DNA of 53,441 bases, from IMG/VR virus record IMGVR_UViG_3300027872_000008, positions 1 through 53,441 of that record; one strand, written 5' to 3'. Below, piece by piece: positions 1 through 53,441 of the stretch. The translations under genes were made by a program, and so were the position numbers. The stretch is from a virus. Taxonomy: Duplodnaviria > Caudoviricetes. How positions within the stretch are numbered: the first letter of the stretch is position 1; every line of letters begins with the position of its first letter. Under the pieces are notes generated by a model. It searched no databases. It saw only the letters and a program-made list of their open reading frames with translations, and had not been told where the DNA came from.

Positions 1-91
1 GCAAGCCGGTGTCCCTCGTTCTGAGGGCACCGAAGATGTCTATGCCAGCCGACCGCTTGGTCAGAAAGTCGCGAAGACCGAACCCGAGCAT
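1..91 (-). CDS. 5' part of a hypothetical virion-region protein (truncated by window edge; same as start of 49465-50118)
   Basis: MLGFGLRDFLTKRSAG... is identical to the copy starting at 50118. Confidence 0.7.
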   Translation of the reverse strand, partial: MLGFGLRDFLTKRSAGIDIFGALRTRDTGL

Positions 92-685
92 TTACGTGAA
101 GACCTCAATGTCCTCCATGTGGAAGCGGAACGCGAGGCTCGCTTCGATGGGTCCACCAGTCGGGTTCTGATAGCCGAAGTAGGCGCTGTCCAGGCGGCCC
201 AAACGCACCGCGTTCTTCAGATCCAACGTGCCTGCGGGAACGGGCCGGAGGAACGACGCGACCTCCTCGCCGCCCGTGATCCCCGTGAGCCCCACCACGC
301 CCGCCTCGTCCCAGACCTCGGCCTCGACAGTCGCCTCTCTGGTCGAGGAGAAGTTCCGGTTCGACGCGACGATAGGTGTGTTGGCTCCGATGACAGCCAG
401 GACCGGGTTCTTCACCAGGAACAGGATCATGCCCGGTGCGCTCTCCGTGGCGGTGAAGCCGTCCGCGACCAGGATCTTCGACTCTGACAGATTCCTGACG
501 TAGAGGACGGGGCCTACATCGGCCGCCTTGACCGTGACCGTTCGGATGGCCTGGGAGGTGGCGAGCGTAAACGCCTCTCCCTGGCGTGAGGCGTCGGCCT
601 CCAGGGACTCCGAGATCGCCTCTGTCCGCAGCCGACCACCGGCTACCCGTGCGCCCTGTTCGGTGAGTGGATCTCTAATGAACAT
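92..685 (-). CDS. Hypothetical virion-region protein
   Basis: ATG at 685 (MFIRDPLTEQ); the frame is conserved in copy B (50119-50712). Confidence 0.8.
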   Translation of the reverse strand: MFIRDPLTEQGARVAGGRLRTEAISESLEADASRQGEAFTLATSQAIRTVTVKAADVGPVLYVRNLSESKILVADGFTATESAPGMILFLVKNPVLAVIGANTPIVASNRNFSSTREATVEAEVWDEAGVVGLTGITGGEEVASFLRPVPAGTLDLKNAVRLGRLDSAYFGYQNPTGGPIEASLAFRFHMEDIEVFT

Positions 686-839
686 CGTTTTCCATCTCCT
701 CGTCGGTTGCGACCTCCCAGTGCTTCTCAATCCTGAGTAGCACCTTCAGAATCTCCTCCAGCAGAGCCCTGGTTTTGTTCGCCTGATCGGCAATTCCTTG
801 CAGTACCTCTTCCGCGTCAGCTCCGGGATCGAAGCTCAC
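675..839 (-). CDS. Small acidic helical protein (54 aa), possible fibre chaperone
   Basis: GTG overlaps the upstream stop. SFDPGADAEEVLQGIADQANKTRALLEEILK...; frame conserved in copy B (50702-50866). Confidence 0.65.
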   Translation of the reverse strand: MSFDPGADAEEVLQGIADQANKTRALLEEILKVLLRIEKHWEVATDEEMENDVH

Positions 840-2146
840 TGGATCCACCACCCTGTGCCGTCACTGACCAGCGTGAACGACAGGTTGTTCCTCCGCAGGA
901 TGGCCTCCTCGAAGCCGTCGATCAGTTGCCCCATCACAGAGGGAGTTAACGTCACGAACGGCTCCATGAAACCAGAGCCGATGATTTTGAAGTGGAGCTG
1001 GTCCGTGAATCCGGCTGCGAAGTGGGCTGCTGCGTCTGGGATGAGGACCTCCACGGAGCCCAGGCTGATGTCCACGTTCAGGTGCCAGTCGGTCTCGACC
1101 AGGGTGTACGGAGTGTCCGCTGCGGTGATGGTGCGGATCCCTCGACGGACCTGGTCCTCCAGGGTCGTGACGCCCTCCACGTTGACCGTAGACTCGAACA
1201 CGGCAGCAGCCTGGAAGGTGGCGAGGTTCTGGAAGATCGCCGCCGCTTCGGCCGTGAAGAGACCCTCGACGTTGAGTGAGGACTCCATCACCACAGCGGC
1301 CTGGAACGTGGCGAGCGCCTGGAAGAGTGCAGCACCCTCGAACGTCGCGAGCCCCTGCACGTTGAGCGTGGACTCCATCACCACCGCCGCCTGGAACGTG
1401 GCCAGGGCCTCGAACACCGCAGCGCCCAGGAAGAACGACAGGCTCTCGGCCGTGAAGGTCCCACCGACCATCAGAGTCTCTATGACCTGGAGGTCTTCGT
1501 TGATGATCGCATCGCGGCCCACGAAGAGGTCCTGGAGGACGTCCAGGTCCCTCGGGAACACGTAGTCCCCCGTGAGCCCAGGGTTGCAGCCCCCACTCGT
1601 CCCGAAGACCCCAGGCAGGATGTTGCCAGCCAGGTTGCAGAGCGAGAACTGATACTGCTGGACGGCCGAGAGTGGGACCTGGCTGTCTAGGATTTGCCCG
1701 ACGATCTGGTTGAAGGAGATGGCACCACCACCAGCGGTTGGAGCCCCCCCGATCTCGGGCCGCCGGTCGATGTAGCTGTTGGCGACGAAGGACCCGTTCC
1801 TGGCGGCGATCTGGGCCATCGGGATGGATTCGAGGTAGGTGAATCCCGTCTGGTTCACGGTCACCTGGCCCGCGTCCGAGCGTTCGATGAAGTTGGTCCC
1901 GCCCTCCACCAGCGTCACGGAACCGTTCGGGATCAGGAGCCACCGATCCCCGGCGTCGATGTAGCCCCCATGGAAGGCGTACTTCAGGTTGAGCGAGGCG
2001 AAGCGGTTCCAGGAGAAGGGCCTGAAGACCATCGCCTCCAGGAGCCGCGTGATGCGGAAGACGCGCTGGGAGGCCAGGTCCTCGGCCGGGGCCTCCCAAC
2101 CGCTGGGGAACCCCTTCTCTGATACCTCTGAGCCGGAGAACGGCAT
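836..2146 (-). CDS. Tail fibre/spike-like protein with ~30-aa beta-repeat shaft
   Basis: Tandem ALATFQAAVVMESTLNVEG-type repeats; C-terminal LIDG...LVSDGTGWWI domain typical of fibre tips. Confidence 0.7.
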   Translation of the reverse strand: MPFSGSEVSEKGFPSGWEAPAEDLASQRVFRITRLLEAMVFRPFSWNRFASLNLKYAFHGGYIDAGDRWLLIPNGSVTLVEGGTNFIERSDAGQVTVNQTGFTYLESIPMAQIAARNGSFVANSYIDRRPEIGGAPTAGGGAISFNQIVGQILDSQVPLSAVQQYQFSLCNLAGNILPGVFGTSGGCNPGLTGDYVFPRDLDVLQDLFVGRDAIINEDLQVIETLMVGGTFTAESLSFFLGAAVFEALATFQAAVVMESTLNVQGLATFEGAALFQALATFQAAVVMESSLNVEGLFTAEAAAIFQNLATFQAAAVFESTVNVEGVTTLEDQVRRGIRTITAADTPYTLVETDWHLNVDISLGSVEVLIPDAAAHFAAGFTDQLHFKIIGSGFMEPFVTLTPSVMGQLIDGFEEAILRRNNLSFTLVSDGTGWWIQ

Positions 2147-2152
2147 GGTTCC

Positions 2153-3010
2153 CTAGTGGTAGAGGCCGAGAAGGACGCCGCTGATGTCACAGAAGTCGAG
2201 CACCGAGCCAGCCGGATCTCGCGTCGAGACACTGAGCTTCAGCCAGTTCTCACCGATGTGTTCGGTGGTGGGGATCTCTACGCTGACCTCCGTCCCGTTC
2301 CCGAGGAACGTCGCGTCTATCGTCGGCTGGTCCAGCTCGTAGAAGAAGGCCAGGCCATCTCCCTGCGGATCTAACGCGGGGAACGGCTCCCCGAGCGGAG
2401 CCCGGTTCCGAGCTGGTCGCACGAACTGGGCTTTGAGTTCACCGAAGTCCCCGGTCTGCTTGACCCGAATCCTGATGGAACTCCACTGCACGATGGGGAC
2501 GAACGCCTCTACTCCGTCCATACCGAAGGAGAGTGACGCGCCTCCAAAGCCCGTGCCCATAGTGTCCGAGACGAGGATGCTGTTGCCCGCGCTCCCCCGT
2601 GCGATGGCGAACACCAACATGGTGATGCCCGAACCGCTAGGGTTGATCTCGGCGGTGACGGTCGGGTGGAGCGTCATCGCCGCCGCGTAATCCGTGCCCG
2701 GCGTCCCTGTCAGGGTGAGCGCGGCTAGGACGTTGTCGTGTGTGAGTTCACGGGTCGCGGCGATCTGGATGTTGCCATCGACGTTGGTGAGGACCGTCTG
2801 CAACGTCCAAGTCTTCTCGTTAGGGCCGCCGTCGTCGATGGTGAACGTCTCGCCGTTGAGCGCGTTCGGATTCACGGAGAGCCCCGTGCTGGCCTGGCGG
2901 GTTGGCGTGTCCCAGAAGTCGAACCCCGTGCCCTGGCGGCCCCTGAAGGGGCTCCGTGCGACTCGCGCATCCGGCGACGGGATAACCAGCCGCGTTGGTT
3001 TCTCAGCCAT
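2153..3010 (-). CDS. Virion decoration-like protein (paralog family MAExPTRL...GENWLK...LLGLxH) with inserted domain
   Basis: Paralogous to 3023-3829, 52183-53040 and 53053-end. Confidence 0.7.
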   Translation of the reverse strand: MAEKPTRLVIPSPDARVARSPFRGRQGTGFDFWDTPTRQASTGLSVNPNALNGETFTIDDGGPNEKTWTLQTVLTNVDGNIQIAATRELTHDNVLAALTLTGTPGTDYAAAMTLHPTVTAEINPSGSGITMLVFAIARGSAGNSILVSDTMGTGFGGASLSFGMDGVEAFVPIVQWSSIRIRVKQTGDFGELKAQFVRPARNRAPLGEPFPALDPQGDGLAFFYELDQPTIDATFLGNGTEVSVEIPTTEHIGENWLKLSVSTRDPAGSVLDFCDISGVLLGLYH

Positions 3011-3022
3011 GATCGCCGCCGC

Positions 3023-3829
3023 CTAGTGGAAGAGTCCGAGGAGTTCGCCGCTGATGTCGAGGAAGCTGATGACCGCATTACTCGCCTCGGAGTCCACGGA
3101 GATCTTCAGCCAGTTCTCGCCTTGGTGTTCGGCAGCGGTGATCTCCAAGCTCTGCTCGACTCCATCCACAAGGGCTGTCGGACCCACCACGGCGGGCTGA
3201 TCGACGGTGTAGATTTCTGCGAGACCAGTAGACGCCACTTTGTCACGGGCGGGTCGAGCGAACTGCAGCGTGAGGCCCCCGTCCGCTCCGTCGAGTCTCA
3301 CCCGAACCCGCATCTGGCCCCATTGGACGATGGGCACGAACTGAACGGCCGCGTCTGGGTCCGCACCACCGGACAGTGTGGCTCCAGTCCAGACTGATCC
3401 AGCGTCCACGATGCCATCCACGGTGGTGATCGCATCGCCAGCGGTGCCGGTGAACTTCGCCGTCACCTCCATCGTGCTGCCTACCTCGTCGGTGGCTGAG
3501 ACGGTCGGATGGATCGTGGTTGCGGCTGCATACAGAATCCCGGCCTGGGCAGGGTCGAGGTTGATGGCAGCGACCAGGGCGTCCAGCGAAGCGTCTCCGT
3601 TGACGCCGATGATGAGGTCCCCGTCACCGACGCCGAGCACGGTGTTCCAGGTGTAGAGCTTGCCGTCGATGGTGACGGTCTCGCCGTTCAGGATGTTGGG
3701 GACGAGGGTGAGGGTGCTAACCGCTCCGGTTCCGCCTACTCCGAAGGGATCGTCCTTGCCTCCGAAGGGGCTCCGCGCCGATCTGGCGTCGGGGGAGGGC
3801 ACCGTTAGCCTGGTCGGTTGTTCAGCCAT
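3023..3829 (-). CDS. Virion decoration-like protein, paralog of 2153-3010
   Basis: Shares the N-terminus, FVPIVQW and EHQGENWLK motifs. Confidence 0.7.
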   Translation of the reverse strand: MAEQPTRLTVPSPDARSARSPFGGKDDPFGVGGTGAVSTLTLVPNILNGETVTIDGKLYTWNTVLGVGDGDLIIGVNGDASLDALVAAINLDPAQAGILYAAATTIHPTVSATDEVGSTMEVTAKFTGTAGDAITTVDGIVDAGSVWTGATLSGGADPDAAVQFVPIVQWGQMRVRVRLDGADGGLTLQFARPARDKVASTGLAEIYTVDQPAVVGPTALVDGVEQSLEITAAEHQGENWLKISVDSEASNAVISFLDISGELLGLFH

Positions 3830-3878
3830 GATGATACGCTCAGTTTTGTGGGTGGGTGGGAGTTAGCGTATGCCGTAC

Positions 3879-4163
3879 TTATAGCCGCTCCCGATCTGGC
3901 GGGCCAGGCATCCAGCCCTCCCCGGTGAGCTGGTCCACCGTCGCGCCCCGTCCCCAGAAGTGGATCCGCATCCTGCAGCGGAGGTCTCCGGGGATCTTGG
4001 CTGCCGCGTTGGCCAGGTGGTTGTTCACACCCCAGGCGGTGATGTCGAGCTTCTTCTGGATCGTGGCCCGGCTGTCCCCCCGGATGAGGAGCGCGGTCAC
4101 GATGTTCTCCATCGGCGTGAACGGCTCCAGGAGGGGGGCCCTACATCTCTGTTCCTTCGGCAT
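3879..4163 (-). CDS. LuxR/GerE-type HTH protein
   Basis: ENIVTALLIRGDSRATIQKKLDITAWGVNNHLANAAAKI matches the LuxR C-terminal HTH pattern. Confidence 0.6.
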   Translation of the reverse strand: MPKEQRCRAPLLEPFTPMENIVTALLIRGDSRATIQKKLDITAWGVNNHLANAAAKIPGDLRCRMRIHFWGRGATVDQLTGEGWMPGPPDRERL

Positions 4164-4539
4164 TGAGCATCCTCAGTGCTTCCTCGGTCGCCTGATCGAC
4201 GCTCAGAATCTGGCCTTCCTCACGCGCCTGGGCCATCAGCCATTCAACCCCGTTGTCGAGGGTCTCCGCAGTGAACTTCGCGTCCTCGGGCGTGGCCCGC
4301 CGCTTCTCCCCCGTCCCGGCGATCCCTTCGATCCGGTCGATGGCCGCCTCTATCGCGTCCTCCGCGTCGGGCTGCTCGAAGACGACAGCCTTCTTCAGCG
4401 GGGTGCCTCCGAAGGTCGTGTAGTTCTGGACGAAGATCCGCATCCGGCGCTCGCCCCACCAGAGCGAGATCGCGAAGAACGCCGCCGCCCACCCGACGAC
4501 GGCGAGCGCCAGGACACCGTTGGCCAGGTTCTCGCTCAC
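4141..4539 (-). CDS. Hypothetical membrane-anchored protein
   Basis: N-terminal TM segment (GVLALAVVGWAAAFFAISLWW); GTGA overlap with the terL stop. Confidence 0.65.
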   Translation of the reverse strand: MSENLANGVLALAVVGWAAAFFAISLWWGERRMRIFVQNYTTFGGTPLKKAVVFEQPDAEDAIEAAIDRIEGIAGTGEKRRATPEDAKFTAETLDNGVEWLMAQAREEGQILSVDQATEEALRMLNAEGTEM

Positions 4540-6065
4540 TGGAGCATCCCGTCCACGAGGAGGTCGTGATCCTCTTGCCAGGTGTTGCCCCTCCTGAGGG
4601 GCCCCGAGGTGTGCCTTCGCTTCTCCATCTCGTGCAGCAGAGTTGCCTTGCCGAAGGCTTTGACCTCCTGCTCTTTCCAGTTGCTCCGGGAGACCCCCGG
4701 CCGGGACGCGAGGGCGTAGCGGGTCTCGTCGTAGTCGTCGTCACCGCCGTCTCCGGTGATCGGATCCGCGTCCACCTTCAGAACGTCCTCGGGGTCGTCA
4801 GGGTTCGTCGTCATCGTCTCCAGCGAGTCGAAGCATCTCCGATTCCCCTCGTTGTCCATCATGTAGAAGTTGGGCTCGCCGTCGAACGGATCGCCGCCGT
4901 CTGCGTCGGGGATGATGCCCTTCCAGGCCACCTGCTCCCGGAAGTTCTTGAGCCCGGCGTAGCGAGCGATGTTGGCGTGGGTCAGGTAGATCTGGGCGTC
5001 CGCGAACCGCTCCTGGGTGGAGGGGGTCTCGTCGTCGTTGCGGGCCTTGTGGTGGGCCCAGCAGTCGTGCCCGGCGACGATGTAGCGGAGGTCTTGGACG
5101 TTGACGTGGTGGTTGATCGCGTCCGCGATCCGCCGGTCCGACATCAGGCGGCCCCGGAAGGTGTTGACCTTGTAGATCACGCCGTCCTCGTCCACCGCGT
5201 AGTGCCCGAAGACCCAGGGGTGGCTGAAGCCCCAGTCGAAGGATCCGAACTGGGTCCAGGTCGGGGGGATCCCGAAGGGCTCCAGGAAGTGGACGTCCTC
5301 GTCCAGCTCGTCCAGGCCCATGCCGAATCCGGCGTCCCAGTCCCCGTAGAGGAGCTGGCGTCGGAGCATATCGGGGAGGCTGAAGAGCTTCGCCATGTAG
5401 ACCGCGTCGTTGGCGTAGACCGGGTTGTCCGTCACGCGAGCTGGGATGAAGCGCCTGGACATCGTCGCCCTGAGGATCTGGCCGTCGAGGCCCGGCATCT
5501 CGTAGTCGTAACGGTAGATGTTCTCCCCACGTTTTCCACACTTGTTGATAAACCGCCGCTTGATCCACGGGTGGCCAGGCTTCCCTGGGTTGGCCGTGCC
5601 GCGCATCATCAGGATCACGTCGGGGTTCGGGCAGCGGTTCTCGGCCATGAGCATGACCCACACCCTCTCGTCCGCGACGTCGCCCACCTCATCGAATCCG
5701 ATGTAGGCCCACTCCTGGCCGTGGTAACGCTGGACCTCGTCCTTGGTCGAGCAGTAGCCGAACTGGAGGACGCCGCCTCCGGGGAAGGTCCAACGCTTGA
5801 GCCCGCCGTTCCAGTGGGGTGCGTTGGCCATCGACGGGAAGGCGAGCTGGCTGCGGTCGATCAGCTCCTGGACCTCGGGGAAGGTCTGCCGGAGGATGAG
5901 CGCCTTGTAGCGCGGGAGGGCCATCTGGGAGAGGGCCGCGAAGAGGATGGCGTCACTCTTCGCGCACCCCTTCGCGCCACCGTAGAGGACCTCTGTTTCG
6001 GTGCTGGCGCAGAACTGCCGTTGGGGCTCGCTGTTCGGAGCCCAGACTACACCCGGCTCATTCAC
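4536..6065 (-). CDS. terL: Terminase large subunit
   Basis: Walker A YGGAKGCAKS, Walker B YIGFDE, coupling motif GTANPG, RNase-H-like FDWG...D...D.YDETRY. Confidence 0.95.
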   Translation of the reverse strand: MNEPGVVWAPNSEPQRQFCASTETEVLYGGAKGCAKSDAILFAALSQMALPRYKALILRQTFPEVQELIDRSQLAFPSMANAPHWNGGLKRWTFPGGGVLQFGYCSTKDEVQRYHGQEWAYIGFDEVGDVADERVWVMLMAENRCPNPDVILMMRGTANPGKPGHPWIKRRFINKCGKRGENIYRYDYEMPGLDGQILRATMSRRFIPARVTDNPVYANDAVYMAKLFSLPDMLRRQLLYGDWDAGFGMGLDELDEDVHFLEPFGIPPTWTQFGSFDWGFSHPWVFGHYAVDEDGVIYKVNTFRGRLMSDRRIADAINHHVNVQDLRYIVAGHDCWAHHKARNDDETPSTQERFADAQIYLTHANIARYAGLKNFREQVAWKGIIPDADGGDPFDGEPNFYMMDNEGNRRCFDSLETMTTNPDDPEDVLKVDADPITGDGGDDDYDETRYALASRPGVSRSNWKEQEVKAFGKATLLHEMEKRRHTSGPLRRGNTWQEDHDLLVDGMLQ

Positions 6066-6352
6066 CGATGGCTGATCGCCTGGTTCGCCCAGAACATCGC
6101 CTCGGCGCAGTGCATGACCGCGTGATCCTTCTGGTCGCCCTCGGGGACGTGGTCCTCAATCGCCATGGCCAGGAGCCGGGCTCGCTCGCGGATCGTCTCT
6201 AGGGAGGCCCGCTGCCGGGTGCCGTTCTTGACCACGACCGGGCTGAAGAACTTCTCTATCGCCTGGATCCGCAGCCGCCTCGAAGCGGCCTGGTGGGGGG
6301 GTGCCTCTTCCTCCTGATCGGACATCGTCTCTTCGATTGCTGTGTCTCTCAT
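6062..6352 (-). CDS. Acb2/Tad1-hairpin-like protein (putative nucleotide-signal sponge)
   Basis: IRERARLLAMAIEDHVPEGDQKDHAVMHCAEAMFWANQAI resembles the helical hairpin (REKSLA.TKLEEA.MWAN.AI-like) of this family. Confidence 0.6.
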   Translation of the reverse strand: MRDTAIEETMSDQEEEAPPHQAASRRLRIQAIEKFFSPVVVKNGTRQRASLETIRERARLLAMAIEDHVPEGDQKDHAVMHCAEAMFWANQAISHR

Positions 6353-6359
6353 GGGTTCC

Positions 6360-6998
6360 TCAGTTGGCTACGACTAGAACGATGACGACCGCCACGACGG
6401 CGGCTCGCCCCTGTCTCCAGATCTGTGTGAGTGCTCCGGGGGATGCGGCCCGCTCCCAGGCGGCCGACTCCTGCATGGAGAGGGTCAGGGCCGTGTTGAG
6501 CCTGGTGATCTCGGTGGAGGCGGCCGTGCGCTCGCTGATGAGCTGCATCCCGAGGGTGCGCTCCCGCTGCTGGCCCGCGAAGATCTCAGCCGCACTCGTG
6601 GCCCGGAAGACGTCGTTGGCCGTCCGCTCCTCCTCCAGCTCCGTGGTGACCCGCTCCAGGGCAGCCTGGACGATGGGGAGGTCCGCTGCCGCGTTCCTGG
6701 CCGCCGCGAGGGCCTCGTCCGTCCCGGTCACGGCCTCCTCGACCGCCCCCTCCGCTTCCGTGATGATGGAGTCGGTGACCTCTTCGTTCCGATCCTGGAG
6801 GGCGATCAGGCTGTCACTCGTGGCCTTGACCAGCTCGTGGGCATCGGTGGCCACCTCGACGCTGTCGAGTGCGACTTCGAGCTGGTCAGCCAAGAGCCTG
6901 GCCTCCGCGCTGGCTGTAAAGTAACTGCGGCCTACGACAGCCAGGATGGCGAGGACCACGAGCTGGAAAGCCCACTGCGGGCCAGACGACGGAAGCAC
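6360..6998 (-). CDS. Membrane-anchored coiled-coil protein (spanin-like)
   Basis: N-terminal TM, long Ala/Glu coiled coil, C-terminal hydrophobic segment. Confidence 0.5.
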   Translation of the reverse strand: MLPSSGPQWAFQLVVLAILAVVGRSYFTASAEARLLADQLEVALDSVEVATDAHELVKATSDSLIALQDRNEEVTDSIITEAEGAVEEAVTGTDEALAAARNAAADLPIVQAALERVTTELEEERTANDVFRATSAAEIFAGQQRERTLGMQLISERTAASTEITRLNTALTLSMQESAAWERAASPGALTQIWRQGRAAVVAVVIVLVVAN

Positions 6999-7304
6999 CT
7001 AGTCCTTGCCGCCCCGGCCCAGGAGACCTTTGGCGATGTCACCGGCCTCCTTGACGTTGATGAAGCCGAAGCCGATCAGGGCCATCACGAACCCCAGGAT
7101 CGTCATCCAGATGTACCCGGTCACGAGGCCGGTGTAGGCGGCGATCACCGTGCCGACCGCACCCAGGACGATGCCCCCCTTGGTCTGGTTCCGGGCTCGC
7201 TTGGCCCGCTCCTCCCGCTTGGCGATCTCCTGCTGGACCTGTTCCTCGGTCAGCTCGTGAGGGCCGTTGTTGCGACTGTCTGTCGGCGGCATGGAGGGTG
7301 TCAT
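6999..7304 (-). CDS. Two-TM membrane protein (holin-like)
   Basis: Two hydrophobic helices with a charged C-terminus. Confidence 0.45.
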   Translation of the reverse strand: MTPSMPPTDSRNNGPHELTEEQVQQEIAKREERAKRARNQTKGGIVLGAVGTVIAAYTGLVTGYIWMTILGFVMALIGFGFINVKEAGDIAKGLLGRGGKD

Positions 7305-7458
7305 GGACTTCCTCGGTGGCGGTCGTCGTGTACGCGGAGGGGTGGAGCACGACCCCCGAGCCGTCTCCGCAGCTCCAGGGGGGCCTGCTTCCGGTGGAGC
7401 CCGTGGGCCCTGCGGTGTCTACGCCCTCGAAGGTCCAGGGGGGTCGGCCGGGTCCTGC

Positions 7459-7521
7459 TCACTTTCTCTTCTTCGTCTTGGGCTTCGGCCGCTTACGCTC
7501 CGGCGGTGTGTGCTTCGGCAT
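7459..7521 (-). CDS. 20-aa basic micropeptide MPKHTPPERKRPKPKTKKRK
   Basis: Strong RBS (CAGGAGG ttagcc ATG). Confidence 0.45.
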   Translation of the reverse strand: MPKHTPPERKRPKPKTKKRK

Positions 7522-7711
7522 GGCTAACCTCCTGTGCGAGAATCGGGCCGTGACGGCAACGACAAAACCGATACGGATCAGGGGGCCCGTACCACGAGGG
7601 GGGCACCCCCTTCAAGCGCAGCTCCTGGGAGCCACGGCCCTCAAAGAAACGGACGCCAGGAAGGTTTGCAAGACACGGCTCTCTCAAACCGTGGAGGAGC
7701 CGGTCGAAAGG

Positions 7712-8092
7712 TTAAGCCCCGGTCACCTCGGATGGATACGCGCCCGCACCACCCACCTTCCTGACGCCACTATCGCTGAAGATCTCGTAGGTCGGGCTCG
7801 TCTCCTTCAGACCCGCCTCCACGATCTCTCTATGCTCGTCCAGAACCCTTCTCATCTGCTGGTTCAGTTGCCGCTGCATCTCGGTCTTCCCGCCGCCACG
7901 GCCGCCCATCCAGTAGACCTTCTCCATCGCCGCCGGGGTGATCTCCATCGTGCCGATGAACCGCTTGTACTTGAGGACCCCGAGACGCTGGTATCGCGCC
8001 CAGGTGACCTCCGGTTTCCACAGCCCGGCCGCGACGACGGCCGCGACGGGCGCGGCCAGAATGGTCCTCAGGAATCCCCTTCGAGTCTTCAC
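7712..8092 (-). CDS. Small protein with twin-arginine-like N-terminus and capsid-/terminase-like peptide fragments
   Basis: GGAG RBS plus GTG; TRRGFL followed by a hydrophobic helix; GTMEIT and GGRGGGKT segments. Confidence 0.55.
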   Translation of the reverse strand: MKTRRGFLRTILAAPVAAVVAAGLWKPEVTWARYQRLGVLKYKRFIGTMEITPAAMEKVYWMGGRGGGKTEMQRQLNQQMRRVLDEHREIVEAGLKETSPTYEIFSDSGVRKVGGAGAYPSEVTGA

Positions 8093-8197
8093 GTCTTTCG
8101 CTCCCAGCTTGCACCCAGGTCGTTCACATCCTAGATCAACGATACGCGAGTTCATCCTGGGACGCCAGGGAAACATCACACCGAAAGGAGGCCCCCC

Positions 8198-8443
8198 GTG
8201 GCCAGTAGTGACACCATGGACACCCAGGTCGGCACTTGGCATAGCGAGAACGTACTCAAGCGCCTGGACCGCTCCCGCAGGTTCCTGTACGGCCAGGGCA
8301 TCATCACCGAGACCGTCAACGAGGCGGTTCGGAAGAGCCTGGAGGAGGCCCGAGACCTGGAGCTGGCGGCCGAGCATGACCACATGGCCGACATCCCCGC
8401 GCACCTGGTCGAGGAGGACGAGCCGGAGCCCGGCGATGAGTGA
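8198..8443 (+). CDS. Hypothetical protein
   Basis: AAAGGAGG RBS; acidic ORF. Confidence 0.65.
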   Translation: MASSDTMDTQVGTWHSENVLKRLDRSRRFLYGQGIITETVNEAVRKSLEEARDLELAAEHDHMADIPAHLVEEDEPEPGDE

Positions 8444-8726
8444 GATCACAACCCGGCTCCAGATGCACCTGAACGGCGGCAGCAACTACAGCCTGCGGGT
8501 GGAGGACATCCTGGTGGACGGAGTCCAGGTCCCCGGCATGAGCATGGGCACAACCACGGACGGCAGCCCCGAGTTCCTCTGCACCGGCAAGGAGCTGGTC
8601 TACCGTGGCCCTGGCAAGTGGGCAGAGGGTGACGAGGAGCGGCTCGACCTGATGGACCCGGAGGTCGATCCCGAGGACATCGACGCCTGGATCTTAGCCC
8701 GAGTCCCGGAGGTGGCCGATGCCTGA
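8436..8726 (+). CDS. Hypothetical protein
   Basis: ATG at 8436 overlaps the upstream ORF end. Confidence 0.6.
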   Translation: MSEITTRLQMHLNGGSNYSLRVEDILVDGVQVPGMSMGTTTDGSPEFLCTGKELVYRGPGKWAEGDEERLDLMDPEVDPEDIDAWILARVPEVADA

Positions 8727-9282
8727 CTCCGGCATCCTGATCCGCGACTGGGACAAGCTCCAGCACTTCAAAGACCGCGACCCGATCTGGATCAAGCTCT
8801 ACCGGGCGCTGCGCCACGACCGCCGCTGGAGGCAGCTCTCCGGCGAGGGCTGCAAGCTCTACATCGACCTGACGCTGCTGGCCGCCGAGGAAGAGCCGTT
8901 CGGCGCGATCCAGCTCCACCCGGCCGACCTGGCCTGGGAAGTGCGCCTGGATCCAGAGAACCTGCGGATCGCGCTCCTGGAGGTCGCCGCTGCAGGCCTA
9001 ATCACCGTGGTCGGGTATCAGGCTGATGTCAAGCTGTTATCAGCCGGGGATCAAGGTGGTGACGCGCCGTTAGCCCTCACGCGCTCGCGAGAGGCAGAGG
9101 GAGAGAGAGAGGTAGAGGTAGAGAAAGAAACTACCTCGGTCACTCGAACTGGCTGGTCTGAAGACGTCGTCCACGTTGACCTCGAAGAGCTGGCCCTCTT
9201 CTGTGATGACTTCCAGATCCCCTACGGCGAGATGAACACGAGCCTGAAGAGTCTCTACGCCACGAAGCTCCTGCCTGTGTAA
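8719..9282 (+). CDS. Protein with phage replication-initiator-like N-terminal domain
   Basis: IRDWDKLQHFKDRDPIWIKLYRALRHD...KLYIDLTLLAAE plus an EREVEVEKE linker. Confidence 0.55.
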   Translation: MPDSGILIRDWDKLQHFKDRDPIWIKLYRALRHDRRWRQLSGEGCKLYIDLTLLAAEEEPFGAIQLHPADLAWEVRLDPENLRIALLEVAAAGLITVVGYQADVKLLSAGDQGGDAPLALTRSREAEGEREVEVEKETTSVTRTGWSEDVVHVDLEELALFCDDFQIPYGEMNTSLKSLYATKLLPV

Positions 9283-9491
9283 TGAGCCGCACGATCCGGC
9301 GTAAGTGCGTCCGAGACTACCAGCACTACTACGTCCGCGAGGATGTTACCTGGGATGACCCAGACCCCGACGACGAGTCCCAGATGAGAGAGATCGCCCT
9401 GGTCTGCTTCCGCTGTGGACACTGCCTCTGGATCGACTCCATCGTCCGACCCTGGATGGGCCTGCCTAGCGACGACGACTGGGGAACGTGA
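9282..9491 (+). CDS. Small Cys-containing hypothetical protein
   Basis: TAATG coupling; CFRCGHC. Confidence 0.5.
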   Translation: MSRTIRRKCVRDYQHYYVREDVTWDDPDPDDESQMREIALVCFRCGHCLWIDSIVRPWMGLPSDDDWGT

Positions 9492-9550
9492 ACCGCCACA
9501 CCGTCCAGACCCACCAGGCCCGGAGAACGAGGATGTCGAGGTCCGTAATC

Positions 9551-9744
9551 TCAGGGAAAAAAATTTTGGGGGTCTGACCTGTCGGAGGGGATACTATGAT
9601 CATGTAGAGCTGCGCGGCCATGCGAACAGAGGTGCCGCACCCGGCGGGGCGGGCGCAGAGTAGGCTGGCCACCCCCCTGCCACGTACCGCCCACCCCACG
9701 CAAGTCCTTATGTATCAACGTGTTAGCCCATGCGTGAGCAGCCA
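9551..9744. other. Non-coding packaging-initiation/genome-end-like region
   Basis: GGGAAAAAAATTTTGGGGG and G/C runs just downstream of terS, between convergent genes. Confidence 0.35.
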
Positions 9745-9772
9745 GGTTAACATAATGTCTATTATACGAAGT
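9745..9772 (-). other. dif: dif-like XerC/XerD recombination site
   Basis: Minus strand ACTTCGTATAA-TAGACA-TTATGTTAACC: 11-6-11 layout with a XerD-type TTATGTTAA arm; AT-rich island in GC-rich DNA. Confidence 0.85.
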
Positions 9773-9810
9773 CGCCTCGCTAACGTGCAGGGGGACATAC
9801 ACTTACAGCG

Positions 9811-10176
9811 TCACCCCTCGCCGCTGGTCAGCAGCCTGGGCCCACCTTCGGGCCCATTCTCAACTAGCCCCCCGTCTATACCTGCCTCACGCGGGGGCCT
9901 GGGCGGCCCTGCCACCTCGACCGCTTCGAGGGCAGGCAGGTGGACGATCCCCAGCACCATGGCCCCCTCCTCGGCATGGATGTGGACCGCTGCCTGGTCA
10001 GCAGCTCCCAGGCCGAAGCGGCCAAGCGCATCTAAAGCACGGATCCGGTCGGCGCTCTTCTCTTCGGGGTCGGCCGCGATGCTCGACAGCGTCTCCAGGC
10101 CGTCGTACAGCCGGGCCCGACACGCGGCCCGTATGACGTTCGGAGCGGGCCCTCCGATGTTCTCGTTTTCAGGCAT
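9811..10176 (-). CDS. Putative terminase small subunit
   Basis: GGAGG RBS; helical LETLSSIAAD...ADRIRALDALGRFG; same strand as and upstream of terL. Confidence 0.5.
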   Translation of the reverse strand: MPENENIGGPAPNVIRAACRARLYDGLETLSSIAADPEEKSADRIRALDALGRFGLGAADQAAVHIHAEEGAMVLGIVHLPALEAVEVAGPPRPPREAGIDGGLVENGPEGGPRLLTSGEG

Positions 10177-10281
10177 CCTACCCTCCGGTGGAATGGCCTG
10201 GACTCTGGCGGTTGCTGGCGCGGTCCGCAAGTGGCAACCCCAGTGTCTACCCCGTTTCTCTTGCGACTTTGAACAAGCCTA

Positions 10282-10310
10282 TTGACCCGCCGCAGTGTCG
10301 TCGCAATAGT
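10282..10310 (+). promoter_or_regulatory. Sigma70-like early promoter P1
   Basis: TTGACC-17 nt-AATAGT. Confidence 0.6.
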
Positions 10311-10367
10311 GGAGGTGTCAGGGGAGACGCTCCCCGGCAGAAGACCTCTCTCAGAAAGGACGGCAAG

Positions 10368-10811
10368 ATGACTCGCTTCGCTTCCCCGGTCACCAGCTTC
10401 GGAGCCGCCGGTCGGCACCTCGGCTCTCGTGACTCACGGCCCATCGGGCACAACACCTCAGTCGAGCGACTGAGCGAGACCCGCATCGCGATCCGCTTCC
10501 ACTCGACCAACGTGATCACCTTCCACATGGACGGCCGGATCACCTTCGACACCGGGGGCTGGTGGAGCGTCACCACCAAGGTGCGCCTCAACAGCCTGAG
10601 CCCCTGCCAGATCTGGAGCGAGGGCGACGGTGACTGGGCGATCCAAGGCCCCACGGGCGACGGGGCCAGGTTCGAGGACGGGATCACCATGGGCGCTGAC
10701 GGGACCTTCCAGAACTGGAAGGAAGCGCGGGCGCTCCTGCGGGCCTCGCGGGCTCGCCGGTTCGCCATCAAGGACGCTGAACTGGCCGCGATGACCGGCG
10801 ACTCAGCGTGA
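10368..10811 (+). CDS. Phage early hypothetical protein
   Basis: AAAGGA RBS; GGWWSVTTKVRLN motif. Confidence 0.75.
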   Translation: MTRFASPVTSFGAAGRHLGSRDSRPIGHNTSVERLSETRIAIRFHSTNVITFHMDGRITFDTGGWWSVTTKVRLNSLSPCQIWSEGDGDWAIQGPTGDGARFEDGITMGADGTFQNWKEARALLRASRARRFAIKDAELAAMTGDSA

Positions 10812-10823
10812 CCACCACCACCA

Positions 10824-10875
10824 CCTGGACGGGTGCTCCGGCGGGGTTCGACTCCCCGCCCCAGGCCTTGCCTCA
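10824..10875 (+). ncRNA. T-loop mini-element 1
   Basis: CCTGG-a-CGGG tgc TCCG-GCGGGG TTCGACT CCCCGC-c-CCAGG-ccttgcctca. Confidence 0.55.
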
Positions 10876-10897
10876 CCTCTCTCTCGAAAGGACGACC

Positions 10898-11167
10898 ATG
10901 AACAACCCGACCCTCCTCGTGAAGCTCCCGGCCCGCCCGGTCTTCGGAGCCCCTGACCCGCTCTTCGGAGCCCGCCTCTCGAAGTACAACCGCCGCCGGG
11001 AGCTGGCCCGCAAGCGAGCCCTCTTCGCTGACACCAAGGCCAACCGGAAGGCCTACGGAGTCCCCAGCGCCAACTTCCGGTTCACCCCGCTGGCCTCGAC
11101 CGCCACCGACCTCCCGCCCTGGCTGGCCGCCTGGCCCGCCGCGATCACCGACTCGGTGTCCAAATGA
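10898..11167 (+). CDS. Hypothetical basic protein
   Basis: CTCTCTCGAAAGGA leader/RBS. Confidence 0.6.
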   Translation: MNNPTLLVKLPARPVFGAPDPLFGARLSKYNRRRELARKRALFADTKANRKAYGVPSANFRFTPLASTATDLPPWLAAWPAAITDSVSK

Positions 11168-11376
11168 GGCGGCTCGCCCTCGTCGCCCTGGTGGCCCTCG
11201 CGGGCTGCCAGGTGGACATCCGGCTCGACGTCTCGCTGGCCCCACGGGCCACCGCCGAGGCCTGCGCCTGGACCACGGTCAACCACTCCGGGATCACCGA
11301 GTGCCACGTCGCCGGGCCCTACCTCAGGGCAGCGGACGTGATGACCGCCGACACCAGCTCCCACCTGGAGCTGTAG
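11164..11376 (+). CDS. Small lipoprotein
   Basis: MRRLALVALVALAG-C signal peptide with lipobox. Confidence 0.7.
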   Translation: MRRLALVALVALAGCQVDIRLDVSLAPRATAEACAWTTVNHSGITECHVAGPYLRAADVMTADTSSHLEL

Positions 11377-11384
11377 ACCGATGA

Positions 11385-11424
11385 CCTGGAGCGGAACGCT
11401 GGCCGGTTCGAGCCCGGCCCCAGG
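11385..11424 (+). ncRNA. T-loop mini-element 2
   Basis: CCTGG-AGCG gaa CGCT-GGCCGG TTCGAGC CCGGCC-CCAGG, a perfect three-way junction. Confidence 0.6.
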
Positions 11425-11446
11425 CTTCACCACCAAGGAGACGCAC

Positions 11447-12307
11447 ATGAGAGACCTGAACGTGCCCACCGAGATCACCGCCGCGATGGACGGCGGGGCC
11501 GCCCTGGCGGTGTCGATCTCCGGCGGCAAGGACTCCCAGGCCATGGCTCTGGCGCTCGTCGCCTGGGCCAAGCGGGAAGGCTACTGGGGCGTCAACGAGA
11601 TCTTCGCGGTCCACGCTGACCTGGGCCAGATGGAGTGGCAAGGCGAGTACGCCACCGAGCCCGTGGTGGTCGCCCAGGCGGCCGACCTGGGGCTGGAGCT
11701 GCACGTCGTCACGAGGACTGACGGCCGCGACCTCCTGGACCGGATCAAGGACCGCCGGGCCACCATGACCGAGAAGGGCCAGGACGGCCCCTTCTGGCCC
11801 AGCTCCTCGACCCGCTACTGCACCAGCGACCTGAAGCGCGACCCGATCAACAAGCTGCTGCGGACCTGGACCCACGTCATCAGCGCGGAGGGGATCCGGG
11901 CCGCCGAGTCCACGGCCAGGGCCAAGAAGCCCTGCTGGGCTCCCCGCAAGCGGATCCTCTCGAAGACCCGCGAGGCCCACACCTGGCACCCGATCCTGGA
12001 CTGGTCCGAGGACGATGTCTGGACCGCCATCGGGGGCCGCGACGGCCACCTGGTCCACCCGGCCTACGGCCTGGGGAACGAACGCCTCTCCTGCGCCATG
12101 TGCGTCTTCGGCTGCGACGGCGACCTGGTCAACGGAGCCCGGAACAACCCAGCCCTCTTCGAGGAGCTGCTCGACCTGGAGCGCGACAGCGGCTGGCGGT
12201 TCACCGTCAAGCGGAGCCTCGAAGAGGTGAAGCTCTGCCTCGACGGCGAAGCGCCCCTGGTCAACGGCCGGATCCAACTGCCGGTCCTCAACTCACAAGG
12301 AGCCTGA
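11447..12307 (+). CDS. PAPS-reductase-family (PP-loop) protein 1
   Basis: SISGGKDS, RYCTSDLK, GIRAAES, PILDW...DVW, HPAY.LG.ERLSCAMC. Confidence 0.9.
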   Translation: MRDLNVPTEITAAMDGGAALAVSISGGKDSQAMALALVAWAKREGYWGVNEIFAVHADLGQMEWQGEYATEPVVVAQAADLGLELHVVTRTDGRDLLDRIKDRRATMTEKGQDGPFWPSSSTRYCTSDLKRDPINKLLRTWTHVISAEGIRAAESTARAKKPCWAPRKRILSKTREAHTWHPILDWSEDDVWTAIGGRDGHLVHPAYGLGNERLSCAMCVFGCDGDLVNGARNNPALFEELLDLERDSGWRFTVKRSLEEVKLCLDGEAPLVNGRIQLPVLNSQGA

Positions 12308-12309
12308 AC

Positions 12310-12969
12310 ATGATCTACCTGCTGGGCGACATGACCAACGGCACGGCCAAGCTGGCCGACACCTACCCGAGGGGGATCGGGCGCTGCTACGTGGACTCGC
12401 GCCTGGACCCCTTCCCGGAGGAGCCCTGGATCCTCGACAACGGGGTGTTCCGGGCCTGGAACCGCAACGGCCGCGACCCGGCCACCGACTACGCCGCCGA
12501 GTACGCCTTCTTCGAGGCGAAGCTCGCGGAGGTGGCCGACCGGGCCGACGAGGGACGCGGTCCTCTCTTCGTAGTCGCGGCCGACAGGCCAGGCGACCCG
12601 GCGAGCCTGGACGTGACGCTGGCCTGGCTGGACGACTGGCAGGAGCTGCTCGACGGCCAGGCGATCCCGATCTACGCCGCCGTGCAGGACGGGATGACCC
12701 CTGACACGGTCGAGGCCTCCGGGCTCCTGGAGCGGGTCTCCGGGCTCTTCCTCGGGGGCTCCGACGAGTTCAAGCTCACCGCCGCTGCCTGGCGGGAGCT
12801 GACCACCGACCACGGCCTCGGCTTCCACTGGGGACGCTGCACTCAGAGCGTGATCGCGACAGCGGTCGCCCTGGGCTGCGACAGCGCCGACAGCTCCCAC
12901 CCCTGCCGCCTGGCCGGGGCCAGGTGGGCCAGGTTCCTCGAAGTCTTCGACACCGAGATGGTGGCCTAG
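12310..12969 (+). CDS. TGT/DpdA-like (guanine transglycosylase fold) protein
   Basis: ILDNGVF, VVAAD.PGD, AVQDG, LFLGGS, HWGR, DSADSS motifs in TGT order. Confidence 0.65.
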   Translation: MIYLLGDMTNGTAKLADTYPRGIGRCYVDSRLDPFPEEPWILDNGVFRAWNRNGRDPATDYAAEYAFFEAKLAEVADRADEGRGPLFVVAADRPGDPASLDVTLAWLDDWQELLDGQAIPIYAAVQDGMTPDTVEASGLLERVSGLFLGGSDEFKLTAAAWRELTTDHGLGFHWGRCTQSVIATAVALGCDSADSSHPCRLAGARWARFLEVFDTEMVA

Positions 12970-12981
12970 ATGACGTCAGCA

Positions 12982-13010
12982 TTGACCCGACACGACGTCG
13001 GGTGTAACGT
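12982..13010 (+). promoter_or_regulatory. Sigma70-like early promoter P2 with palindromic operator
   Basis: TTGACC-17 nt-TAACGT; ACCCGAC-N5-GTCGGGT at 12985-13003. Confidence 0.7.
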
Positions 13011-13047
13011 GATAGCAGGACCCTCTCTCTCTCGAAAGGACGCCAAC

Positions 13048-13320
13048 ATGAGCATCGCAACCTTCTTCCCCCACGCAGACCACCCCGACCGCCAGCCCGC
13101 CGTGTGGCTGAACATCGGTGAGCCCTCCGACGAGGAGCCGATGACCTTCGACTCGACCGACGAGGCCTACGACTACGTGACCAGGAACGTCGAGACCAAC
13201 CTCGCCAGCGTCCGCGCCCTCTTCGCTGAGAAGCGCGACCTGGACCGCCGGATCGCCGCCCTGGAGGCCGACACCGCACTCCTGCGGAAGGCCGCCCGCC
13301 AGATCCTTCCCCACCTCTAG
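13048..13320 (+). CDS. Hypothetical protein with C-terminal coiled coil
   Basis: CTCTCTCTCGAAAGGA leader. Confidence 0.7.
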   Translation: MSIATFFPHADHPDRQPAVWLNIGEPSDEEPMTFDSTDEAYDYVTRNVETNLASVRALFAEKRDLDRRIAALEADTALLRKAARQILPHL

Positions 13321-13331
13321 GACGATGACCA

Positions 13332-13382
13332 CCGGGACCGGCAGCCAGGCGGGTTCGAGGCCCGCCGCCCGGCCTTGCCTCA
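13332..13382 (+). ncRNA. T-loop mini-element 3
   Basis: CCGGG...GGCGGG TTCGAGG CCCGCC-g-CCCGG-ccttgcctca. Confidence 0.55.
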
Positions 13383-13399
13383 GTTCAACGGAGACCACC

Positions 13400-13552
13400 A
13401 TGGACCCGACCTACAGCATCATCCGGTTCAGCATGGACGCGCCCCAGGAGGTGATCAAGGAGGGCCTGACGCTCGAAGAGGCCCAGGAGCACTGCAACCG
13501 GGACGACACGCACGGCCCAGGCTGGTTCGACGGCTACCGGGAGGAAGTGTGA
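13400..13552 (+). CDS. Small phage protein (50 aa)
   Basis: GGAG RBS; GLTLEEAQEHC...WFDGY. Confidence 0.7.
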   Translation: MDPTYSIIRFSMDAPQEVIKEGLTLEEAQEHCNRDDTHGPGWFDGYREEV

Positions 13553-14418
13553 ACTCGACCACCTTCGGACTCCTCGGAGCTGGGGCCCCGTTCAGTGTGG
13601 CCTACGGGATGGGGGTGGACTCCACCGCCATGCTCGTGGGCCTGGCCGAGCGGGGGATCCGGCCCGACGCGATCCTCTTCGCTGACGTTGGCGGGGAGAA
13701 GCCGGAGACCTACGCCTACCAGGCCAAGATGGACGCCTGGCTGCGCTCTGTAGGCTTCCCGGAGATCACAGTGGTCCGCTACCCTGGGCCGAAGAGCGGA
13801 GCCTACGACACGCTCGAAGGGAACTGCATCTCGAACGGGACGCTGCCCTCGCTGGCCTTCGGCTTCAAGAGCTGCTCGCTCAAGTGGAAGGTCGAGCCCC
13901 AGAAGAAGTGGGAGCGGGCCTGGCAGCCTGCCCAGGACGCCTGGGCCAAGGGCCTGCCCATCATCAAGGCCATCGGCTTCGACGCCTCTCCGAAGGACTC
14001 GAAGCGGTGCAGCTACGCGGCCGACAAGGTCGATGACGATCCGAAGTACCACTACTGGTATCCGCTCCGCGACTGGGGCTGGACACGCGAGGAGTGCATG
14101 GCCCAGATCGAAGCGGCCGGGCTCCCGGTGCCGATGAAGAGCGCCTGCTTCTTCTGCCCTGCATCGCAGGTCGAGGAGATCGCCTGGCTGGCCGACAAAC
14201 ACCCGGAGCTGGCCGACCGGATCATCACCATGGAGAACAACGCCAGGCCCAGGCTGAAGAAGATCAAAGGGCTCTGGCGCAACGGGGTGAAGGGCACACG
14301 AGGTGGGATCCCGAAGCCGGGCCGGATGGCCGACTTCATCCACCGCTACCGGGGCACGGCCGAGAGGACCTGGCCGATCCAGCTCCCGGTGATTCAACCG
14401 ACCAAGGAGGCAGCATGA
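13549..14418 (+). CDS. PAPS-reductase-like (PP-loop) protein 2
   Basis: AYGMGVDSTA, FADVGGEKPETY, CSLKWK, YPLRDWGW, KSACFFCP; GTGA overlap start. Confidence 0.85.
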   Translation: MNSTTFGLLGAGAPFSVAYGMGVDSTAMLVGLAERGIRPDAILFADVGGEKPETYAYQAKMDAWLRSVGFPEITVVRYPGPKSGAYDTLEGNCISNGTLPSLAFGFKSCSLKWKVEPQKKWERAWQPAQDAWAKGLPIIKAIGFDASPKDSKRCSYAADKVDDDPKYHYWYPLRDWGWTREECMAQIEAAGLPVPMKSACFFCPASQVEEIAWLADKHPELADRIITMENNARPRLKKIKGLWRNGVKGTRGGIPKPGRMADFIHRYRGTAERTWPIQLPVIQPTKEAA

Positions 14419-15314
14419 CCAGAGCCGTTGACCTCTTCGCTGGCTGGGGTGGGTTCACCCTGGGAGCGGAGCAGGCCGGAGTCGATGTCGTCTGGGCCGC
14501 GAACCACTGGCCCATGGCGGTGGAGGCCCACGCGCTGAACCACCCCGACACGATCCACGCCTGCCAGGATCTGACCCAGGCCGACTGGACCAAGCTCCCC
14601 GACTACGAGCTGCTGCTCGCGAGCCCGGCCTGCCCTGGCCACTCGACGGCGAGCCAGCCGAGACGCCGGGCCTACCACGACGAGTCACGGGCCACCGCCT
14701 GGGCGGTCGTGGACTGCGCCGAGGTGACCTACCCGGAGACCCTGATCGTGGAGAACGTGCCCGCCTTCCAACGCTGGCAGCTCTACCCGATCTGGAAGAG
14801 CGCACTGCGCCAGCTAGGCTACGAACTCGAAGAGCACGTCCTCCGGGCCAGCCACTACGGGGTGCCGCAGCGACGGGATCGGCTCTTCATCCTGGGCTCG
14901 CGGGTGGGGGCTCACATCACCCCCCGGAAGCCCTCGCAGGAGCCCGCCTTCGGGCCCTGCATCGACTGGGACGCCGGGGACTGGCGTCCACGCACCGACG
15001 CGGGCAAGGGCGCTCAGAAGCGAATGGCTGACGGCCACGCCCGGCACGGGGATCGGTTCCTCAGTCAGCACACGACGGGCCACCGAGGCATCAGCCTGGA
15101 CGAGCCCATCAGGACCATCACGGCCCAGGACCACTGGCTCGCGGTGGACGGCGATCTCTACCGCCCGCTCACGATCCGAGAGACGGCTCGCGGGATGGGC
15201 TTCCCCGAGACCTACGCCTGGCCCGAGGCGGCCACGCGGACGGACTCCATCATCGGCCTGGGCAACGCAGTCTGCCCGCCCCTGGTCGCGGACCTAATCA
15301 AGGAGGCAGCATGA
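14415..15314 (+). CDS. DNA (cytosine-5)-methyltransferase
   Basis: DLFAGWGG (I), SPAC (IV), ENV (VI), QRRDR (VIII), LGNAV (X). Confidence 0.92.
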   Translation: MTRAVDLFAGWGGFTLGAEQAGVDVVWAANHWPMAVEAHALNHPDTIHACQDLTQADWTKLPDYELLLASPACPGHSTASQPRRRAYHDESRATAWAVVDCAEVTYPETLIVENVPAFQRWQLYPIWKSALRQLGYELEEHVLRASHYGVPQRRDRLFILGSRVGAHITPRKPSQEPAFGPCIDWDAGDWRPRTDAGKGAQKRMADGHARHGDRFLSQHTTGHRGISLDEPIRTITAQDHWLAVDGDLYRPLTIRETARGMGFPETYAWPEAATRTDSIIGLGNAVCPPLVADLIKEAA

Positions 15315-15655
15315 ACAAGACGAGAGCGGTGCTCACCTGGAGGCACCTCGACCCCCACCCCCACCAGGGCCGCCAGCTCCACACCTGGATGGGCGAGTTC
15401 CCAACGGTGACCGAGACGGTCTGGGACCAGGAGCTGGACGACCAGTTCCAGCCCAGCAACTTCGTCTGCCGGATCGAATCCTTCCAGCCGACCGCCAGCC
15501 CGGAGACCGGCGAGGGGTTCTGGTTCCGGCTGGTCAAGCAAGGCCGCAGCGCGAGCGGTCGCAGGTACTCGACACACAAGACGCTGGCCCTCGCCCAGTG
15601 GTACGCCGACCGATGGGCCAGGGGTCGCTTCTACTACCGCCACCAGGAGGCCTGA
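15311..15655 (+). CDS. Hypothetical protein
   Basis: AAGGAGG RBS; ATGA coupling. Confidence 0.65.
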   Translation: MNKTRAVLTWRHLDPHPHQGRQLHTWMGEFPTVTETVWDQELDDQFQPSNFVCRIESFQPTASPETGEGFWFRLVKQGRSASGRRYSTHKTLALAQWYADRWARGRFYYRHQEA

Positions 15656-15713
15656 TGGCCCACGACGTCATGGCGATCCTGTGCAGGCCCCAGCATCCCG
15701 ACGAGGTGGAGGA

Positions 15714-15740
15714 GTGCAACACGGTGCAACACGCTGCAAC
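15714..15740 (+). repeat. Three 10-bp-period direct repeats (TGCAAC core) upstream of P3
   Basis: GTGCAACACG GTGCAACACG CTGCAAC. Confidence 0.7.
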
Positions 15741-15747
15741 GCCACCA

Positions 15748-15776
15748 TTGACGCGACGGGATGACGGGTGTATTAG
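15748..15776 (+). promoter_or_regulatory. Sigma70-like early promoter P3
   Basis: TTGACG-17 nt-TATTAG; spacer resembles the P2 operator. Confidence 0.7.
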
Positions 15777-15817
15777 TTCAGTAGGACGTTTTCTCTCTCT
15801 CTCGAAAGGAGGCCCAG

Positions 15818-16084
15818 GTGGCCGCTCGCTTCTCCCTGATCTACGACGCCCTCGGCCAGCGGGTGACCGCCTGCTGCATGGCGTACTCCAGCTACATGGA
15901 GTTCGACGGCCCAGGCAGCATTGAGATTCTCTGCTGCAAGGCCTGCCACCACCCAGTTCCGATAGGCCAGGGTGACGGCACAGAATTTCGACCAGGCGTC
16001 ACGGCCGACGCCTACTACGAGGAGCACTTCCGCCGCGAGCAGTGGCGGGAGGCGATCTCTCACTCTCTCAAGGAGTCAGCATGA
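15818..16084 (+). CDS. Small Cys-rich hypothetical protein
   Basis: CTCTCTCGAAAGGAGG leader; ACC...CCKAC. Confidence 0.65.
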   Translation: MAARFSLIYDALGQRVTACCMAYSSYMEFDGPGSIEILCCKACHHPVPIGQGDGTEFRPGVTADAYYEEHFRREQWREAISHSLKESA

Positions 16085-16974
16085 AAGGCATGATGCTTCA
16101 CTGTGGAGCGGCACTCGCGACACGCGAGGAAGTCTTCGCCGCCGCCACACCCGACGAGACCGAGACCCACTTCCCGGTCCCCCACGGCGCTCTGATCGAA
16201 GTGATCGAACGCCACGTCCAGGCCTCTGGCTTCCACATCGCCAGCGAGGAGTACGGGCTCTGGAAGGACAGCAACCGGATGTTCGGAGTCTGGGGCCTGC
16301 AGAACGGCTCCCAGGTCGAGCACGAGGACTTCCAGCTAGTGATGGGGGTCCGCAACTCTCACGACAAAGCGTTCAGCGCCGGGATGGCGGTGGGCAGCCG
16401 AGTCTTCGTCTGCGACAACTTGGCCTTCAGCGCCGAGATCGTGATCGCACGGAAGCACACCCGCTTCATCATGCGGGACCTCGACAAGATGGTGGCCGAG
16501 GCCAGCGGCAAGATCGCCGCAGCCCGAGTCAGCCAGGCGCAGCGGATCGCAGCCTACAAGGCGACCGACCTCGAAGACGCCCAGGCCCACGACCTGATCA
16601 TCAGGAGCGTTGACTCCCAGGTCATGGCCAACAGCTACATCGCGAAGGTCCTCCACCAGTGGAGAGACAGCGAGCACGAGGAGTTCGCACCGCGCACCGC
16701 CTGGAGCCTCTTCAACGCCTACACCGAGGTCTTCAAGCAGACCAACCCGCTGGACCTCACGCAGCGGAGCGTCCGACTCCACGGCCTGCTCGACATGGCC
16801 ACGGACGCCTTCGGGGTGGACGCCGCGACTCCTGAGTTCGGAGACGTGACCTTCGGACAGGGACTGCGAGCCCTGGCCGGGATCGAAGAGCTGGAGGCGG
16901 TCGAGGTCGAGGCCGCGCCGGAGCCGGAGCCCCAGGCCCGGCTGCTCAACCCGAGGGTCGGGTTCAACTTCTAA
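16081..16974 (+). CDS. DUF932-family protein
   Basis: MLHCGA...PVPH...RNSHDK...G.RVFVCDN...RKHT...TAWSLFNAYT. Confidence 0.8.
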   Translation: MKGMMLHCGAALATREEVFAAATPDETETHFPVPHGALIEVIERHVQASGFHIASEEYGLWKDSNRMFGVWGLQNGSQVEHEDFQLVMGVRNSHDKAFSAGMAVGSRVFVCDNLAFSAEIVIARKHTRFIMRDLDKMVAEASGKIAAARVSQAQRIAAYKATDLEDAQAHDLIIRSVDSQVMANSYIAKVLHQWRDSEHEEFAPRTAWSLFNAYTEVFKQTNPLDLTQRSVRLHGLLDMATDAFGVDAATPEFGDVTFGQGLRALAGIEELEAVEVEAAPEPEPQARLLNPRVGFNF

Positions 16975-16983
16975 CACGGTACG

Positions 16984-17012
16984 CCTGGCCGGGGTTCGAC
17001 TCCCCGGCTGGG
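16984..17012 (+). ncRNA. T-loop hairpin element 4
   Basis: CCTGGCCGGGG TTCGACT CCCCGGCTGGG. Confidence 0.5.
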
Positions 17013-17042
17013 CCATGCAGGACCCCTCGAAAGGAGACCAAG

Positions 17043-17222
17043 ATGAGCAAGGCCCAACGCAAGGCCGCCGGAGACCTGATCGGCGCAGCGCAGCAGATGC
17101 TCCAGGCCGTCGTGGATCCCAGCGGGACGGGCACCAGGCCCCCGCTGGGGTGGGACGTGACCAAGCTACGGCAGGCCACGGCGATGGCAGCGAGCGTGTT
17201 CCCCGAACCGGAGGAGGCCTGA
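17043..17222 (+). CDS. Hypothetical protein (59 aa)
   Basis: CTCGAAAGGAG RBS; MSKAQRKAAGDL... Confidence 0.6.
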   Translation: MSKAQRKAAGDLIGAAQQMLQAVVDPSGTGTRPPLGWDVTKLRQATAMAASVFPEPEEA

Positions 17223-17238
17223 GACGGCCCTCTACGAC

Positions 17239-17496
17239 ATGACTCGGGCCCAGCTCGAAGCGGCCCTGGAGGACATCACCTCGGACGGCCCGTTCGGATC
17301 GGCCCTGGCCGAGGAGATCCAGCAGGCCCTGAGGTACGTCTGCTCGAAGTGTGGCAAGCCTGGAGCGGAGCAGGTGACCGACCGCTACGGGATCTACTTC
17401 GGGACGCTCTGCGAGCCCTGTGAGAAGGCCAGCGGGATCCGGGCCTGGGAGTTCGACGCCACCTACGCGGGCGAGAGCCTGGAGGAGGACTACTAG
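17239..17496 (+). CDS. Small zinc-finger-like protein
   Basis: CSKC...CEPC. Confidence 0.65.
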   Translation: MTRAQLEAALEDITSDGPFGSALAEEIQQALRYVCSKCGKPGAEQVTDRYGIYFGTLCEPCEKASGIRAWEFDATYAGESLEEDY

Positions 17497-17497
17497 C

Positions 17498-17731
17498 ATG
17501 GACAACATCGGAACCCCCTCGAAGGACCACCTGCTCCGCACTGGGCAGGTGGTGAAGGTCCACGACGGGCTGGAGTGTGGTGGCATCACCGAGACCACCA
17601 TCACCTCGGTCGAGGTCTGGCAGTGTGGCCGACCGACCAACCAGTGGCGGCTCTACCGCGATCAGCATGGCGTGGACCGGGTGATCCCGGAGCCGAACCC
17701 CACCATCAAGGAGTGGCCCCAGGATGACTGA
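17498..17731 (+). CDS. Hypothetical protein
   Basis: GGAGG upstream; operon packing. Confidence 0.55.
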   Translation: MDNIGTPSKDHLLRTGQVVKVHDGLECGGITETTITSVEVWQCGRPTNQWRLYRDQHGVDRVIPEPNPTIKEWPQDD

Positions 17732-18017
17732 CATACAGCGAGCCGGATACATCACCGGGATCGTGCGCCTGGAGAAGACGCGCCACCCGGATCTCGACCC
17801 GGTCACCTTCGCCACCATCGACGGCGACCGATACCACCAGGTGGAGAACGACGCAGCCCTGGGTGACGCGCTGGAGCTGTGGGAGGAGGACTCGAAGTGG
17901 AAGCCGATGGCCGCAGCTCTGCGCTGGGTGCTCCAGCAAGCGGCCGGGTACATGACCGGCGACATGGAGGGCGTGACCCGAGAGGGCGCAGCTCTCCCAG
18001 CGAGGGAGGTCAAATGA
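17724..18017 (+). CDS. Hypothetical protein
   Basis: Overlapping start; operon packing. Confidence 0.6.
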   Translation: MTDIQRAGYITGIVRLEKTRHPDLDPVTFATIDGDRYHQVENDAALGDALELWEEDSKWKPMAAALRWVLQQAAGYMTGDMEGVTREGAALPAREVK

Positions 18018-18397
18018 GCGACTTCAAATACACACCGGATCCCGGCCTGACGATCCGAACCTCACGGGCCTTCCTGAAGGATCCGGCCCGCCCAGGCATC
18101 ACGCCCTACGGCGCTGGAGGTGACGTCGAGATCATAGCCGGGGCCTTCGCGGGTCAGAAGGGCCACATCCACGAGGTCGATGGCATGACCGCCGTCGTCC
18201 GCACGGGCGACAGGGACGAGTGGGCGAGACGGGACGCCATCATCCGGGTGGGCGAGGAGTCGCGAGCGAAGGAGGCCGCGTTCCACGAGGAGCACGGGAT
18301 GAGCAGCGCCGAATACTTCCACGAGTCGGGGCACTCGGACGCGGAGCACGAGCGCGACCGGGAGGCCGAGGAAGAGGAGGCCGAGGACGATGAGTAA
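18014..18397 (+). CDS. Hypothetical protein with KOW-like motif
   Basis: GGDVEIIAGAFAGQKGHI. Confidence 0.6.
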   Translation: MSDFKYTPDPGLTIRTSRAFLKDPARPGITPYGAGGDVEIIAGAFAGQKGHIHEVDGMTAVVRTGDRDEWARRDAIIRVGEESRAKEAAFHEEHGMSSAEYFHESGHSDAEHERDREAEEEEAEDDE

Positions 18398-18704
18398 GGC
18401 CCCCTGGTACTGGGCCGACTCACACTACGACCACTGGGCCGTGGGCCTGGTGGCCTGCACGGCCGAGGACGGGCGCATCCACTACGCCCTGCCCGGTGAG
18501 CCGGTGACCACGGCCTGCAACCGACAGAAGGACGTGGAGCTGATCGACGGCCCCAGGATCGTGGAGTGCCTCATCTGCGCTGCCAGGGCTAGGGAGAACC
18601 GGGACGTGATCGACCAGCGCCACGTCCAGAAGGTCATCAAGGGCCACGACCGGACGAACTTCATCCGGCGCGAGCAACAGAGGAAAATCAATGCGGGATC
18701 CTGA
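18390..18704 (+). CDS. Hypothetical Cys/His protein
   Basis: H...TAC...CLIC. Confidence 0.6.
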   Translation: MSKAPWYWADSHYDHWAVGLVACTAEDGRIHYALPGEPVTTACNRQKDVELIDGPRIVECLICAARARENRDVIDQRHVQKVIKGHDRTNFIRREQQRKINAGS

Positions 18705-18918
18705 CGCCGTCATCTGGCCGATCACCAACACCCTGGTCCACACCAGGGGCTCGAAGACGGAGGTGAGGACCTACCGCCTCGGGGGAGAGTCCTGCGTCCT
18801 GGTGCTGCGCTTCGGCGGGGCCTCGGACGTCAGCATCCACGTCCTCCACAGGGACGAGATCGACAGCATCCACCGGCAGCTAGGGTTCGCGCTCGACGCG
18901 CTGGAGGATCCGCGATGA
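18691..18918 (+). CDS. Hypothetical protein
   Basis: Operon packing. Confidence 0.5.
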   Translation: MRDPDAVIWPITNTLVHTRGSKTEVRTYRLGGESCVLVLRFGGASDVSIHVLHRDEIDSIHRQLGFALDALEDPR

Positions 18919-19289
18919 AGTACGGACTGAAGAAGCCGTGCGGGACGTGCCCGTTCGTGATCGCCCACAAGTTCCCGCTCCGGCCTGATCGGATCGAAGA
19001 GATCCGGGACTGCCGGGCCGAGTTCTCCTGCCACAACACGGTGGACTACGACGGCGAGGACGAGGTCTACGACGAGGAGGGGGTGGGCAACCCCTACCGC
19101 AGCACCGAGGGCGAGCACCACTGCCTGGGCCACCTGATCGTCTGCTGGGCAGACTGGGGTGGGTTCGACCAGATCCAGGCGATGTCGGCTCGCGCTGGGA
19201 TGTTCAAGCCGGAGGAGCTGCCGACACCAGAAGCGGCCGGGGTCTTCGAGACCTGGGCCGACATGATCGACGCTAACGAGGAGAGCTAG
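18915..19289 (+). CDS. Cys-rich metal-binding phage protein
   Basis: KKPCGTCPF...FSCHNT...HCLG. Confidence 0.7.
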   Translation: MKYGLKKPCGTCPFVIAHKFPLRPDRIEEIRDCRAEFSCHNTVDYDGEDEVYDEEGVGNPYRSTEGEHHCLGHLIVCWADWGGFDQIQAMSARAGMFKPEELPTPEAAGVFETWADMIDANEES

Positions 19290-19290
19290 A

Positions 19291-19524
19291 ATGGCTAACA
19301 CGAAAGACGGTGCCAGATTCATTCACGAGGAGAGCGGGATGCGCGAGTTCGTCAGGAAGGGGCTCGTGGACCAGCAGGGCCTGGATGCCGACCTGGTGGA
19401 GACGGCGATGGACCGCTGGAACGACGACGCGGATCCGGTGGGCCCCTTCGAGCACGGGGTCTTCGCCGTGATCACGAGCATCTTCGAGAAGATGGAGGAG
19501 CAGCAGGCCAATGACGACGACTGA
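19291..19524 (+). CDS. Hypothetical protein
   Basis: GGAG RBS. Confidence 0.6.
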   Translation: MANTKDGARFIHEESGMREFVRKGLVDQQGLDADLVETAMDRWNDDADPVGPFEHGVFAVITSIFEKMEEQQANDDD

Positions 19525-19843
19525 GAGAACACGTCCGCACAAGGACATGACCGCCGAGGACCTGGCCGCCTGGAGGACGCAGCAGGCCGGGGACTACGCC
19601 TACGCGAGGAACCAGCGCCGACCCGGATGGACGCAGCGCCGGGCCTCGCACTGGTACGGTGTGAGCGAGCGCCAGTGGCAGCGATATGAGAACGGCGACA
19701 GCCCGATCCCGCTGTCCTTGGTGAAGAGGATGGTCGCCTACGAGACGAGCTTCGATCAGACCGTGGACCGGCTCTTCGACACCACTCCATCGCAGCTCGA
19801 AGAGAACGATGGGATCTTCCCCGAGATGAAGGGCCAGGACTGA
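19511..19843 (+). CDS. XRE/Cro-family HTH regulator
   Basis: GWTQRRASHWYGVSERQWQRYENGDSPIP. Confidence 0.85.
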   Translation: MTTTERTRPHKDMTAEDLAAWRTQQAGDYAYARNQRRPGWTQRRASHWYGVSERQWQRYENGDSPIPLSLVKRMVAYETSFDQTVDRLFDTTPSQLEENDGIFPEMKGQD

Positions 19844-19864
19844 CGCGACATCCTGGCCCCGTAG

Positions 19865-19893
19865 TTGCCGGAAAAAGTTTTCGGACATATTGT
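19865..19893 (+). promoter_or_regulatory. Sigma70-like promoter P4 (replication/recombination operon)
   Basis: TTGCCG-17 nt-TATTGT; imperfect palindrome CCGGAAAAAGTTTTCGG. Confidence 0.6.
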
Positions 19894-19918
19894 GGGGAAT
19901 CGAAAGGGAGCGAAAGGG

Positions 19919-20128
19919 ATGAAGTACAGGATCCACCTGGGCCGCCACGTCGGCCGAGGCAAGACGATCATCGACGCTATCGGTGACCTCATGCGTGAGG
20001 TCCAGAAGCACGGCAGCCAGGACGAGACCGAGTCGATGGCCCGCTCCATGATGGGTGTCATCGAACTGGGCACCCGCCTGGACGAGGCCTGGGACGTGAG
20101 CACCGGGCTACCCGAGGAGAGGAACTGA
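19919..20128 (+). CDS. Hypothetical protein
   Basis: First ORF after P4. Confidence 0.55.
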   Translation: MKYRIHLGRHVGRGKTIIDAIGDLMREVQKHGSQDETESMARSMMGVIELGTRLDEAWDVSTGLPEERN

Positions 20129-20346
20129 TGAACAAGCCACTCACGAGGACCTTCACAGAGCGGCAGATCCTGGAGGTCCTGAGGGCCCCCGAACCACAGA
20201 CGATCCGAGACTTCGCGGCCGTGGGCCTGGTCCGCAGCTCGACCCTGAAGCAGGCCCTGATGACCCTGGAGCAGGACGGGCTGATCACCTCCCGCCTGCC
20301 CATGGCGACGAGCCCGCTCCGCACCTACGAGCTGGCCATCAGATGA
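20128..20346 (+). CDS. Small winged-HTH protein
   Basis: TERQILEVL...TLKQALMTLEQDGLI...RTYEL. Confidence 0.7.
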   Translation: MNKPLTRTFTERQILEVLRAPEPQTIRDFAAVGLVRSSTLKQALMTLEQDGLITSRLPMATSPLRTYELAIR

Positions 20347-20351
20347 CAACC

Positions 20352-20464
20352 GAGAGTGCCCAGGGGGGCCAACGTGCCGGGGTTCTTGCGATTCACCGGA
20401 CGTTGGAACTTGGGAGGCGCGGACACCCAAAGCGATCCGCTCCGGGTTCAAGTCCCGGCCTCTC
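20352..20464 (+). ncRNA. tRNA-like structured RNA candidate (element 5)
   Basis: GAGAG/CTCTC closing stem, long hairpin (CCAACGT/ACGTTGG, CCGG/CCGG), GCGGA/TCCGC stem, T-arm CCGGG TTCAAGT CCCGG. Confidence 0.55.
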
Positions 20465-20479
20465 TATAGGAGCAGAACG

Positions 20480-20716
20480 ATGAGATGGATCACGACCAGC
20501 GAGGCCGCCGAGTGTACCGGCTTCACCCGTCAGTGGGTGGAGAAGCGGATCGCGGACGGCACCTTCAAGGCCGAGAAGAAAGGCACCCGAGTCCACGTCG
20601 ATGGGAACTCGGTGCAGGACTGGATGGTGGCCGAGATGGACCGGATCCAGGACCGCTGGAAATTCTACTATCACCACCTTCCCAACGGATACCATGGCAA
20701 ACCGAAAACAGACTAA
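20480..20716 (+). CDS. Excisionase-like HTH DNA-binding protein
   Basis: WITTSEAAECTGFTRQWVEKRIADGTFKAEKKG...V. Confidence 0.8.
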   Translation: MRWITTSEAAECTGFTRQWVEKRIADGTFKAEKKGTRVHVDGNSVQDWMVAEMDRIQDRWKFYYHHLPNGYHGKPKTD

Positions 20717-21773
20717 GAAGCGCACCCCCGAGGAGATCCGAGCCGAGTTCCTGGCCCGACGACGCAGTGGCCTGGGGGGCTCCGACGTGGGCGCGATCAT
20801 GGGGGTCGATCAGTACAAGGACGGGCTCGACATCTACCTCGACAAGGTGGACCCAGGCCCTGACTTCGACAACCCGGCGATGGAGCGCGGCCGATACCTG
20901 GAGCCCGTCGTCTCGAAGCTCTACGAGGTGACGTCTGGCCGCCGCCTGCAGGTGGGCAAGTTCCGACGCGACCAGAAGAACAAGTTCCTGATCGGGAGCC
21001 CCGACCGCATCATTAAGCCGACCGGCCGGAAGCCCTACGCGGCCGACGTCAGCAGCCCTGGGGTGCTGGAGATCAAGACGGCCAACCGCTTCGTCCTGAA
21101 GAAGATGAAGGAGCAGGGGCTGCCGAAGAACTACATCCTCCAGCTCCAGCATTACATGGGACTGAGTGGCACCACCTGGGGGGCCTTCGCGGTCCTCTGC
21201 CCTGACCCCTGGGAGTTCCTCACGTTCACCGTCGAGTTCGACCGGGAGCTGTACGACCGGGTGCGCGAGGTGCTCGAAGCCTTCTGGCGGGACCACGTCG
21301 AGGCCGAGGTGCCGCCGATCCCCAAGCCCATCGACTACGGGGACTCGAAGGAGGTCACGGCCGACACGGCCGTCACGATCTTCGACCCCGGCAGTAACGG
21401 CCTGGTCCAGTGGGAGAAGAGCGTGGACCTCTTCCGGGAGGCCAACGCGATGCTGGCTCTGGGCAAGGAGGCGAAGGAGTTCGCGAGGACCCAGATGATA
21501 GAGCAGATGGAGCTGGGCCACGGGATCTACGAGGGAGGTGGGGCCAGGGTCCACTACCAGGCCCAGGGTGGCCGGAAGACCTTCATGCAGCGGGAGCTGC
21601 GAGCGATGCAGCCGCTGGATCCCATCGCCATGGCCTCGCTCCTGGAGCAGGCCGGGCTGGACCTCGACACCATAGAGACACTGTTCGAGAACGCACGACT
21701 CAACCTGGACGACTTCCAGAAGATCGGGCAGCCGTTCGAGACCGTCAGAATGTACGACTCAAGGGAGGAGTAG
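20694..21773 (+). CDS. YqaJ-like viral recombination exonuclease
   Basis: RRSGLGGSDVGAIMG, GRYLE, GSPDR, LEIKT, YILQLQHYM. Confidence 0.92.
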   Translation: MANRKQTKKRTPEEIRAEFLARRRSGLGGSDVGAIMGVDQYKDGLDIYLDKVDPGPDFDNPAMERGRYLEPVVSKLYEVTSGRRLQVGKFRRDQKNKFLIGSPDRIIKPTGRKPYAADVSSPGVLEIKTANRFVLKKMKEQGLPKNYILQLQHYMGLSGTTWGAFAVLCPDPWEFLTFTVEFDRELYDRVREVLEAFWRDHVEAEVPPIPKPIDYGDSKEVTADTAVTIFDPGSNGLVQWEKSVDLFREANAMLALGKEAKEFARTQMIEQMELGHGIYEGGGARVHYQAQGGRKTFMQRELRAMQPLDPIAMASLLEQAGLDLDTIETLFENARLNLDDFQKIGQPFETVRMYDSREE

Positions 21774-21775
21774 AG

Positions 21776-22597
21776 ATGGCTGAGAAGCAGACCAAGACCC
21801 TGGTCCAGGTGATCGACACCCAGGCCCACAAGATCCGGGAGATCCTACCCGAGGGACAGAACAGCGACAAGGACGCGGCCCGAGTGATCCGGCTCGCCCG
21901 GCTCGCCATCGTCCGCAACCCGAAGCTCATGGACTGCACCCCGATCAGCGTGGTCGAGTCGATCATGGTGGCCAGCCAGCTAGGGCTGGAGATCAACAGC
22001 CCCATCGGTGGCGCACACCTCGTGCCGTTCGGGAAGAAGTGCCAGATGATCCCCGACTACCGGGGCCTGATCCGGCTGGCCCTGAAGAACGGGGACTGCG
22101 GGAAACTCGTTGCTCGCGAGGTCTACGAGGGCGATATGTTCCACGTCATCCAGGGCACCACCGAGATGATCGAACACGTCCCGCTCCTCGGTGACGAGCC
22201 CCGAGGCGACGACAACATCAGCGGCTTCTACGCCGTGGCCACTCTGAGCAACGGGCTCACCGTCCACGAGTACGCTCCCCGAGGAGACGTGGACAAGATC
22301 CGGGCTCGCTCGAAGGCGGGCAGCTCCGGCCCCTGGAAGACGGACTACGCAGCCATGGGCAAGAAGACCATGATCAAGCGAGTCCTGAAGTGGCTGGACC
22401 TCTCCCCTGACCTCGCCATGGCCATTGAGTACGACAACCGGGGGGAGACAGGCTACTCCACCTCCACGAGCGACAGGGACACCGAGGAGACCGTTGAGGA
22501 GGACATGGCAGAGCAGGCCCGGCAGGCCCAGAAGGATCTGTCCGAGAACCTGGAGCAGGCCCGGCGTGAGGAGCTGATCGGGGAGGCGCAAGAGTGA
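21776..22597 (+). CDS. recT: RecT-family single-strand annealing protein
   Basis: NPKLMDCTPISV...LGLE...LVPF...DYRGLI...PWKTDYAAMGKKT. Confidence 0.92.
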   Translation: MAEKQTKTLVQVIDTQAHKIREILPEGQNSDKDAARVIRLARLAIVRNPKLMDCTPISVVESIMVASQLGLEINSPIGGAHLVPFGKKCQMIPDYRGLIRLALKNGDCGKLVAREVYEGDMFHVIQGTTEMIEHVPLLGDEPRGDDNISGFYAVATLSNGLTVHEYAPRGDVDKIRARSKAGSSGPWKTDYAAMGKKTMIKRVLKWLDLSPDLAMAIEYDNRGETGYSTSTSDRDTEETVEEDMAEQARQAQKDLSENLEQARREELIGEAQE

Positions 22598-22682
22598 AGA
22601 ACGTCGTCCTCGGCTTCCTGCTCGCGCTAGTGGCCCTGGCCATCCTGGCCTGGGTGGTGGCCACCCTGTTCCAGCCCCGGAT

Positions 22683-23375
22683 GTGACGGATCTGTCACGC
22701 CGCACCTTCGAGACGTGGCCAGCGTGGACGGAGGACAGAACCTTCACGCCGGGCGAGGCCTGGCTGGACCTGGTGCGCCTGGGTGACGTCGGTGGTGTGC
22801 TGCCCGTCATCTCCTACACGGAGCGGTGGGGCTGGCAGAACGCAGAGGTGGCCGACTTCTTCACGACCCTGGAGAGACGCGGCCACCTCCGACCCTACGA
22901 CAAGACGACCTGGGCGCTCACCTACCAGGTCCAGGATCCAGGGCTCACGGAGGACTTCGAGCTGGTCTGGAAGATCTACCCGAAGCGGGTGGCCAAGCAG
23001 AAGGGATACCACGCCTACGCAGCCACGAGGAAGGGCCGGAACGGCGACCCGCCGGTCAAGGCCCGCCTCCTCTTCGAGGCCACCGAGCGGTACGCCTTCG
23101 CCCGCCAGGGCGAGGAGGCTGAGTTCACCCTGCACCCGGCCACGTTCTTCGGGCCCGATGAGCGGTGGAAGGAGAAGCACAAACCGAAGACCAACAGCAA
23201 AGCGAAGGGGCAGAAGGGATGGAGCAGACCGACGAGCAGGGACCTGACGAAGACGGCCCCCCAGGCTGGCACGGGAACGAGCCGTGGCCGGAAGAAGAGG
23301 ACGCCGGATCAGGGAGTGAAGCCGAAGAACCCCCGGAAGAAGAAGCCGACCAAGGACCCACTGTCGGATCTGTAA
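22683..23375 (+). CDS. Phage replication initiator-like protein
   Basis: EAWLDL N-terminus; FELVWKIYPKRVAK...HPATFFGPDERW C-terminal domain. Confidence 0.7.
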   Translation: MTDLSRRTFETWPAWTEDRTFTPGEAWLDLVRLGDVGGVLPVISYTERWGWQNAEVADFFTTLERRGHLRPYDKTTWALTYQVQDPGLTEDFELVWKIYPKRVAKQKGYHAYAATRKGRNGDPPVKARLLFEATERYAFARQGEEAEFTLHPATFFGPDERWKEKHKPKTNSKAKGQKGWSRPTSRDLTKTAPQAGTGTSRGRKKRTPDQGVKPKNPRKKKPTKDPLSDL

Positions 23376-24361
23376 TCAGGGTCTCCACGCCCGGCCAGCT
23401 CTCGCCAGAGCAGGAGCTGTCGCTCACCAAGTACCGGGAGGAGCGCCACCTCGCAGAGCAGGACACGCCGCCCTACGTCGATGCCCTCGGGTACGAGCTA
23501 CACGCCCTCAACCAGGCGAAGCTGGACTGGACGTCCGACATGGTGCTCACCACCCCCTACGCAGCCTGGAACAGCGTGTGCGGGGACGAGGGAGGGCTCA
23601 CGGGCCTGGCCAGGGGCTGGCACGTCATGGTGGCCGGGAACACCGGCATGGGGAAGAGCCTGGTGGCAATCAACCTCGCAGCTCACGCGGTGAAGAAGGG
23701 CGAGAAGGTCGGCATCATCAGCCTGGAGATGAGCAAGCCCCAGTTGATGACCCGCTACCTGGCCATCCACACCGGCAAGGCGATCAGGAACCTGGAGTGG
23801 GGCCCACGCTACGACGAGCCCACCGCCCTCGAAGCGAACGAGATGGTAGAGGAGAACCACGAGGAGAACGGTGGGATCCTGATCACGAACGATCGGCGCG
23901 TCTCGAACCTCGAAGACATCCTGGCGTCCATGGCCTACCTCCACGAGTACCGTGGGGTGACCGCCTTCGTGACCGACTACCTCCAGCTCGCCTGGACCGG
24001 CAACGCTGAGAAGATGAGCGACCGGATCACCGAGGTCTCCCACGCCATCCAGGGCACGGCCGCCGACCTCGGGGTGGTGTCTGTCGGGGTGAGCCAGTTC
24101 AACCGGGCAACGTCGGGAGCTTCGGAGAAGCCCAAGGTCCAGGGCATGATGGGCGGCAGCGCCCTGGAGAACGACAGCGACCAGGTGATGCTGCTCGACC
24201 ACACGAGCTACAAGGAGACGGGCCGGTCCCAGGCGATGATCAAGCTCCTGGTCGCGAAGAACCGGCACGGGAGCTGCGGGGAGATCCCGCTGATGTGGGA
24301 CTACACGACGCTGCGAGCCACGCAGACCGACGCCCGCGAGTTCGAGCGGGACGATGACTGA
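23219..24361 (+). CDS. DnaB-like replicative helicase (ATPase domain)
   Basis: GNTGMGKS, SLEMS, DYLQL, SQFNR, LENDSD, KNRHG. Confidence 0.9.
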   Translation: MEQTDEQGPDEDGPPGWHGNEPWPEEEDAGSGSEAEEPPEEEADQGPTVGSVIRVSTPGQLSPEQELSLTKYREERHLAEQDTPPYVDALGYELHALNQAKLDWTSDMVLTTPYAAWNSVCGDEGGLTGLARGWHVMVAGNTGMGKSLVAINLAAHAVKKGEKVGIISLEMSKPQLMTRYLAIHTGKAIRNLEWGPRYDEPTALEANEMVEENHEENGGILITNDRRVSNLEDILASMAYLHEYRGVTAFVTDYLQLAWTGNAEKMSDRITEVSHAIQGTAADLGVVSVGVSQFNRATSGASEKPKVQGMMGGSALENDSDQVMLLDHTSYKETGRSQAMIKLLVAKNRHGSCGEIPLMWDYTTLRATQTDAREFERDDD

Positions 24362-24734
24362 CCGACGCCTGAAGCACGGAGATCAGGTGCCGATGTTCAA
24401 GATCCCCCCGCCCCTGGAGAAGGAAGAGGAGCGCCTGATCATCGACCTATATGAACAGGTGGGGCTCATCGTCATCGTCACCAGCCAGCCCCAGAAGCCG
24501 GTGGGGATGACCAAGGGAATCGCGGACCTTCAGGTACTTGACCCGAAGCGAGAAGCCTTTTGGTGGCACGAAGTAAAGCGCCGTCAGGGGCCCGAGTACA
24601 AGAAGGTGAACAGCAAGCAGACGGCGGATCAACGGTGGTTCCAGTTGGCGGTCGAGAGCACAGGGCAACGCTACATACTAGGGCCTCTCTCAACGGCCCG
24701 CGACGAACTACTCGAAAGGGGGATAATCAGATGA
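24354..24734 (+). CDS. VRR-NUC-like PD-(D/E)xK nuclease
   Basis: GIADL...EVKR...QTADQRWF. Confidence 0.75.
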   Translation: MTDRRLKHGDQVPMFKIPPPLEKEEERLIIDLYEQVGLIVIVTSQPQKPVGMTKGIADLQVLDPKREAFWWHEVKRRQGPEYKKVNSKQTADQRWFQLAVESTGQRYILGPLSTARDELLERGIIR

Positions 24735-25120
24735 TGCCAATCCAGGAGGTACGGCTCCCGCCGCAGGTTGCGGACACGCTGGCCCACGGTACGAAGGCCT
24801 ACAGGATGGGGGAGTGCGGGGTCTTCGTCTCGAAGGAGCCGGTGGACAAGATCTACGGGCTGCGCTGGCACCTGTCGATCAGTTGCCAACGCCGCTACCC
24901 GACTTGGGACGAGATCGGCAGGGCCCGAGACGCGCTGCTGCCCGACGACGTCTTCATGTGTGTGCCCTTCCCGCCGCGAGCCCACTGGCTGTCGATCCAC
25001 CCGAACTGCTTCCACCTCTGGCAGTTCAGGGACGACAACCTGGAGGCTCAGATGAAGCTCGAAGGAGAGCAGGCAGCCGAGGACGGGAAGAACCAGCCGG
25101 AGCCGGAGTTCAAAGGATGA
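24731..25120 (+). CDS. Conserved phage hypothetical protein
   Basis: WHLSIS...RYPTWDEI...PP...IHPNCFHLW. Confidence 0.75.
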   Translation: MMPIQEVRLPPQVADTLAHGTKAYRMGECGVFVSKEPVDKIYGLRWHLSISCQRRYPTWDEIGRARDALLPDDVFMCVPFPPRAHWLSIHPNCFHLWQFRDDNLEAQMKLEGEQAAEDGKNQPEPEFKG

Positions 25121-25665
25121 CCGCCAACGGACAGGGGGACTTCTTCGATGGCCAGCCCCCCGAGGACGTGCCCCCCGAGGACGGGTTCACCTTCGAGCAG
25201 CTCCTGGCGCTGGAGCGAGTGCCGGTAGCGAAGTGCCCCTACTGCACCAGGACACTCAAGGTCTACAAGTGGAAGCTGGGATCCTTTGCCACCTTCCTGA
25301 TCTGGCTCTACCGAGCCCGCACGAGCCCGGAGGAGTGGCTCCACATCAGGAACTGCCCGAAGGAGATGAGGATCGACGGTGTGGACGTGACGATCTGGAA
25401 TGGTGGGGGCGACTACGCCAAGCTGGAGTGGTGGGAGCTGATCGAAAACAAGCCCCTGGATCCTAAGTCCGAGCAATCATCCAGCGGTCAATGGCGGATC
25501 ACACCGAAGGGAGTGCGGTACGTCCGTAACGAGCTTGCTGTCCCCAAGTACGCCTTCTACAGGCCACCGCTGGAAGTCCTCGGGTGGCACGAGGACGTGA
25601 TTATGATGGCCGAGTCCATACCAGCCTACTTCAACTATCGGGCCCTGATGAGAGGAGAGTGGTGA
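25117..25665 (+). CDS. Zn-ribbon/winged-helix-like protein
   Basis: CPYC; DYAKLEWWELIE...GQWRITPKG. Confidence 0.7.
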   Translation: MTANGQGDFFDGQPPEDVPPEDGFTFEQLLALERVPVAKCPYCTRTLKVYKWKLGSFATFLIWLYRARTSPEEWLHIRNCPKEMRIDGVDVTIWNGGGDYAKLEWWELIENKPLDPKSEQSSSGQWRITPKGVRYVRNELAVPKYAFYRPPLEVLGWHEDVIMMAESIPAYFNYRALMRGEW

Positions 25666-25934
25666 TGTACGAGTCCCAGATCAGGATCCTTCACGAGCCG
25701 GAGCTGCGGCACGTCCTCGCCCACCTTCACCAGGCCATCGAAGCCGTGGCCCAGGGACGGCCGACGCTGGCCCAGGCCGAACTCGCCAGCATTGAGGGCC
25801 TTGTGTTCTACGAGGATGAGTCCCAGGCTGAAGCCCTACTCGCACGTCAGGAGGAGCAAGATGGAGACCAGAGCCAAATGCACGAAACGGAAGGGACCGA
25901 AGCGGAGACCCCCCAGAAAGGGGAAGTAGGCTGA
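25665..25934 (+). CDS. Hypothetical protein
   Basis: TGATG coupling; last + strand gene. Confidence 0.55.
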   Translation: MYESQIRILHEPELRHVLAHLHQAIEAVAQGRPTLAQAELASIEGLVFYEDESQAEALLARQEEQDGDQSQMHETEGTEAETPQKGEVG

Positions 25935-25937
25935 AAA

Positions 25938-26003
25938 CGAGGCTCTCAGTCGCCGTCTAACGGGCCTCGGAGGTCACCCAGGTGTACCAGTGACCCCCCT
26001 TTT
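25938..26003. terminator. Hairpins at the convergence of early and late transcription
   Basis: CGAGGC...GCCTCG and GGTCAC...GTGACC followed by a short T run. Confidence 0.35.
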
Positions 26004-26009
26004 GAGCAC

Positions 26010-26489
26010 TCAGCTCTCGCTCTCGCTGTCGTCGTGATCCTTCCGGCGGCCGTGATCGTGGGGCTCCACGGTCACATCCACATCCACGTCGCCCTCGTTC
26101 ACCTCGACGTTGGTGTCACCGTTCGGCCTGTCCGCGATCTTCTTCACCTGCCAGGCCATGAACGCCGCGATGAGGACGAGCGCACCCTGTCCGATCCGCA
26201 CCACGGTGGAGCCCCCACAGGTGTTGCACTCCTGGGATGCGATCTCAAGACGGAGGGCTTCGAGGTTCCTGTTGAGGTTGGCGATCATGGCACTGTCGGA
26301 CATGACCGTGATCTCGTTGGTGACCTCCAGCGGCGGAAGGTTGATCGTGTTCTCCACGTTGGGCACGACCACGGTCTGCGGGTCCTGGCCAGCCAGTGGC
26401 CCGACCCAGAGGACTCCCATGACAAGCAACAGGCTACTGCTCCTGGCGCTCCGTAAAGTCTGCGGGCTATACCTCTGAATCGGGCTCAT
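26010..26489 (-). CDS. Membrane/secreted protein in the lysis module
   Basis: Signal-like N-terminus, coiled coil and TM segment. Confidence 0.55.
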   Translation of the reverse strand: MSPIQRYSPQTLRSARSSSLLLVMGVLWVGPLAGQDPQTVVVPNVENTINLPPLEVTNEITVMSDSAMIANLNRNLEALRLEIASQECNTCGGSTVVRIGQGALVLIAAFMAWQVKKIADRPNGDTNVEVNEGDVDVDVTVEPHDHGRRKDHDDSESES

Positions 26490-26662
26490 TCCGTCCCTCC
26501 TATGTCTCGGGCGAGCTGGATCCCGGCGCGGGCCAGCTCCATGATCGGGTCCAGGATCCACTGTGCAGTCGAGGGACTGGCGATGCTAGTGGCGATCAGG
26601 ATCACGACGAGGATCAGCACCAGCTTCTGCCATCCCTTCACGTTGCTCCAGAACGAAGCCAT
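26486..26662 (-). CDS. Small TM protein (holin candidate, 58 aa)
   Basis: MASFWSNVKGWQKLVLILVVILIATSIAS..., directly after the endolysin. Confidence 0.5.
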   Translation of the reverse strand: MASFWSNVKGWQKLVLILVVILIATSIASPSTAQWILDPIMELARAGIQLARDIGGTE

Positions 26663-26668
26663 AATGGG

Positions 26669-27178
26669 TCACGTCCTTACCTCGAAGTGCGGGAGGTCGT
26701 GAAACGTCTGGTCCTCAAGATCGCCACGGTCGCTATCCCAGTCACCACCCCACCGGATGTCGATGCCCATCTCCTCGGCCGTGCCGGAGACGAAGCCGCC
26801 GAAGTAGTACCACCTCGCCACCTCCCTGACGTACCCCTCGACCAGGGCCATGACCTCGGCCTCCTGTTCGTCTGTGAGCTGCCCGGCCACGGTCTCTATA
26901 CGGGACAGCAGCTTCGACGCCTGGGGCCAGGAGAGGGGGTCAGGGGCTGCGTCAACGGCCTCTGCGAGGTCACGCACACCCTCCCCGGTGATGTGCTTCG
27001 AGTTCATCGTCTTGCTGACGCCCTTGGCGACGTTCTTCTCCTGCTGCTCGACGGTGCGCTCGCCCTCCAGGATGGTGTTCGGGAAGCCCTCGCCCACCCT
27101 CTTCATCAGGCGCTGCAGATCCTCGTGCGCCGTGGCCAGCCGGGCCAGGCTCGTCGCCCCGTAGTTGTTGCCAGCCAT
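26669..27178 (-). CDS. Endolysin, M15-family L-Ala-D-Glu peptidase
   Basis: EGERTVEQQ...SKH...AVD...RWGGDW...DLPHFE. Confidence 0.9.
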   Translation of the reverse strand: MAGNNYGATSLARLATAHEDLQRLMKRVGEGFPNTILEGERTVEQQEKNVAKGVSKTMNSKHITGEGVRDLAEAVDAAPDPLSWPQASKLLSRIETVAGQLTDEQEAEVMALVEGYVREVARWYYFGGFVSGTAEEMGIDIRWGGDWDSDRGDLEDQTFHDLPHFEVRT

Positions 27179-30100
27179 CAGCGCCCCTGGTTGAGCTGTC
27201 GGATCAGGGCCGCCCGGTTCACGTCGTCAATCCTGGGGGTGCGCCTGGGTGGGATCCCGCTGTTGACCACGGCCGCCGCGTTGACCCGGCTCATGCCGCC
27301 ATCGCGGAACTGCCGGATCACTTCCCGGCTCGTGAGGCCATGGCTGTTGATCGCCTTCAGTGCGATCTGGTGGGCGTCCTCGAAGACCCTGGCCCGAGAC
27401 CGCTCCGACCTGTGGAAGGCCTCCGTCAGCTCCTCGTCCGTGACGGTGCCCGAGCGGTTGGACACGCGGTTGAGGATCCGGTTCGCATCGTTCAGCCTGC
27501 CGTCCAGCTCCGTGGTGCGGAAGCGCAGGGCCTGACGGACGTCGGTCTTCTGCAGCCGGTGCCCCGTGAGGACGGCCAGGAACTCCGTCTTCGTGTCGAA
27601 CTCCTGGCCGAAGGCGTTGGTCTCCTTGTTGATCCCGGCCGCGATCCGCCTGGCACTGGCGAAGGTGCCGGGCTCTATGGCACCCCACAGGTGGTCGAGG
27701 ATGGCGAAGGCCTGGTCCACCTTGTGGTCCTCCGGGTTGAAGACCTGGCCGCCGGAACGCTTCAGGTTGCTGTTGACCTCCGCGAGCTTCCCGAACAGGA
27801 TCTCCTCTCCGATGAACGGAGCAGCGGCCTGGAGGGTCGCCTCCAGGAGAGCCTCCTCCCAGTCGCCCTCGCCCGAGAACAGCCGCCGGAGTGGGTCACG
27901 CAGGTAGCTGTACGGATCCGTGTACGAGAGGTCGATGATCGAATAGACCCCGTCCACTGGCGGGCTGGTGTAGATCAGCGAGCTGTTCTCCTGCCACGGT
28001 GCCAGGAAGGGACGCAGATCCTCGTCCTGCTGGCGGTCCACACCGTTCTTGAAGCGGGACGCAGCCGACGCCGCGTAGACGCCACCGGCCGCGACGGTGA
28101 GCCCGGCCAGCCTGGTGGCCCCGATCTTACGGATCTCCGGGTTGGGGGATCGGGCCTCCTTGATCGCCAGGCTGACGGTGTGCCAGCCGGTGCGGAACAC
28201 CTCGGCCGGGAACGAGACGAACGAGCCCATCAGGATGTTCTTCCGCAGCGCCTGGACCCCGGAGGAGATCATGCCGTAGTTCGGGTAGGTGTTCCTCACG
28301 ATCCACGCTGCGGTCTCCTCGACCTCGGCCTCGGTGGCGTTGGGCAGCGCCTTCCTGTACCGGGCGAACTCGTTCTCGAACGCGACGATCTTCCAGAGGT
28401 CGTCCTCTGCCCGGTAGATGGCGGTGGCTCCCTTGACGAACCCCCTCATTCCCTTGGAGAGCAGGCCCTCGTCGGGGCTGATGTTGTCCAGCCCCTGCCT
28501 GGAGGCGTCCCTCATCACGGCCGCCAGCTCTCCGGCGTGGGCGCTGCTGTCCACGACCCCGAGCATCTGGATCCGCTTGTAGTACGACTCCCACGGGCTC
28601 TCGCCCGGCAGCAGGCCATCGCGGAGCCGGAGCCTGCGCTCCTGCTGCGCCCTCTGCGCGGGGCTCTGGCCCCTGGCGCGGGCCTCGACTTCGATGCCGA
28701 CCTTCCCAGCGAGGAACCGCTTGGTCAGCCGCCCTCCCCTGCTGATGCCGGTGCTGGCGTTCACGGCCTGGATCGCCCGTCCGAAGTGGTTCAGCCGCCA
28801 GTGCCCGTTGGCCGTCGCGAAGCCAGCGTTGCCGATGAGGTTCCTGACGTGGGTCATCACGGACATGACCGTCTTGTCGAGCTTCACGACCGCGTTCGCT
28901 TTGAGGTAGGCGCTGTAGAGCCAGCCCTTCGCGCCAGGCAGATCGAACTCACGCTTGAAGGCGTCCGCGATCTCCTGGGTCGTGTGGAGCCCAGCGAGCG
29001 GCTCCATCACCTTCGAGCCCTTGGCCGAGATGGGTACGGTGAAGGAGCCGTTGGCGTTGGTCGTCGCGTTGACGAAGAAGAGGCCGTTGGGGTTGTCGGG
29101 TGTCGCCTTCAGGCTGTTCCTGACCTCGGTGAGGAAGCCGTGGCTGGAGAGGTCGCGGGCCATCTGCGACACGCTCCTGGCGTAGCGCAGCCTGACGTCG
29201 GTGTGCTCGCCCATCAGCGCACGGATGGAGGGGTGGATGTCCTTCCGCTTGATCAGCATCGACAGGTCCATGGCCCCGAGGGTGCCGCCGGTCAGGAACT
29301 GGAGCGGGCTGTCCACCTGCTTGTTCAGGATCTTTTCCATGAGCCCCTGGATCTCGTCGTCGCTGAGATCTGGGCGCTCCTTTCGCAGCCAGCTCCTGGC
29401 CCTGTTGACGATGCGCTCTGGGACGTTTTCCAGGATCCAGGAGGGGGTGTCGAACACCTTGTAGGAGCGGCTGAGATAGACGCCCAGGTTGTCTGCGATC
29501 ACGGCCGCCAGGTCCCCTTCGACCATGCCCGACTGGATCATCTGCTGGGAGTAGCCGTCCACCCTCTCGCGCATCTGCCTGACGATGGGCCGGAGCGGCT
29601 CCGGGATCCTGGACAGCGGGATCTGGCCACTCAGCGCAGCGTTGAGCCGACGCTTCTGGGAGGAGTTCATGTTGGGTGTGCCGTAGGCGTCCCGCAGGGC
29701 GTCATCGAACCGGCGCAGCGTGAACGTCATGTCCGTGATCTGAGCGCCGAACCACCCCTGGGACTTCAGCAGCAGCCGCCAGGCACGGTGGGGCAGATCG
29801 CCAGGAGCGGTGAAGTTTCTCTGGAGGAAGGCAGCCGCCCGCTTCCCGGCTGCAGTGAGGTCAACCCGCACAGCTCCGGCCTTCGCACCGAGCCGTCCCC
29901 CGGCCAGCTTGCCGAGGTCGAAGAAGCCTCCGCGCCCGTTCGCCTGGGTGCCCTCGGGAGGCTTCGGTGGTATGGGATCCGTGACTCGCCTGGGGATTAC
30001 CTCGGGGGCACGGGATGGGCCTTCAGCGGGCGGGGTGTGCTTGACCTCCACCTCGGGGTTGTGGAGGTCCCCCTGGCGGGCCCGAGCTGGTGCTAGACTT

Positions 30101-32889
30101 TCTTGCCCAGCCGCCGCAGCGCCTCGTCCAGACCGACCTGCACCTGCTGCATTTCGATCTCGTCCCAGTCCACCCTCCCCAGTGCCGGATCGACGTTGCC
30201 TGGCGGCCCCTGCCTCTGGCTCGCCGGGGAAAAGGAGTCGGCCGTCTGGGATCTCTCCCCCGCTGTCGATGAGCCGGGGGTCCTGTCCTTTCGGAACGTC
30301 ATTGGAGTACCTCTGATGAGAGCGGAAGAGGCCTGACTCGACCGCTTCCTGGTACATCGCAGTGGGAGCGTCTCCCACCTCATCTAAAATATACGCCTCT
30401 GGGATGTATTTGTCAGTCCTTTTGAACCTCATGTAGGCCCGCCGCGCTGCCTCGAAGGGCGGGATCTCGTTCAGCACGATGTGGACGTCGTAGCCAGCCG
30501 CCCTCAATTTCCGGGCTGCGTCTATGACGTGCGACCGATCCTTGCCGATCATCGGCATGACGATGTTGTCACCGCGCTCTACCGCGTCGGCCAGCATCCG
30601 GTTGTGGGCGAGGATGGACGACTCCCGATGGACCGTGCCCGCTGCCCGACCGCCGTCGTGCTCCCCGATGCCCTTCTTCCACTCGTCTGCGTCTATCGTC
30701 AGTGCGCGGATCTCCCTCGCGAGCGGGCCCGAGAGCGTGGACTTCCCGGAGGCTGAGTTGCCGGTGACCATGTAGATCTGCCGAGCCTGCCTCACCGGAC
30801 CCGCGAACCAGGCACCGGCCTTCACCCGATCCGCTACCTCGAAGAAGCCCGCGTGTTCTTCGGACGTCAGCCTCGTGTCGAGCGGGTCGTGGGTCTCCGC
30901 GACCCGCTGCGGATCCCAGTCTGGCCCTCCAGGCTGCCTGGTGTCGCCCGTGGAGTGCAGGCTCGTGGTGTCGGTCGGATCGCCAGGCTGCGGACGTAGA
31001 CGTGCTTCGATGATGTCTGGGTCGTTGTCGATGATCCGCTGAAGAGTCGGGAGATCCTCGGCCGCCCCGGCCGCGTCGTGCCTCGCCTGGTTCTCGGGGG
31101 ACAGCACCCTGGGCCGTCTCGTGAGCCCTGTCTCTGGATCGACGTCGAGCCTGGGGCCGATGAAGCCTGGACCTGGCTGGTCTGCCGCCTCGGCCGCCGC
31201 CTCGGCCACCGCCCGCTCCTCCTGGTCCAGGCGAGCCCCCTCCCTGGTCAGGGCCTCCGCGAGCGTCTGATCGTGCAGGGGTGGGCCCCCCTCCCCTACC
31301 GTGGACCTCCGCACCCGGAACGCCTCGGGGCCCGTCCTGGTGCCTCCCTTGGCCGTTGTGGGATCCCTGAAGGCCGGGTCCAGGTCTCCAGCTTTCCTGA
31401 TCCTGCCAGCGAGGGGTGTCGCGCCGATCAGTGCGCTGGCCACGATCCCGAAGACGAGGTTGTTGGCTCGCTCCTGGGAGTCCTCGGCCTGGAACGCGAG
31501 ATCGAACGGGATCCCCTCGACAGCGGCCTGCAATATCCTGGTCCCACGAGACACTGGGACGTTCGGGTTGAACGACTGCAGGAACGTCCGCACCCTCGAA
31601 CCCCTGGCCGCCAGGCCCGCCGTCCCGGAGACACCGATGCCGGTCAGCCTGATCACGGCTCCGGCCCCCGCGAGGAAGCCCACGCCGCCGCCGACCTTCT
31701 CAATCAGGGTCCGATCCAGGGCCCCGAACAGGTCGTTGACGGTCAGGGCCGTGGGCTCCAGGCCGAACACGCCCCTGACCGCGTTGGTGGCCTGGTCGAT
31801 CATATCGGAGACGTGGCTCTCGAAGCGCCCGGCGGTCACCCCGTCGAGGAACCCACGGCTGGCAGAGATCCCGACCCTCAACGCCACCGGGATCTTCTCG
31901 AAGTCCTCCTGCAGCACCTGCCGTTGTTTCTCTATGTTGGCCGCCATTCGCTCCATGCGGGTGACGGGTGTCCTGGCTGCGTCCTCGGTGACGGGTGGCT
32001 CTGCGACGGGGACAGGCCTCGGGGGCTGTCCGACGTTGACGTCAGGCTGGGCGAAGACGACCGTCTCAGCTATCTCCTCCGGGGGGCGCTCACTGATCCC
32101 CATCTCTCGCAACGCCAATTCACTGCCAAAGTTCAGAGCCTCCCCGAGTGACATCCCCTCCTGGACGTGGGGGATCCTGGTGGGCTGCAGGCCCAGCTCC
32201 CTGTCGAACGCTTGGAGATCCGGGGTTACACCAGGCTGCCCCGGTATCGGATCCAGTGCCCCCCTCCGGTCGCGGTCGAAGAAACCCCGCAGCTCCCCGA
32301 AGAGGTTGCGCTCCGCGCTGGGACGACCCACGCCCGTTGGATCCACCGGCTGGACCTCGCCCATCGGACGCACCACGCGACCATCCACCACCTCCGGGCC
32401 GAGGTCCAGCCGCACGGCGTCCTCGCCACCCTCGACGCCCTGGAGCAGCGGTGGCACCTCCGGCTCTGGCTCCTCCACGGCCGGTGTCTCCCGTCGAGGC
32501 ATCCCGATCCGACCCTCGTCCTGCCGGAACAGAGGCTGCTGGGCGAGACCCTCTGGGCCTGCCGCTCTCTCTCGGATCGCGGCACCAGCTCGCTGGAAGA
32601 TGTTCGGGGGGTCTGCCTCCACCACCGGCTCCGGCCTGGCCCCTCGACGTTCAGCGAGGACCCGCGAACGGTCGAACGCCCTCTGCTGTCTTTCGGCCGC
32701 CGCGACTTCGGGGTCCAGGGTGACGAGGGTCTGCGCTTCCAGCCGGTCCTCTTCCCGCTGCCTACGCGATGCCCTCAGGGATTCGAGTGGATCGTCCGCT
32801 TGGGCTGCAGCGTCACGCGCTTCCCGCGCCAGGCGCAGCTCTTCGAGTGGATCGTCCTGGAGCTGGCGGTTGGTCTGGCCGGTGGCCAT
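27178..32889 (-). CDS. Giant internal virion/DNA-ejection polyvalent protein with Zeta-toxin-like kinase domain
   Basis: 1903 aa, last structural gene. Internal GNSASGKS...DADEWKK...HRESS...GYDV domain at ~30320-30790. Confidence 0.75.
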   Translation of the reverse strand: MATGQTNRQLQDDPLEELRLAREARDAAAQADDPLESLRASRRQREEDRLEAQTLVTLDPEVAAAERQQRAFDRSRVLAERRGARPEPVVEADPPNIFQRAGAAIRERAAGPEGLAQQPLFRQDEGRIGMPRRETPAVEEPEPEVPPLLQGVEGGEDAVRLDLGPEVVDGRVVRPMGEVQPVDPTGVGRPSAERNLFGELRGFFDRDRRGALDPIPGQPGVTPDLQAFDRELGLQPTRIPHVQEGMSLGEALNFGSELALREMGISERPPEEIAETVVFAQPDVNVGQPPRPVPVAEPPVTEDAARTPVTRMERMAANIEKQRQVLQEDFEKIPVALRVGISASRGFLDGVTAGRFESHVSDMIDQATNAVRGVFGLEPTALTVNDLFGALDRTLIEKVGGGVGFLAGAGAVIRLTGIGVSGTAGLAARGSRVRTFLQSFNPNVPVSRGTRILQAAVEGIPFDLAFQAEDSQERANNLVFGIVASALIGATPLAGRIRKAGDLDPAFRDPTTAKGGTRTGPEAFRVRRSTVGEGGPPLHDQTLAEALTREGARLDQEERAVAEAAAEAADQPGPGFIGPRLDVDPETGLTRRPRVLSPENQARHDAAGAAEDLPTLQRIIDNDPDIIEARLRPQPGDPTDTTSLHSTGDTRQPGGPDWDPQRVAETHDPLDTRLTSEEHAGFFEVADRVKAGAWFAGPVRQARQIYMVTGNSASGKSTLSGPLAREIRALTIDADEWKKGIGEHDGGRAAGTVHRESSILAHNRMLADAVERGDNIVMPMIGKDRSHVIDAARKLRAAGYDVHIVLNEIPPFEAARRAYMRFKRTDKYIPEAYILDEVGDAPTAMYQEAVESGLFRSHQRYSNDVPKGQDPRLIDSGGEIPDGRLLFPGEPEAGAARQRRSGTGEGGLGRDRNAAGAGRSGRGAAAAGQESLAPARARQGDLHNPEVEVKHTPPAEGPSRAPEVIPRRVTDPIPPKPPEGTQANGRGGFFDLGKLAGGRLGAKAGAVRVDLTAAGKRAAAFLQRNFTAPGDLPHRAWRLLLKSQGWFGAQITDMTFTLRRFDDALRDAYGTPNMNSSQKRRLNAALSGQIPLSRIPEPLRPIVRQMRERVDGYSQQMIQSGMVEGDLAAVIADNLGVYLSRSYKVFDTPSWILENVPERIVNRARSWLRKERPDLSDDEIQGLMEKILNKQVDSPLQFLTGGTLGAMDLSMLIKRKDIHPSIRALMGEHTDVRLRYARSVSQMARDLSSHGFLTEVRNSLKATPDNPNGLFFVNATTNANGSFTVPISAKGSKVMEPLAGLHTTQEIADAFKREFDLPGAKGWLYSAYLKANAVVKLDKTVMSVMTHVRNLIGNAGFATANGHWRLNHFGRAIQAVNASTGISRGGRLTKRFLAGKVGIEVEARARGQSPAQRAQQERRLRLRDGLLPGESPWESYYKRIQMLGVVDSSAHAGELAAVMRDASRQGLDNISPDEGLLSKGMRGFVKGATAIYRAEDDLWKIVAFENEFARYRKALPNATEAEVEETAAWIVRNTYPNYGMISSGVQALRKNILMGSFVSFPAEVFRTGWHTVSLAIKEARSPNPEIRKIGATRLAGLTVAAGGVYAASAASRFKNGVDRQQDEDLRPFLAPWQENSSLIYTSPPVDGVYSIIDLSYTDPYSYLRDPLRRLFSGEGDWEEALLEATLQAAAPFIGEEILFGKLAEVNSNLKRSGGQVFNPEDHKVDQAFAILDHLWGAIEPGTFASARRIAAGINKETNAFGQEFDTKTEFLAVLTGHRLQKTDVRQALRFRTTELDGRLNDANRILNRVSNRSGTVTDEELTEAFHRSERSRARVFEDAHQIALKAINSHGLTSREVIRQFRDGGMSRVNAAAVVNSGIPPRRTPRIDDVNRAALIRQLNQGR
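30093..30302 (-). CDS. Nested out-of-frame ORF (69 aa) downstream of the Zeta domain
   Basis: AGAGGT-N6-ATG; C-terminal amphipathic helix VDWDEIEMQQVQVGLDEALRRLGKKV. Confidence 0.4.
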   Translation of the reverse strand: MTFRKDRTPGSSTAGERSQTADSFSPASQRQGPPGNVDPALGRVDWDEIEMQQVQVGLDEALRRLGKKV

Positions 32890-32891
32890 GC

Positions 32892-34190
32892 CTACCTCCC
32901 CGGCTCGTCACCCACCTGGGATCCGGGCTGTCCCGAGATCACTGGGGCCTCTCCAGCGGCACGGTGGATGGCAGCTCTGTCTCCTGCGCTCAGACCTGGG
33001 AAGACCCTGTCGAGTTCCGCGTTCCTGTCCGAGAAGTTCAGGTCTTCGATCAGGGCCGCCGCCGCCGGGATCTGTGCCGAGCTGATCTGAGAACGTGGCT
33101 CGTTCCCACCCAGGCCAGACGCCTCGGCAGGCCCAGCTCCTGGCCGTGCCGTCCGCGACACCGGCTGCAGGAACGTGCCAGCCATCTCCCGAGCCTCACG
33201 CCGTGCGTCCTGGAAGCGGGCCAGCCCGACCGAGAACGCCTCTGCTGGGCCCATGTAGCCGCCGTCGATCAGCGCCCTCTTCTTCGCCGTCAGCTTCTCC
33301 TCGCTGGACAGCTCGTCCGCTTCGATGTCGTCAATGCGATCCTGCATCCGGTCGAGGTCTTCCATGATGACGTCTTGCCGGGCCTGGGGGATCGGCCGCA
33401 GGAAGTCCTCGAACTGATCCGGGTTGTCCTCGAAGATGGCCGCCTGGGCTTCCGAGATCGGCTTGTCCACGTCCTCGGCCTGCTGCATGATCGCCGCGAT
33501 GTTGGCCGTTCTCGTGCGCTCGCCTCCCGTGGTGGTGGGCGTCTCCCGCGTGGCCGCTGCTGCCGTGTCCCGACCCGACTGGGCAGAGATCGACTGGAGC
33601 CGCTGCCTGGCGTCCTCGGGGTTGCGGACCAGCACACGGATCTCCTCCTCGGCCACACCCGCCGCTCTGAGGGCCGCCGCTATCTCCGTGCGTTCCTGGG
33701 CCACCGCTTCTGACGCCTCCCGCCGTTCGGGCTCGCCCAGCTCGCGCTGGAGTTCTGCCTCCCGCCTGGCGTCATCCTCCGCAGCCCGCGCACCAGCCTC
33801 CTCGCTGAAGAAGATCTCCTGTCCCCCAGGCCCAGCTCCGATGGACCGGCCCCGTTCCACCTCGGTGAGTTCCGGCCCCACGGCACTGGCTATCGGCACC
33901 CGACCATCGGCACCCTCGGCCGTGACCGTCGCCGTGGTGCCGGGGACCTGTCCGACCTCGAAGGCCTGCTCGAAGGAGAGGGCTGGGTCAGCCGCAACCG
34001 CCAGGTTGGACTGCAGGATGGTCGCCTGTTTCTGCGCCTCACGATCCTCCTGGCGGGCGACGTGCTCCTGTTGGGCCCGTGAGGCGGCCTGGTCTGCACG
34101 ACGGAGCTGACGCGCCCGCTCGAAGCTGCGGACGAACGTCGAGAGGACGTCGTTGTCTCTGTCCGGTAGGACGCTTGGCCGGAAGGTCAC
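32892..34190 (-). CDS. Internal virion (ejection) protein
   Basis: Helical, A/E/R/Q-rich; located before the giant protein. Confidence 0.6.
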   Translation of the reverse strand: MTFRPSVLPDRDNDVLSTFVRSFERARQLRRADQAASRAQQEHVARQEDREAQKQATILQSNLAVAADPALSFEQAFEVGQVPGTTATVTAEGADGRVPIASAVGPELTEVERGRSIGAGPGGQEIFFSEEAGARAAEDDARREAELQRELGEPERREASEAVAQERTEIAAALRAAGVAEEEIRVLVRNPEDARQRLQSISAQSGRDTAAAATRETPTTTGGERTRTANIAAIMQQAEDVDKPISEAQAAIFEDNPDQFEDFLRPIPQARQDVIMEDLDRMQDRIDDIEADELSSEEKLTAKKRALIDGGYMGPAEAFSVGLARFQDARREAREMAGTFLQPVSRTARPGAGPAEASGLGGNEPRSQISSAQIPAAAALIEDLNFSDRNAELDRVFPGLSAGDRAAIHRAAGEAPVISGQPGSQVGDEPGR

Positions 34191-34867
34191 AGTTGGACAC
34201 CTGGGGGTGGTGTTTGGGGGCCGGGGAACTGGCCGCCGAACCGCTGCCCCTCGAAGATGTCTCTTCCGAAGTCGATAGCCTCCCCAGCTCCCTTCGCCAC
34301 CGCACCCCCTACAGCCTTCGCTCCTCTCCCGAACAGCCCGGCGACGTCCCCGCCGAGACCGATCAGACCGCCCGCAGCACCCGCGAGCTTGCTGAAGAAG
34401 CCGCCGCCGCTGGCGTTCTCCTCGGCCGTGGCCCGGTCGAAGGCACCGCCCAGGAGGTCGATCTGCTGCCCAAGGAGATCGCCGCCTGTGCGCTGCAGGC
34501 CTTGGATGTTGGCCAGGTTCTGGCGGGAGGCCTCCAGCGACTGCTGGGCGATGGCGGTCGAGACGCGCCGGTTGAAGTCCTGGAAGAGACGGCCAGCGTC
34601 CTCCTGGAAGAAGCCGGTGCGGAGACGGCCCGAGCCCACCGAGCCGCCGACGAGGTCCTCGAACTGGTTGCCCAGGTTCTCACTGGCGTCGGCCAGGAAG
34701 CCCTGCCCGAACTCGCTGACGGCCTGGCTGGGATCGAAGGCGAGGGAACGCTCTAGGCCTTCCCGCCGAGTCCTCTCACCCGAGACGTCCGTCTCCCGCG
34801 AGAGGCGGTTGAACCGCTGCTGCTGCAGCGCCTGCTGCTCGTCGCTGCTGAAGAATTTCTCGGCCAT
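34187..34867 (-). CDS. Internal virion (ejection/pilot) protein
   Basis: Q-rich with a Gly-rich hydrophobic C-terminal stretch. Confidence 0.6.
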   Translation of the reverse strand: MAEKFFSSDEQQALQQQRFNRLSRETDVSGERTRREGLERSLAFDPSQAVSEFGQGFLADASENLGNQFEDLVGGSVGSGRLRTGFFQEDAGRLFQDFNRRVSTAIAQQSLEASRQNLANIQGLQRTGGDLLGQQIDLLGGAFDRATAEENASGGGFFSKLAGAAGGLIGLGGDVAGLFGRGAKAVGGAVAKGAGEAIDFGRDIFEGQRFGGQFPGPQTPPPGVQL

Positions 34868-34868
34868 C

Positions 34869-35372
34869 TTAGGGTGCCTCCGCTACGAGCGATTCGCGCA
34901 CGATCTCAAATTGTAGTTCCACCTGCTCGAAAATCAAATCACCGGCCGCGAGCGGAGCCAGGGCTTCGGCCTGGAGCTGGAACCAAGCTCCTCGCAGCGC
35001 GTTCCTGAATCGGGCTGGGCCGGTCAGCGGGAACGGCTTGGACAGGCCCATCTCGAACCGCTCCGTGAGCCGCGCCCCCAAAGCAGGTAGGCTGAAGACC
35101 AGCCGCTCATCGGGCTGGCCGCCCGTGCCGTCCAGTGGCACGAAGTCCACGATGGGGGTGAGCCTGATGTCCACCTCCATGCTGTGCGTGATGCTGACGT
35201 AGACGTTCCTGAACTCACACTCTCCGCTGGCTCCGGCGGGGGCGACTGCGTTCGACACGGCCAGCGGGATGTAGTCCGCACCGTTGTCCTGGAAGCCGAC
35301 GTTCGCTTCGATGACGCTGGCCTCGGTGTCGCGGCCACCGAAGAAGAGGGTCGGGATCGGGGTGCCAGTCAT
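34869..35372 (-). CDS. Tail-associated protein
   Basis: TAATG coupling; RGAWFQLQ beta motif typical of nozzle C-terminal regions. Confidence 0.55.
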   Translation of the reverse strand: MTGTPIPTLFFGGRDTEASVIEANVGFQDNGADYIPLAVSNAVAPAGASGECEFRNVYVSITHSMEVDIRLTPIVDFVPLDGTGGQPDERLVFSLPALGARLTERFEMGLSKPFPLTGPARFRNALRGAWFQLQAEALAPLAAGDLIFEQVELQFEIVRESLVAEAP

Positions 35373-38107
35373 TACGTAGCCACAGTTGAACGCCAACGAA
35401 CCGAGCCAGCGTTGAGCGCCCACTCGCTGTCGTAGCGGTTCGAGAAAGGAATAAACGTCCCGAAGCAACGGACCCGGTGCCTGATCGCGACCCGAACTAC
35501 GTCGTTGTTAGCGATGACGATGTTTTCGATGAGGCGAGAGCTGACGCTCGTCACGTTGGGTAATGCACTGAACTCGAAGGTCCAGGGACCACCCTGGGTG
35601 ACGTTCCTCAAGTAGCAGGTGGTGCTGTGGCCCCCTGGGGGAAGGCCCGCAGCGGTGGGCCTTGGGCAGGTTCGGAGGCCACCACTCGCAAGGGTGCCGT
35701 CCGGTGTGTCCGTATTCTGCCAGGTCAGGGTGAGGAAGTTGAAGAAGAGGGTTCTGTTGATGATGAACTGGCTGATGGCGTCCTGATTTTGCGCGTCAGG
35801 CCCAGCGTAGGCGGGTAGCAGGTTGCTGGCGGGGATCTGGACGTTCGCGCCCTTCCTGAACCGCATCTGGTAGGAGTTGAGCTTCTCATTCTGGGGCGCG
35901 GGCAGGGCCTCGCCGTCCTCGTAGTCGTCCTGGAACCGGAGCGGGTATCCTGGCGATAGAGAGTTGTAGATCCCACGGAGGAGCGGACCCTGAATGAGGT
36001 CACCCCTGAGAGGCGGCGTTGGATCCGACACGAGTGCGGCACCATCCGGGGACGTAGCAGGCCCTGCCTCCTGAGTCGTCAAGAAGACTTCGATGTCGAG
36101 CAGCTCGTGGCCGGGAGGTATCACTGTATCGACGTTGATCCGGGAGTCGTCGTCGTTGAGCTGCTCCCACAGCCCGTCATTGTCACCTACGCGGGTGCTG
36201 AGAACGATGGGGTCCGCGTCCGTGGTGGTGGAGCCTTGGCTGGCTGCGGGCCAGTCGTCTGGGTCAACGGACTCATAGCCAGGCGAGAACTGCCCGCCGA
36301 GGATGTAGCGCAGGCTGAACTTGTAGTCCGTGAGGGGTTGGATCGCCTTGCCCGAGGACTGGCTCTCTAGTTCGATCCTGAGTTTCTGTCGTTCGGGCGG
36401 GGCCAAGCCGTTGGCCGGGACGCGCCCGGTGAACGTGTAGTTCGCCCCACCGTCATCTGAGACGTGGACCTCAATCTGTTCAGCGCCGATCTGATCGACG
36501 TTGAAGATGAACATTTCTACGAAGGTGGCTGTCTGGCCGATCCCGTCAATCGAAAGGGGCACGTTCCAGGAGGCGTTGGCCATCGTCTCCTGGAGCGGCT
36601 TGCCATTCCCGGCGAACCCTTCACCGAGCCTGCCGGAAGCCTCCACGGTCAGCAGCGGACTGTCCGGTGGGATGCCGGGCCCCGCCGTCATGTCAGAGTT
36701 GATCGTCATAGCTGCCGCGTAGTCCACCCCAGGTGTGCCCGTGAGGGTGATGGCAGCGATCAGATTGTCAGCCGAATCCTGTGCCGTCGCTCCGATCTGC
36801 ACGTTCCCATCCACGTTCGTCAACACGTTCTGCCAGGTGTACGTCTTGTTGTTGACCAGGACTGTCTCGCCCTGGTTCGCCTGGCCGGTGAACGTGAGGA
36901 GTCCACGGGTCTCCTGATCGAACACCAGGGTCTCGGGGGCTCCCACGGGTGGCCCGCCGCCGCCTGCCTGGGACTGGGTGGAGAAGAAGAGGCCAGAGCA
37001 CTGCGCCCTCTCGCCCAGCTCGTAGTAGCTCCACCTGGGCTGGCTGGGGTCTCGGATGGAGAGAGCGTACACCCGCTGCCCCCACACAAACTGGACGACT
37101 CGGGTCCGTGGGTCATACGCTGCGAACGCATCCTGGGGGTCAGACTCAGCGACCAGCGTGGCCGGGTCAGGGCCGTCGAGGTCGAGCGGGACCGCGATGT
37201 CGTTCGACGGCCCGCCGGTCGTGACCCTGGGGCCCTGTGTGGACCAGAAGAACACGTTGCCCGCGATGCTCACTGCCAGCCTGCTGCCGACACAACCGAA
37301 GAGTGAGTCGGCCAGGCGCACCCCGAACGTGTCGGGAGAGTAGCCGAAGATCTCGTAGGTCTCCGTCTCCTTGAACACCATCAGGCTGGGGCCCGCGCTC
37401 CGGCACACCATCACCGTCTCGCCTTGCTGGCCGACCTCGAAGAAAGCGAAGTCCTCGAAGACCCTGCTGTCGCCGGAGTTGCTGACCCTGACCACGTCTC
37501 CACGCACCGGGTCGATGAAGCTGCCGTAGCCCCAGCCGAAGATGTACGACAGGTGGCGCACGACGCCCCTGAAGAAGATGTCCTGCTGGCCGCTCACCCC
37601 GTCCAGGTTGCCCTGGAGGTTCGTGAGCTGCGGGAAGTCCTCCGGGTCGTAGACCTGGGTGACGAGCCGCGAGGTCGGGTTCGGCTCATCGTGGGCGATG
37701 AAGAACTTCTTGTCCGAGTCAGCGCCGATGATGATCGGCGGCTCGAACGTGACGCCGGAGTCGAGCGTCCCGAGGAGACCAATCGCCTCCGGGTTGGTCC
37801 CGTCGATCAGCAGCCGGTTGAGCCACACCTCTCGGTTGTTGCCGCCCGTCGTGTTGTAGCCCACACCTATGGAGGCACTCAAGGAGCGGAGCGGTTCGAG
37901 CATCACGGTCACGTCCAGATCGACGGGCTGGTCATCGTGGAGAACGCTTCGCGTCAGCAACCCATCACGGACCTGGGCCTTGCCCTCGAACAGGAACATA
38001 TTCCTGATGTCATCGAAGCTCGTCGCCCTGACGACCATCACCCCCGTAGATCTGTCCAGGCCCTCCCCGTAGGGCAGCGTGATGATCCTGCGGTTCTTGT
38101 CAGCCAT
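35372..38107 (-). CDS. Tail nozzle/DNA-stabilization (P22 gp10-like) protein with accessory domains
   Basis: Beta-propeller-like LMVFKETETYEI...GCVG...VFFWSTQG; TGATG coupling. Confidence 0.65.
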   Translation of the reverse strand: MADKNRRIITLPYGEGLDRSTGVMVVRATSFDDIRNMFLFEGKAQVRDGLLTRSVLHDDQPVDLDVTVMLEPLRSLSASIGVGYNTTGGNNREVWLNRLLIDGTNPEAIGLLGTLDSGVTFEPPIIIGADSDKKFFIAHDEPNPTSRLVTQVYDPEDFPQLTNLQGNLDGVSGQQDIFFRGVVRHLSYIFGWGYGSFIDPVRGDVVRVSNSGDSRVFEDFAFFEVGQQGETVMVCRSAGPSLMVFKETETYEIFGYSPDTFGVRLADSLFGCVGSRLAVSIAGNVFFWSTQGPRVTTGGPSNDIAVPLDLDGPDPATLVAESDPQDAFAAYDPRTRVVQFVWGQRVYALSIRDPSQPRWSYYELGERAQCSGLFFSTQSQAGGGGPPVGAPETLVFDQETRGLLTFTGQANQGETVLVNNKTYTWQNVLTNVDGNVQIGATAQDSADNLIAAITLTGTPGVDYAAAMTINSDMTAGPGIPPDSPLLTVEASGRLGEGFAGNGKPLQETMANASWNVPLSIDGIGQTATFVEMFIFNVDQIGAEQIEVHVSDDGGANYTFTGRVPANGLAPPERQKLRIELESQSSGKAIQPLTDYKFSLRYILGGQFSPGYESVDPDDWPAASQGSTTTDADPIVLSTRVGDNDGLWEQLNDDDSRINVDTVIPPGHELLDIEVFLTTQEAGPATSPDGAALVSDPTPPLRGDLIQGPLLRGIYNSLSPGYPLRFQDDYEDGEALPAPQNEKLNSYQMRFRKGANVQIPASNLLPAYAGPDAQNQDAISQFIINRTLFFNFLTLTWQNTDTPDGTLASGGLRTCPRPTAAGLPPGGHSTTCYLRNVTQGGPWTFEFSALPNVTSVSSRLIENIVIANNDVVRVAIRHRVRCFGTFIPFSNRYDSEWALNAGSVRWRSTVAT

Positions 38108-39861
38108 CAGCCCTGCACCCACTGGGTTGCGAAGTTGAACTGGAACGCCCCTGCCAGGAAGCTCTCGTATGCCGTGATCTCTTCCGGGGTCATCAGCGTC
38201 CCAAAGGCAGCGAAGTACACGATCAGCCTGTCCAGGCCTCCGACCACACCGGGGTCGCCCTCAGACGCCTCTTGCTGCGGGAAGGCTTGACCAAGTGTAG
38301 GTGCGCTCATCTCCGTGAATAAGCCCGTGAAAGCAGCTTCATTTCTGGCGACCTCTACGCCGTTGATACGGATGGTTTTCCCCGTCTGCGGCCCCGCGAG
38401 CGAGGAGTGCGTACAGGTGACGATGATGTCGTCTCCTGCCTTCACTACGCCAGGGGCAGACTGTACGGAGAAGATACTTCCAGGCTGTATAGCACCAGAG
38501 GTTTCCTCGTCCGTTTGGTGCATCACGACCGAGCCGTCTGGCTCGACCCAGAAGGCAGTCTTCTTTGGGTTGCCCGATACCGGGATAATGCCCGAGTTGC
38601 CACCGAAGAGGGTGGCCCTCACCGAGATGTCCGTACAGCGCATGACGCCGATGTAGCTGTACTCGTTCCCACTCCAGTTTTGAGGGAGAGGAAAGGCTCC
38701 ACCACCAGCCCAGCCGAGATAGTTTCCTTGACCATTCCCCGCCGGAGCACCGATTGGGGACGCTACAAACCTCACGGCGTCGATACCAGGAGTCCAACCA
38801 TCCTCCACGAACAGGACGTTCCCATCGTTGCCGACGCTCCCCGCGTCTGTACGACCTTGTGGATCTGTGATCTCCAGGTCTTTCCAGCCCACGCCTCCCT
38901 GGGAGATACGGAGGTTGTCTCCATCGCTGTACGGTGGAGGATCACGAAGATCCCTCACGTCGTACTCCACGATGGGACGACCGATAGTGAGGGGCTTCGG
39001 CCCGCCCGGTATGATCTGCTGCTCCGTGGGCTCCCAGCCGGTGGCTATCGCGAGTGCGTTCCCGGAAGGAAACCACGTCGAGAGGAAGTTGAACCCCCAG
39101 ACCTCGGATAGAAACGCCTCCATCTGGAGGATCTCTTCGTCGGACGCGGACGACCCAAATTGGAGCAGGTGAGCATACAGGCCATCGTGCCCGTCAATCG
39201 GACCAGGAAAGCCGCCCGTAGACGGCAGGTTGGCGCGGTGCATCCGTTCACTGAACCAGAAGTCCACCCACCCAGAGGACAGGGAGGTGGCCACCTCCTC
39301 GCCATTCACCCGGAGGATCGTCGGCCCGGCGCTCACCCCTGCGCTCTGCGGGAACTCCTCCCTCCGGGCCGAGATGATGACCCGGTCCCCTTCGCTCACC
39401 ACGCCCGGCGCTGATCTCGTGTAAGACCCGGTCGTGGCACCGTTGCGTCCGAGGATGAGCCCAACATGGCCATCTTGAGCGATGAACAGATAGATGCCGA
39501 CCGGGGGATTGATCCCGTCCGTGGAGCCCCAGAAGGCCATACCCGACTGAAGTAGGTCGGTCGCCTCGGCCACAGCGAACAGCGTGAAGGGGCTGCCCGA
39601 GCCACCGAAGTTCGGGCCGGGGAGTGTGAACGAGTCGATGGGGCCGGGGACGGCATCCATCCTGACCGCTGGGAGGGTGTCGCTCCAGGGAGTCCCAACG
39701 CCGCCCGCCGCCTGGTAGGCCGCGAAGCCACTACCAACGCCCAGGTCGTTTGCCGCCGGGGATACGTCGGGCCAGGGGTTGACCTGCGCCTGGTCCGCTA
39801 GAGCGAGACTCCTGGCGTCCCACTCACCGCGAGGGGTGGCGATGATCGGCTTCGTCGCCAT
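38107..39861 (-). CDS. Virion protein with two LamG/ConA-like domains
   Basis: Internal duplication: WDARSL/YDVRDL, SAPGVV, RVNGEEVA/RINGVEVA, EEI...E.FL...FNF. Confidence 0.65.
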   Translation of the reverse strand: MATKPIIATPRGEWDARSLALADQAQVNPWPDVSPAANDLGVGSGFAAYQAAGGVGTPWSDTLPAVRMDAVPGPIDSFTLPGPNFGGSGSPFTLFAVAEATDLLQSGMAFWGSTDGINPPVGIYLFIAQDGHVGLILGRNGATTGSYTRSAPGVVSEGDRVIISARREEFPQSAGVSAGPTILRVNGEEVATSLSSGWVDFWFSERMHRANLPSTGGFPGPIDGHDGLYAHLLQFGSSASDEEILQMEAFLSEVWGFNFLSTWFPSGNALAIATGWEPTEQQIIPGGPKPLTIGRPIVEYDVRDLRDPPPYSDGDNLRISQGGVGWKDLEITDPQGRTDAGSVGNDGNVLFVEDGWTPGIDAVRFVASPIGAPAGNGQGNYLGWAGGGAFPLPQNWSGNEYSYIGVMRCTDISVRATLFGGNSGIIPVSGNPKKTAFWVEPDGSVVMHQTDEETSGAIQPGSIFSVQSAPGVVKAGDDIIVTCTHSSLAGPQTGKTIRINGVEVARNEAAFTGLFTEMSAPTLGQAFPQQEASEGDPGVVGGLDRLIVYFAAFGTLMTPEEITAYESFLAGAFQFNFATQWVQG

Positions 39862-39864
39862 GTC

Positions 39865-40560
39865 CTACAGCCTCTGAGCGCCCTTGACGTCTCCGAATCG
39901 GGACACCTGGGCACCAGCGAAGTCGGCTACCTCTTGGAGGAAGGCGTCCAGCATCTGCCCCTCATCCACGCCCAGGGCCTCCAGCGCGGCCACCTTCTTG
40001 GCTGCGTCCATCTCCAGGGTCTGCTGGACCAGCCACTGGGTCAGGTCCATCACCAGCAGCTCCTGGTAGACCGCAGGTAGTTCGGCCGTCTCGGTGCCGT
40101 CCAGGGGGGTCGTCTTGTTCTCCGGCCTGTAGCCGTAGAAGGCGCAGATTGAGACCACACCCGCCAGGTCGGTTCCAACCTGCCGTAAGACGAAGTTCCT
40201 CAACGTCATACGTGGAGCCAGGTCGGCCTCGGTGTCGCTGATGGAGACGATGTTGATCTCGTCGCCAGTGACCAGCGTGGGGTGTGTCCCAGCGTCCTCA
40301 ACCTCCACCCTGGTGACGTTGGCAGCGGGGTCCACGTTCACCGACGCCTGCTGGTCCTTGATGTCTGCAGCCCCCTCCGCGTCGAGGGTTCCCGTCGCGG
40401 AGACCCCGAAGTAGTCGGGGTTCACCCGAGTCGCCGCGCTGAAGATCTCCTGCTGCCTGATCTCTATCCGCCGGTAGAGGACGCGCTCCGTCGTCGGGTA
40501 CGTGACGCTGAAGTCGAGGCCACGGGCCTTCGCGTTCTCCACGATCTCCTGGAACGTCAT
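39865..40560 (-). CDS. Head-tail adaptor-like protein
   Basis: MTFQEIVENAK...ELPAVYQELLV pattern. Confidence 0.6.
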   Translation of the reverse strand: MTFQEIVENAKARGLDFSVTYPTTERVLYRRIEIRQQEIFSAATRVNPDYFGVSATGTLDAEGAADIKDQQASVNVDPAANVTRVEVEDAGTHPTLVTGDEINIVSISDTEADLAPRMTLRNFVLRQVGTDLAGVVSICAFYGYRPENKTTPLDGTETAELPAVYQELLVMDLTQWLVQQTLEMDAAKKVAALEALGVDEGQMLDAFLQEVADFAGAQVSRFGDVKGAQRL

Positions 40561-41243
40561 CAGGCTCCCCCGGTGAGCAGCGGCAGGAGGGTCTCAACGT
40601 CCACGACCTTCTTGTGGCCGAAGCGCCTCTGCAGGTTGGCCGTCGAGTGCTCCAGGTAGCTCGCGAAGACCCTGGCCCACTGGTTCCGCTCTTCCTTGAA
40701 AGCGGCCATCTCTTCGACACGGCCGTCCTTCATGGACAGGTAGATCGCCAGCTCGAAGATCAGGAGGTCCGTGTAGGCGTCGTCCCAGTCGGGATCCAGG
40801 ACCCCGGTCAGGTCGTCGGGGTCGGGATCGTCGGGCCGCTTCGAGAACCAGAACGTCAGGTCGTCCGTGTCCCCCGGAGGGTTGCTCTGGGCGGGGTCGG
40901 CCGTGAAGAACCCACCGAACTCGTAGAGCGAGATCTTCGGCTCCGCAGCCAGGCGGTCATCGAAGGGCACCACGACCACCTCCACGAAGGCCGCGTCCTC
41001 AATCCTGAAGATCGCGTTGGCCGCCTCCGGCCGCTCCCACTGTCCCGCCACGCCGGTCACGTCCAGGCTCTGCGAGTAGTGGATCGGGTTGATCCTGGAC
41101 GCGAAGGCGTAGATCCCCGCGAGCTTGCGCTTCACGACCGCCAGAAGCTCGACCTCTTCGTTGGCGATGGTATCGGGCTGGTTCTTCGTGCTCGTGCCGT
41201 AGGCACCGTCTAGGACGTCCTGAACGGTCGTTGTGGCGGCCAT
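40560..41243 (-). CDS. Head-tail adaptor-like protein
   Basis: TVQDVLD...FSKRP...DDAYTDLLIFELA. Confidence 0.6.
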   Translation of the reverse strand: MAATTTVQDVLDGAYGTSTKNQPDTIANEEVELLAVVKRKLAGIYAFASRINPIHYSQSLDVTGVAGQWERPEAANAIFRIEDAAFVEVVVVPFDDRLAAEPKISLYEFGGFFTADPAQSNPPGDTDDLTFWFSKRPDDPDPDDLTGVLDPDWDDAYTDLLIFELAIYLSMKDGRVEEMAAFKEERNQWARVFASYLEHSTANLQRRFGHKKVVDVETLLPLLTGGA

Positions 41244-42442
41244 TAGAAGTGTCCCGGCCAGACGTCGAGCGTACCCGAGGCCTGGGCCGCCTTCTGCTGT
41301 GCGACAGTGGCCAGGAAGTCCCTCTGCATCTTGTCCGCGTCGAGCAGCACGTTGCCTCCGATCTCCTGACGGATCGCCATCTTGTTCACGAGGGCCCCGA
41401 TGTAGGTGTCCTCGCCCCAGTCAGGTAGGACGAGGGTGTCCGTCAGCCTCTCCAGGCGTCTCGGCACGAGCACCAGCTCCAGGATGAGCTGGTCGTAGTT
41501 GGTGTAGTTCGAGGCCCGCCTCCCCAGGAAGAGATTGTTGCCCTTCAGGTAGGCGAACTTGTGGGCCATGTCCAGCTCTGCCCGGAGCGTGGCGTCCACC
41601 AGGTCGATGGGCTCCTTCAGATCGACGTTCACGTTGTTCCGCAGCAGGACTCCTGGCAGGACGTAGGTGTTGGCCGGGAGCTTCACCCCGGCGTTGAAGT
41701 CGGCCAGCGGCAGAGCGATGATGATCTGCGAAGCGCAGAGGGGGGCGTTCACCCGTGCGATCTCCGAGGTGATCTTGCGCTGATAGCTCGACAGGAGCCG
41801 GAGCAGGACGCCGTTGGGGTGCTGCCTCTTGTTGAACGCGGGGTGGGCGTCCCGAGCCTCGTTGATCACAGCTCCTGCCGTGAGACCACCCAGGCTGCAG
41901 ACGTTCGTGATCACGGCCGGGACGCAGGAGAGGACTTCGATCCACGAGATCTCGGGGAAGATCGAATCCTGGCCGGTCAGGTCTGGCGTCATCTCAATGT
42001 AGATGCCGAAGGCGTCAGCGTCCCCACTGAAGTCGTCGTAGTCGAACACCACCTCGAACTGCTGGAACTCCTGCAGGGTGTCGGAGCCGAAGTCGAAGAT
42101 CTCAGTGCCTGACAGCGACCTCTCGAAGAGCAGTGGCGGGTTGTCGAGAGCTAGGTCGGCGGCGTTGCCCAGGCCGATACGAACCGTGACCGGAAGGTTG
42201 TCGAGGTCCTCTCCGGGGCTCCACCGCATCACCACCCGCACTTCGATCCGACCGGACGAGCCGTAGGGTATCTCCAGGTCGCCCAGGCCGAACGAGACCT
42301 GGGGGTCCTGGGCAGCAGGCTCCCGCCCGATGATGAACGTGGTGTCGTCGCGCTCCACCGAGTTCACCTGCTCGAACAGAGGCGCAGTCGTCCACGGGGT
42401 GGGGAAGCTGGCGATGTCCGATATGGGCCTGACGAACCCCAT
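41243..42442 (-). CDS. Adaptor-like protein with extra N-terminal beta domain
   Basis: C-terminal half TAGAVINEARD...VP..L...TDTLVLPDW. Confidence 0.55.
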   Translation of the reverse strand: MGFVRPISDIASFPTPWTTAPLFEQVNSVERDDTTFIIGREPAAQDPQVSFGLGDLEIPYGSSGRIEVRVVMRWSPGEDLDNLPVTVRIGLGNAADLALDNPPLLFERSLSGTEIFDFGSDTLQEFQQFEVVFDYDDFSGDADAFGIYIEMTPDLTGQDSIFPEISWIEVLSCVPAVITNVCSLGGLTAGAVINEARDAHPAFNKRQHPNGVLLRLLSSYQRKITSEIARVNAPLCASQIIIALPLADFNAGVKLPANTYVLPGVLLRNNVNVDLKEPIDLVDATLRAELDMAHKFAYLKGNNLFLGRRASNYTNYDQLILELVLVPRRLERLTDTLVLPDWGEDTYIGALVNKMAIRQEIGGNVLLDADKMQRDFLATVAQQKAAQASGTLDVWPGHF

Positions 42443-42456
42443 CGTCTACTCCCCGG

Positions 42457-42888
42457 TTACAGTGCGGCTTCGATCTCAGCCTTACGGTCGTCTCGGTCCT
42501 CGTGGTCCATCTCGAACTTCAGGAAGAGCCGGAGAGCACCCTTCCTCGGGCCTGACGGCCGCAGCAGCTCCTGGGTGTAGAGGCCTTCGTAGAACGCCGC
42601 GTTGCCCTCCAGCGCGGCCTCCAGCTCGTCCAGGCTCGCTGTCACGGGAGCCTCCACGAGTTCGGCCTTCTCGGCCTTCTCCTGGGACGCCGCCTTCTTC
42701 GCCTGCTTCACGGCCGGATCCGAGCGGCTGTCCTTCGCGCCGTCGTCCTTCCGCGCCTGCAGCCTGCGCTTGGCCAGCACGTCTCCGATCACGCGAGACC
42801 CGAAGTGGCTGGACCGCGTGGCGACCGCCTCGGCCTGTTCAGAGGCCTTCTTGTGGCCGATGACTCTTCTTCCGAAATGGTTCGTCAT
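42457..42888 (-). CDS. Hypothetical virion-region protein
   Basis: Repeated HFGxRVIG; E...GPRKG motif. Confidence 0.65.
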   Translation of the reverse strand: MTNHFGRRVIGHKKASEQAEAVATRSSHFGSRVIGDVLAKRRLQARKDDGAKDSRSDPAVKQAKKAASQEKAEKAELVEAPVTASLDELEAALEGNAAFYEGLYTQELLRPSGPRKGALRLFLKFEMDHEDRDDRKAEIEAAL

Positions 42889-43427
42889 GTCAGGCTTGCT
42901 CCCACTGTAACAGGTCGCGGATTCTGGCGGATCAGGCGCTGGAAGAGGTATCGCTCGTCAGCTCCGATCCGCTGAACAGTAGCTGCCCGAGCCCGGAGGC
43001 GCACATCGTCATCCACCACGCCCGACTCAGCGATCTGCATCCTGATCTTCTCGTTCTCCGCTCCCCAGTTACGGTAGACCCAGTCAGCGAAGGTGAAGTC
43101 CTTCAGGATGGCGTCGAAGTCCGCGCCCTCGTCTCCGAAGCGGTACTTGCCGCAGAGAGCGAACCCCTGCTCCTGGAGACGCCAGCGACGGACGATGCTC
43201 TTGGCGTACTTCCGCTCTTCGATCACGCCCGTCTTCGAGTCCCTCATCCTCTCCAGGGTGTCCCTGGCGATGTCTCGGGCCGGAGCTTCTGGCTTGACGA
43301 TGCCCACCCACCACCAGCCGTGATCCACGTACAGGAGTTCGGCCATGGGGTGGACCTCCCGGAGGAGAAGGAGCACCTCGTCTGGTGTCTCCTTCTCCAC
43401 CGGGATGTCGATGAAGCGTTCAATCAT
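42885..43427 (-). CDS. Hypothetical protein
   Basis: Tight operon packing. Confidence 0.65.
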   Translation of the reverse strand: MIERFIDIPVEKETPDEVLLLLREVHPMAELLYVDHGWWWVGIVKPEAPARDIARDTLERMRDSKTGVIEERKYAKSIVRRWRLQEQGFALCGKYRFGDEGADFDAILKDFTFADWVYRNWGAENEKIRMQIAESGVVDDDVRLRARAATVQRIGADERYLFQRLIRQNPRPVTVGASLT

Positions 43428-43428
43428 T

Positions 43429-44364
43429 CTACGGCACGAACGATGGCCGGTTCTGGCTCACCGAGGTGTCACCCAGGCCCTCACCGCCTGCAGGCCACGG
43501 ACGGTACTCCACTTCCGCAACGACTCCCGTGAGGACCGGGGCACCAGCAGCCCGAATGGTCACGACCAGCCCAGCCTCGCTGAAGTCGGAGAATACCGAC
43601 TGAGTGCTCTGTCCGTTGTTCCCCCCGCCCTGCAAAATGTTGGACCCCGAAGCATCCTTGAGCGCCTGGCCGCGAACGGCGTTGAGGTAATTTGGGCTGC
43701 TGCTGTTTGCCAGCGAGACGACGTGCCCGTCTTGAGGAGCCGTGTTGAACGCTGCCACGAGGGCCGCGTCCGTGTTCGTGGTGCCTGCGATGAAGTCTCC
43801 TCCGACCGCGTTGATCGTCAGGATCGCCAGCCGTCCGATCTGGTCGAACGAGCCTGAACCCGAGAACTCCCTCGGCTTCGGACAATTCGCCAGCGCGATG
43901 GCCTCGGTGTCGAAGGCCATGATCGGGGCCTGCCGAAGCACTCCGATGTTGTTGGAGTCGTCTATGACCAGGAGCCACACACCCCAGAATCCATCCAGTA
44001 CCGTGGCTATGCCATCGGTGCCGAACGGCTCTGCCGCTTGAGCGGCGATGTTGAGGAGACCGGGGCTGTTGTCCTGTCCCCTGCGCCAGAACTCTTCGAT
44101 TGCGAAGGTCACCGCCGCCGCCGGGGCAAGCTGTGGGCTCCCGGCCACCGCCGACCGCTCAACCGCTTGAGCCTTCACGATTATCGGCCCTCCACTGAGG
44201 GCCTGGGCGAAGACACTCAGATCACTCAGCCGCCAGCCGTAGCGGGGGTAACTGACGTACTGGGGCTCGTCCTGATCCGCGCCGAAAGCGGGTGTGATGA
44301 GCGGGATGCTGATGATCTTGCGAAGAGCCTGGGCATCGCGATGGATGTTGCGATCCTGAAGCAT
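43429..44364 (-). CDS. Putative capsid decoration/minor head protein
   Basis: GGAGG RBS; directly downstream of the capsid gene. Confidence 0.55.
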   Translation of the reverse strand: MLQDRNIHRDAQALRKIISIPLITPAFGADQDEPQYVSYPRYGWRLSDLSVFAQALSGGPIIVKAQAVERSAVAGSPQLAPAAAVTFAIEEFWRRGQDNSPGLLNIAAQAAEPFGTDGIATVLDGFWGVWLLVIDDSNNIGVLRQAPIMAFDTEAIALANCPKPREFSGSGSFDQIGRLAILTINAVGGDFIAGTTNTDAALVAAFNTAPQDGHVVSLANSSSPNYLNAVRGQALKDASGSNILQGGGNNGQSTQSVFSDFSEAGLVVTIRAAGAPVLTGVVAEVEYRPWPAGGEGLGDTSVSQNRPSFVP

Positions 44365-44399
44365 GATGATCCTCCGTCTTTTCAATGACAATGATGCGG

Positions 44400-44425
44400 C
44401 ACTGGGGGGCCGAAGCCCCCCAGTG
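44400..44425 (-). terminator. Perfect 11-bp hairpin with cUUCGg loop after the capsid gene
   Basis: CACTGGGGGGC TTCG GCCCCCCAGTG. No U tract, so possibly an mRNA stabiliser. Confidence 0.6.
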
Positions 44426-44441
44426 TTACCCGCCTGCTGTC

Positions 44442-45791
44442 TTAGAACGAAGCGTCGAGGTTGTCGATGCGGACGTTCTTCCGGGGAGCGATGCAGAAGA
44501 GCTGCTCGTACATATTCCCCGTGGCGTAGAAGGCATCCTTCCGCCCTACGCTGTCCGTGACGCGGTTCCAGATGGAACCCGTCCGGTCGTCCCAGTCCCA
44601 CGTCCCGAGCGTCAGACGACGCCAGGTGTCGGCCTGGAGCCCGAAGGCCACCTCGGGCGGCAGTTTCCTGGCCACCTTCAACATCACTTCCCGGTCTCCC
44701 AGGATGATGCTCAGACCGTTCTTCCCACCTGCGAACGAACGCGGATCGTTGAAGACCCGGTCGCCCTTCAGGGACTGCCAGTACCCGCGAGCTGCGGAGC
44801 GGGACGAGATCACGGTGTCGATCCTACCGGCACCCTTCACGCTGACCTCGTCGTCCGCGAACGACAACAGCTCCTCGGTGAGCTGGCCACCCCAAGCTGC
44901 GTCGGATCCGTCGATGATGATCGCCTTCCACAGCCGGGACAGAGCGCCCGAACGCGAGATGTTGTTGTACGTCGCGATGATCCCACCGTCGTCCGCTCCG
45001 GCCATCAGGCCAGCGATCTCTCGGTCATCCCCACCAGCGGTCAAGGTCGATGCTCCGGCCTCGTCGCCAGGGAACAGATAGATGTCCGCTCCGGCCGCTA
45101 CGACGGCGTCGATGAGGGCTTCCAATCCGGTGAACTGGATCGTGTTCGTGTCCTCGTCAATGTCCGTCACCTGCAGCGCCTGGTCGCCACCACCCGTGAT
45201 GAGCGTCTGCCCATCGGCGGCCGTGTCGAACACGATCCGCTCGCCTTCGAGGAACTGAAGGAAGGCATCCGTGAAGCCGTCCACTCCGAGGGAGCGGTTG
45301 ACCTGGATGTCCATGGTGGTCACTGAGAGCTTGACCGGGGTCAGCTCCGCTCGTGCCTTGATACCGGCTCCGAAGCCGATATACATCCGGTCGATCTCGT
45401 TCACCAAACGAGTCACCAGATCCGGGAGCGCCCGCTCCATGTAGTTGATGAAAGCGCCTTCATCCCCAACCACGCGCCTCATCGTGTCGCCGGTCATCTC
45501 CACGGTCCCCTGGATCTTCCGAAGGAAGAGCCTGGAGTTCTTGAAGACGGGATCGTCAGCTTCCGGGATGTACTCGTTCTCTGCCCGCGCACCCACACCT
45601 GCTGGGAGCTGGAAGTAGTGAGCCATCTCAATGAACCGACCGCCGGTCGTATCGTCCACGCTGACGTTCATGTCAGTCTGGAAGATGGACAGCAGCTCGC
45701 TGTCCTCCACGATGTTCGTGATCAGGGGATCCGAGAAGATGATCTTCATCGCCTCGGTAATGGCATCAGTCGTAGTGGTCTGACTGGACAT
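44442..45791 (-). CDS. Major capsid protein
   Basis: Follows the scaffold; GVGARAENEYIPEA...GTVEMTG...N.IDR...G.G...C.APR.N motifs of the HK97 fold. Confidence 0.85.
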   Translation of the reverse strand: MSSQTTTTDAITEAMKIIFSDPLITNIVEDSELLSIFQTDMNVSVDDTTGGRFIEMAHYFQLPAGVGARAENEYIPEADDPVFKNSRLFLRKIQGTVEMTGDTMRRVVGDEGAFINYMERALPDLVTRLVNEIDRMYIGFGAGIKARAELTPVKLSVTTMDIQVNRSLGVDGFTDAFLQFLEGERIVFDTAADGQTLITGGGDQALQVTDIDEDTNTIQFTGLEALIDAVVAAGADIYLFPGDEAGASTLTAGGDDREIAGLMAGADDGGIIATYNNISRSGALSRLWKAIIIDGSDAAWGGQLTEELLSFADDEVSVKGAGRIDTVISSRSAARGYWQSLKGDRVFNDPRSFAGGKNGLSIILGDREVMLKVARKLPPEVAFGLQADTWRRLTLGTWDWDDRTGSIWNRVTDSVGRKDAFYATGNMYEQLFCIAPRKNVRIDNLDASF

Positions 45792-45816
45792 GGTCCCCAA
45801 CCTTTATTTCAGAGGG

Positions 45817-47055
45817 TCACTTGTCAGGGAGGAACGCCGCCAGGCCCTTCTTCCTGGCCAGGTCGATGCTCTCCTTGATCGTCATGCCCGCTGGCAGCTT
45901 CGTTGGTTGGGTGGGTGCAGCCTTTTTGCCTGCTCCAGGCGCTGCCGCCACGCTCTTCCGTTTAGCACTGGCCCTAGCGAGTTCTTTCCCGCTCTTCGGC
46001 TTTTTCTCAGGACGCTTTTTCGTCGTGATTTTGCCACGGCTCCGGGAGCCGTCTTGGATCGCTTTCCTCGCGTCGAGGGGGTCGATCCCGTTCGTTTCGA
46101 GTCGTGCAGCCAGGATCGGCACGAGGTCTTTGACGTCGAGCTTCTCCAGCTTGTTCCTAGTGATATGGTCGGTCGTGTCACGAGTCAAGTCCGCGACGAG
46201 CTGCTCGCGCCTGGTCCCTTCGATACTCTCGGGGATCATCAGGTCGATGGCGTTCCCGAGTTTCGCCCCGCTCTCAGCGTTCGATTTACGTCGAGCTGAC
46301 CGCGCCGTGAGCCGGTCTTTCGCCTCCAGGCGGCTCGCCTTGATCTCGGCCCGGAGGGTCCGCAGCTCGCCCGTGTCGCTGAAGAGCTTGTCCACCTGGG
46401 CGTTGACCTTCTCCCAGACTTCGGGGATGGTCAGCAGCGCCAGGGCCACCTGGGACAGCTCGTCATTGTCCGACGTGTACTCCACCACAAACCCGGCAGG
46501 ATCGACCGCGAAGGACTCGCTCAGTTCCTCCATCGCGGTCACCGAAGCGCCCACCGCCAGCTCGCGTTCACGCACCTCCTCGCCGCGCACGAAGCCGCTC
46601 TTCAGGTGGGCGATCCGTTCCGCGACCTCCTTGTCCTCGACCACCAGTTCGATGTCTTCGGAGTTCGGGTGACGGCCGGGCACTGAGACCGTGATCGGCT
46701 CACCCTCCTCGGCCTCCTCTTCCTCGGCCTCCTCTTCCCCCTCTACCTCATCGTCGGCATCGGATCCTGCATCCTCCGCGTCTTCTTCAGCCTCGCGTTC
46801 CTCCCCGCCTTCGTCCTCGGCTTGTTCCCCCTCCTGTTCCTCCTCCTCTTCACCCTCTGCCTCTTGCTCACCCTCAGACCCGGCATCGTCTTCCTCCTCT
46901 GCGTCGTCGGCCATGGCCATCATGGTCCCCTTGTCAGCCAGGACCTCACGGGCCTTGGCCAGGGCCTCTTCGATGGTCGGTGGACCCGCCTGCTCCTCTG
47001 ACTGAGACTCTTCGGTTCCCTCGGCCTCGCCGGTTCCCTCTTCTTCTCCTGCCAC
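45817..47055 (-). CDS. Scaffolding protein
   Basis: Highly acidic N-terminus, helical middle, basic C-terminus; between portal and capsid. Confidence 0.75.
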   Translation of the reverse strand: MAGEEEGTGEAEGTEESQSEEQAGPPTIEEALAKAREVLADKGTMMAMADDAEEEDDAGSEGEQEAEGEEEEEQEGEQAEDEGGEEREAEEDAEDAGSDADDEVEGEEEAEEEEAEEGEPITVSVPGRHPNSEDIELVVEDKEVAERIAHLKSGFVRGEEVRERELAVGASVTAMEELSESFAVDPAGFVVEYTSDNDELSQVALALLTIPEVWEKVNAQVDKLFSDTGELRTLRAEIKASRLEAKDRLTARSARRKSNAESGAKLGNAIDLMIPESIEGTRREQLVADLTRDTTDHITRNKLEKLDVKDLVPILAARLETNGIDPLDARKAIQDGSRSRGKITTKKRPEKKPKSGKELARASAKRKSVAAAPGAGKKAAPTQPTKLPAGMTIKESIDLARKKGLAAFLPDK

Positions 47056-47082
47056 AACGACCTCCTGGTTGGCGCGGGTGGC

Positions 47083-49452
47083 CTATTGGCCCGCCGCTGC
47101 TGGTGCTTCAGCAACGCCCTCGGGGTTCCTCGTAGCGGAACCGGAAGGCACTGCCGCCTCTGATGTGGGTGCCCCTTCAGGCGACCCTGCTGCGCCCCCA
47201 CCATCGGGGCTGCTGTTGCCGCTGAACTGATTGTCGCCGCCCTCGGGATCGGCCTCGGCCGCCTGGAGCGTCTTCAGCATGATGTTCGTGATGTGCATCT
47301 GTCGGTGCGCCTCGAACCCTTTTTGGATCATCGGATCCAGCTCCAGGAACTCCGGCGACGACATCAGCTCTTCGTGGGAGAGCAGGTGGACCAGATCGTT
47401 GTACCACTCGAAGACCGGGATCTCCTGGAAGGGCACACCTTGCAGCAGCTTCCCGTTCTCCTGGTCGGCCGTGATCCGGTGGATGCCACCGAACTTCCCA
47501 GCTCGCCCGAGGTGAGGGAACTGACTCAGCTCGAAGAACGTGGCCACCGCCGCAGGTGTTCCCGGAGGACCGAAGAGGCCCCCGGCGTAGAGCGCGGTGA
47601 TGTTCTTCTGCTTCTCGCCACGGCCCTCGGGGAGCATCGACTCTATGTCGGCCACGACGTTCACAGAGCCCTCCTCGAACATCTCCGGCTGGACGAGGAT
47701 GGTCCTCGCCACGTTGTCGTTGCCAGCGTAGGAGAGGATCTCCTCCTCGTCGTAGATCACCGGGAAGAGCTGCTCCCAGTCCTCGGCCATACGAGCGAAC
47801 TCCTCTGCAGCTCGACGCATCGTCGGGCCCAGGAAGCGGTCGGAGTTGAAGCGCAGCTCCTTGACCAGCTCGCCGCTGGCATCCTCTGTCGGGGCGTTTC
47901 CCTCGGTCCCGGCCAGGTTGCCCATCTCGTCAATCTGCTGGGCCATGAACTCCAGGACCTTGTAGGCGTCGTTCGAGAGCGAAGGCGGTGCGACCCACTC
48001 GAACGGGGGCACCCGCTCCCGCCGGTTGACGCTGATCGCCAGGCCTGGGCGGTTCGTGATCTGGGTCTCTTCGATGCCGCTCTGAGAGTCGATGATCTTG
48101 AGCGGGTTGGCGCACAGGTTGGCGTGTTCGATGATCAGCGCAGCGACCTTGTTGAAGACGCGCTGCGGGAAGTTCATGGCCTCCTGGGGAGTCGAGCCGC
48201 CAGCCGGTCGGCCGGGCAGGCTCACGAACTCGAAGCGCCGGATCGGGCTCGTGTGGCCGTACCTCACGGGCCTGGTGCTGTCGTGGAGCACCTCCTTCCG
48301 GGTGCAGATCAGAAGCCTGCCGCCGGGCTCGTCCTTGGTCTCCTGCATCCGAGCGAACTTCGCTGGCTTGTGCCAGAGCGTGAACACCTCGTGGGTCACC
48401 TCGGGGATGGCGACGTCCTGGCTGAAGTCGGACCCGAAGACGGACGGATCCGCCGCTCCGAAGTAGCCGCTCCCGTAGGTCAGCCGTTCCTGGATCCCGG
48501 TGGTGCTGCCGCCCTCGGCCGTGCTCTGCTCGCCACCCGTGATCTTGATGCCGTAGGCCTCGAAGATCTCGGCCGACGTCAGGAAGCTCCGCACCATGTG
48601 CCAGGACTTTTCGTGCCACGGAGCTGGGCCCCACTCGCCCCTCACCTGGACGGGGTTGAGGACCTCGACTGCCAGGTCCCCCTTCCTCTCGGAGTGGGCG
48701 TCCTCCGGCCCGAGCGGCTGGCCGGTCTCATCGAACTGGAGCTGGCCCTCCTGGTTGAAGCCGACGTTGCCGCCGTTCTCCTGGGCTCGTAGGACGGCCT
48801 CCTGCTGCTCCGGCTCGAAGCCCTCCATGTCGGCCTCGTCGGCCTGCCCCTCGAAGTCGATGAAGTCGCCCTTGGAGAGGTCGATGGTGCTCTGCAAGTA
48901 GACGGTCCCGGCCGGGATGATCCAGGCGCTCGCCCGGTCCCACACCTCCTGCATCTTCACCTCGCGCCACTTCGTCTTGAAGATCACGTCCTGGGTGGCC
49001 GCCAGCATCGCGTCGATGCGGTCGGGGCCTGGGACGAAGGTGATGATCGGGGGGTTCTCGTTCATCCGGGCGTGGGTGATGATGAACCAGGAGAGGAGCT
49101 TGTTGAAGACCGGCCGCTGCCTCCACTTCTTCTCCTCGGCCGTCATCCACTGCGTCACGTCCACGAACCGGCCGATCCTCGGATTGAAGACCGCCCACTG
49201 CTGCCCTGCCAGCATCCTGATGTTCTCTTCGATCTGCCGATCTCGCCTGCGGAGGACGTCGTCCTGGGTGTCCCAGTTGTAGACGGCCCAGGCGATGCGG
49301 TCGCTGTCTCGCTCGTCCTCTTCGCCGTGGCCGTCGTTCCCATCGGCCCTGATGTCGGGGATCTCATCGAAGTCGAACGGCTTGCCTCCTGGGCCGATGC
49401 TGGTCGAGGAGGAGCCGGTCTTCCCTCCGAAGCGCGATGACGCGAGAGCCAT
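47083..49452 (-). CDS. Portal protein (P22-like)
   Basis: GQQW, RPVFNKL, NPP, Q.VFNK; size and position. Confidence 0.85.
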   Translation of the reverse strand: MALASSRFGGKTGSSSTSIGPGGKPFDFDEIPDIRADGNDGHGEEDERDSDRIAWAVYNWDTQDDVLRRRDRQIEENIRMLAGQQWAVFNPRIGRFVDVTQWMTAEEKKWRQRPVFNKLLSWFIITHARMNENPPIITFVPGPDRIDAMLAATQDVIFKTKWREVKMQEVWDRASAWIIPAGTVYLQSTIDLSKGDFIDFEGQADEADMEGFEPEQQEAVLRAQENGGNVGFNQEGQLQFDETGQPLGPEDAHSERKGDLAVEVLNPVQVRGEWGPAPWHEKSWHMVRSFLTSAEIFEAYGIKITGGEQSTAEGGSTTGIQERLTYGSGYFGAADPSVFGSDFSQDVAIPEVTHEVFTLWHKPAKFARMQETKDEPGGRLLICTRKEVLHDSTRPVRYGHTSPIRRFEFVSLPGRPAGGSTPQEAMNFPQRVFNKVAALIIEHANLCANPLKIIDSQSGIEETQITNRPGLAISVNRRERVPPFEWVAPPSLSNDAYKVLEFMAQQIDEMGNLAGTEGNAPTEDASGELVKELRFNSDRFLGPTMRRAAEEFARMAEDWEQLFPVIYDEEEILSYAGNDNVARTILVQPEMFEEGSVNVVADIESMLPEGRGEKQKNITALYAGGLFGPPGTPAAVATFFELSQFPHLGRAGKFGGIHRITADQENGKLLQGVPFQEIPVFEWYNDLVHLLSHEELMSSPEFLELDPMIQKGFEAHRQMHITNIMLKTLQAAEADPEGGDNQFSGNSSPDGGGAAGSPEGAPTSEAAVPSGSATRNPEGVAEAPAAAGQ

Positions 49453-49464
49453 GGTCCCCTACTC

Positions 49465-50118
49465 CTATGTGCCGAGGCCCATCTGGGCCTCCTCTGGTTC
49501 AATCTCGAAGCCACGCGCCAGGGCATCGTAGCCATCTACGGCTGTGGTGTCATCGCGAACCGTGATCCGAAGAACCTCGTCGCTGCCCGCCGCGAGCCTG
49601 ATGCCCCAGGGCAACCCGAAGACGAGCTGGAAGTCCAACATCGGCAGGTACGCCTCGGATGTGCTGATGACGTTGCTGGCCTGGAAGGCGTTCGTCCCGG
49701 TCCCGAAGGCCGGTTGGCCCCCCGCCAGACGGACGTGATCGTAGTTCGTCCGCATCACCGCAAGCTCCACCGTCTCACCGAGCCGGTCCCACTCGAACAA
49801 CACGCCATTGACGAGCGCGGTGATGAAGCCAAAGCGGTTCAGGGTCGCCTGGGCGTCCACGATGGTGAACTGCACCGTCTTGATGTAGCGGTCGCGATCC
49901 GTGTCGGGCCTGATCTCGAAGAAGACCGGGTCGGCCAGGGAGCCGACCACCCTCATGTCCGTGACCCCATCCACGTCGCTGAAGAACCCCTGGAAGGGGA
50001 TCGCCTGGACGGTGTTCCCGAACGGCGGCAAGCCGGTGTCCCTCGTTCTGAGGGCACCGAAGATGTCTATGCCAGCCGACCGCTTGGTCAGAAAGTCGCG
50101 AAGACCGAACCCGAGCAT
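49465..50118 (-). CDS. Hypothetical virion-region protein
   Basis: FGFITALVNGV...GIRL...LRITVRDD. Confidence 0.7.
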   Translation of the reverse strand: MLGFGLRDFLTKRSAGIDIFGALRTRDTGLPPFGNTVQAIPFQGFFSDVDGVTDMRVVGSLADPVFFEIRPDTDRDRYIKTVQFTIVDAQATLNRFGFITALVNGVLFEWDRLGETVELAVMRTNYDHVRLAGGQPAFGTGTNAFQASNVISTSEAYLPMLDFQLVFGLPWGIRLAAGSDEVLRITVRDDTTAVDGYDALARGFEIEPEEAQMGLGT

Positions 50119-50712
50119 TTACGTGAAGACCTCAATGTCCTCCATGTGGAAGCGAAACGCGATGCTCGCTTCGAGGGGGCCGCCGGTCGGGTTCTGCATC
50201 CCGAAGTAGGCGCTGTCCAGTCGTCCCAGCCGCACCGCGTTCTTCAGGTCCAACGTGCCTGCGGGCACGGGCCGAAGGAACGACGCGACCTCCTCGCCGC
50301 CCGTGAGCCCCGTGATCCCCACCACGCCAGTCTCGTCCCAGACCTCGGCCTCGACACTCGCGTCCCGCGTCGAGGAGAAGTTCCGGTTGGACGGGATGAC
50401 GGGCACGTTCGCCCCGATGACTCCCAGCACCGGATTCTTCACGAGGTACAGAATCCCGCCAGGCCCACTCTCCGTGGCGGTGAAGCCGTCCGCGACCAGG
50501 ATCTTCGACTCTGACAGATTCCTGATGTAGAGGAGTGGGCCGTCGTTCGCCGCCACGACGGTGAGCGAGCGTACACTCTGGGAGGTGGCGATTGTAAACG
50601 CCTCGCCCTGACGTGAAGCATCGGCCTCCAGAGACTCCGAGATGGCCTCTGTACGCAGCCGACCTTGGGCTACCCGTGCGCCTTGTTCGGTGAGTGGATC
50701 TCTAATGAACAT
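50119..50712 (-). CDS. Hypothetical protein (copy B of 92-685)
   Basis: Same length, high similarity. Confidence 0.8.
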   Translation of the reverse strand: MFIRDPLTEQGARVAQGRLRTEAISESLEADASRQGEAFTIATSQSVRSLTVVAANDGPLLYIRNLSESKILVADGFTATESGPGGILYLVKNPVLGVIGANVPVIPSNRNFSSTRDASVEAEVWDETGVVGITGLTGGEEVASFLRPVPAGTLDLKNAVRLGRLDSAYFGMQNPTGGPLEASIAFRFHMEDIEVFT

Positions 50713-50866
50713 CGTCTTCAACCTCCTCGTCGGTTGCGATTTCCCAGTGCTTCTCAATCCTGAGTAGCGCCTTCAGAATCTCCTCCAGCAGAGCCCTGGT
50801 TTTGTTCTCCTGTTCGGCAATCGCCTCTTCTACGTCTTCGGCATCGGCTCCGGGATCGAAGCTCAC
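50702..50866 (-). CDS. Small acidic protein (copy B of 675-839)
   Basis: Frame conserved. Confidence 0.65.
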   Translation of the reverse strand: MSFDPGADAEDVEEAIAEQENKTRALLEEILKALLRIEKHWEIATDEEVEDDVH

Positions 50867-52176
50867 TGAATCCACCAGCCGGTGCCGTCACTCACCAACG
50901 TGAATGACAGGTTGTTCCTCCGCAGAATGGCAGAGTCGAAGCCGTCTATCAACTGTCCCATCACGGAAGGCGTCAGCGTGACGAACGGCTCCATGAACCC
51001 AGAGCCGATGATTTTGAAGTGGAGCTGGTCCGTGAACCCGGCCCCGAAGTGGGCTGCTGCGTCTGGGATGAGGACCTCCACGGAGCCCAGGCTGATGTCC
51101 ACATTCAGGTGCCAGTCAGTCCCGACCAGGGTGTACGGAGTGTCGGCCGCAGTGATCGTGCGGATGCCACGACGGACCTGATCCCGTAGGGTCGAGACGC
51201 CGAACACGTCGAGCGTGGACTCCATGACCACCGCTGCCTGGAACGTGGCGAGCGCCCCAAAGATCGACGCCGCTTCGGCCGTGAAGAGCCCCTCTACGTT
51301 GACCGTGGACTCGAACACGGCTGCGGCCTGGAACGTGGCCAGGGCCTGGAAGAGCGTCTGGGCCTCGAAGGTCGCGAGGGCCTGCACGTTCAGCGTGGAT
51401 TCCATCACCACCGCGGCCTGGAACGTGGCCAGCGCCTGGAAGACCGCAGCGCCCAGGAAGAACGACAGGCTCTCGGCCGTGAAGGTCCCGCCGACCATGA
51501 GCGTCTCTATGACTTGGAGGTCTTCGTTGATGGTCGCATCGCCACCGACGAAGAGGTCCTGGACGATGTCCAGGTCCCTCGGGAAGACGTAGTCGCCCGT
51601 GAGGCCGGGGTTACAACCTGCGGTCGTCCCGAAGACCCCAGGGAGGATGTTGCCAGCCAGGTTGCAGAGCGAGAACTGATACTGCTGGACGGCAGAGAGC
51701 GGGACCTGGCTGTCGAGGATCTGCCCGATGATCTGATCGAAGCCGATGGTGCCGCCGCCGCCTTGTGGGGCACCCCCGATCTCGGGTCGTCTGTCGATGT
51801 AGGTGTTCTCTACGATCTTCCCGCCGCGGGCGTTGACCTGGGCCATCGGGATGGACTCAGGGTAGGTGAACCCCGTCTGGTTCACGGTCACCTGGCCCGC
51901 GTCCGAGCGTTGGATGAAGTTGGGTTCGCTCCCCGACGTCAATGTGACGACACCGTCAGGGATTAGGAGCCACCTATCCCCCGCGTCGATGTAGCCGCCG
52001 TGGTAGGCGTATTTCAGTCTGAGCGAGTTGAAGCGGTCCCAGGAGAAGGGTCGGAAGACCATCGCTTCCAGCAGCCTGGTGATGCGGAAGACGCGCTGTG
52101 CAGACTCGTCGTTTTCGCGGGGCTCCCAACCGCTGGGGAACCCCTTCTCTGATACCTCTGAGCCGGAGAACGGCAT
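50863..52176 (-). CDS. Tail fibre/spike-like protein (copy B of 836-2146)
   Basis: 437 aa versus 436 aa; same repeats. Confidence 0.7.
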   Translation of the reverse strand: MPFSGSEVSEKGFPSGWEPRENDESAQRVFRITRLLEAMVFRPFSWDRFNSLRLKYAYHGGYIDAGDRWLLIPDGVVTLTSGSEPNFIQRSDAGQVTVNQTGFTYPESIPMAQVNARGGKIVENTYIDRRPEIGGAPQGGGGTIGFDQIIGQILDSQVPLSAVQQYQFSLCNLAGNILPGVFGTTAGCNPGLTGDYVFPRDLDIVQDLFVGGDATINEDLQVIETLMVGGTFTAESLSFFLGAAVFQALATFQAAVVMESTLNVQALATFEAQTLFQALATFQAAAVFESTVNVEGLFTAEAASIFGALATFQAAVVMESTLDVFGVSTLRDQVRRGIRTITAADTPYTLVGTDWHLNVDISLGSVEVLIPDAAAHFGAGFTDQLHFKIIGSGFMEPFVTLTPSVMGQLIDGFDSAILRRNNLSFTLVSDGTGWWIQ

Positions 52177-52182
52177 CGGTTC

Positions 52183-53040
52183 CTAGTGGTAGAGGCCGAG
52201 GAGGACGCCGCTGATGTCACAGAAGTCGAGCACGGTGATGGCTGGATCGCGAGTCGAGACACTGAGCTTGAGCCAATTCTCACCGATGTGTTCGGTGGCG
52301 GGGATCTCCACGCTCACCTCGGAACCACCCGTCAGGAACGTGGCGTCTATCGCTGGCTGATCCAGCTCGTAGAAGAAGGCCGTGTCATCGGCCTGTGGAT
52401 CTAACGCGGGGAACGGCTCCCCGAGCGGATTCTTGTTCCGAGCTGGTCGCACGAACTGGGTCCTGATCTCACCGAAGTCGCCCGTGATTCGAGCCCGAAT
52501 CCTCATGCTGCCCCACTGGACGATAGGGACGAACGCCTCTACTCCGTCCATCCCGAAGGAGAGGTTGGAGCCCCCGAAGCCCACGCCCATGGTGTCCGAG
52601 ACGAGGATGCTGTTACCCGCGCTCCCCCGTGCGATGGCGAACACCAACATGGTGATGCCCGAACCGCTAGGGAGTAGCTCTGCGGTAACGGTCGGGTGGA
52701 GCGTCATCGCCGCCGCGTAATCCGTGCCCGGCGTCCCTGTCAGGGTGAGCGCGGCTAGGACGTTGTCGTGCGTGAGTTCACGGGTCGCGGCGATCTGGAT
52801 GTTGCCATCGACGTTGGTGAGGACCGTCTGCAACGTCCACGTCTTCTCGTTAGGCCCGCCGTCGTCAATGGTGAACGTCTCGCCGTTGAGCGCGTTCGGG
52901 TTTACCGTGAGCCCCACGCTGGCCTGCTTGGTCGGCGTGTCCCAGAAGGCAGCGCCCACGCCCTTGCGGCCCCTGAACGGGCTGCGTGCCACACGAGCAT
53001 CGGGCGACGGGATGATGAGCCGCGTTGGTTTCTCAGCCAT
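52183..53040 (-). CDS. Decoration-like protein (copy B of 2153-3010)
   Basis: 285 aa, high similarity. Confidence 0.7.
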   Translation of the reverse strand: MAEKPTRLIIPSPDARVARSPFRGRKGVGAAFWDTPTKQASVGLTVNPNALNGETFTIDDGGPNEKTWTLQTVLTNVDGNIQIAATRELTHDNVLAALTLTGTPGTDYAAAMTLHPTVTAELLPSGSGITMLVFAIARGSAGNSILVSDTMGVGFGGSNLSFGMDGVEAFVPIVQWGSMRIRARITGDFGEIRTQFVRPARNKNPLGEPFPALDPQADDTAFFYELDQPAIDATFLTGGSEVSVEIPATEHIGENWLKLSVSTRDPAITVLDFCDISGVLLGLYH

Positions 53041-53052
53041 GGTCGCCGCCCC

Positions 53053-53441
53053 CTAGTGGAAGGTGCCGAGGAGAGTGCCGCTGACGTCGAAGAAGTCGAT
53101 GACACCCGCACCATCCGGGTTCAGCGTGATCTTGAGCCAGTTCTCGCCTTGGTGTTCGGCGGCTGTGATCTCAAACGAGAACTCGACACCATCGCCGGAA
53201 GCGTTCCCGTCGATGGCCGGTTGGTCCTCATTGTAGGTCTTGGCCTCCGAAACGCCGGGGAGCAGGTCGGGGTCCAGGGCACGGTTGGGCCGAGCGAACT
53301 CGAAGCCCATGAAAGTGGCGTTCCCTGTGATCCGTCCTCGAATCCTGATGTTGCTCCACTGGACGATGGGGACGAAGACGACCTTGGTGGAGGCTGCGGT
53401 TCCGTCAACGAAGATCGGGTCGGACTCGAAGGGAGAGCGAG
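53053..53441 (-). CDS. Decoration-like paralog lacking the inserted domain (5'-truncated by window edge)
   Basis: ...RSPFESDPIFVDGTAASTKVVFVPIVQW...EHQGENWLK...LLGTFH. Confidence 0.7.
   Translation of the reverse strand, partial: RSPFESDPIFVDGTAASTKVVFVPIVQWSNIRIRGRITGNATFMGFEFARPNRALDPDLLPGVSEAKTYNEDQPAIDGNASGDGVEFSFEITAAEHQGENWLKITLNPDGAGVIDFFDVSGTLLGTFH

Follow-up and report, generated by a model that had tools for sequence, protein, structure and literature searches.

That plasmids exploit the Xer recombination of their hosts is well documented, as it is for small phages (filamentous, micro-, tailless and satellite), and large tailed phages are assumed to bring an integrase or a partition system of their own. 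On plasmids, multimer-resolution sites often lie near the replicon, and sites of the cer and psi type carry about 180 bp of accessory sequence on their XerC side, beside the XerC arm, which binds PepA together with ArgR or ArcA. Among phages, a precedent for integration comes from the gokushoviruses, whose full 28-bp dif motifs serve XerC/XerD-dependent reversible integration according to the available text of the study that describes them (PMC7062461). A December 2025 survey, in the accessible part of its text, treats IMEX as a trait of non-tailed phages and describes attP sites flanked by rstR and xafT (PMC12715192). Our full-text literature search, with subscription journals and supplementary files outside its scope, found no tailed phage with a dif mimic; in the portions of the sources that were available, the Xer-exploiting phages were filamentous, micro-, double-jelly-roll/tailless or satellite phages only. 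This agrees with a preliminary description of the locus studied here, which had called such a site little described for tailed phages.

Here we analyse a dif-type site in a marine tailed phage record of 53,441 bases (the whole stretch of DNA, which is also the whole IMG/VR virus record, is called the window below). The observation itself was confirmed, and its interpretation as a site for host XerCD is plausible.

Results

A single dif-type site between converging genes

The preliminary description had placed a dif-like 11-6-11 site at 9745-9772, and its letters were confirmed: the plus strand reads GGTTAACATAATGTCTATTATACGAAGT there, and the reverse complement, ACTTCGTATAA TAGACA TTATGTTAACC, consists of two 11-bp arms around a 6-bp spacer, the inner arm ends being near-inverted (..TATAA against TTATG..). 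With up to three mismatches allowed, both the exact 28-mer and the arm pattern TTCGTATAA-N6-TTATGTTAA gave one match in the whole window, and neither matched in any of 100 dinucleotide-preserving shuffles (0/100 each). A chance match can be dismissed: the 28-bp site is genuine and occurs once in the window. It lies in non-coding DNA of about 9492-9810, as judged by codon-position GC, between two converging genes (Table 1). No Rfam family or tRNA was found near the site, and no stable RNA fold was found for its 126-nt region, whose folds were no better than those of shuffles (z +1.1 and -0.5).

Table 1. Coordinates of the site, its flanks and selected genes in the window
Feature	Position	Strand	Basis or remark
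Xer (dif-type) site, 11-6-11, 28 bp	9745..9772	-	single match, kept in relatives, host-dif-like arms
XerC arm ACTTCGTATAA	9762-9772	-	
Spacer TAGACA	9756-9761	-	
XerD arm TTATGTTAACC	9745-9755	-	
Conserved non-coding block, XerC side (GTAAGTGTATGTCCCCC..GTTAGC.. on the minus strand), candidate accessory sequence	9773..9810	-	anchored comparison
Non-coding block, XerD side, with recurring CTAAC and CTTAC/CTTGC boxes	9695..9744	-	boxes about 20 and 41 nt from the site
121-aa gene, ATG at 10176, GGAGGG Shine-Dalgarno (codons 10176-9814, stop 9811-9813)	9811..10176	-	17 homologues
Divergent promoter region, 121-aa gene / plus-strand early operon	10177..10370	.	TTGACC-17-AATAGT at 10282-10310
187-aa gene converging on the site, like the N-terminal part of a phage replication protein	8719..9282	+	phrog_26426, E 5.9e-8
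69-aa gene, last before the site on the XerD side	9282..9491	+	codon-position GC
Small divergent genes, possible regulatory cassette, limits uncertain	7712..8726	.	frame-specific GC3
Large terminase	4536-6065		
RecE/RecT-like genes	20601-22597		
DnaD-like initiator and DnaB-like helicase	22683-24361		
XRE-type HTH	19511-19843		PF13560, 27 bits, at cut-off

The 38 bp between the XerC arm and the end of the 121-aa gene form a block with columns conserved at 70-90% or more in an anchored comparison of 20 family members. On the XerD side the recurring boxes showed partial conservation only; in two loci, L264 and L278, the site is bracketed by inverted repeats of 10-11 bp made up of these boxes. 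The divergent promoter region is well conserved with respect to the closest relative, G001. In 8 of the 18 high-GC metagenome contigs described below, and also in L263/L264, homologues of the 187-aa protein are found on the corresponding side of the site, and those of the 69-aa protein in relatives are 40-87% identical. The genes of the possible regulatory cassette, at about 7712-8134 on the minus strand and 8198-8443 and 8442-8726 on the plus strand, have homologues in relatives and gave no family matches.

A probably complete genome in which no recombinase was found

The record is classed as linear, with a GC content of 63-69% across the window and a CheckV completeness of 58%. Its positions 1-3166 recur at 50028-53193 with 86% identity, an offset of about 50,027 bp, and in G001 (55,078 bp, from another sample) positions 1-4224 and 50807-55078 form a repeat at a different map position. 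Both, in our reading, are genomes of about 50 kb that are circular or circularly permuted. The identity of the end repeats reaches no more than 83-86%, which together with the differing map positions suggests that co-occurring strains were stitched by the assembler; as it would have run on into such a strain in both cases, both genomes are probably complete. IMG/VR lists direct terminal repeats for a third relative, G407 (49,797 bp). The claim of a complete genome thus stands as probable, given the wrap-round at about 50.0 kb, that of G001 and the terminal repeats of one relative, and is at odds with the CheckV estimate. Searches of GenBank phages gave no DNA match to the window and no protein match for the 121-aa family.

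A six-frame search of the whole record with HMMs for tyrosine and serine recombinases, transposases, ParB and ParM gave nothing (PF00589, PF00239, PF07508, PF00665 for the rve / DDE transposase class, PF02195 and PF06406), and the ParA-type models PF13614 and PF01656 met only the P-loop of the DnaB-like helicase, below the cut-off. When most of these families were searched in the same way in three complete-looking genomes (G000, G001 and G407), no recombinase of their own was found, as is the case for IMEX, and neither were ParA, ParB or ParM. The absence of a tyrosine or serine recombinase and of ParA/B, first remarked from the open reading frames, therefore holds, and the scan for a missed integrase returned none. 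The genome is circular or permuted and has its own replication genes; no partition genes were found, and no plasmid state has been observed. As to the regulators that had been claimed, an XRE-type HTH is present, and no Xis-like protein was found among the window ORFs scanned (32 in Pfam and 41 in PHROGs, most structural genes falling outside the scan); the proposed RecET-like system is represented by a RecE/RecT pair. Neither a repressor nor any other gene for lysogeny could be assigned confidently.

Some further genes deserve mention in their own right. Two PAPS-reductase-like genes and a DNA methyltransferase gene in the early operon (11381-12307, 13375-14418 and 14094-15314, plus strand) may form a DNA-modification module. 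Just upstream of the large terminase, a 96-aa protein (6062-6352, minus strand) matches the Acb2/Tad1 hairpin domain PF24729 with 30 bits against a cut-off of 27 and is a candidate sponge against cyclic-nucleotide defence signals. A 436/437-aa tail-fibre-like gene holds 90-bp tandem repeats (window 1173-1432 and 51200-51459).

Likeness to the dif of Gemmatimonadota

A scan of 185,579 species genomes with the two arm cores returned at least 120 loci; among the matches listed, most were multi-copy sites in Acinetobacter records, and those of high GC came mainly as one site each in MAGs of Gemmatimonadota. When 401 Gemmatimonadota genomes were sampled, TTCGTATAA-N6-TTATGTTAA with at most one mismatch was present in 147, once in 145 of them and twice in two, and a reversed control pattern matched in none; the 147 include two unpublished genomes, on which nothing rests. 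The one complete chromosome examined, G002, has its dif-type site at 1.258 Mb, and its GC skew, sampled every 150 kb, turns from plus to minus between 1.21 and 1.35 Mb. In all four genomes with both on one contig (G002, G108, G181 and G298), the distance from the site to a XerD-like gene is 21-27 kb. Because there is nearly always a single site per genome, a switch of the GC skew at the site in the chromosome examined and a XerD-like gene nearby, the motif is the dif of the phylum. A pair of XerC- and XerD-like paralogues is encoded by all five candidate host genomes, the second paralogue being XerC-like; the XerD model TIGR02225 scored over its cut-off in three of the five, and the XerC model, with 277-326 bits, stayed slightly below its cut-off. 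A predicted Gemmatimonas dif may already be contained in the dif lists of Kono et al. 2011, which are named in the available text of PMC7062461.

The commonest form of the host dif is ACTTCGTATAA, followed by a spacer such as GATATG, TAGATG or TATGTA (37, 19 and 17 in a hand tally) and then by TTATGTTAAGT. The phage XerC arm agrees with the commonest host arm at 11/11 positions and is found exactly in 28 of the 36 host rows listed. Its XerD arm agrees at 9/11, with CC at its end where hosts have GT, and the resulting end ..AACC is phage-only, being absent from all 36 of these rows. The phage spacer TAGACA also occurs in the dif of G108 and G298. The arms of the site hence match the dif of the probable source of XerC and XerD. 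In host loci (L286-L316), the XerD arm is followed at a distance of about 15 nt by a conserved motif, ATGTGGACAA or ATGTGGAGAA. One MAG has two contigs (L319 and L320; G134:C171 and C70) that both terminate in a shared dif site, and their 30-bp flanks agree fully on either side. The assembly graph may branch at dif here, as it would if an element were present there in a fraction of the population.

Other pointers to the host come from relatives of the large terminase in Gemmatimonadota MAGs, which are 65, 46 and 44% identical (9/401 genomes at E up to 0.001), and from a homologue of the 121-aa protein, 73% identical, which NCBI lists with a Gemmatimonadetes MAG. The GC content of the window, 63-69%, was counted as a further link to this host. 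The preliminary description had expected that comparison with candidate host dif sequences would also predict the host, and the site does point to Gemmatimonadota. Since the two protein-based pointers depend on MAG binning, and the assignment otherwise on the site itself, we consider this phylum the probable host.

Conservation of the site and of the neighbouring gene

G001 carries the identical 28-mer, though its neighbouring 187-aa protein is only 54% identical. A search of viral contigs with the 121-aa protein, in which the site was not used, gave four distinct relatives, and all four have a dif-type site, located 13-45 bp after the 121-aa stop with the XerC arm nearest the gene. XerC arm, spacer and XerD arm read ACTTCGTATAA, TAGACA and TTATGTTAACC in G001 (L263/L354), GGTTCGTATAA, TGTACA and TTATGTTAACC in L264/L355, CCTTCGTATAA, GATACA and TTATGTTAACC in L170/L356, and GGTGCGTATAA, TATGTA and TTATGTTAACC in L357. 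The XerD arm is therefore invariant in the five sites (the window and four relatives) and the inner XerC arm is also fixed across relatives; what varies is the spacer and the outer XerC arm. Lack of conservation in related phages, which would have told against the preliminary reading, was not what we found: the site is kept in relatives.

Scanning metagenome contigs for the pattern yielded 20 hits, of which 18 are high-GC, and in 16 of these 18 the 121-aa gene lies upstream with the same polarity (tblastn); one of the other two has only the tail of the gene, at the contig edge, and the last, L278, has neither gene nor tail. Among seven phage spacer variants, three are exact matches to sampled host spacers (TAGACA, TATACA and TATGTA), and most of the others agree with a common host type in the first four bases but not in the final two. 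For most family members, the spacer equals common host spacers on the XerC side and departs from them on the XerD side (TAGA-CA against TAGA-TG). The module is not universal in the wider group: contig G181:C31, with a 65% identical large terminase, has no site, no 121-aa gene and no integrase.

Two observations concern further sites. L278, a metagenome contig of 1173 bp with no 121-aa gene and no similarity to the proteins of the window, carries the phage-type site GCTTCGTATAA GATACA TTATGTTAACC between the two halves of a 10-bp inverted repeat. Separately, 12 IMG/VR loci on 4- to 37-kb contigs of 58-61% GC (L150, L152, L155, L162, L177, L190, L191, L204, L218, L224, L244 and L246) share a dif-type site, (A/G)GTTCGTATAA TACCCA TTATGTTAAAT, and may represent a separate family of Xer-exploiting elements.

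The 121-aa protein

The 121-aa family has a conserved core of 75 residues with 29 invariant columns (17 sequences) and is represented by at least 146 clusters in public metagenomes. The protein had no match in Pfam, PHROG, NCBIfam or, by sequence search, the PDB, and its AlphaFold model was poor (two helices, pLDDT 52), too poor for a fold search. A search of the 401 Gemmatimonadota genomes with the family profile found five distant hits only and no close homologue. The distant homologues (hhalign probability 99.4%) have an extra N-terminus rich in glycine and arginine, and their matches to small-terminase PHROGs were weak, in 3/9 tested, with E 4e-4 to 4e-3 (phrog_10899 and phrog_19969). The nearest named ESM Atlas clusters, Terminase_2 and DUF5681 (scores 0.90-0.92), are leads only. 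Three of the five distant homologues on chromosomes sit in small islands, 0.5-3 kb from a tyrosine integrase. The three islands (L329 in G133:C1, L331 in G192:C46 and L333 in G312:C28), one of which has an AAA_25 protein, may be phage satellites. Such integrase-linked homologues would fit a satellite-borne terminase subunit and a recombination accessory factor equally well.

In the window, a distance of 3.7 kb, which includes opposite-strand genes, separates the 121-aa gene from the large terminase. Upstream of the large terminase no other small-terminase candidate was found. A 212-aa protein encoded there was set aside, its consensus appearing by eye to be that of a transmembrane or membrane-anchored coiled-coil protein, as was the 96-aa protein, which is Acb2/Tad1-like. 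The 121-aa product is here called small-terminase-like; it may be a helical protein of that kind or else a recombination accessory factor.

Search for integrated copies

Joins between the site and host DNA, which the preliminary description had suggested looking for, were not seen in metagenome contigs, in the contigs of four public runs or beside 35 host dif loci. None of the 20 metagenome contigs has a phage-host junction, and among the 18 high-GC ones, every contig of sufficient length has the site in phage context to its left and right, L278 alone being unassigned. In each of the four public runs the site was spanned in phage context, with no junction among the Logan contigs, which drop rare forms; the sole loose end belongs to a co-occurring relative. 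No phage genes were found beside the 35 host dif loci, with flanks of 1.5-10 kb on each side, and an attR-type hybrid (the phage left block with a host-type XerD arm) matched 0 viral contigs, against 3 for a phage-type control pattern. These searches are too shallow to exclude lysogens or to count against integration.

Discussion

That the phage borrows host XerCD, as had been proposed from the sequence alone, is well supported indirectly, because it carries what appears to be a copy of the host dif with fixed arms and a variable spacer, no recombinase of its own was found, and the probable hosts encode XerC/D-like proteins. The two outcomes proposed along with it, integration and dimer resolution, are both putative. 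We take the site to be a probable target of host XerC and XerD and tentatively favour, as its use, reversible integration at the host dif; monomer upkeep of an episome and cyclisation, taken jointly, form a quite possible alternative. Integration would begin with circularisation of the DNA of a phage that has no recombinase. Host XerC would then bind the arm next to the 121-aa gene and XerD the other arm, and recombination by the pair would join the phage site to the dif located at the replication terminus of the chromosome, leaving the 50-kb genome inserted between two dif-type sites, as with IMEX. The differences in the spacer and in the XerD arm (CC for GT) would favour a XerC-first, FtsK-independent reaction and would damp excision, and assembly or steering of the complex may be aided by the conserved boxes in the flanks and by the neighbouring 121-aa protein. 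XerCD binding, integration and any role of the flanks or of the 121-aa protein are inferred.

Beside the gokushovirus precedent, we count the tracking of host spacer types by phage spacers in favour of integration at dif. Against it we count the lack of a confidently assigned lysogeny gene, the expectation that excision should come easily to a prophage flanked by two nearly perfect dif sites, dif-flanked cassettes being lost through native XerCD, and the combination of an invariant XerD arm with a variable outer XerC arm, which is more like plasmid-type Xer sites than the gokushovirus pattern. That combination would suit an account in which the phage persists as an episome and XerCD resolves dimers of the circular phage made by RecE/RecT, much as happens at cer, psi or the chromosomal dif, so that the site never meets the host dif. 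Such upkeep would also be in keeping with the presence of the RecE/RecT-like genes, with the replication-protein-like gene adjoining the site, with a conserved block on the very side where cer and psi carry their accessory sequences, and with the fact that every copy was seen in phage context, unintegrated. Yet the failure to find ParA, ParB or ParM in the three genomes is unusual for a low-copy plasmid prophage of 50 kb and makes a stable low-copy episome less likely, pure self-recombination needs no spacers that track host types (three of seven of them exactly), and concatemers are useful, not harmful, for headful packaging. On balance we regard episome upkeep as possible but rather unlikely.

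The site might instead serve cyclisation next to pac, provided that the 121-aa protein is the small terminase and that packaging begins close by. The first headful would then have the site in both of its terminally redundant ends, and host XerCD would close the injected DNA, much as cyclisation is the proposed role of Cre-lox in phage P1, here with a host enzyme instead. The weak small-terminase signals for the family, the lack of another candidate upstream of the large terminase, assemblies that wrap round as for permuted genomes and a gene-site polarity fixed in all family members agree with this. We nevertheless find it improbable: the terminase assignment is weak, with the low pLDDT and no Pfam or PDB match, three of the five distant chromosomal homologues neighbour tyrosine integrases in small islands, the gene is separated from the large terminase by 3.7 kb that include opposite-strand genes, and RecE/RecT could cyclise the DNA anyway. 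An explanation without Xer would take the site as an AT-rich palindrome, acting as the operator of a phage regulator or as a bidirectional terminator, with a likeness to dif due to convergence or to a captured relic. Its position between converging genes, flanked by short repeated boxes, would suit such a role, but the RNA folds of the region are no better than those of shuffles, and an 11-6-11 layout, arms identical to those of host dif and a pattern of fixed arms and variable spacer, in phages whose proteins are 50-60% identical, are hard to explain in this way; we hold it to be highly improbable.

Integration at the host dif, our preferred reading, could be extended to a whole family. Marine tailed Gemmatimonadota phages of about 50 kb would have given up their integrase for XerCD-dependent lysogeny at dif, the 121-aa protein would be a XafT-like Xer accessory or activation factor, and the site, being next to the packaging gene, would also allow XerCD to cyclise incoming terminally redundant DNA. 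The conserved module would then consist of the dif mimic, the flanking boxes and the 121-aa small-terminase-like protein. In this full form the proposal seems unlikely to us; as for the comparison with XafT, the 121-aa protein has no Pfam match and nothing ties it to XafT.

A conserved dif mimic in an integrase-less family of 50-kb tailed phages would extend the Xer strategy to the dominant class of phages. Lifestyle predictors that rely on integrases would call such phages virulent, though they may not be. A dif mimic also offers host prediction from sequence only for uncultured phages of a poorly studied phylum, and the compact module of site, flanks and 121-aa protein is directly testable in vitro.

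Comparison with known systems

Plasmid sites such as ColE1 cer, pSC101 psi and Acinetobacter pdif are likewise XerC/XerD core sites on extrachromosomal replicons. Like cer and psi, the phage site has a conserved block on its XerC side, here of about 35 bp; an accessory region of the PepA/ArgR/ArcA type was not recognised, and the carrier is a tailed phage. The multi-copy sites of Acinetobacter, which make up most of the matches listed, have the same arm cores as the phage site; pdif come as pairs of inverse sites that bracket a cargo gene, whereas the phage has one site at up to three mismatches and no pdif module.

An attP with spacer homology on the XerC side only is classed as VGJ-type, and with respect to its spacer the site described here would resemble that type among the Vibrio IMEX. 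These elements (filamentous or satellite of CTX, VGJ and TLC type, and double-jelly-roll of dif type) are likewise without a recombinase of their own in the available texts (PMC12715192, PMC6744903, PMC9226527), and their dif-like attP lies between the small regulatory and accessory genes rstR and xafT in the accessible part of PMC12715192, a layout similar to that found here. As these sources portray them, they are small, non-tailed and documented as integrated arrays, unlike the present phage, for which no integrated form is known.

The gokushoviruses, for example EC6098 (Kirchberger and Ochman 2020, PMC7062461), offer the nearest parallel for the site as such, as far as the available text goes: they too have a full 28-bp dif mimic in non-coding DNA and no integrase, and their motif likewise differs from host dif mainly in the spacer and the XerD arm. 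They are 4.5-kb ssDNA microviruses of Escherichia that were found integrated, as given in the same text, whereas the phage here is a 50-kb tailed dsDNA phage, probably of Gemmatimonadota, seen only unintegrated, whose XerD arm is invariant and whose neighbouring gene is conserved. With the Gemmatimonadota dif the phage site has in common the whole of the commonest host XerC arm, 9/11 positions of the XerD arm and, in two sampled genomes, the spacer. The host dif sits at the skew switch and is followed by its own conserved motif, whereas the phage site keeps conserved flanks of its own and the ..AACC end of its XerD arm.

Follow-up and report, generated by a model that had tools for sequence, protein, structure and literature searches.

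A candidate overprinted inhibitor gene within the gene of a giant phage virion protein carrying a Zeta-like kinase domain

The window analysed here, a stretch of 53,441 nucleotides from a virus of the class Caudoviricetes (IMG/VR record IMGVR_UViG_3300027872_000008), encodes on its minus strand a protein of 1903 amino acids (27178-32889) with an internal Zeta-like kinase domain, and immediately behind this domain a much shorter frame opens within the same DNA. The question is whether the short frame is a gene and whether its product could restrain the kinase. The first-pass annotation, made from the sequence alone, had proposed a toxin-antitoxin pair captured in a virion gene. Its assignment of the long frame to a virion protein agrees with the profile matches: residues 1489-1764 correspond to the virion structural protein PHROG 22602 (E 1.2e-30) and residues 692-861 to the minor head protein PHROG 16619, and the gene is located in a late module, between portal and endolysin. 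The main frame is open in all 11 homologues (1127-1903 aa, 60-89% identity), and a search for shorter homologues revealed no split forms in 8000 scored candidates. A Pfam match to the Rv0078B antitoxin at residues 1164-1190 was rejected as noise (16.4 bits against a cut-off of 27.1).

Relatives of this locus are few. A blastn search with 2.5 kb against the phage collection gave no match, and tblastn against the same collection found distant Zeta domains only (cyanophage PSS2, Bacteroides phages and Haloarcula viruses), which at 25-29% identity are uninformative on the nested frame. Genome contigs scanned with the big protein and with the nested profile contained no relative by either, the viral contigs scanned contained one relative phage only, occurring twice, and the search of the relatives' contigs returned one copy per record in two records. 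More distant homologues pair Zeta_toxin with MuF_C. Contigs from other sequencing runs break at 30160-30290 and show no joints, which is consistent with a repeat or with microdiversity.

The Zeta-like P-loop kinase domain covers about residues 690-862 (30304-30822, minus strand). Its match to Pfam Zeta_toxin (PF06414) spans residues 702-835 with 37.8 bits against a cut-off of 22.3, the Walker A motif GNSASGKST is encoded at 30736-30762 (minus strand), and the AlphaFold2 model of the domain has a pLDDT of 86.7. The best PDB folds found by Foldseek are 1gvn_B (E 2.7e-9, TM 0.63), 3q8x, 2p5t and 4z8v, that is zeta (1gvn and 3q8x), PezT (2p5t) and AvrRxo1 (4z8v); each of these three closest solved folds was crystallised with a small protein partner. 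By sequence, a phmmer search of the domain alone against the PDB gave no match. K716 and D735 align to K46 (the Walker A lysine) and D67 (the catalytic aspartate) of zeta and are invariant in 12 sequences. Canonical zeta phosphorylates UDP-GlcNAc and is toxic; in the alignment, P779, I781 and K783 of the present domain stand at the positions of the zeta substrate-site residues E116, T118 and R120. The kinase domain lies inside the protein, with 60-90% identity between homologues, and is not a swapped C-terminal module.

The nested ORF (30093-30302, minus strand) starts with ATG at 30302-30300, continues for 69 codons and ends with TAG at 30095-30093. It is read in the +1 frame with respect to the main ORF, lies wholly within it, and its start adjoins the end of the kinase domain. 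A Shine-Dalgarno-like AGAGGT (30310-30315, minus strand) precedes the start codon by six nucleotides (ACTCCA). The first-pass annotation had pointed to precisely this arrangement, and all of its elements were found where it had placed them; likewise, the main frame over the nested tail, which it had called a low-complexity linker, is rich in R, G and A (about residues 896-940, 30070-30204, minus strand) and proved variable and indel-rich among 12 homologues. By length alone the nested ORF is unremarkable, because longer +1 runs occur in the main gene: this frame is interrupted by 64 stops over its 1902 codons, yet includes open stretches of 182, 126, 96 and 84 codons, the nested ORF being contained in the stretch of 96. 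The ATG at 30383, which would yield a 96-aa version, was ruled out as the nested start, since a relative has a stop two codons later. An antisense ORF of 918 aa is also present. What raises the nested ORF above chance is the comparative evidence, namely conservation, codon usage, selection and the existence of orphan cassettes.

The comparison at the DNA level comprises four full-gene lineages and two cassette contigs, with seven distinct copies of the nested frame: the window, L004, L007/L009, L008, cassette 2 of L011/L012, cassette 1 of L011 and cassette 1 of L012. All seven have ATG and TAG at aligned positions, with the frame open over 63-70 codons; whether homologues keep this frame open was a check suggested in the first-pass annotation. 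AGAGGT is present in five of the seven copies, and the two orphan cassette-1 copies carry the weaker ACGGTA. The nested ATG is created by the main-frame Asn codon AAT (30301-30303, minus strand), used for two of the 65 Asn residues of the main gene; the second AAT (30151-30153) creates Met51 of the nested protein. The share of AAT among Asn codons in the four genes is 2/65, 2/71, 3/68 and 3/64, and the AAT of the start site is the only one common to the relatives. The nested TAG is in turn created by the rare main-frame codon CTA (30094-30096, minus strand), and at the aligned position the main frame has CTA or GTA in 7/7 copies (in the main gene, CTA encodes 2 of 159 Leu residues and GTA 6 of 121 Val residues). 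The occurrence of rare main-frame codons at both the nested start and the nested stop indicates that both are held against codon bias.

Conservation of the nested product is concentrated in residues 33-50, with the motif PPGN.DP.LG.VD.DE.E (30153-30206, minus strand): across 22 sequences, 12 of these 18 residues never vary and a further two reach at least 90% conservation. At this motif, 61 nucleotides are identical (100%) to those of a relative with 85% overall nucleotide identity. In L010 (38% identity) the +1 frame is open at the same place, but hhalign detected no significant similarity of its peptide to the nested protein (probability 0.8%).

The coding signature changes frame along the nested ORF. 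Between 30279 and 30129 the main-frame GC3 falls to 0.40-0.54, and the GC content of the nested frame at codon positions 1, 2 and 3 is 0.68-0.80, 0.40-0.54 and 0.82-0.88, the pattern of real genes in this genome of 65% GC. At about 30210 the GC signature leaves the main frame for the nested one, and purifying selection does likewise. In the N-terminal half of the nested ORF, 11/12 pairs have a main-frame pN/pS below 1; in the tail, 11/12 have a nested-frame pN/pS below 1 and 10/12 a main-frame pN/pS above 1, these ratios being confounded in overlapping frames and the 12 pairs non-independent. The comparison of the window with L004 has the same form: before about 30215 there is one main-frame change against five nested ones, and after 30152 the nucleotides are strongly diverged and the main frame is scrambled, with conservative changes in the nested frame. 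Synonymous codon identity in the nested region is 0.88-0.93 against a mean of 0.75 (SD 0.10); as this is elevated without being the top window of the gene, the synonymous scan has low power.

The orphan copies separate the two frames. Two metagenome contigs (L011 and L012) each contain two tandem cassettes with fragments of the toxin gene, which hold only about the last 30-45 residues of the Zeta domain. The main frame of these cassettes is broken, by two stops in L011 and by a frameshift in L012, while the nested ORF is intact. In addition, the nested protein has been called as a separate gene in 19 protein clusters (52-106 aa), and three cassette-type proteins have gained a new upstream Met. 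Three marks of an embedded gene are thus found here: an own conserved start, a position in another frame within a host gene and purifying selection on the nested frame. On these comparisons the ORF at 30302-30093 appears to be a real gene.

What the product might do was approached through structure prediction. AlphaFold2, supplied with an alignment of 22 sequences, gives the nested protein a single helix at residues 46-64 (30111-30167, minus strand) and a disordered N-terminal half; the model of the isolated peptide is poor (mean pLDDT 57.5, pTM 0.25), and at that low confidence it accords with the amphipathic C-terminal helix of the first-pass annotation. [quoted passage not shown] No Pfam family matched the nested protein, and the best PDB matches of its profile were unrelated proteins (E 0.38); similarity to epsilon or PezA was looked for in Pfam and the PDB by sequence and profile, and none was detected. 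The only long match to the nested profile, the repeat protein P0040 (E 5.5e-4), was judged a chance resemblance to the motif.

Modelled together with the kinase domain, the nested tail is placed on the active-site face with an ipSAE of 0.92 (0.92, 0.91 and 0.92 in separate runs) against 0.01 for the best of three controls, a score obtained on unpaired alignments and one that likeness to solved zeta/antitoxin complexes could inflate. The mark used for such models is reached by 58/80 solved complexes and by 2/110 mismatched pairs. At least 66% of the contacts are common to the runs, with a partner pLDDT of 57-61. The predicted interface comprises nested residues 32-33, 35-41 and 44-62 and, on the Zeta side, S712 of the P-loop, A734 beside D735, and the invariant G751, H754, S758, H762, R764, G782, K783 and Y828-P830; the conserved motif is predicted to lie on the active-site face. 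The nested helix is predicted to dock two Zeta helices (residues 763-771 and 787-798, within 30496-30603, minus strand), and the contacts of lowest error join Zeta residues 766/767/770/771/791/794/795/797/798 to nested residues 54-62. These two helices carry the most variable positions of the domain, with a column entropy of 2.1-2.6 at 767, 771, 794 and 797 against a non-interface mean of 0.47; in a test with a preset cut, six of the top 15 variable positions fall in the interface (p = 0.1), a weak enrichment. The nested tail is thus predicted, at high confidence, to bind the Zeta domain over its active-site face, and the complex prediction, another check put forward in the first-pass annotation, came out positive.

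The reading that we regard as probable, by a modest measure, is an overprinted antitoxin or immunity-like inhibitor of the Zeta-like domain, translated from its own start. Ribosomes would make the 69-aa protein from its Shine-Dalgarno-like site and ATG, using the late transcript of the giant virion gene. About 32 N-terminal residues would serve as a disordered spacer, with a sequence imposed by the main frame, which is conserved at this place and codes for the last part of the Zeta domain. The functional part would be the C-terminal 37 residues, which overlap a main-frame linker apparently tolerant of almost any sequence, and this part may bind the kinase domain whose coding sequence directly precedes the nested gene. 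In the complex, the invariant PPGN.DP.LG.VD.DE.E segment would cover the conserved active-site face, and the variable amphipathic helix would dock the two surface helices bearing the most variable residues of the domain. Inhibition of the antitoxin or immunity type would then act during synthesis and assembly of the virion protein and protect the producing cell, and the inhibitor might be released as the virion protein unfolds for ejection. The toxin-antitoxin proposal of the first-pass annotation thus stands in part: the nested frame is conserved, under selection, equipped with its own start, intact where the main frame is broken and predicted to bind Zeta; the pair may have been captured, as that annotation supposed, or may have arisen by overprinting in place.

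A wider reading, which we offer tentatively and consider rather unlikely in its full extent, makes the two products a polymorphic toxin/immunity pair on a virion-delivered protein. An active kinase would be injected, since unfolding of the protein for ejection would strip off a non-covalent inhibitor. Related phages would keep orphan cassettes of other specificity types beside their packaging genes, as inhibitor arrays against the incoming kinases of rivals, and the variable docking helix and variable Zeta surface might record a phage-versus-phage (or phage-versus-host) arms race carried out through an overlapping gene.

A real nested protein may also serve another purpose, binding Zeta or another part of the virion protein as a chaperone or adaptor in assembly, folding, packaging or targeting, or acting in an unrelated regulation. 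The evidence that the gene is real is neutral on function, the gene lies within the late structural module, and the partner of AvrRxo1, deposited as ORF2 of a complex, is described as a chaperone as well as an antitoxin. This alternative is nevertheless unlikely; the predicted interface consists of the P-loop and invariant cleft residues and not of a peripheral surface, and variable docking surfaces together with orphan copies characterise toxin/immunity pairs rather than chaperones for assembly.

The main rival to an independent protein is a programmed +1 (or -2) frameshift between 30300 and 30206, through which ribosomes would enter the nested tail and produce, alongside the full-length protein, a product of about 930 aa composed of the N-terminus, the Zeta domain and an autoinhibitory or other tail. 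Such a tail acting in cis fits the predicted binding equally well, selection changes frame inside the identical 61-nt block, in which GGG_G runs and GCC_AGG_C can be seen by eye, and the N-terminal half of the nested protein is poorly conserved and differs in length by 25-35 aa. However, the invariant nested residues explain the conserved block equally well, and no canonical slippery site with a stimulator is evident. A frameshift needs no ATG, yet the start is kept in all copies by a codon that accounts for 3% of Asn; orphan cassettes without an upstream main frame still keep both ORF and start codon, and the new upstream Met of the three cassette-type proteins likewise speaks for independent initiation. 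Finally, the motif is fused in frame to a Zeta domain in 0 of 1.84 billion representative proteins, and a frameshifted tail is accordingly held to be improbable. A chance open frame in GC-rich DNA, conserved through an RNA or DNA element (e.g. a recombination site) or through the main-frame protein alone, is disfavoured as very improbable: long spurious ORFs are indeed common here (+1 runs up to 182 codons and the antisense ORF), synonymous codon identity, though high, is not the highest of the gene, and contigs of other runs break in this region as at a repeat, but rare codons hold the start and stop, the GC3 signature tracks the nested frame, nested amino acids stay conserved after 30152 where the main frame is scrambled, and the nested frame survives where the main frame decays.

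If the inhibitor reading is true, this locus is a natural case in which a proteic inhibitor is encoded in another frame of the very gene that contains the domain it targets; for a virus this would be an unusual means of keeping a toxin and its antidote together. With the inhibitor written inside the gene of its target, recombination could never part the two, and the pair would escape standard gene callers. The arrangement would also explain how a kinase with the potential to harm its own producer can form part of a phage virion protein, give the Zeta family a new partner type of minimal size (an extended motif and one helix), and point to the immunity-like cassettes of phage genomes as a layer of phage-phage competition. 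In a full-text literature search, outside which most subscription journals lie, no paper was found on a toxin gene with its antitoxin or immunity gene nested in another frame, or on a virion protein that has a Zeta domain and a partner of this kind.

The epsilon and PezA antitoxins have a helical-bundle fold. The systems to which they belong, epsilon/zeta and PezA/PezT, share with the present locus a Zeta-fold P-loop kinase, with the Walker A lysine and catalytic aspartate kept, and a small partner, whose binding is here predicted. The differences are the following: (i) the partner here has about 37 presumably functional residues, unrelated in sequence, and in the low-confidence model forms no helical bundle, having one helix (46-64) with the rest unstructured; (ii) the partner gene is downstream and out of frame in the same ORF, instead of being the upstream gene of an operon; (iii) the kinase lies within a virion protein of 1903 aa; (iv) a DNA-binding or regulator part is absent from the nested protein. 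Antitoxins of unrelated folds are not foreign to this family, as Zeta toxins are known to pair with such proteins (PMC10532202). In EzeT of Escherichia coli, as described in PMC10532202 and PMC4826407, a cis-acting antitoxin domain is fused to the Zeta toxin, so that both functions lie within the bounds of one gene, as they would here; the antitoxin there sits as a domain at the N-terminus of the toxin polypeptide itself, in its frame, whereas the nested product would be a separate +1-frame polypeptide encoded after the domain.

Polymorphic toxin/immunity systems, including the MuF toxins of phages, resemble the locus in an immunity-like gene at the end of the toxin domain, variable contact surfaces and tandem orphan cassettes. 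Here, in contrast, the Zeta domain lies inside the protein, is 60-90% conserved and is not exchanged as a C-terminal module; the immunity-like gene, instead of following as an ORF of its own, is overprinted; and the cassettes carry only a remnant of the Zeta domain (about its last 30-45 residues). Phage MuF toxins are described in PMC5576092, in which a term search found no occurrence of "zeta". AvrRxo1-ORF1/ORF2 offers a delivered Zeta-like kinase solved with its small partner (4z8v and others), but that kinase is a type III effector from a plant pathogen, its partner is encoded by a separate adjacent gene and the reading frames do not overlap. Among embedded phage genes, a parallel in gene architecture is Rz1 within Rz of phage lambda, a small gene embedded in a larger one on the same strand, in the +1 frame and with its own start. 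The products of Rz and Rz1 are spanin subunits acting together in lysis, whereas the nested product described here is predicted to act as an inhibitor on one domain of the protein in whose gene it is written.

The late genes of the window, a 53,441-bp viral contig with a GC content of 65%, are all located on the minus strand and include the terminase large subunit (4536-6065), the endolysin (26669-27178), a 1903-aa main ORF (27178-32889), the portal (47083-49452) and a set of unannotated ORFs. A plus-strand block carries a PAPS-reductase-like gene (11381-12307), a RecE-like exonuclease (20601-21773) and a DnaB-like helicase/primase (23165-24361). The 1903-aa product of the main ORF has matches to PHROG 22602 (virion structural protein) and, over its Zeta part, to PHROG 16619 (minor head protein). 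Residues 702-835 score as a Pfam Zeta_toxin domain (37.8 bits, cut-off 22.3), and residues 650-895 give a confident AlphaFold2 model (pLDDT 86.7), whose best solved structural relatives are zeta toxin (1gvn, 3q8x), PezT (2p5t) and AvrRxo1 (4z8v), at TM 0.57-0.64. The Walker A lysine K716 and D735, aligned to D67 of zeta, are invariant in 12 homologues. More distant homologues (P0015-P0020; 31-39% identity over the domain) are giants of 2790-3320 aa with an internal Zeta_toxin; in P0015 it is followed by a MuF_C domain, which links this class of giant proteins to MuF-type head proteins.

A 69-codon ORF opened by AGAGGT-N6-ATG had been reported inside the giant gene by the first-pass annotation, and this description holds in every detail: AGAGGT lies at 30315-30310 of the minus strand, the ATG at 30302 and the TAG at 30095-30093, in the +1 frame relative to the main ORF. 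An open nested frame alone proves little: the +1 frame of the main gene stays open for as many as 182 codons at a time, and opposite the gene lies an antisense ORF of 918 aa (27340-30096, plus strand), which fails the GC3 coding filter and is a typical GC-rich shadow ORF. Between 30279 and 30129, third-position GC drops to 0.40-0.54 in the main frame and is 0.82-0.88 in the nested frame, where GC is lowest at the second codon position, as in the real genes of the window genome. A genuine nested gene is very probable.

The N-terminal half of the product is variable and changes in length across 22 nested sequences. The tail, from about residue 33 on, carries the motif PPGN.DP.LG.VD.DE.E, common to all 22 and invariant at most positions, followed by an amphipathic helix whose sequence falls into roughly four types, combined as mosaics. 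This C-terminal helix, already proposed at first reading, is recovered by AlphaFold2 as a single helix (residues 46-64), the rest being disordered (pLDDT 57.5). No relative of the nested protein was found in Pfam or the PDB. Complex prediction with Zeta residues 650-895 (12-row alignment) and the nested protein (22 rows) gave scores of 0.92, 0.91 and 0.92, against 0.01 for the best of three controls, with a contact agreement of at least 66% and a partner pLDDT of at least 57. When the tool was calibrated, 58 of 80 solved complexes and 2 of 110 mismatched pairs attained the score mark, counts that are only rough with user alignments, and likeness to solved complexes can inflate the score. Only nested residues 32-69 make predicted contacts to the Zeta domain, where the interface has two parts: (i) P-loop S712, A734, which adjoins D735, and the invariant residues A749, G751, H754, S758, H762, R764, M780, G782, K783, H787, Y828-P830 and Y833; (ii) positions 763, 767, 771, 793, 794 and 797 on two helices, the most variable of the domain. 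Within residues 690-861 the two most variable positions and six of the top eight fall in the predicted interface; at the preset top-15 cut 6 of 15 do so, the interface being 40 of 172 positions (p = 0.1), which makes the enrichment suggestive only. On this model the active-site face would be covered by a conserved plug and a variable helix would do the docking, an arrangement like that of cognate toxin and immunity proteins. Among solved structures, the folds nearest to the domain (zeta, PezT and AvrRxo1) each come from crystals that contained a small protein partner. Of the built-in antitoxin originally proposed as a candidate, a very probably real gene and a predicted Zeta binder are supported; the mechanism with most support, drawn from one model-based prediction, is that the nested protein inhibits the neighbouring Zeta-like domain, and the full statement is rated as somewhat probable. 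A real nested protein with a role in assembly, or some other role, is considered unlikely.

The DNA comparison covered four full-gene lineages and two cassette contigs: one phage at 85% nucleotide identity, found twice (L002-L005), metagenome contigs L007, L008 and L009 at 72-78% identity, and the short contigs L011 and L012. The nested frame is kept open in all seven distinct copies (63-70 codons), with ATG and TAG at aligned positions. The ATG is created by a main-frame AAT, a codon used for 2 of the 65 Asn of the main gene; the second AAT (30151-30153) creates nested Met51, and only the start-site AAT is common to the window and its relatives. In all seven copies the TAG arises from a main-frame CTA, used for 2 of the 159 Leu of the main gene, or from a GTA, used for 6 of its 121 Val. 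Judged from these codon counts, the nested start and stop are maintained against the main-frame codon bias. An AGAGG element precedes the ATG in five of the seven copies, a weaker point because AGG is common as an Arg codon in the main gene (59 of 194). In L010, a 38%-identical Zeta-domain relative, a 57-codon open +1 ORF (2082-2255) occupies the same place, with its own ATG five codons upstream, GGAGG 11 nt before this ATG and an acidic, helical tail; its peptide shows no significant similarity to the nested family.

The substitution pattern indicates that selection moves from the main to the nested frame at about 30210. Before this point substitutions are silent for the main frame, the window and L004 differing by one main-frame and five nested amino acid changes. 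After it the same pair shares 61 identical bases, past which the nucleotide sequence diverges strongly, nested replacements are conservative, and the main frame gives way to unrelated, R/G/A-rich and indel-containing sequence, in agreement with the R/G/A linker described earlier. Nei-Gojobori proportions for 12 pairs point the same way: over the N-terminal half, pN/pS of the main frame stays under 1 for 11 of them; over the tail, pN/pS of the nested frame stays under 1 for 11 and that of the main frame exceeds 1 for 10, the pairs being non-independent and the method confounded by the frame overlap. Contigs from four other sequencing runs, one run otherwise containing the identical strain, end or start at 30160-30290; these breaks are compatible with a repeated or hypervariable element disrupting assembly.

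The nested ORF also persists, on the evidence of related contigs, without its host frame. L011 and L012, from two different assemblies, have a common downstream junction (98% identity over 118 nt) and two tandem cassettes each (760-1500 and 820-1560, respectively), in which the 3' end of the Zeta-domain sequence is followed by the nested ORF and then by a conserved stretch. Two stop codons (L011) or a frameshift (L012) interrupt the main frame of cassette 1, whose nested ORF has nevertheless stayed whole on both contigs and diverged conservatively; in cassette 2 the main frame is reduced to a 139-aa fragment. The L011 cassettes are preceded by a GerE-type (GerE/LuxR-type) ORF that shares 54% identity with a 94-aa window ORF (3879-4163, minus strand) located two genes after the terminase large subunit, past a 132-aa ORF, which places the cassette array in the late region of a related phage genome. 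The window and each of two related viral records hold one nested copy only. The cassettes may be expressed immunity genes against the kinases of other phages, or silent recombination donors. The profile of seven nested proteins further detected 19 protein clusters (52-106 aa), which gene callers had entered as genes in their own right, their contigs measuring 500-8348 bp; three of these stand-alone proteins take as their start a Met that once belonged to the main frame and is frameshift-fused to the nested frame, and P0021 (106 aa) carries motif and helix as a tandem duplicate. Among 1.84 billion representative proteins, the profile retrieved no more than four small proteins of this sort and, weakly, a single repeat protein, and none with the motif in frame with a Zeta domain. 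The repeat protein, P0040 (365 aa; about ten repeats of APTRGR[IV]SWTE[LF]E; weak match to the nested motif, E 5.5e-4), is probably a chance match. Three proteins of 936-937 aa (P0047, P0056, P0059), on contigs of 3.8-6.4 kb, correspond to the giant protein's C-terminal half, with an internal Met (MPPKAPEG...) taken as the start; one of these contigs is 4220 bp long, as is that of nested protein P0024, and the giant gene may be split at the nested gene in some variants. If the tail were instead a +1 frameshift product of the main frame, the frame switch within a perfectly conserved block would be accounted for, but not the ATG kept against codon bias, the orphan copies that have start codons of their own, or the absence of fused forms, making this reading quite improbable. 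A chance ORF, or an element acting purely at the nucleotide level, is hardly credible.

As an inhibitor of the Zeta-like domain, the nested protein would be made off the late mRNA of the giant protein, would silence the kinase while the giant protein is synthesised and assembled, and, being bound non-covalently, could come off as that protein unfolds on ejection. Zeta toxins are described in a review (PMC10532202) as having antitoxin partners of unrelated fold, and EzeT, in the same source, as carrying its antitoxin in cis. The nested pair would extend these known kinds, namely Zeta toxin/antitoxin pairs, together with overprinted phage genes and the logic of polymorphic toxin/immunity systems.
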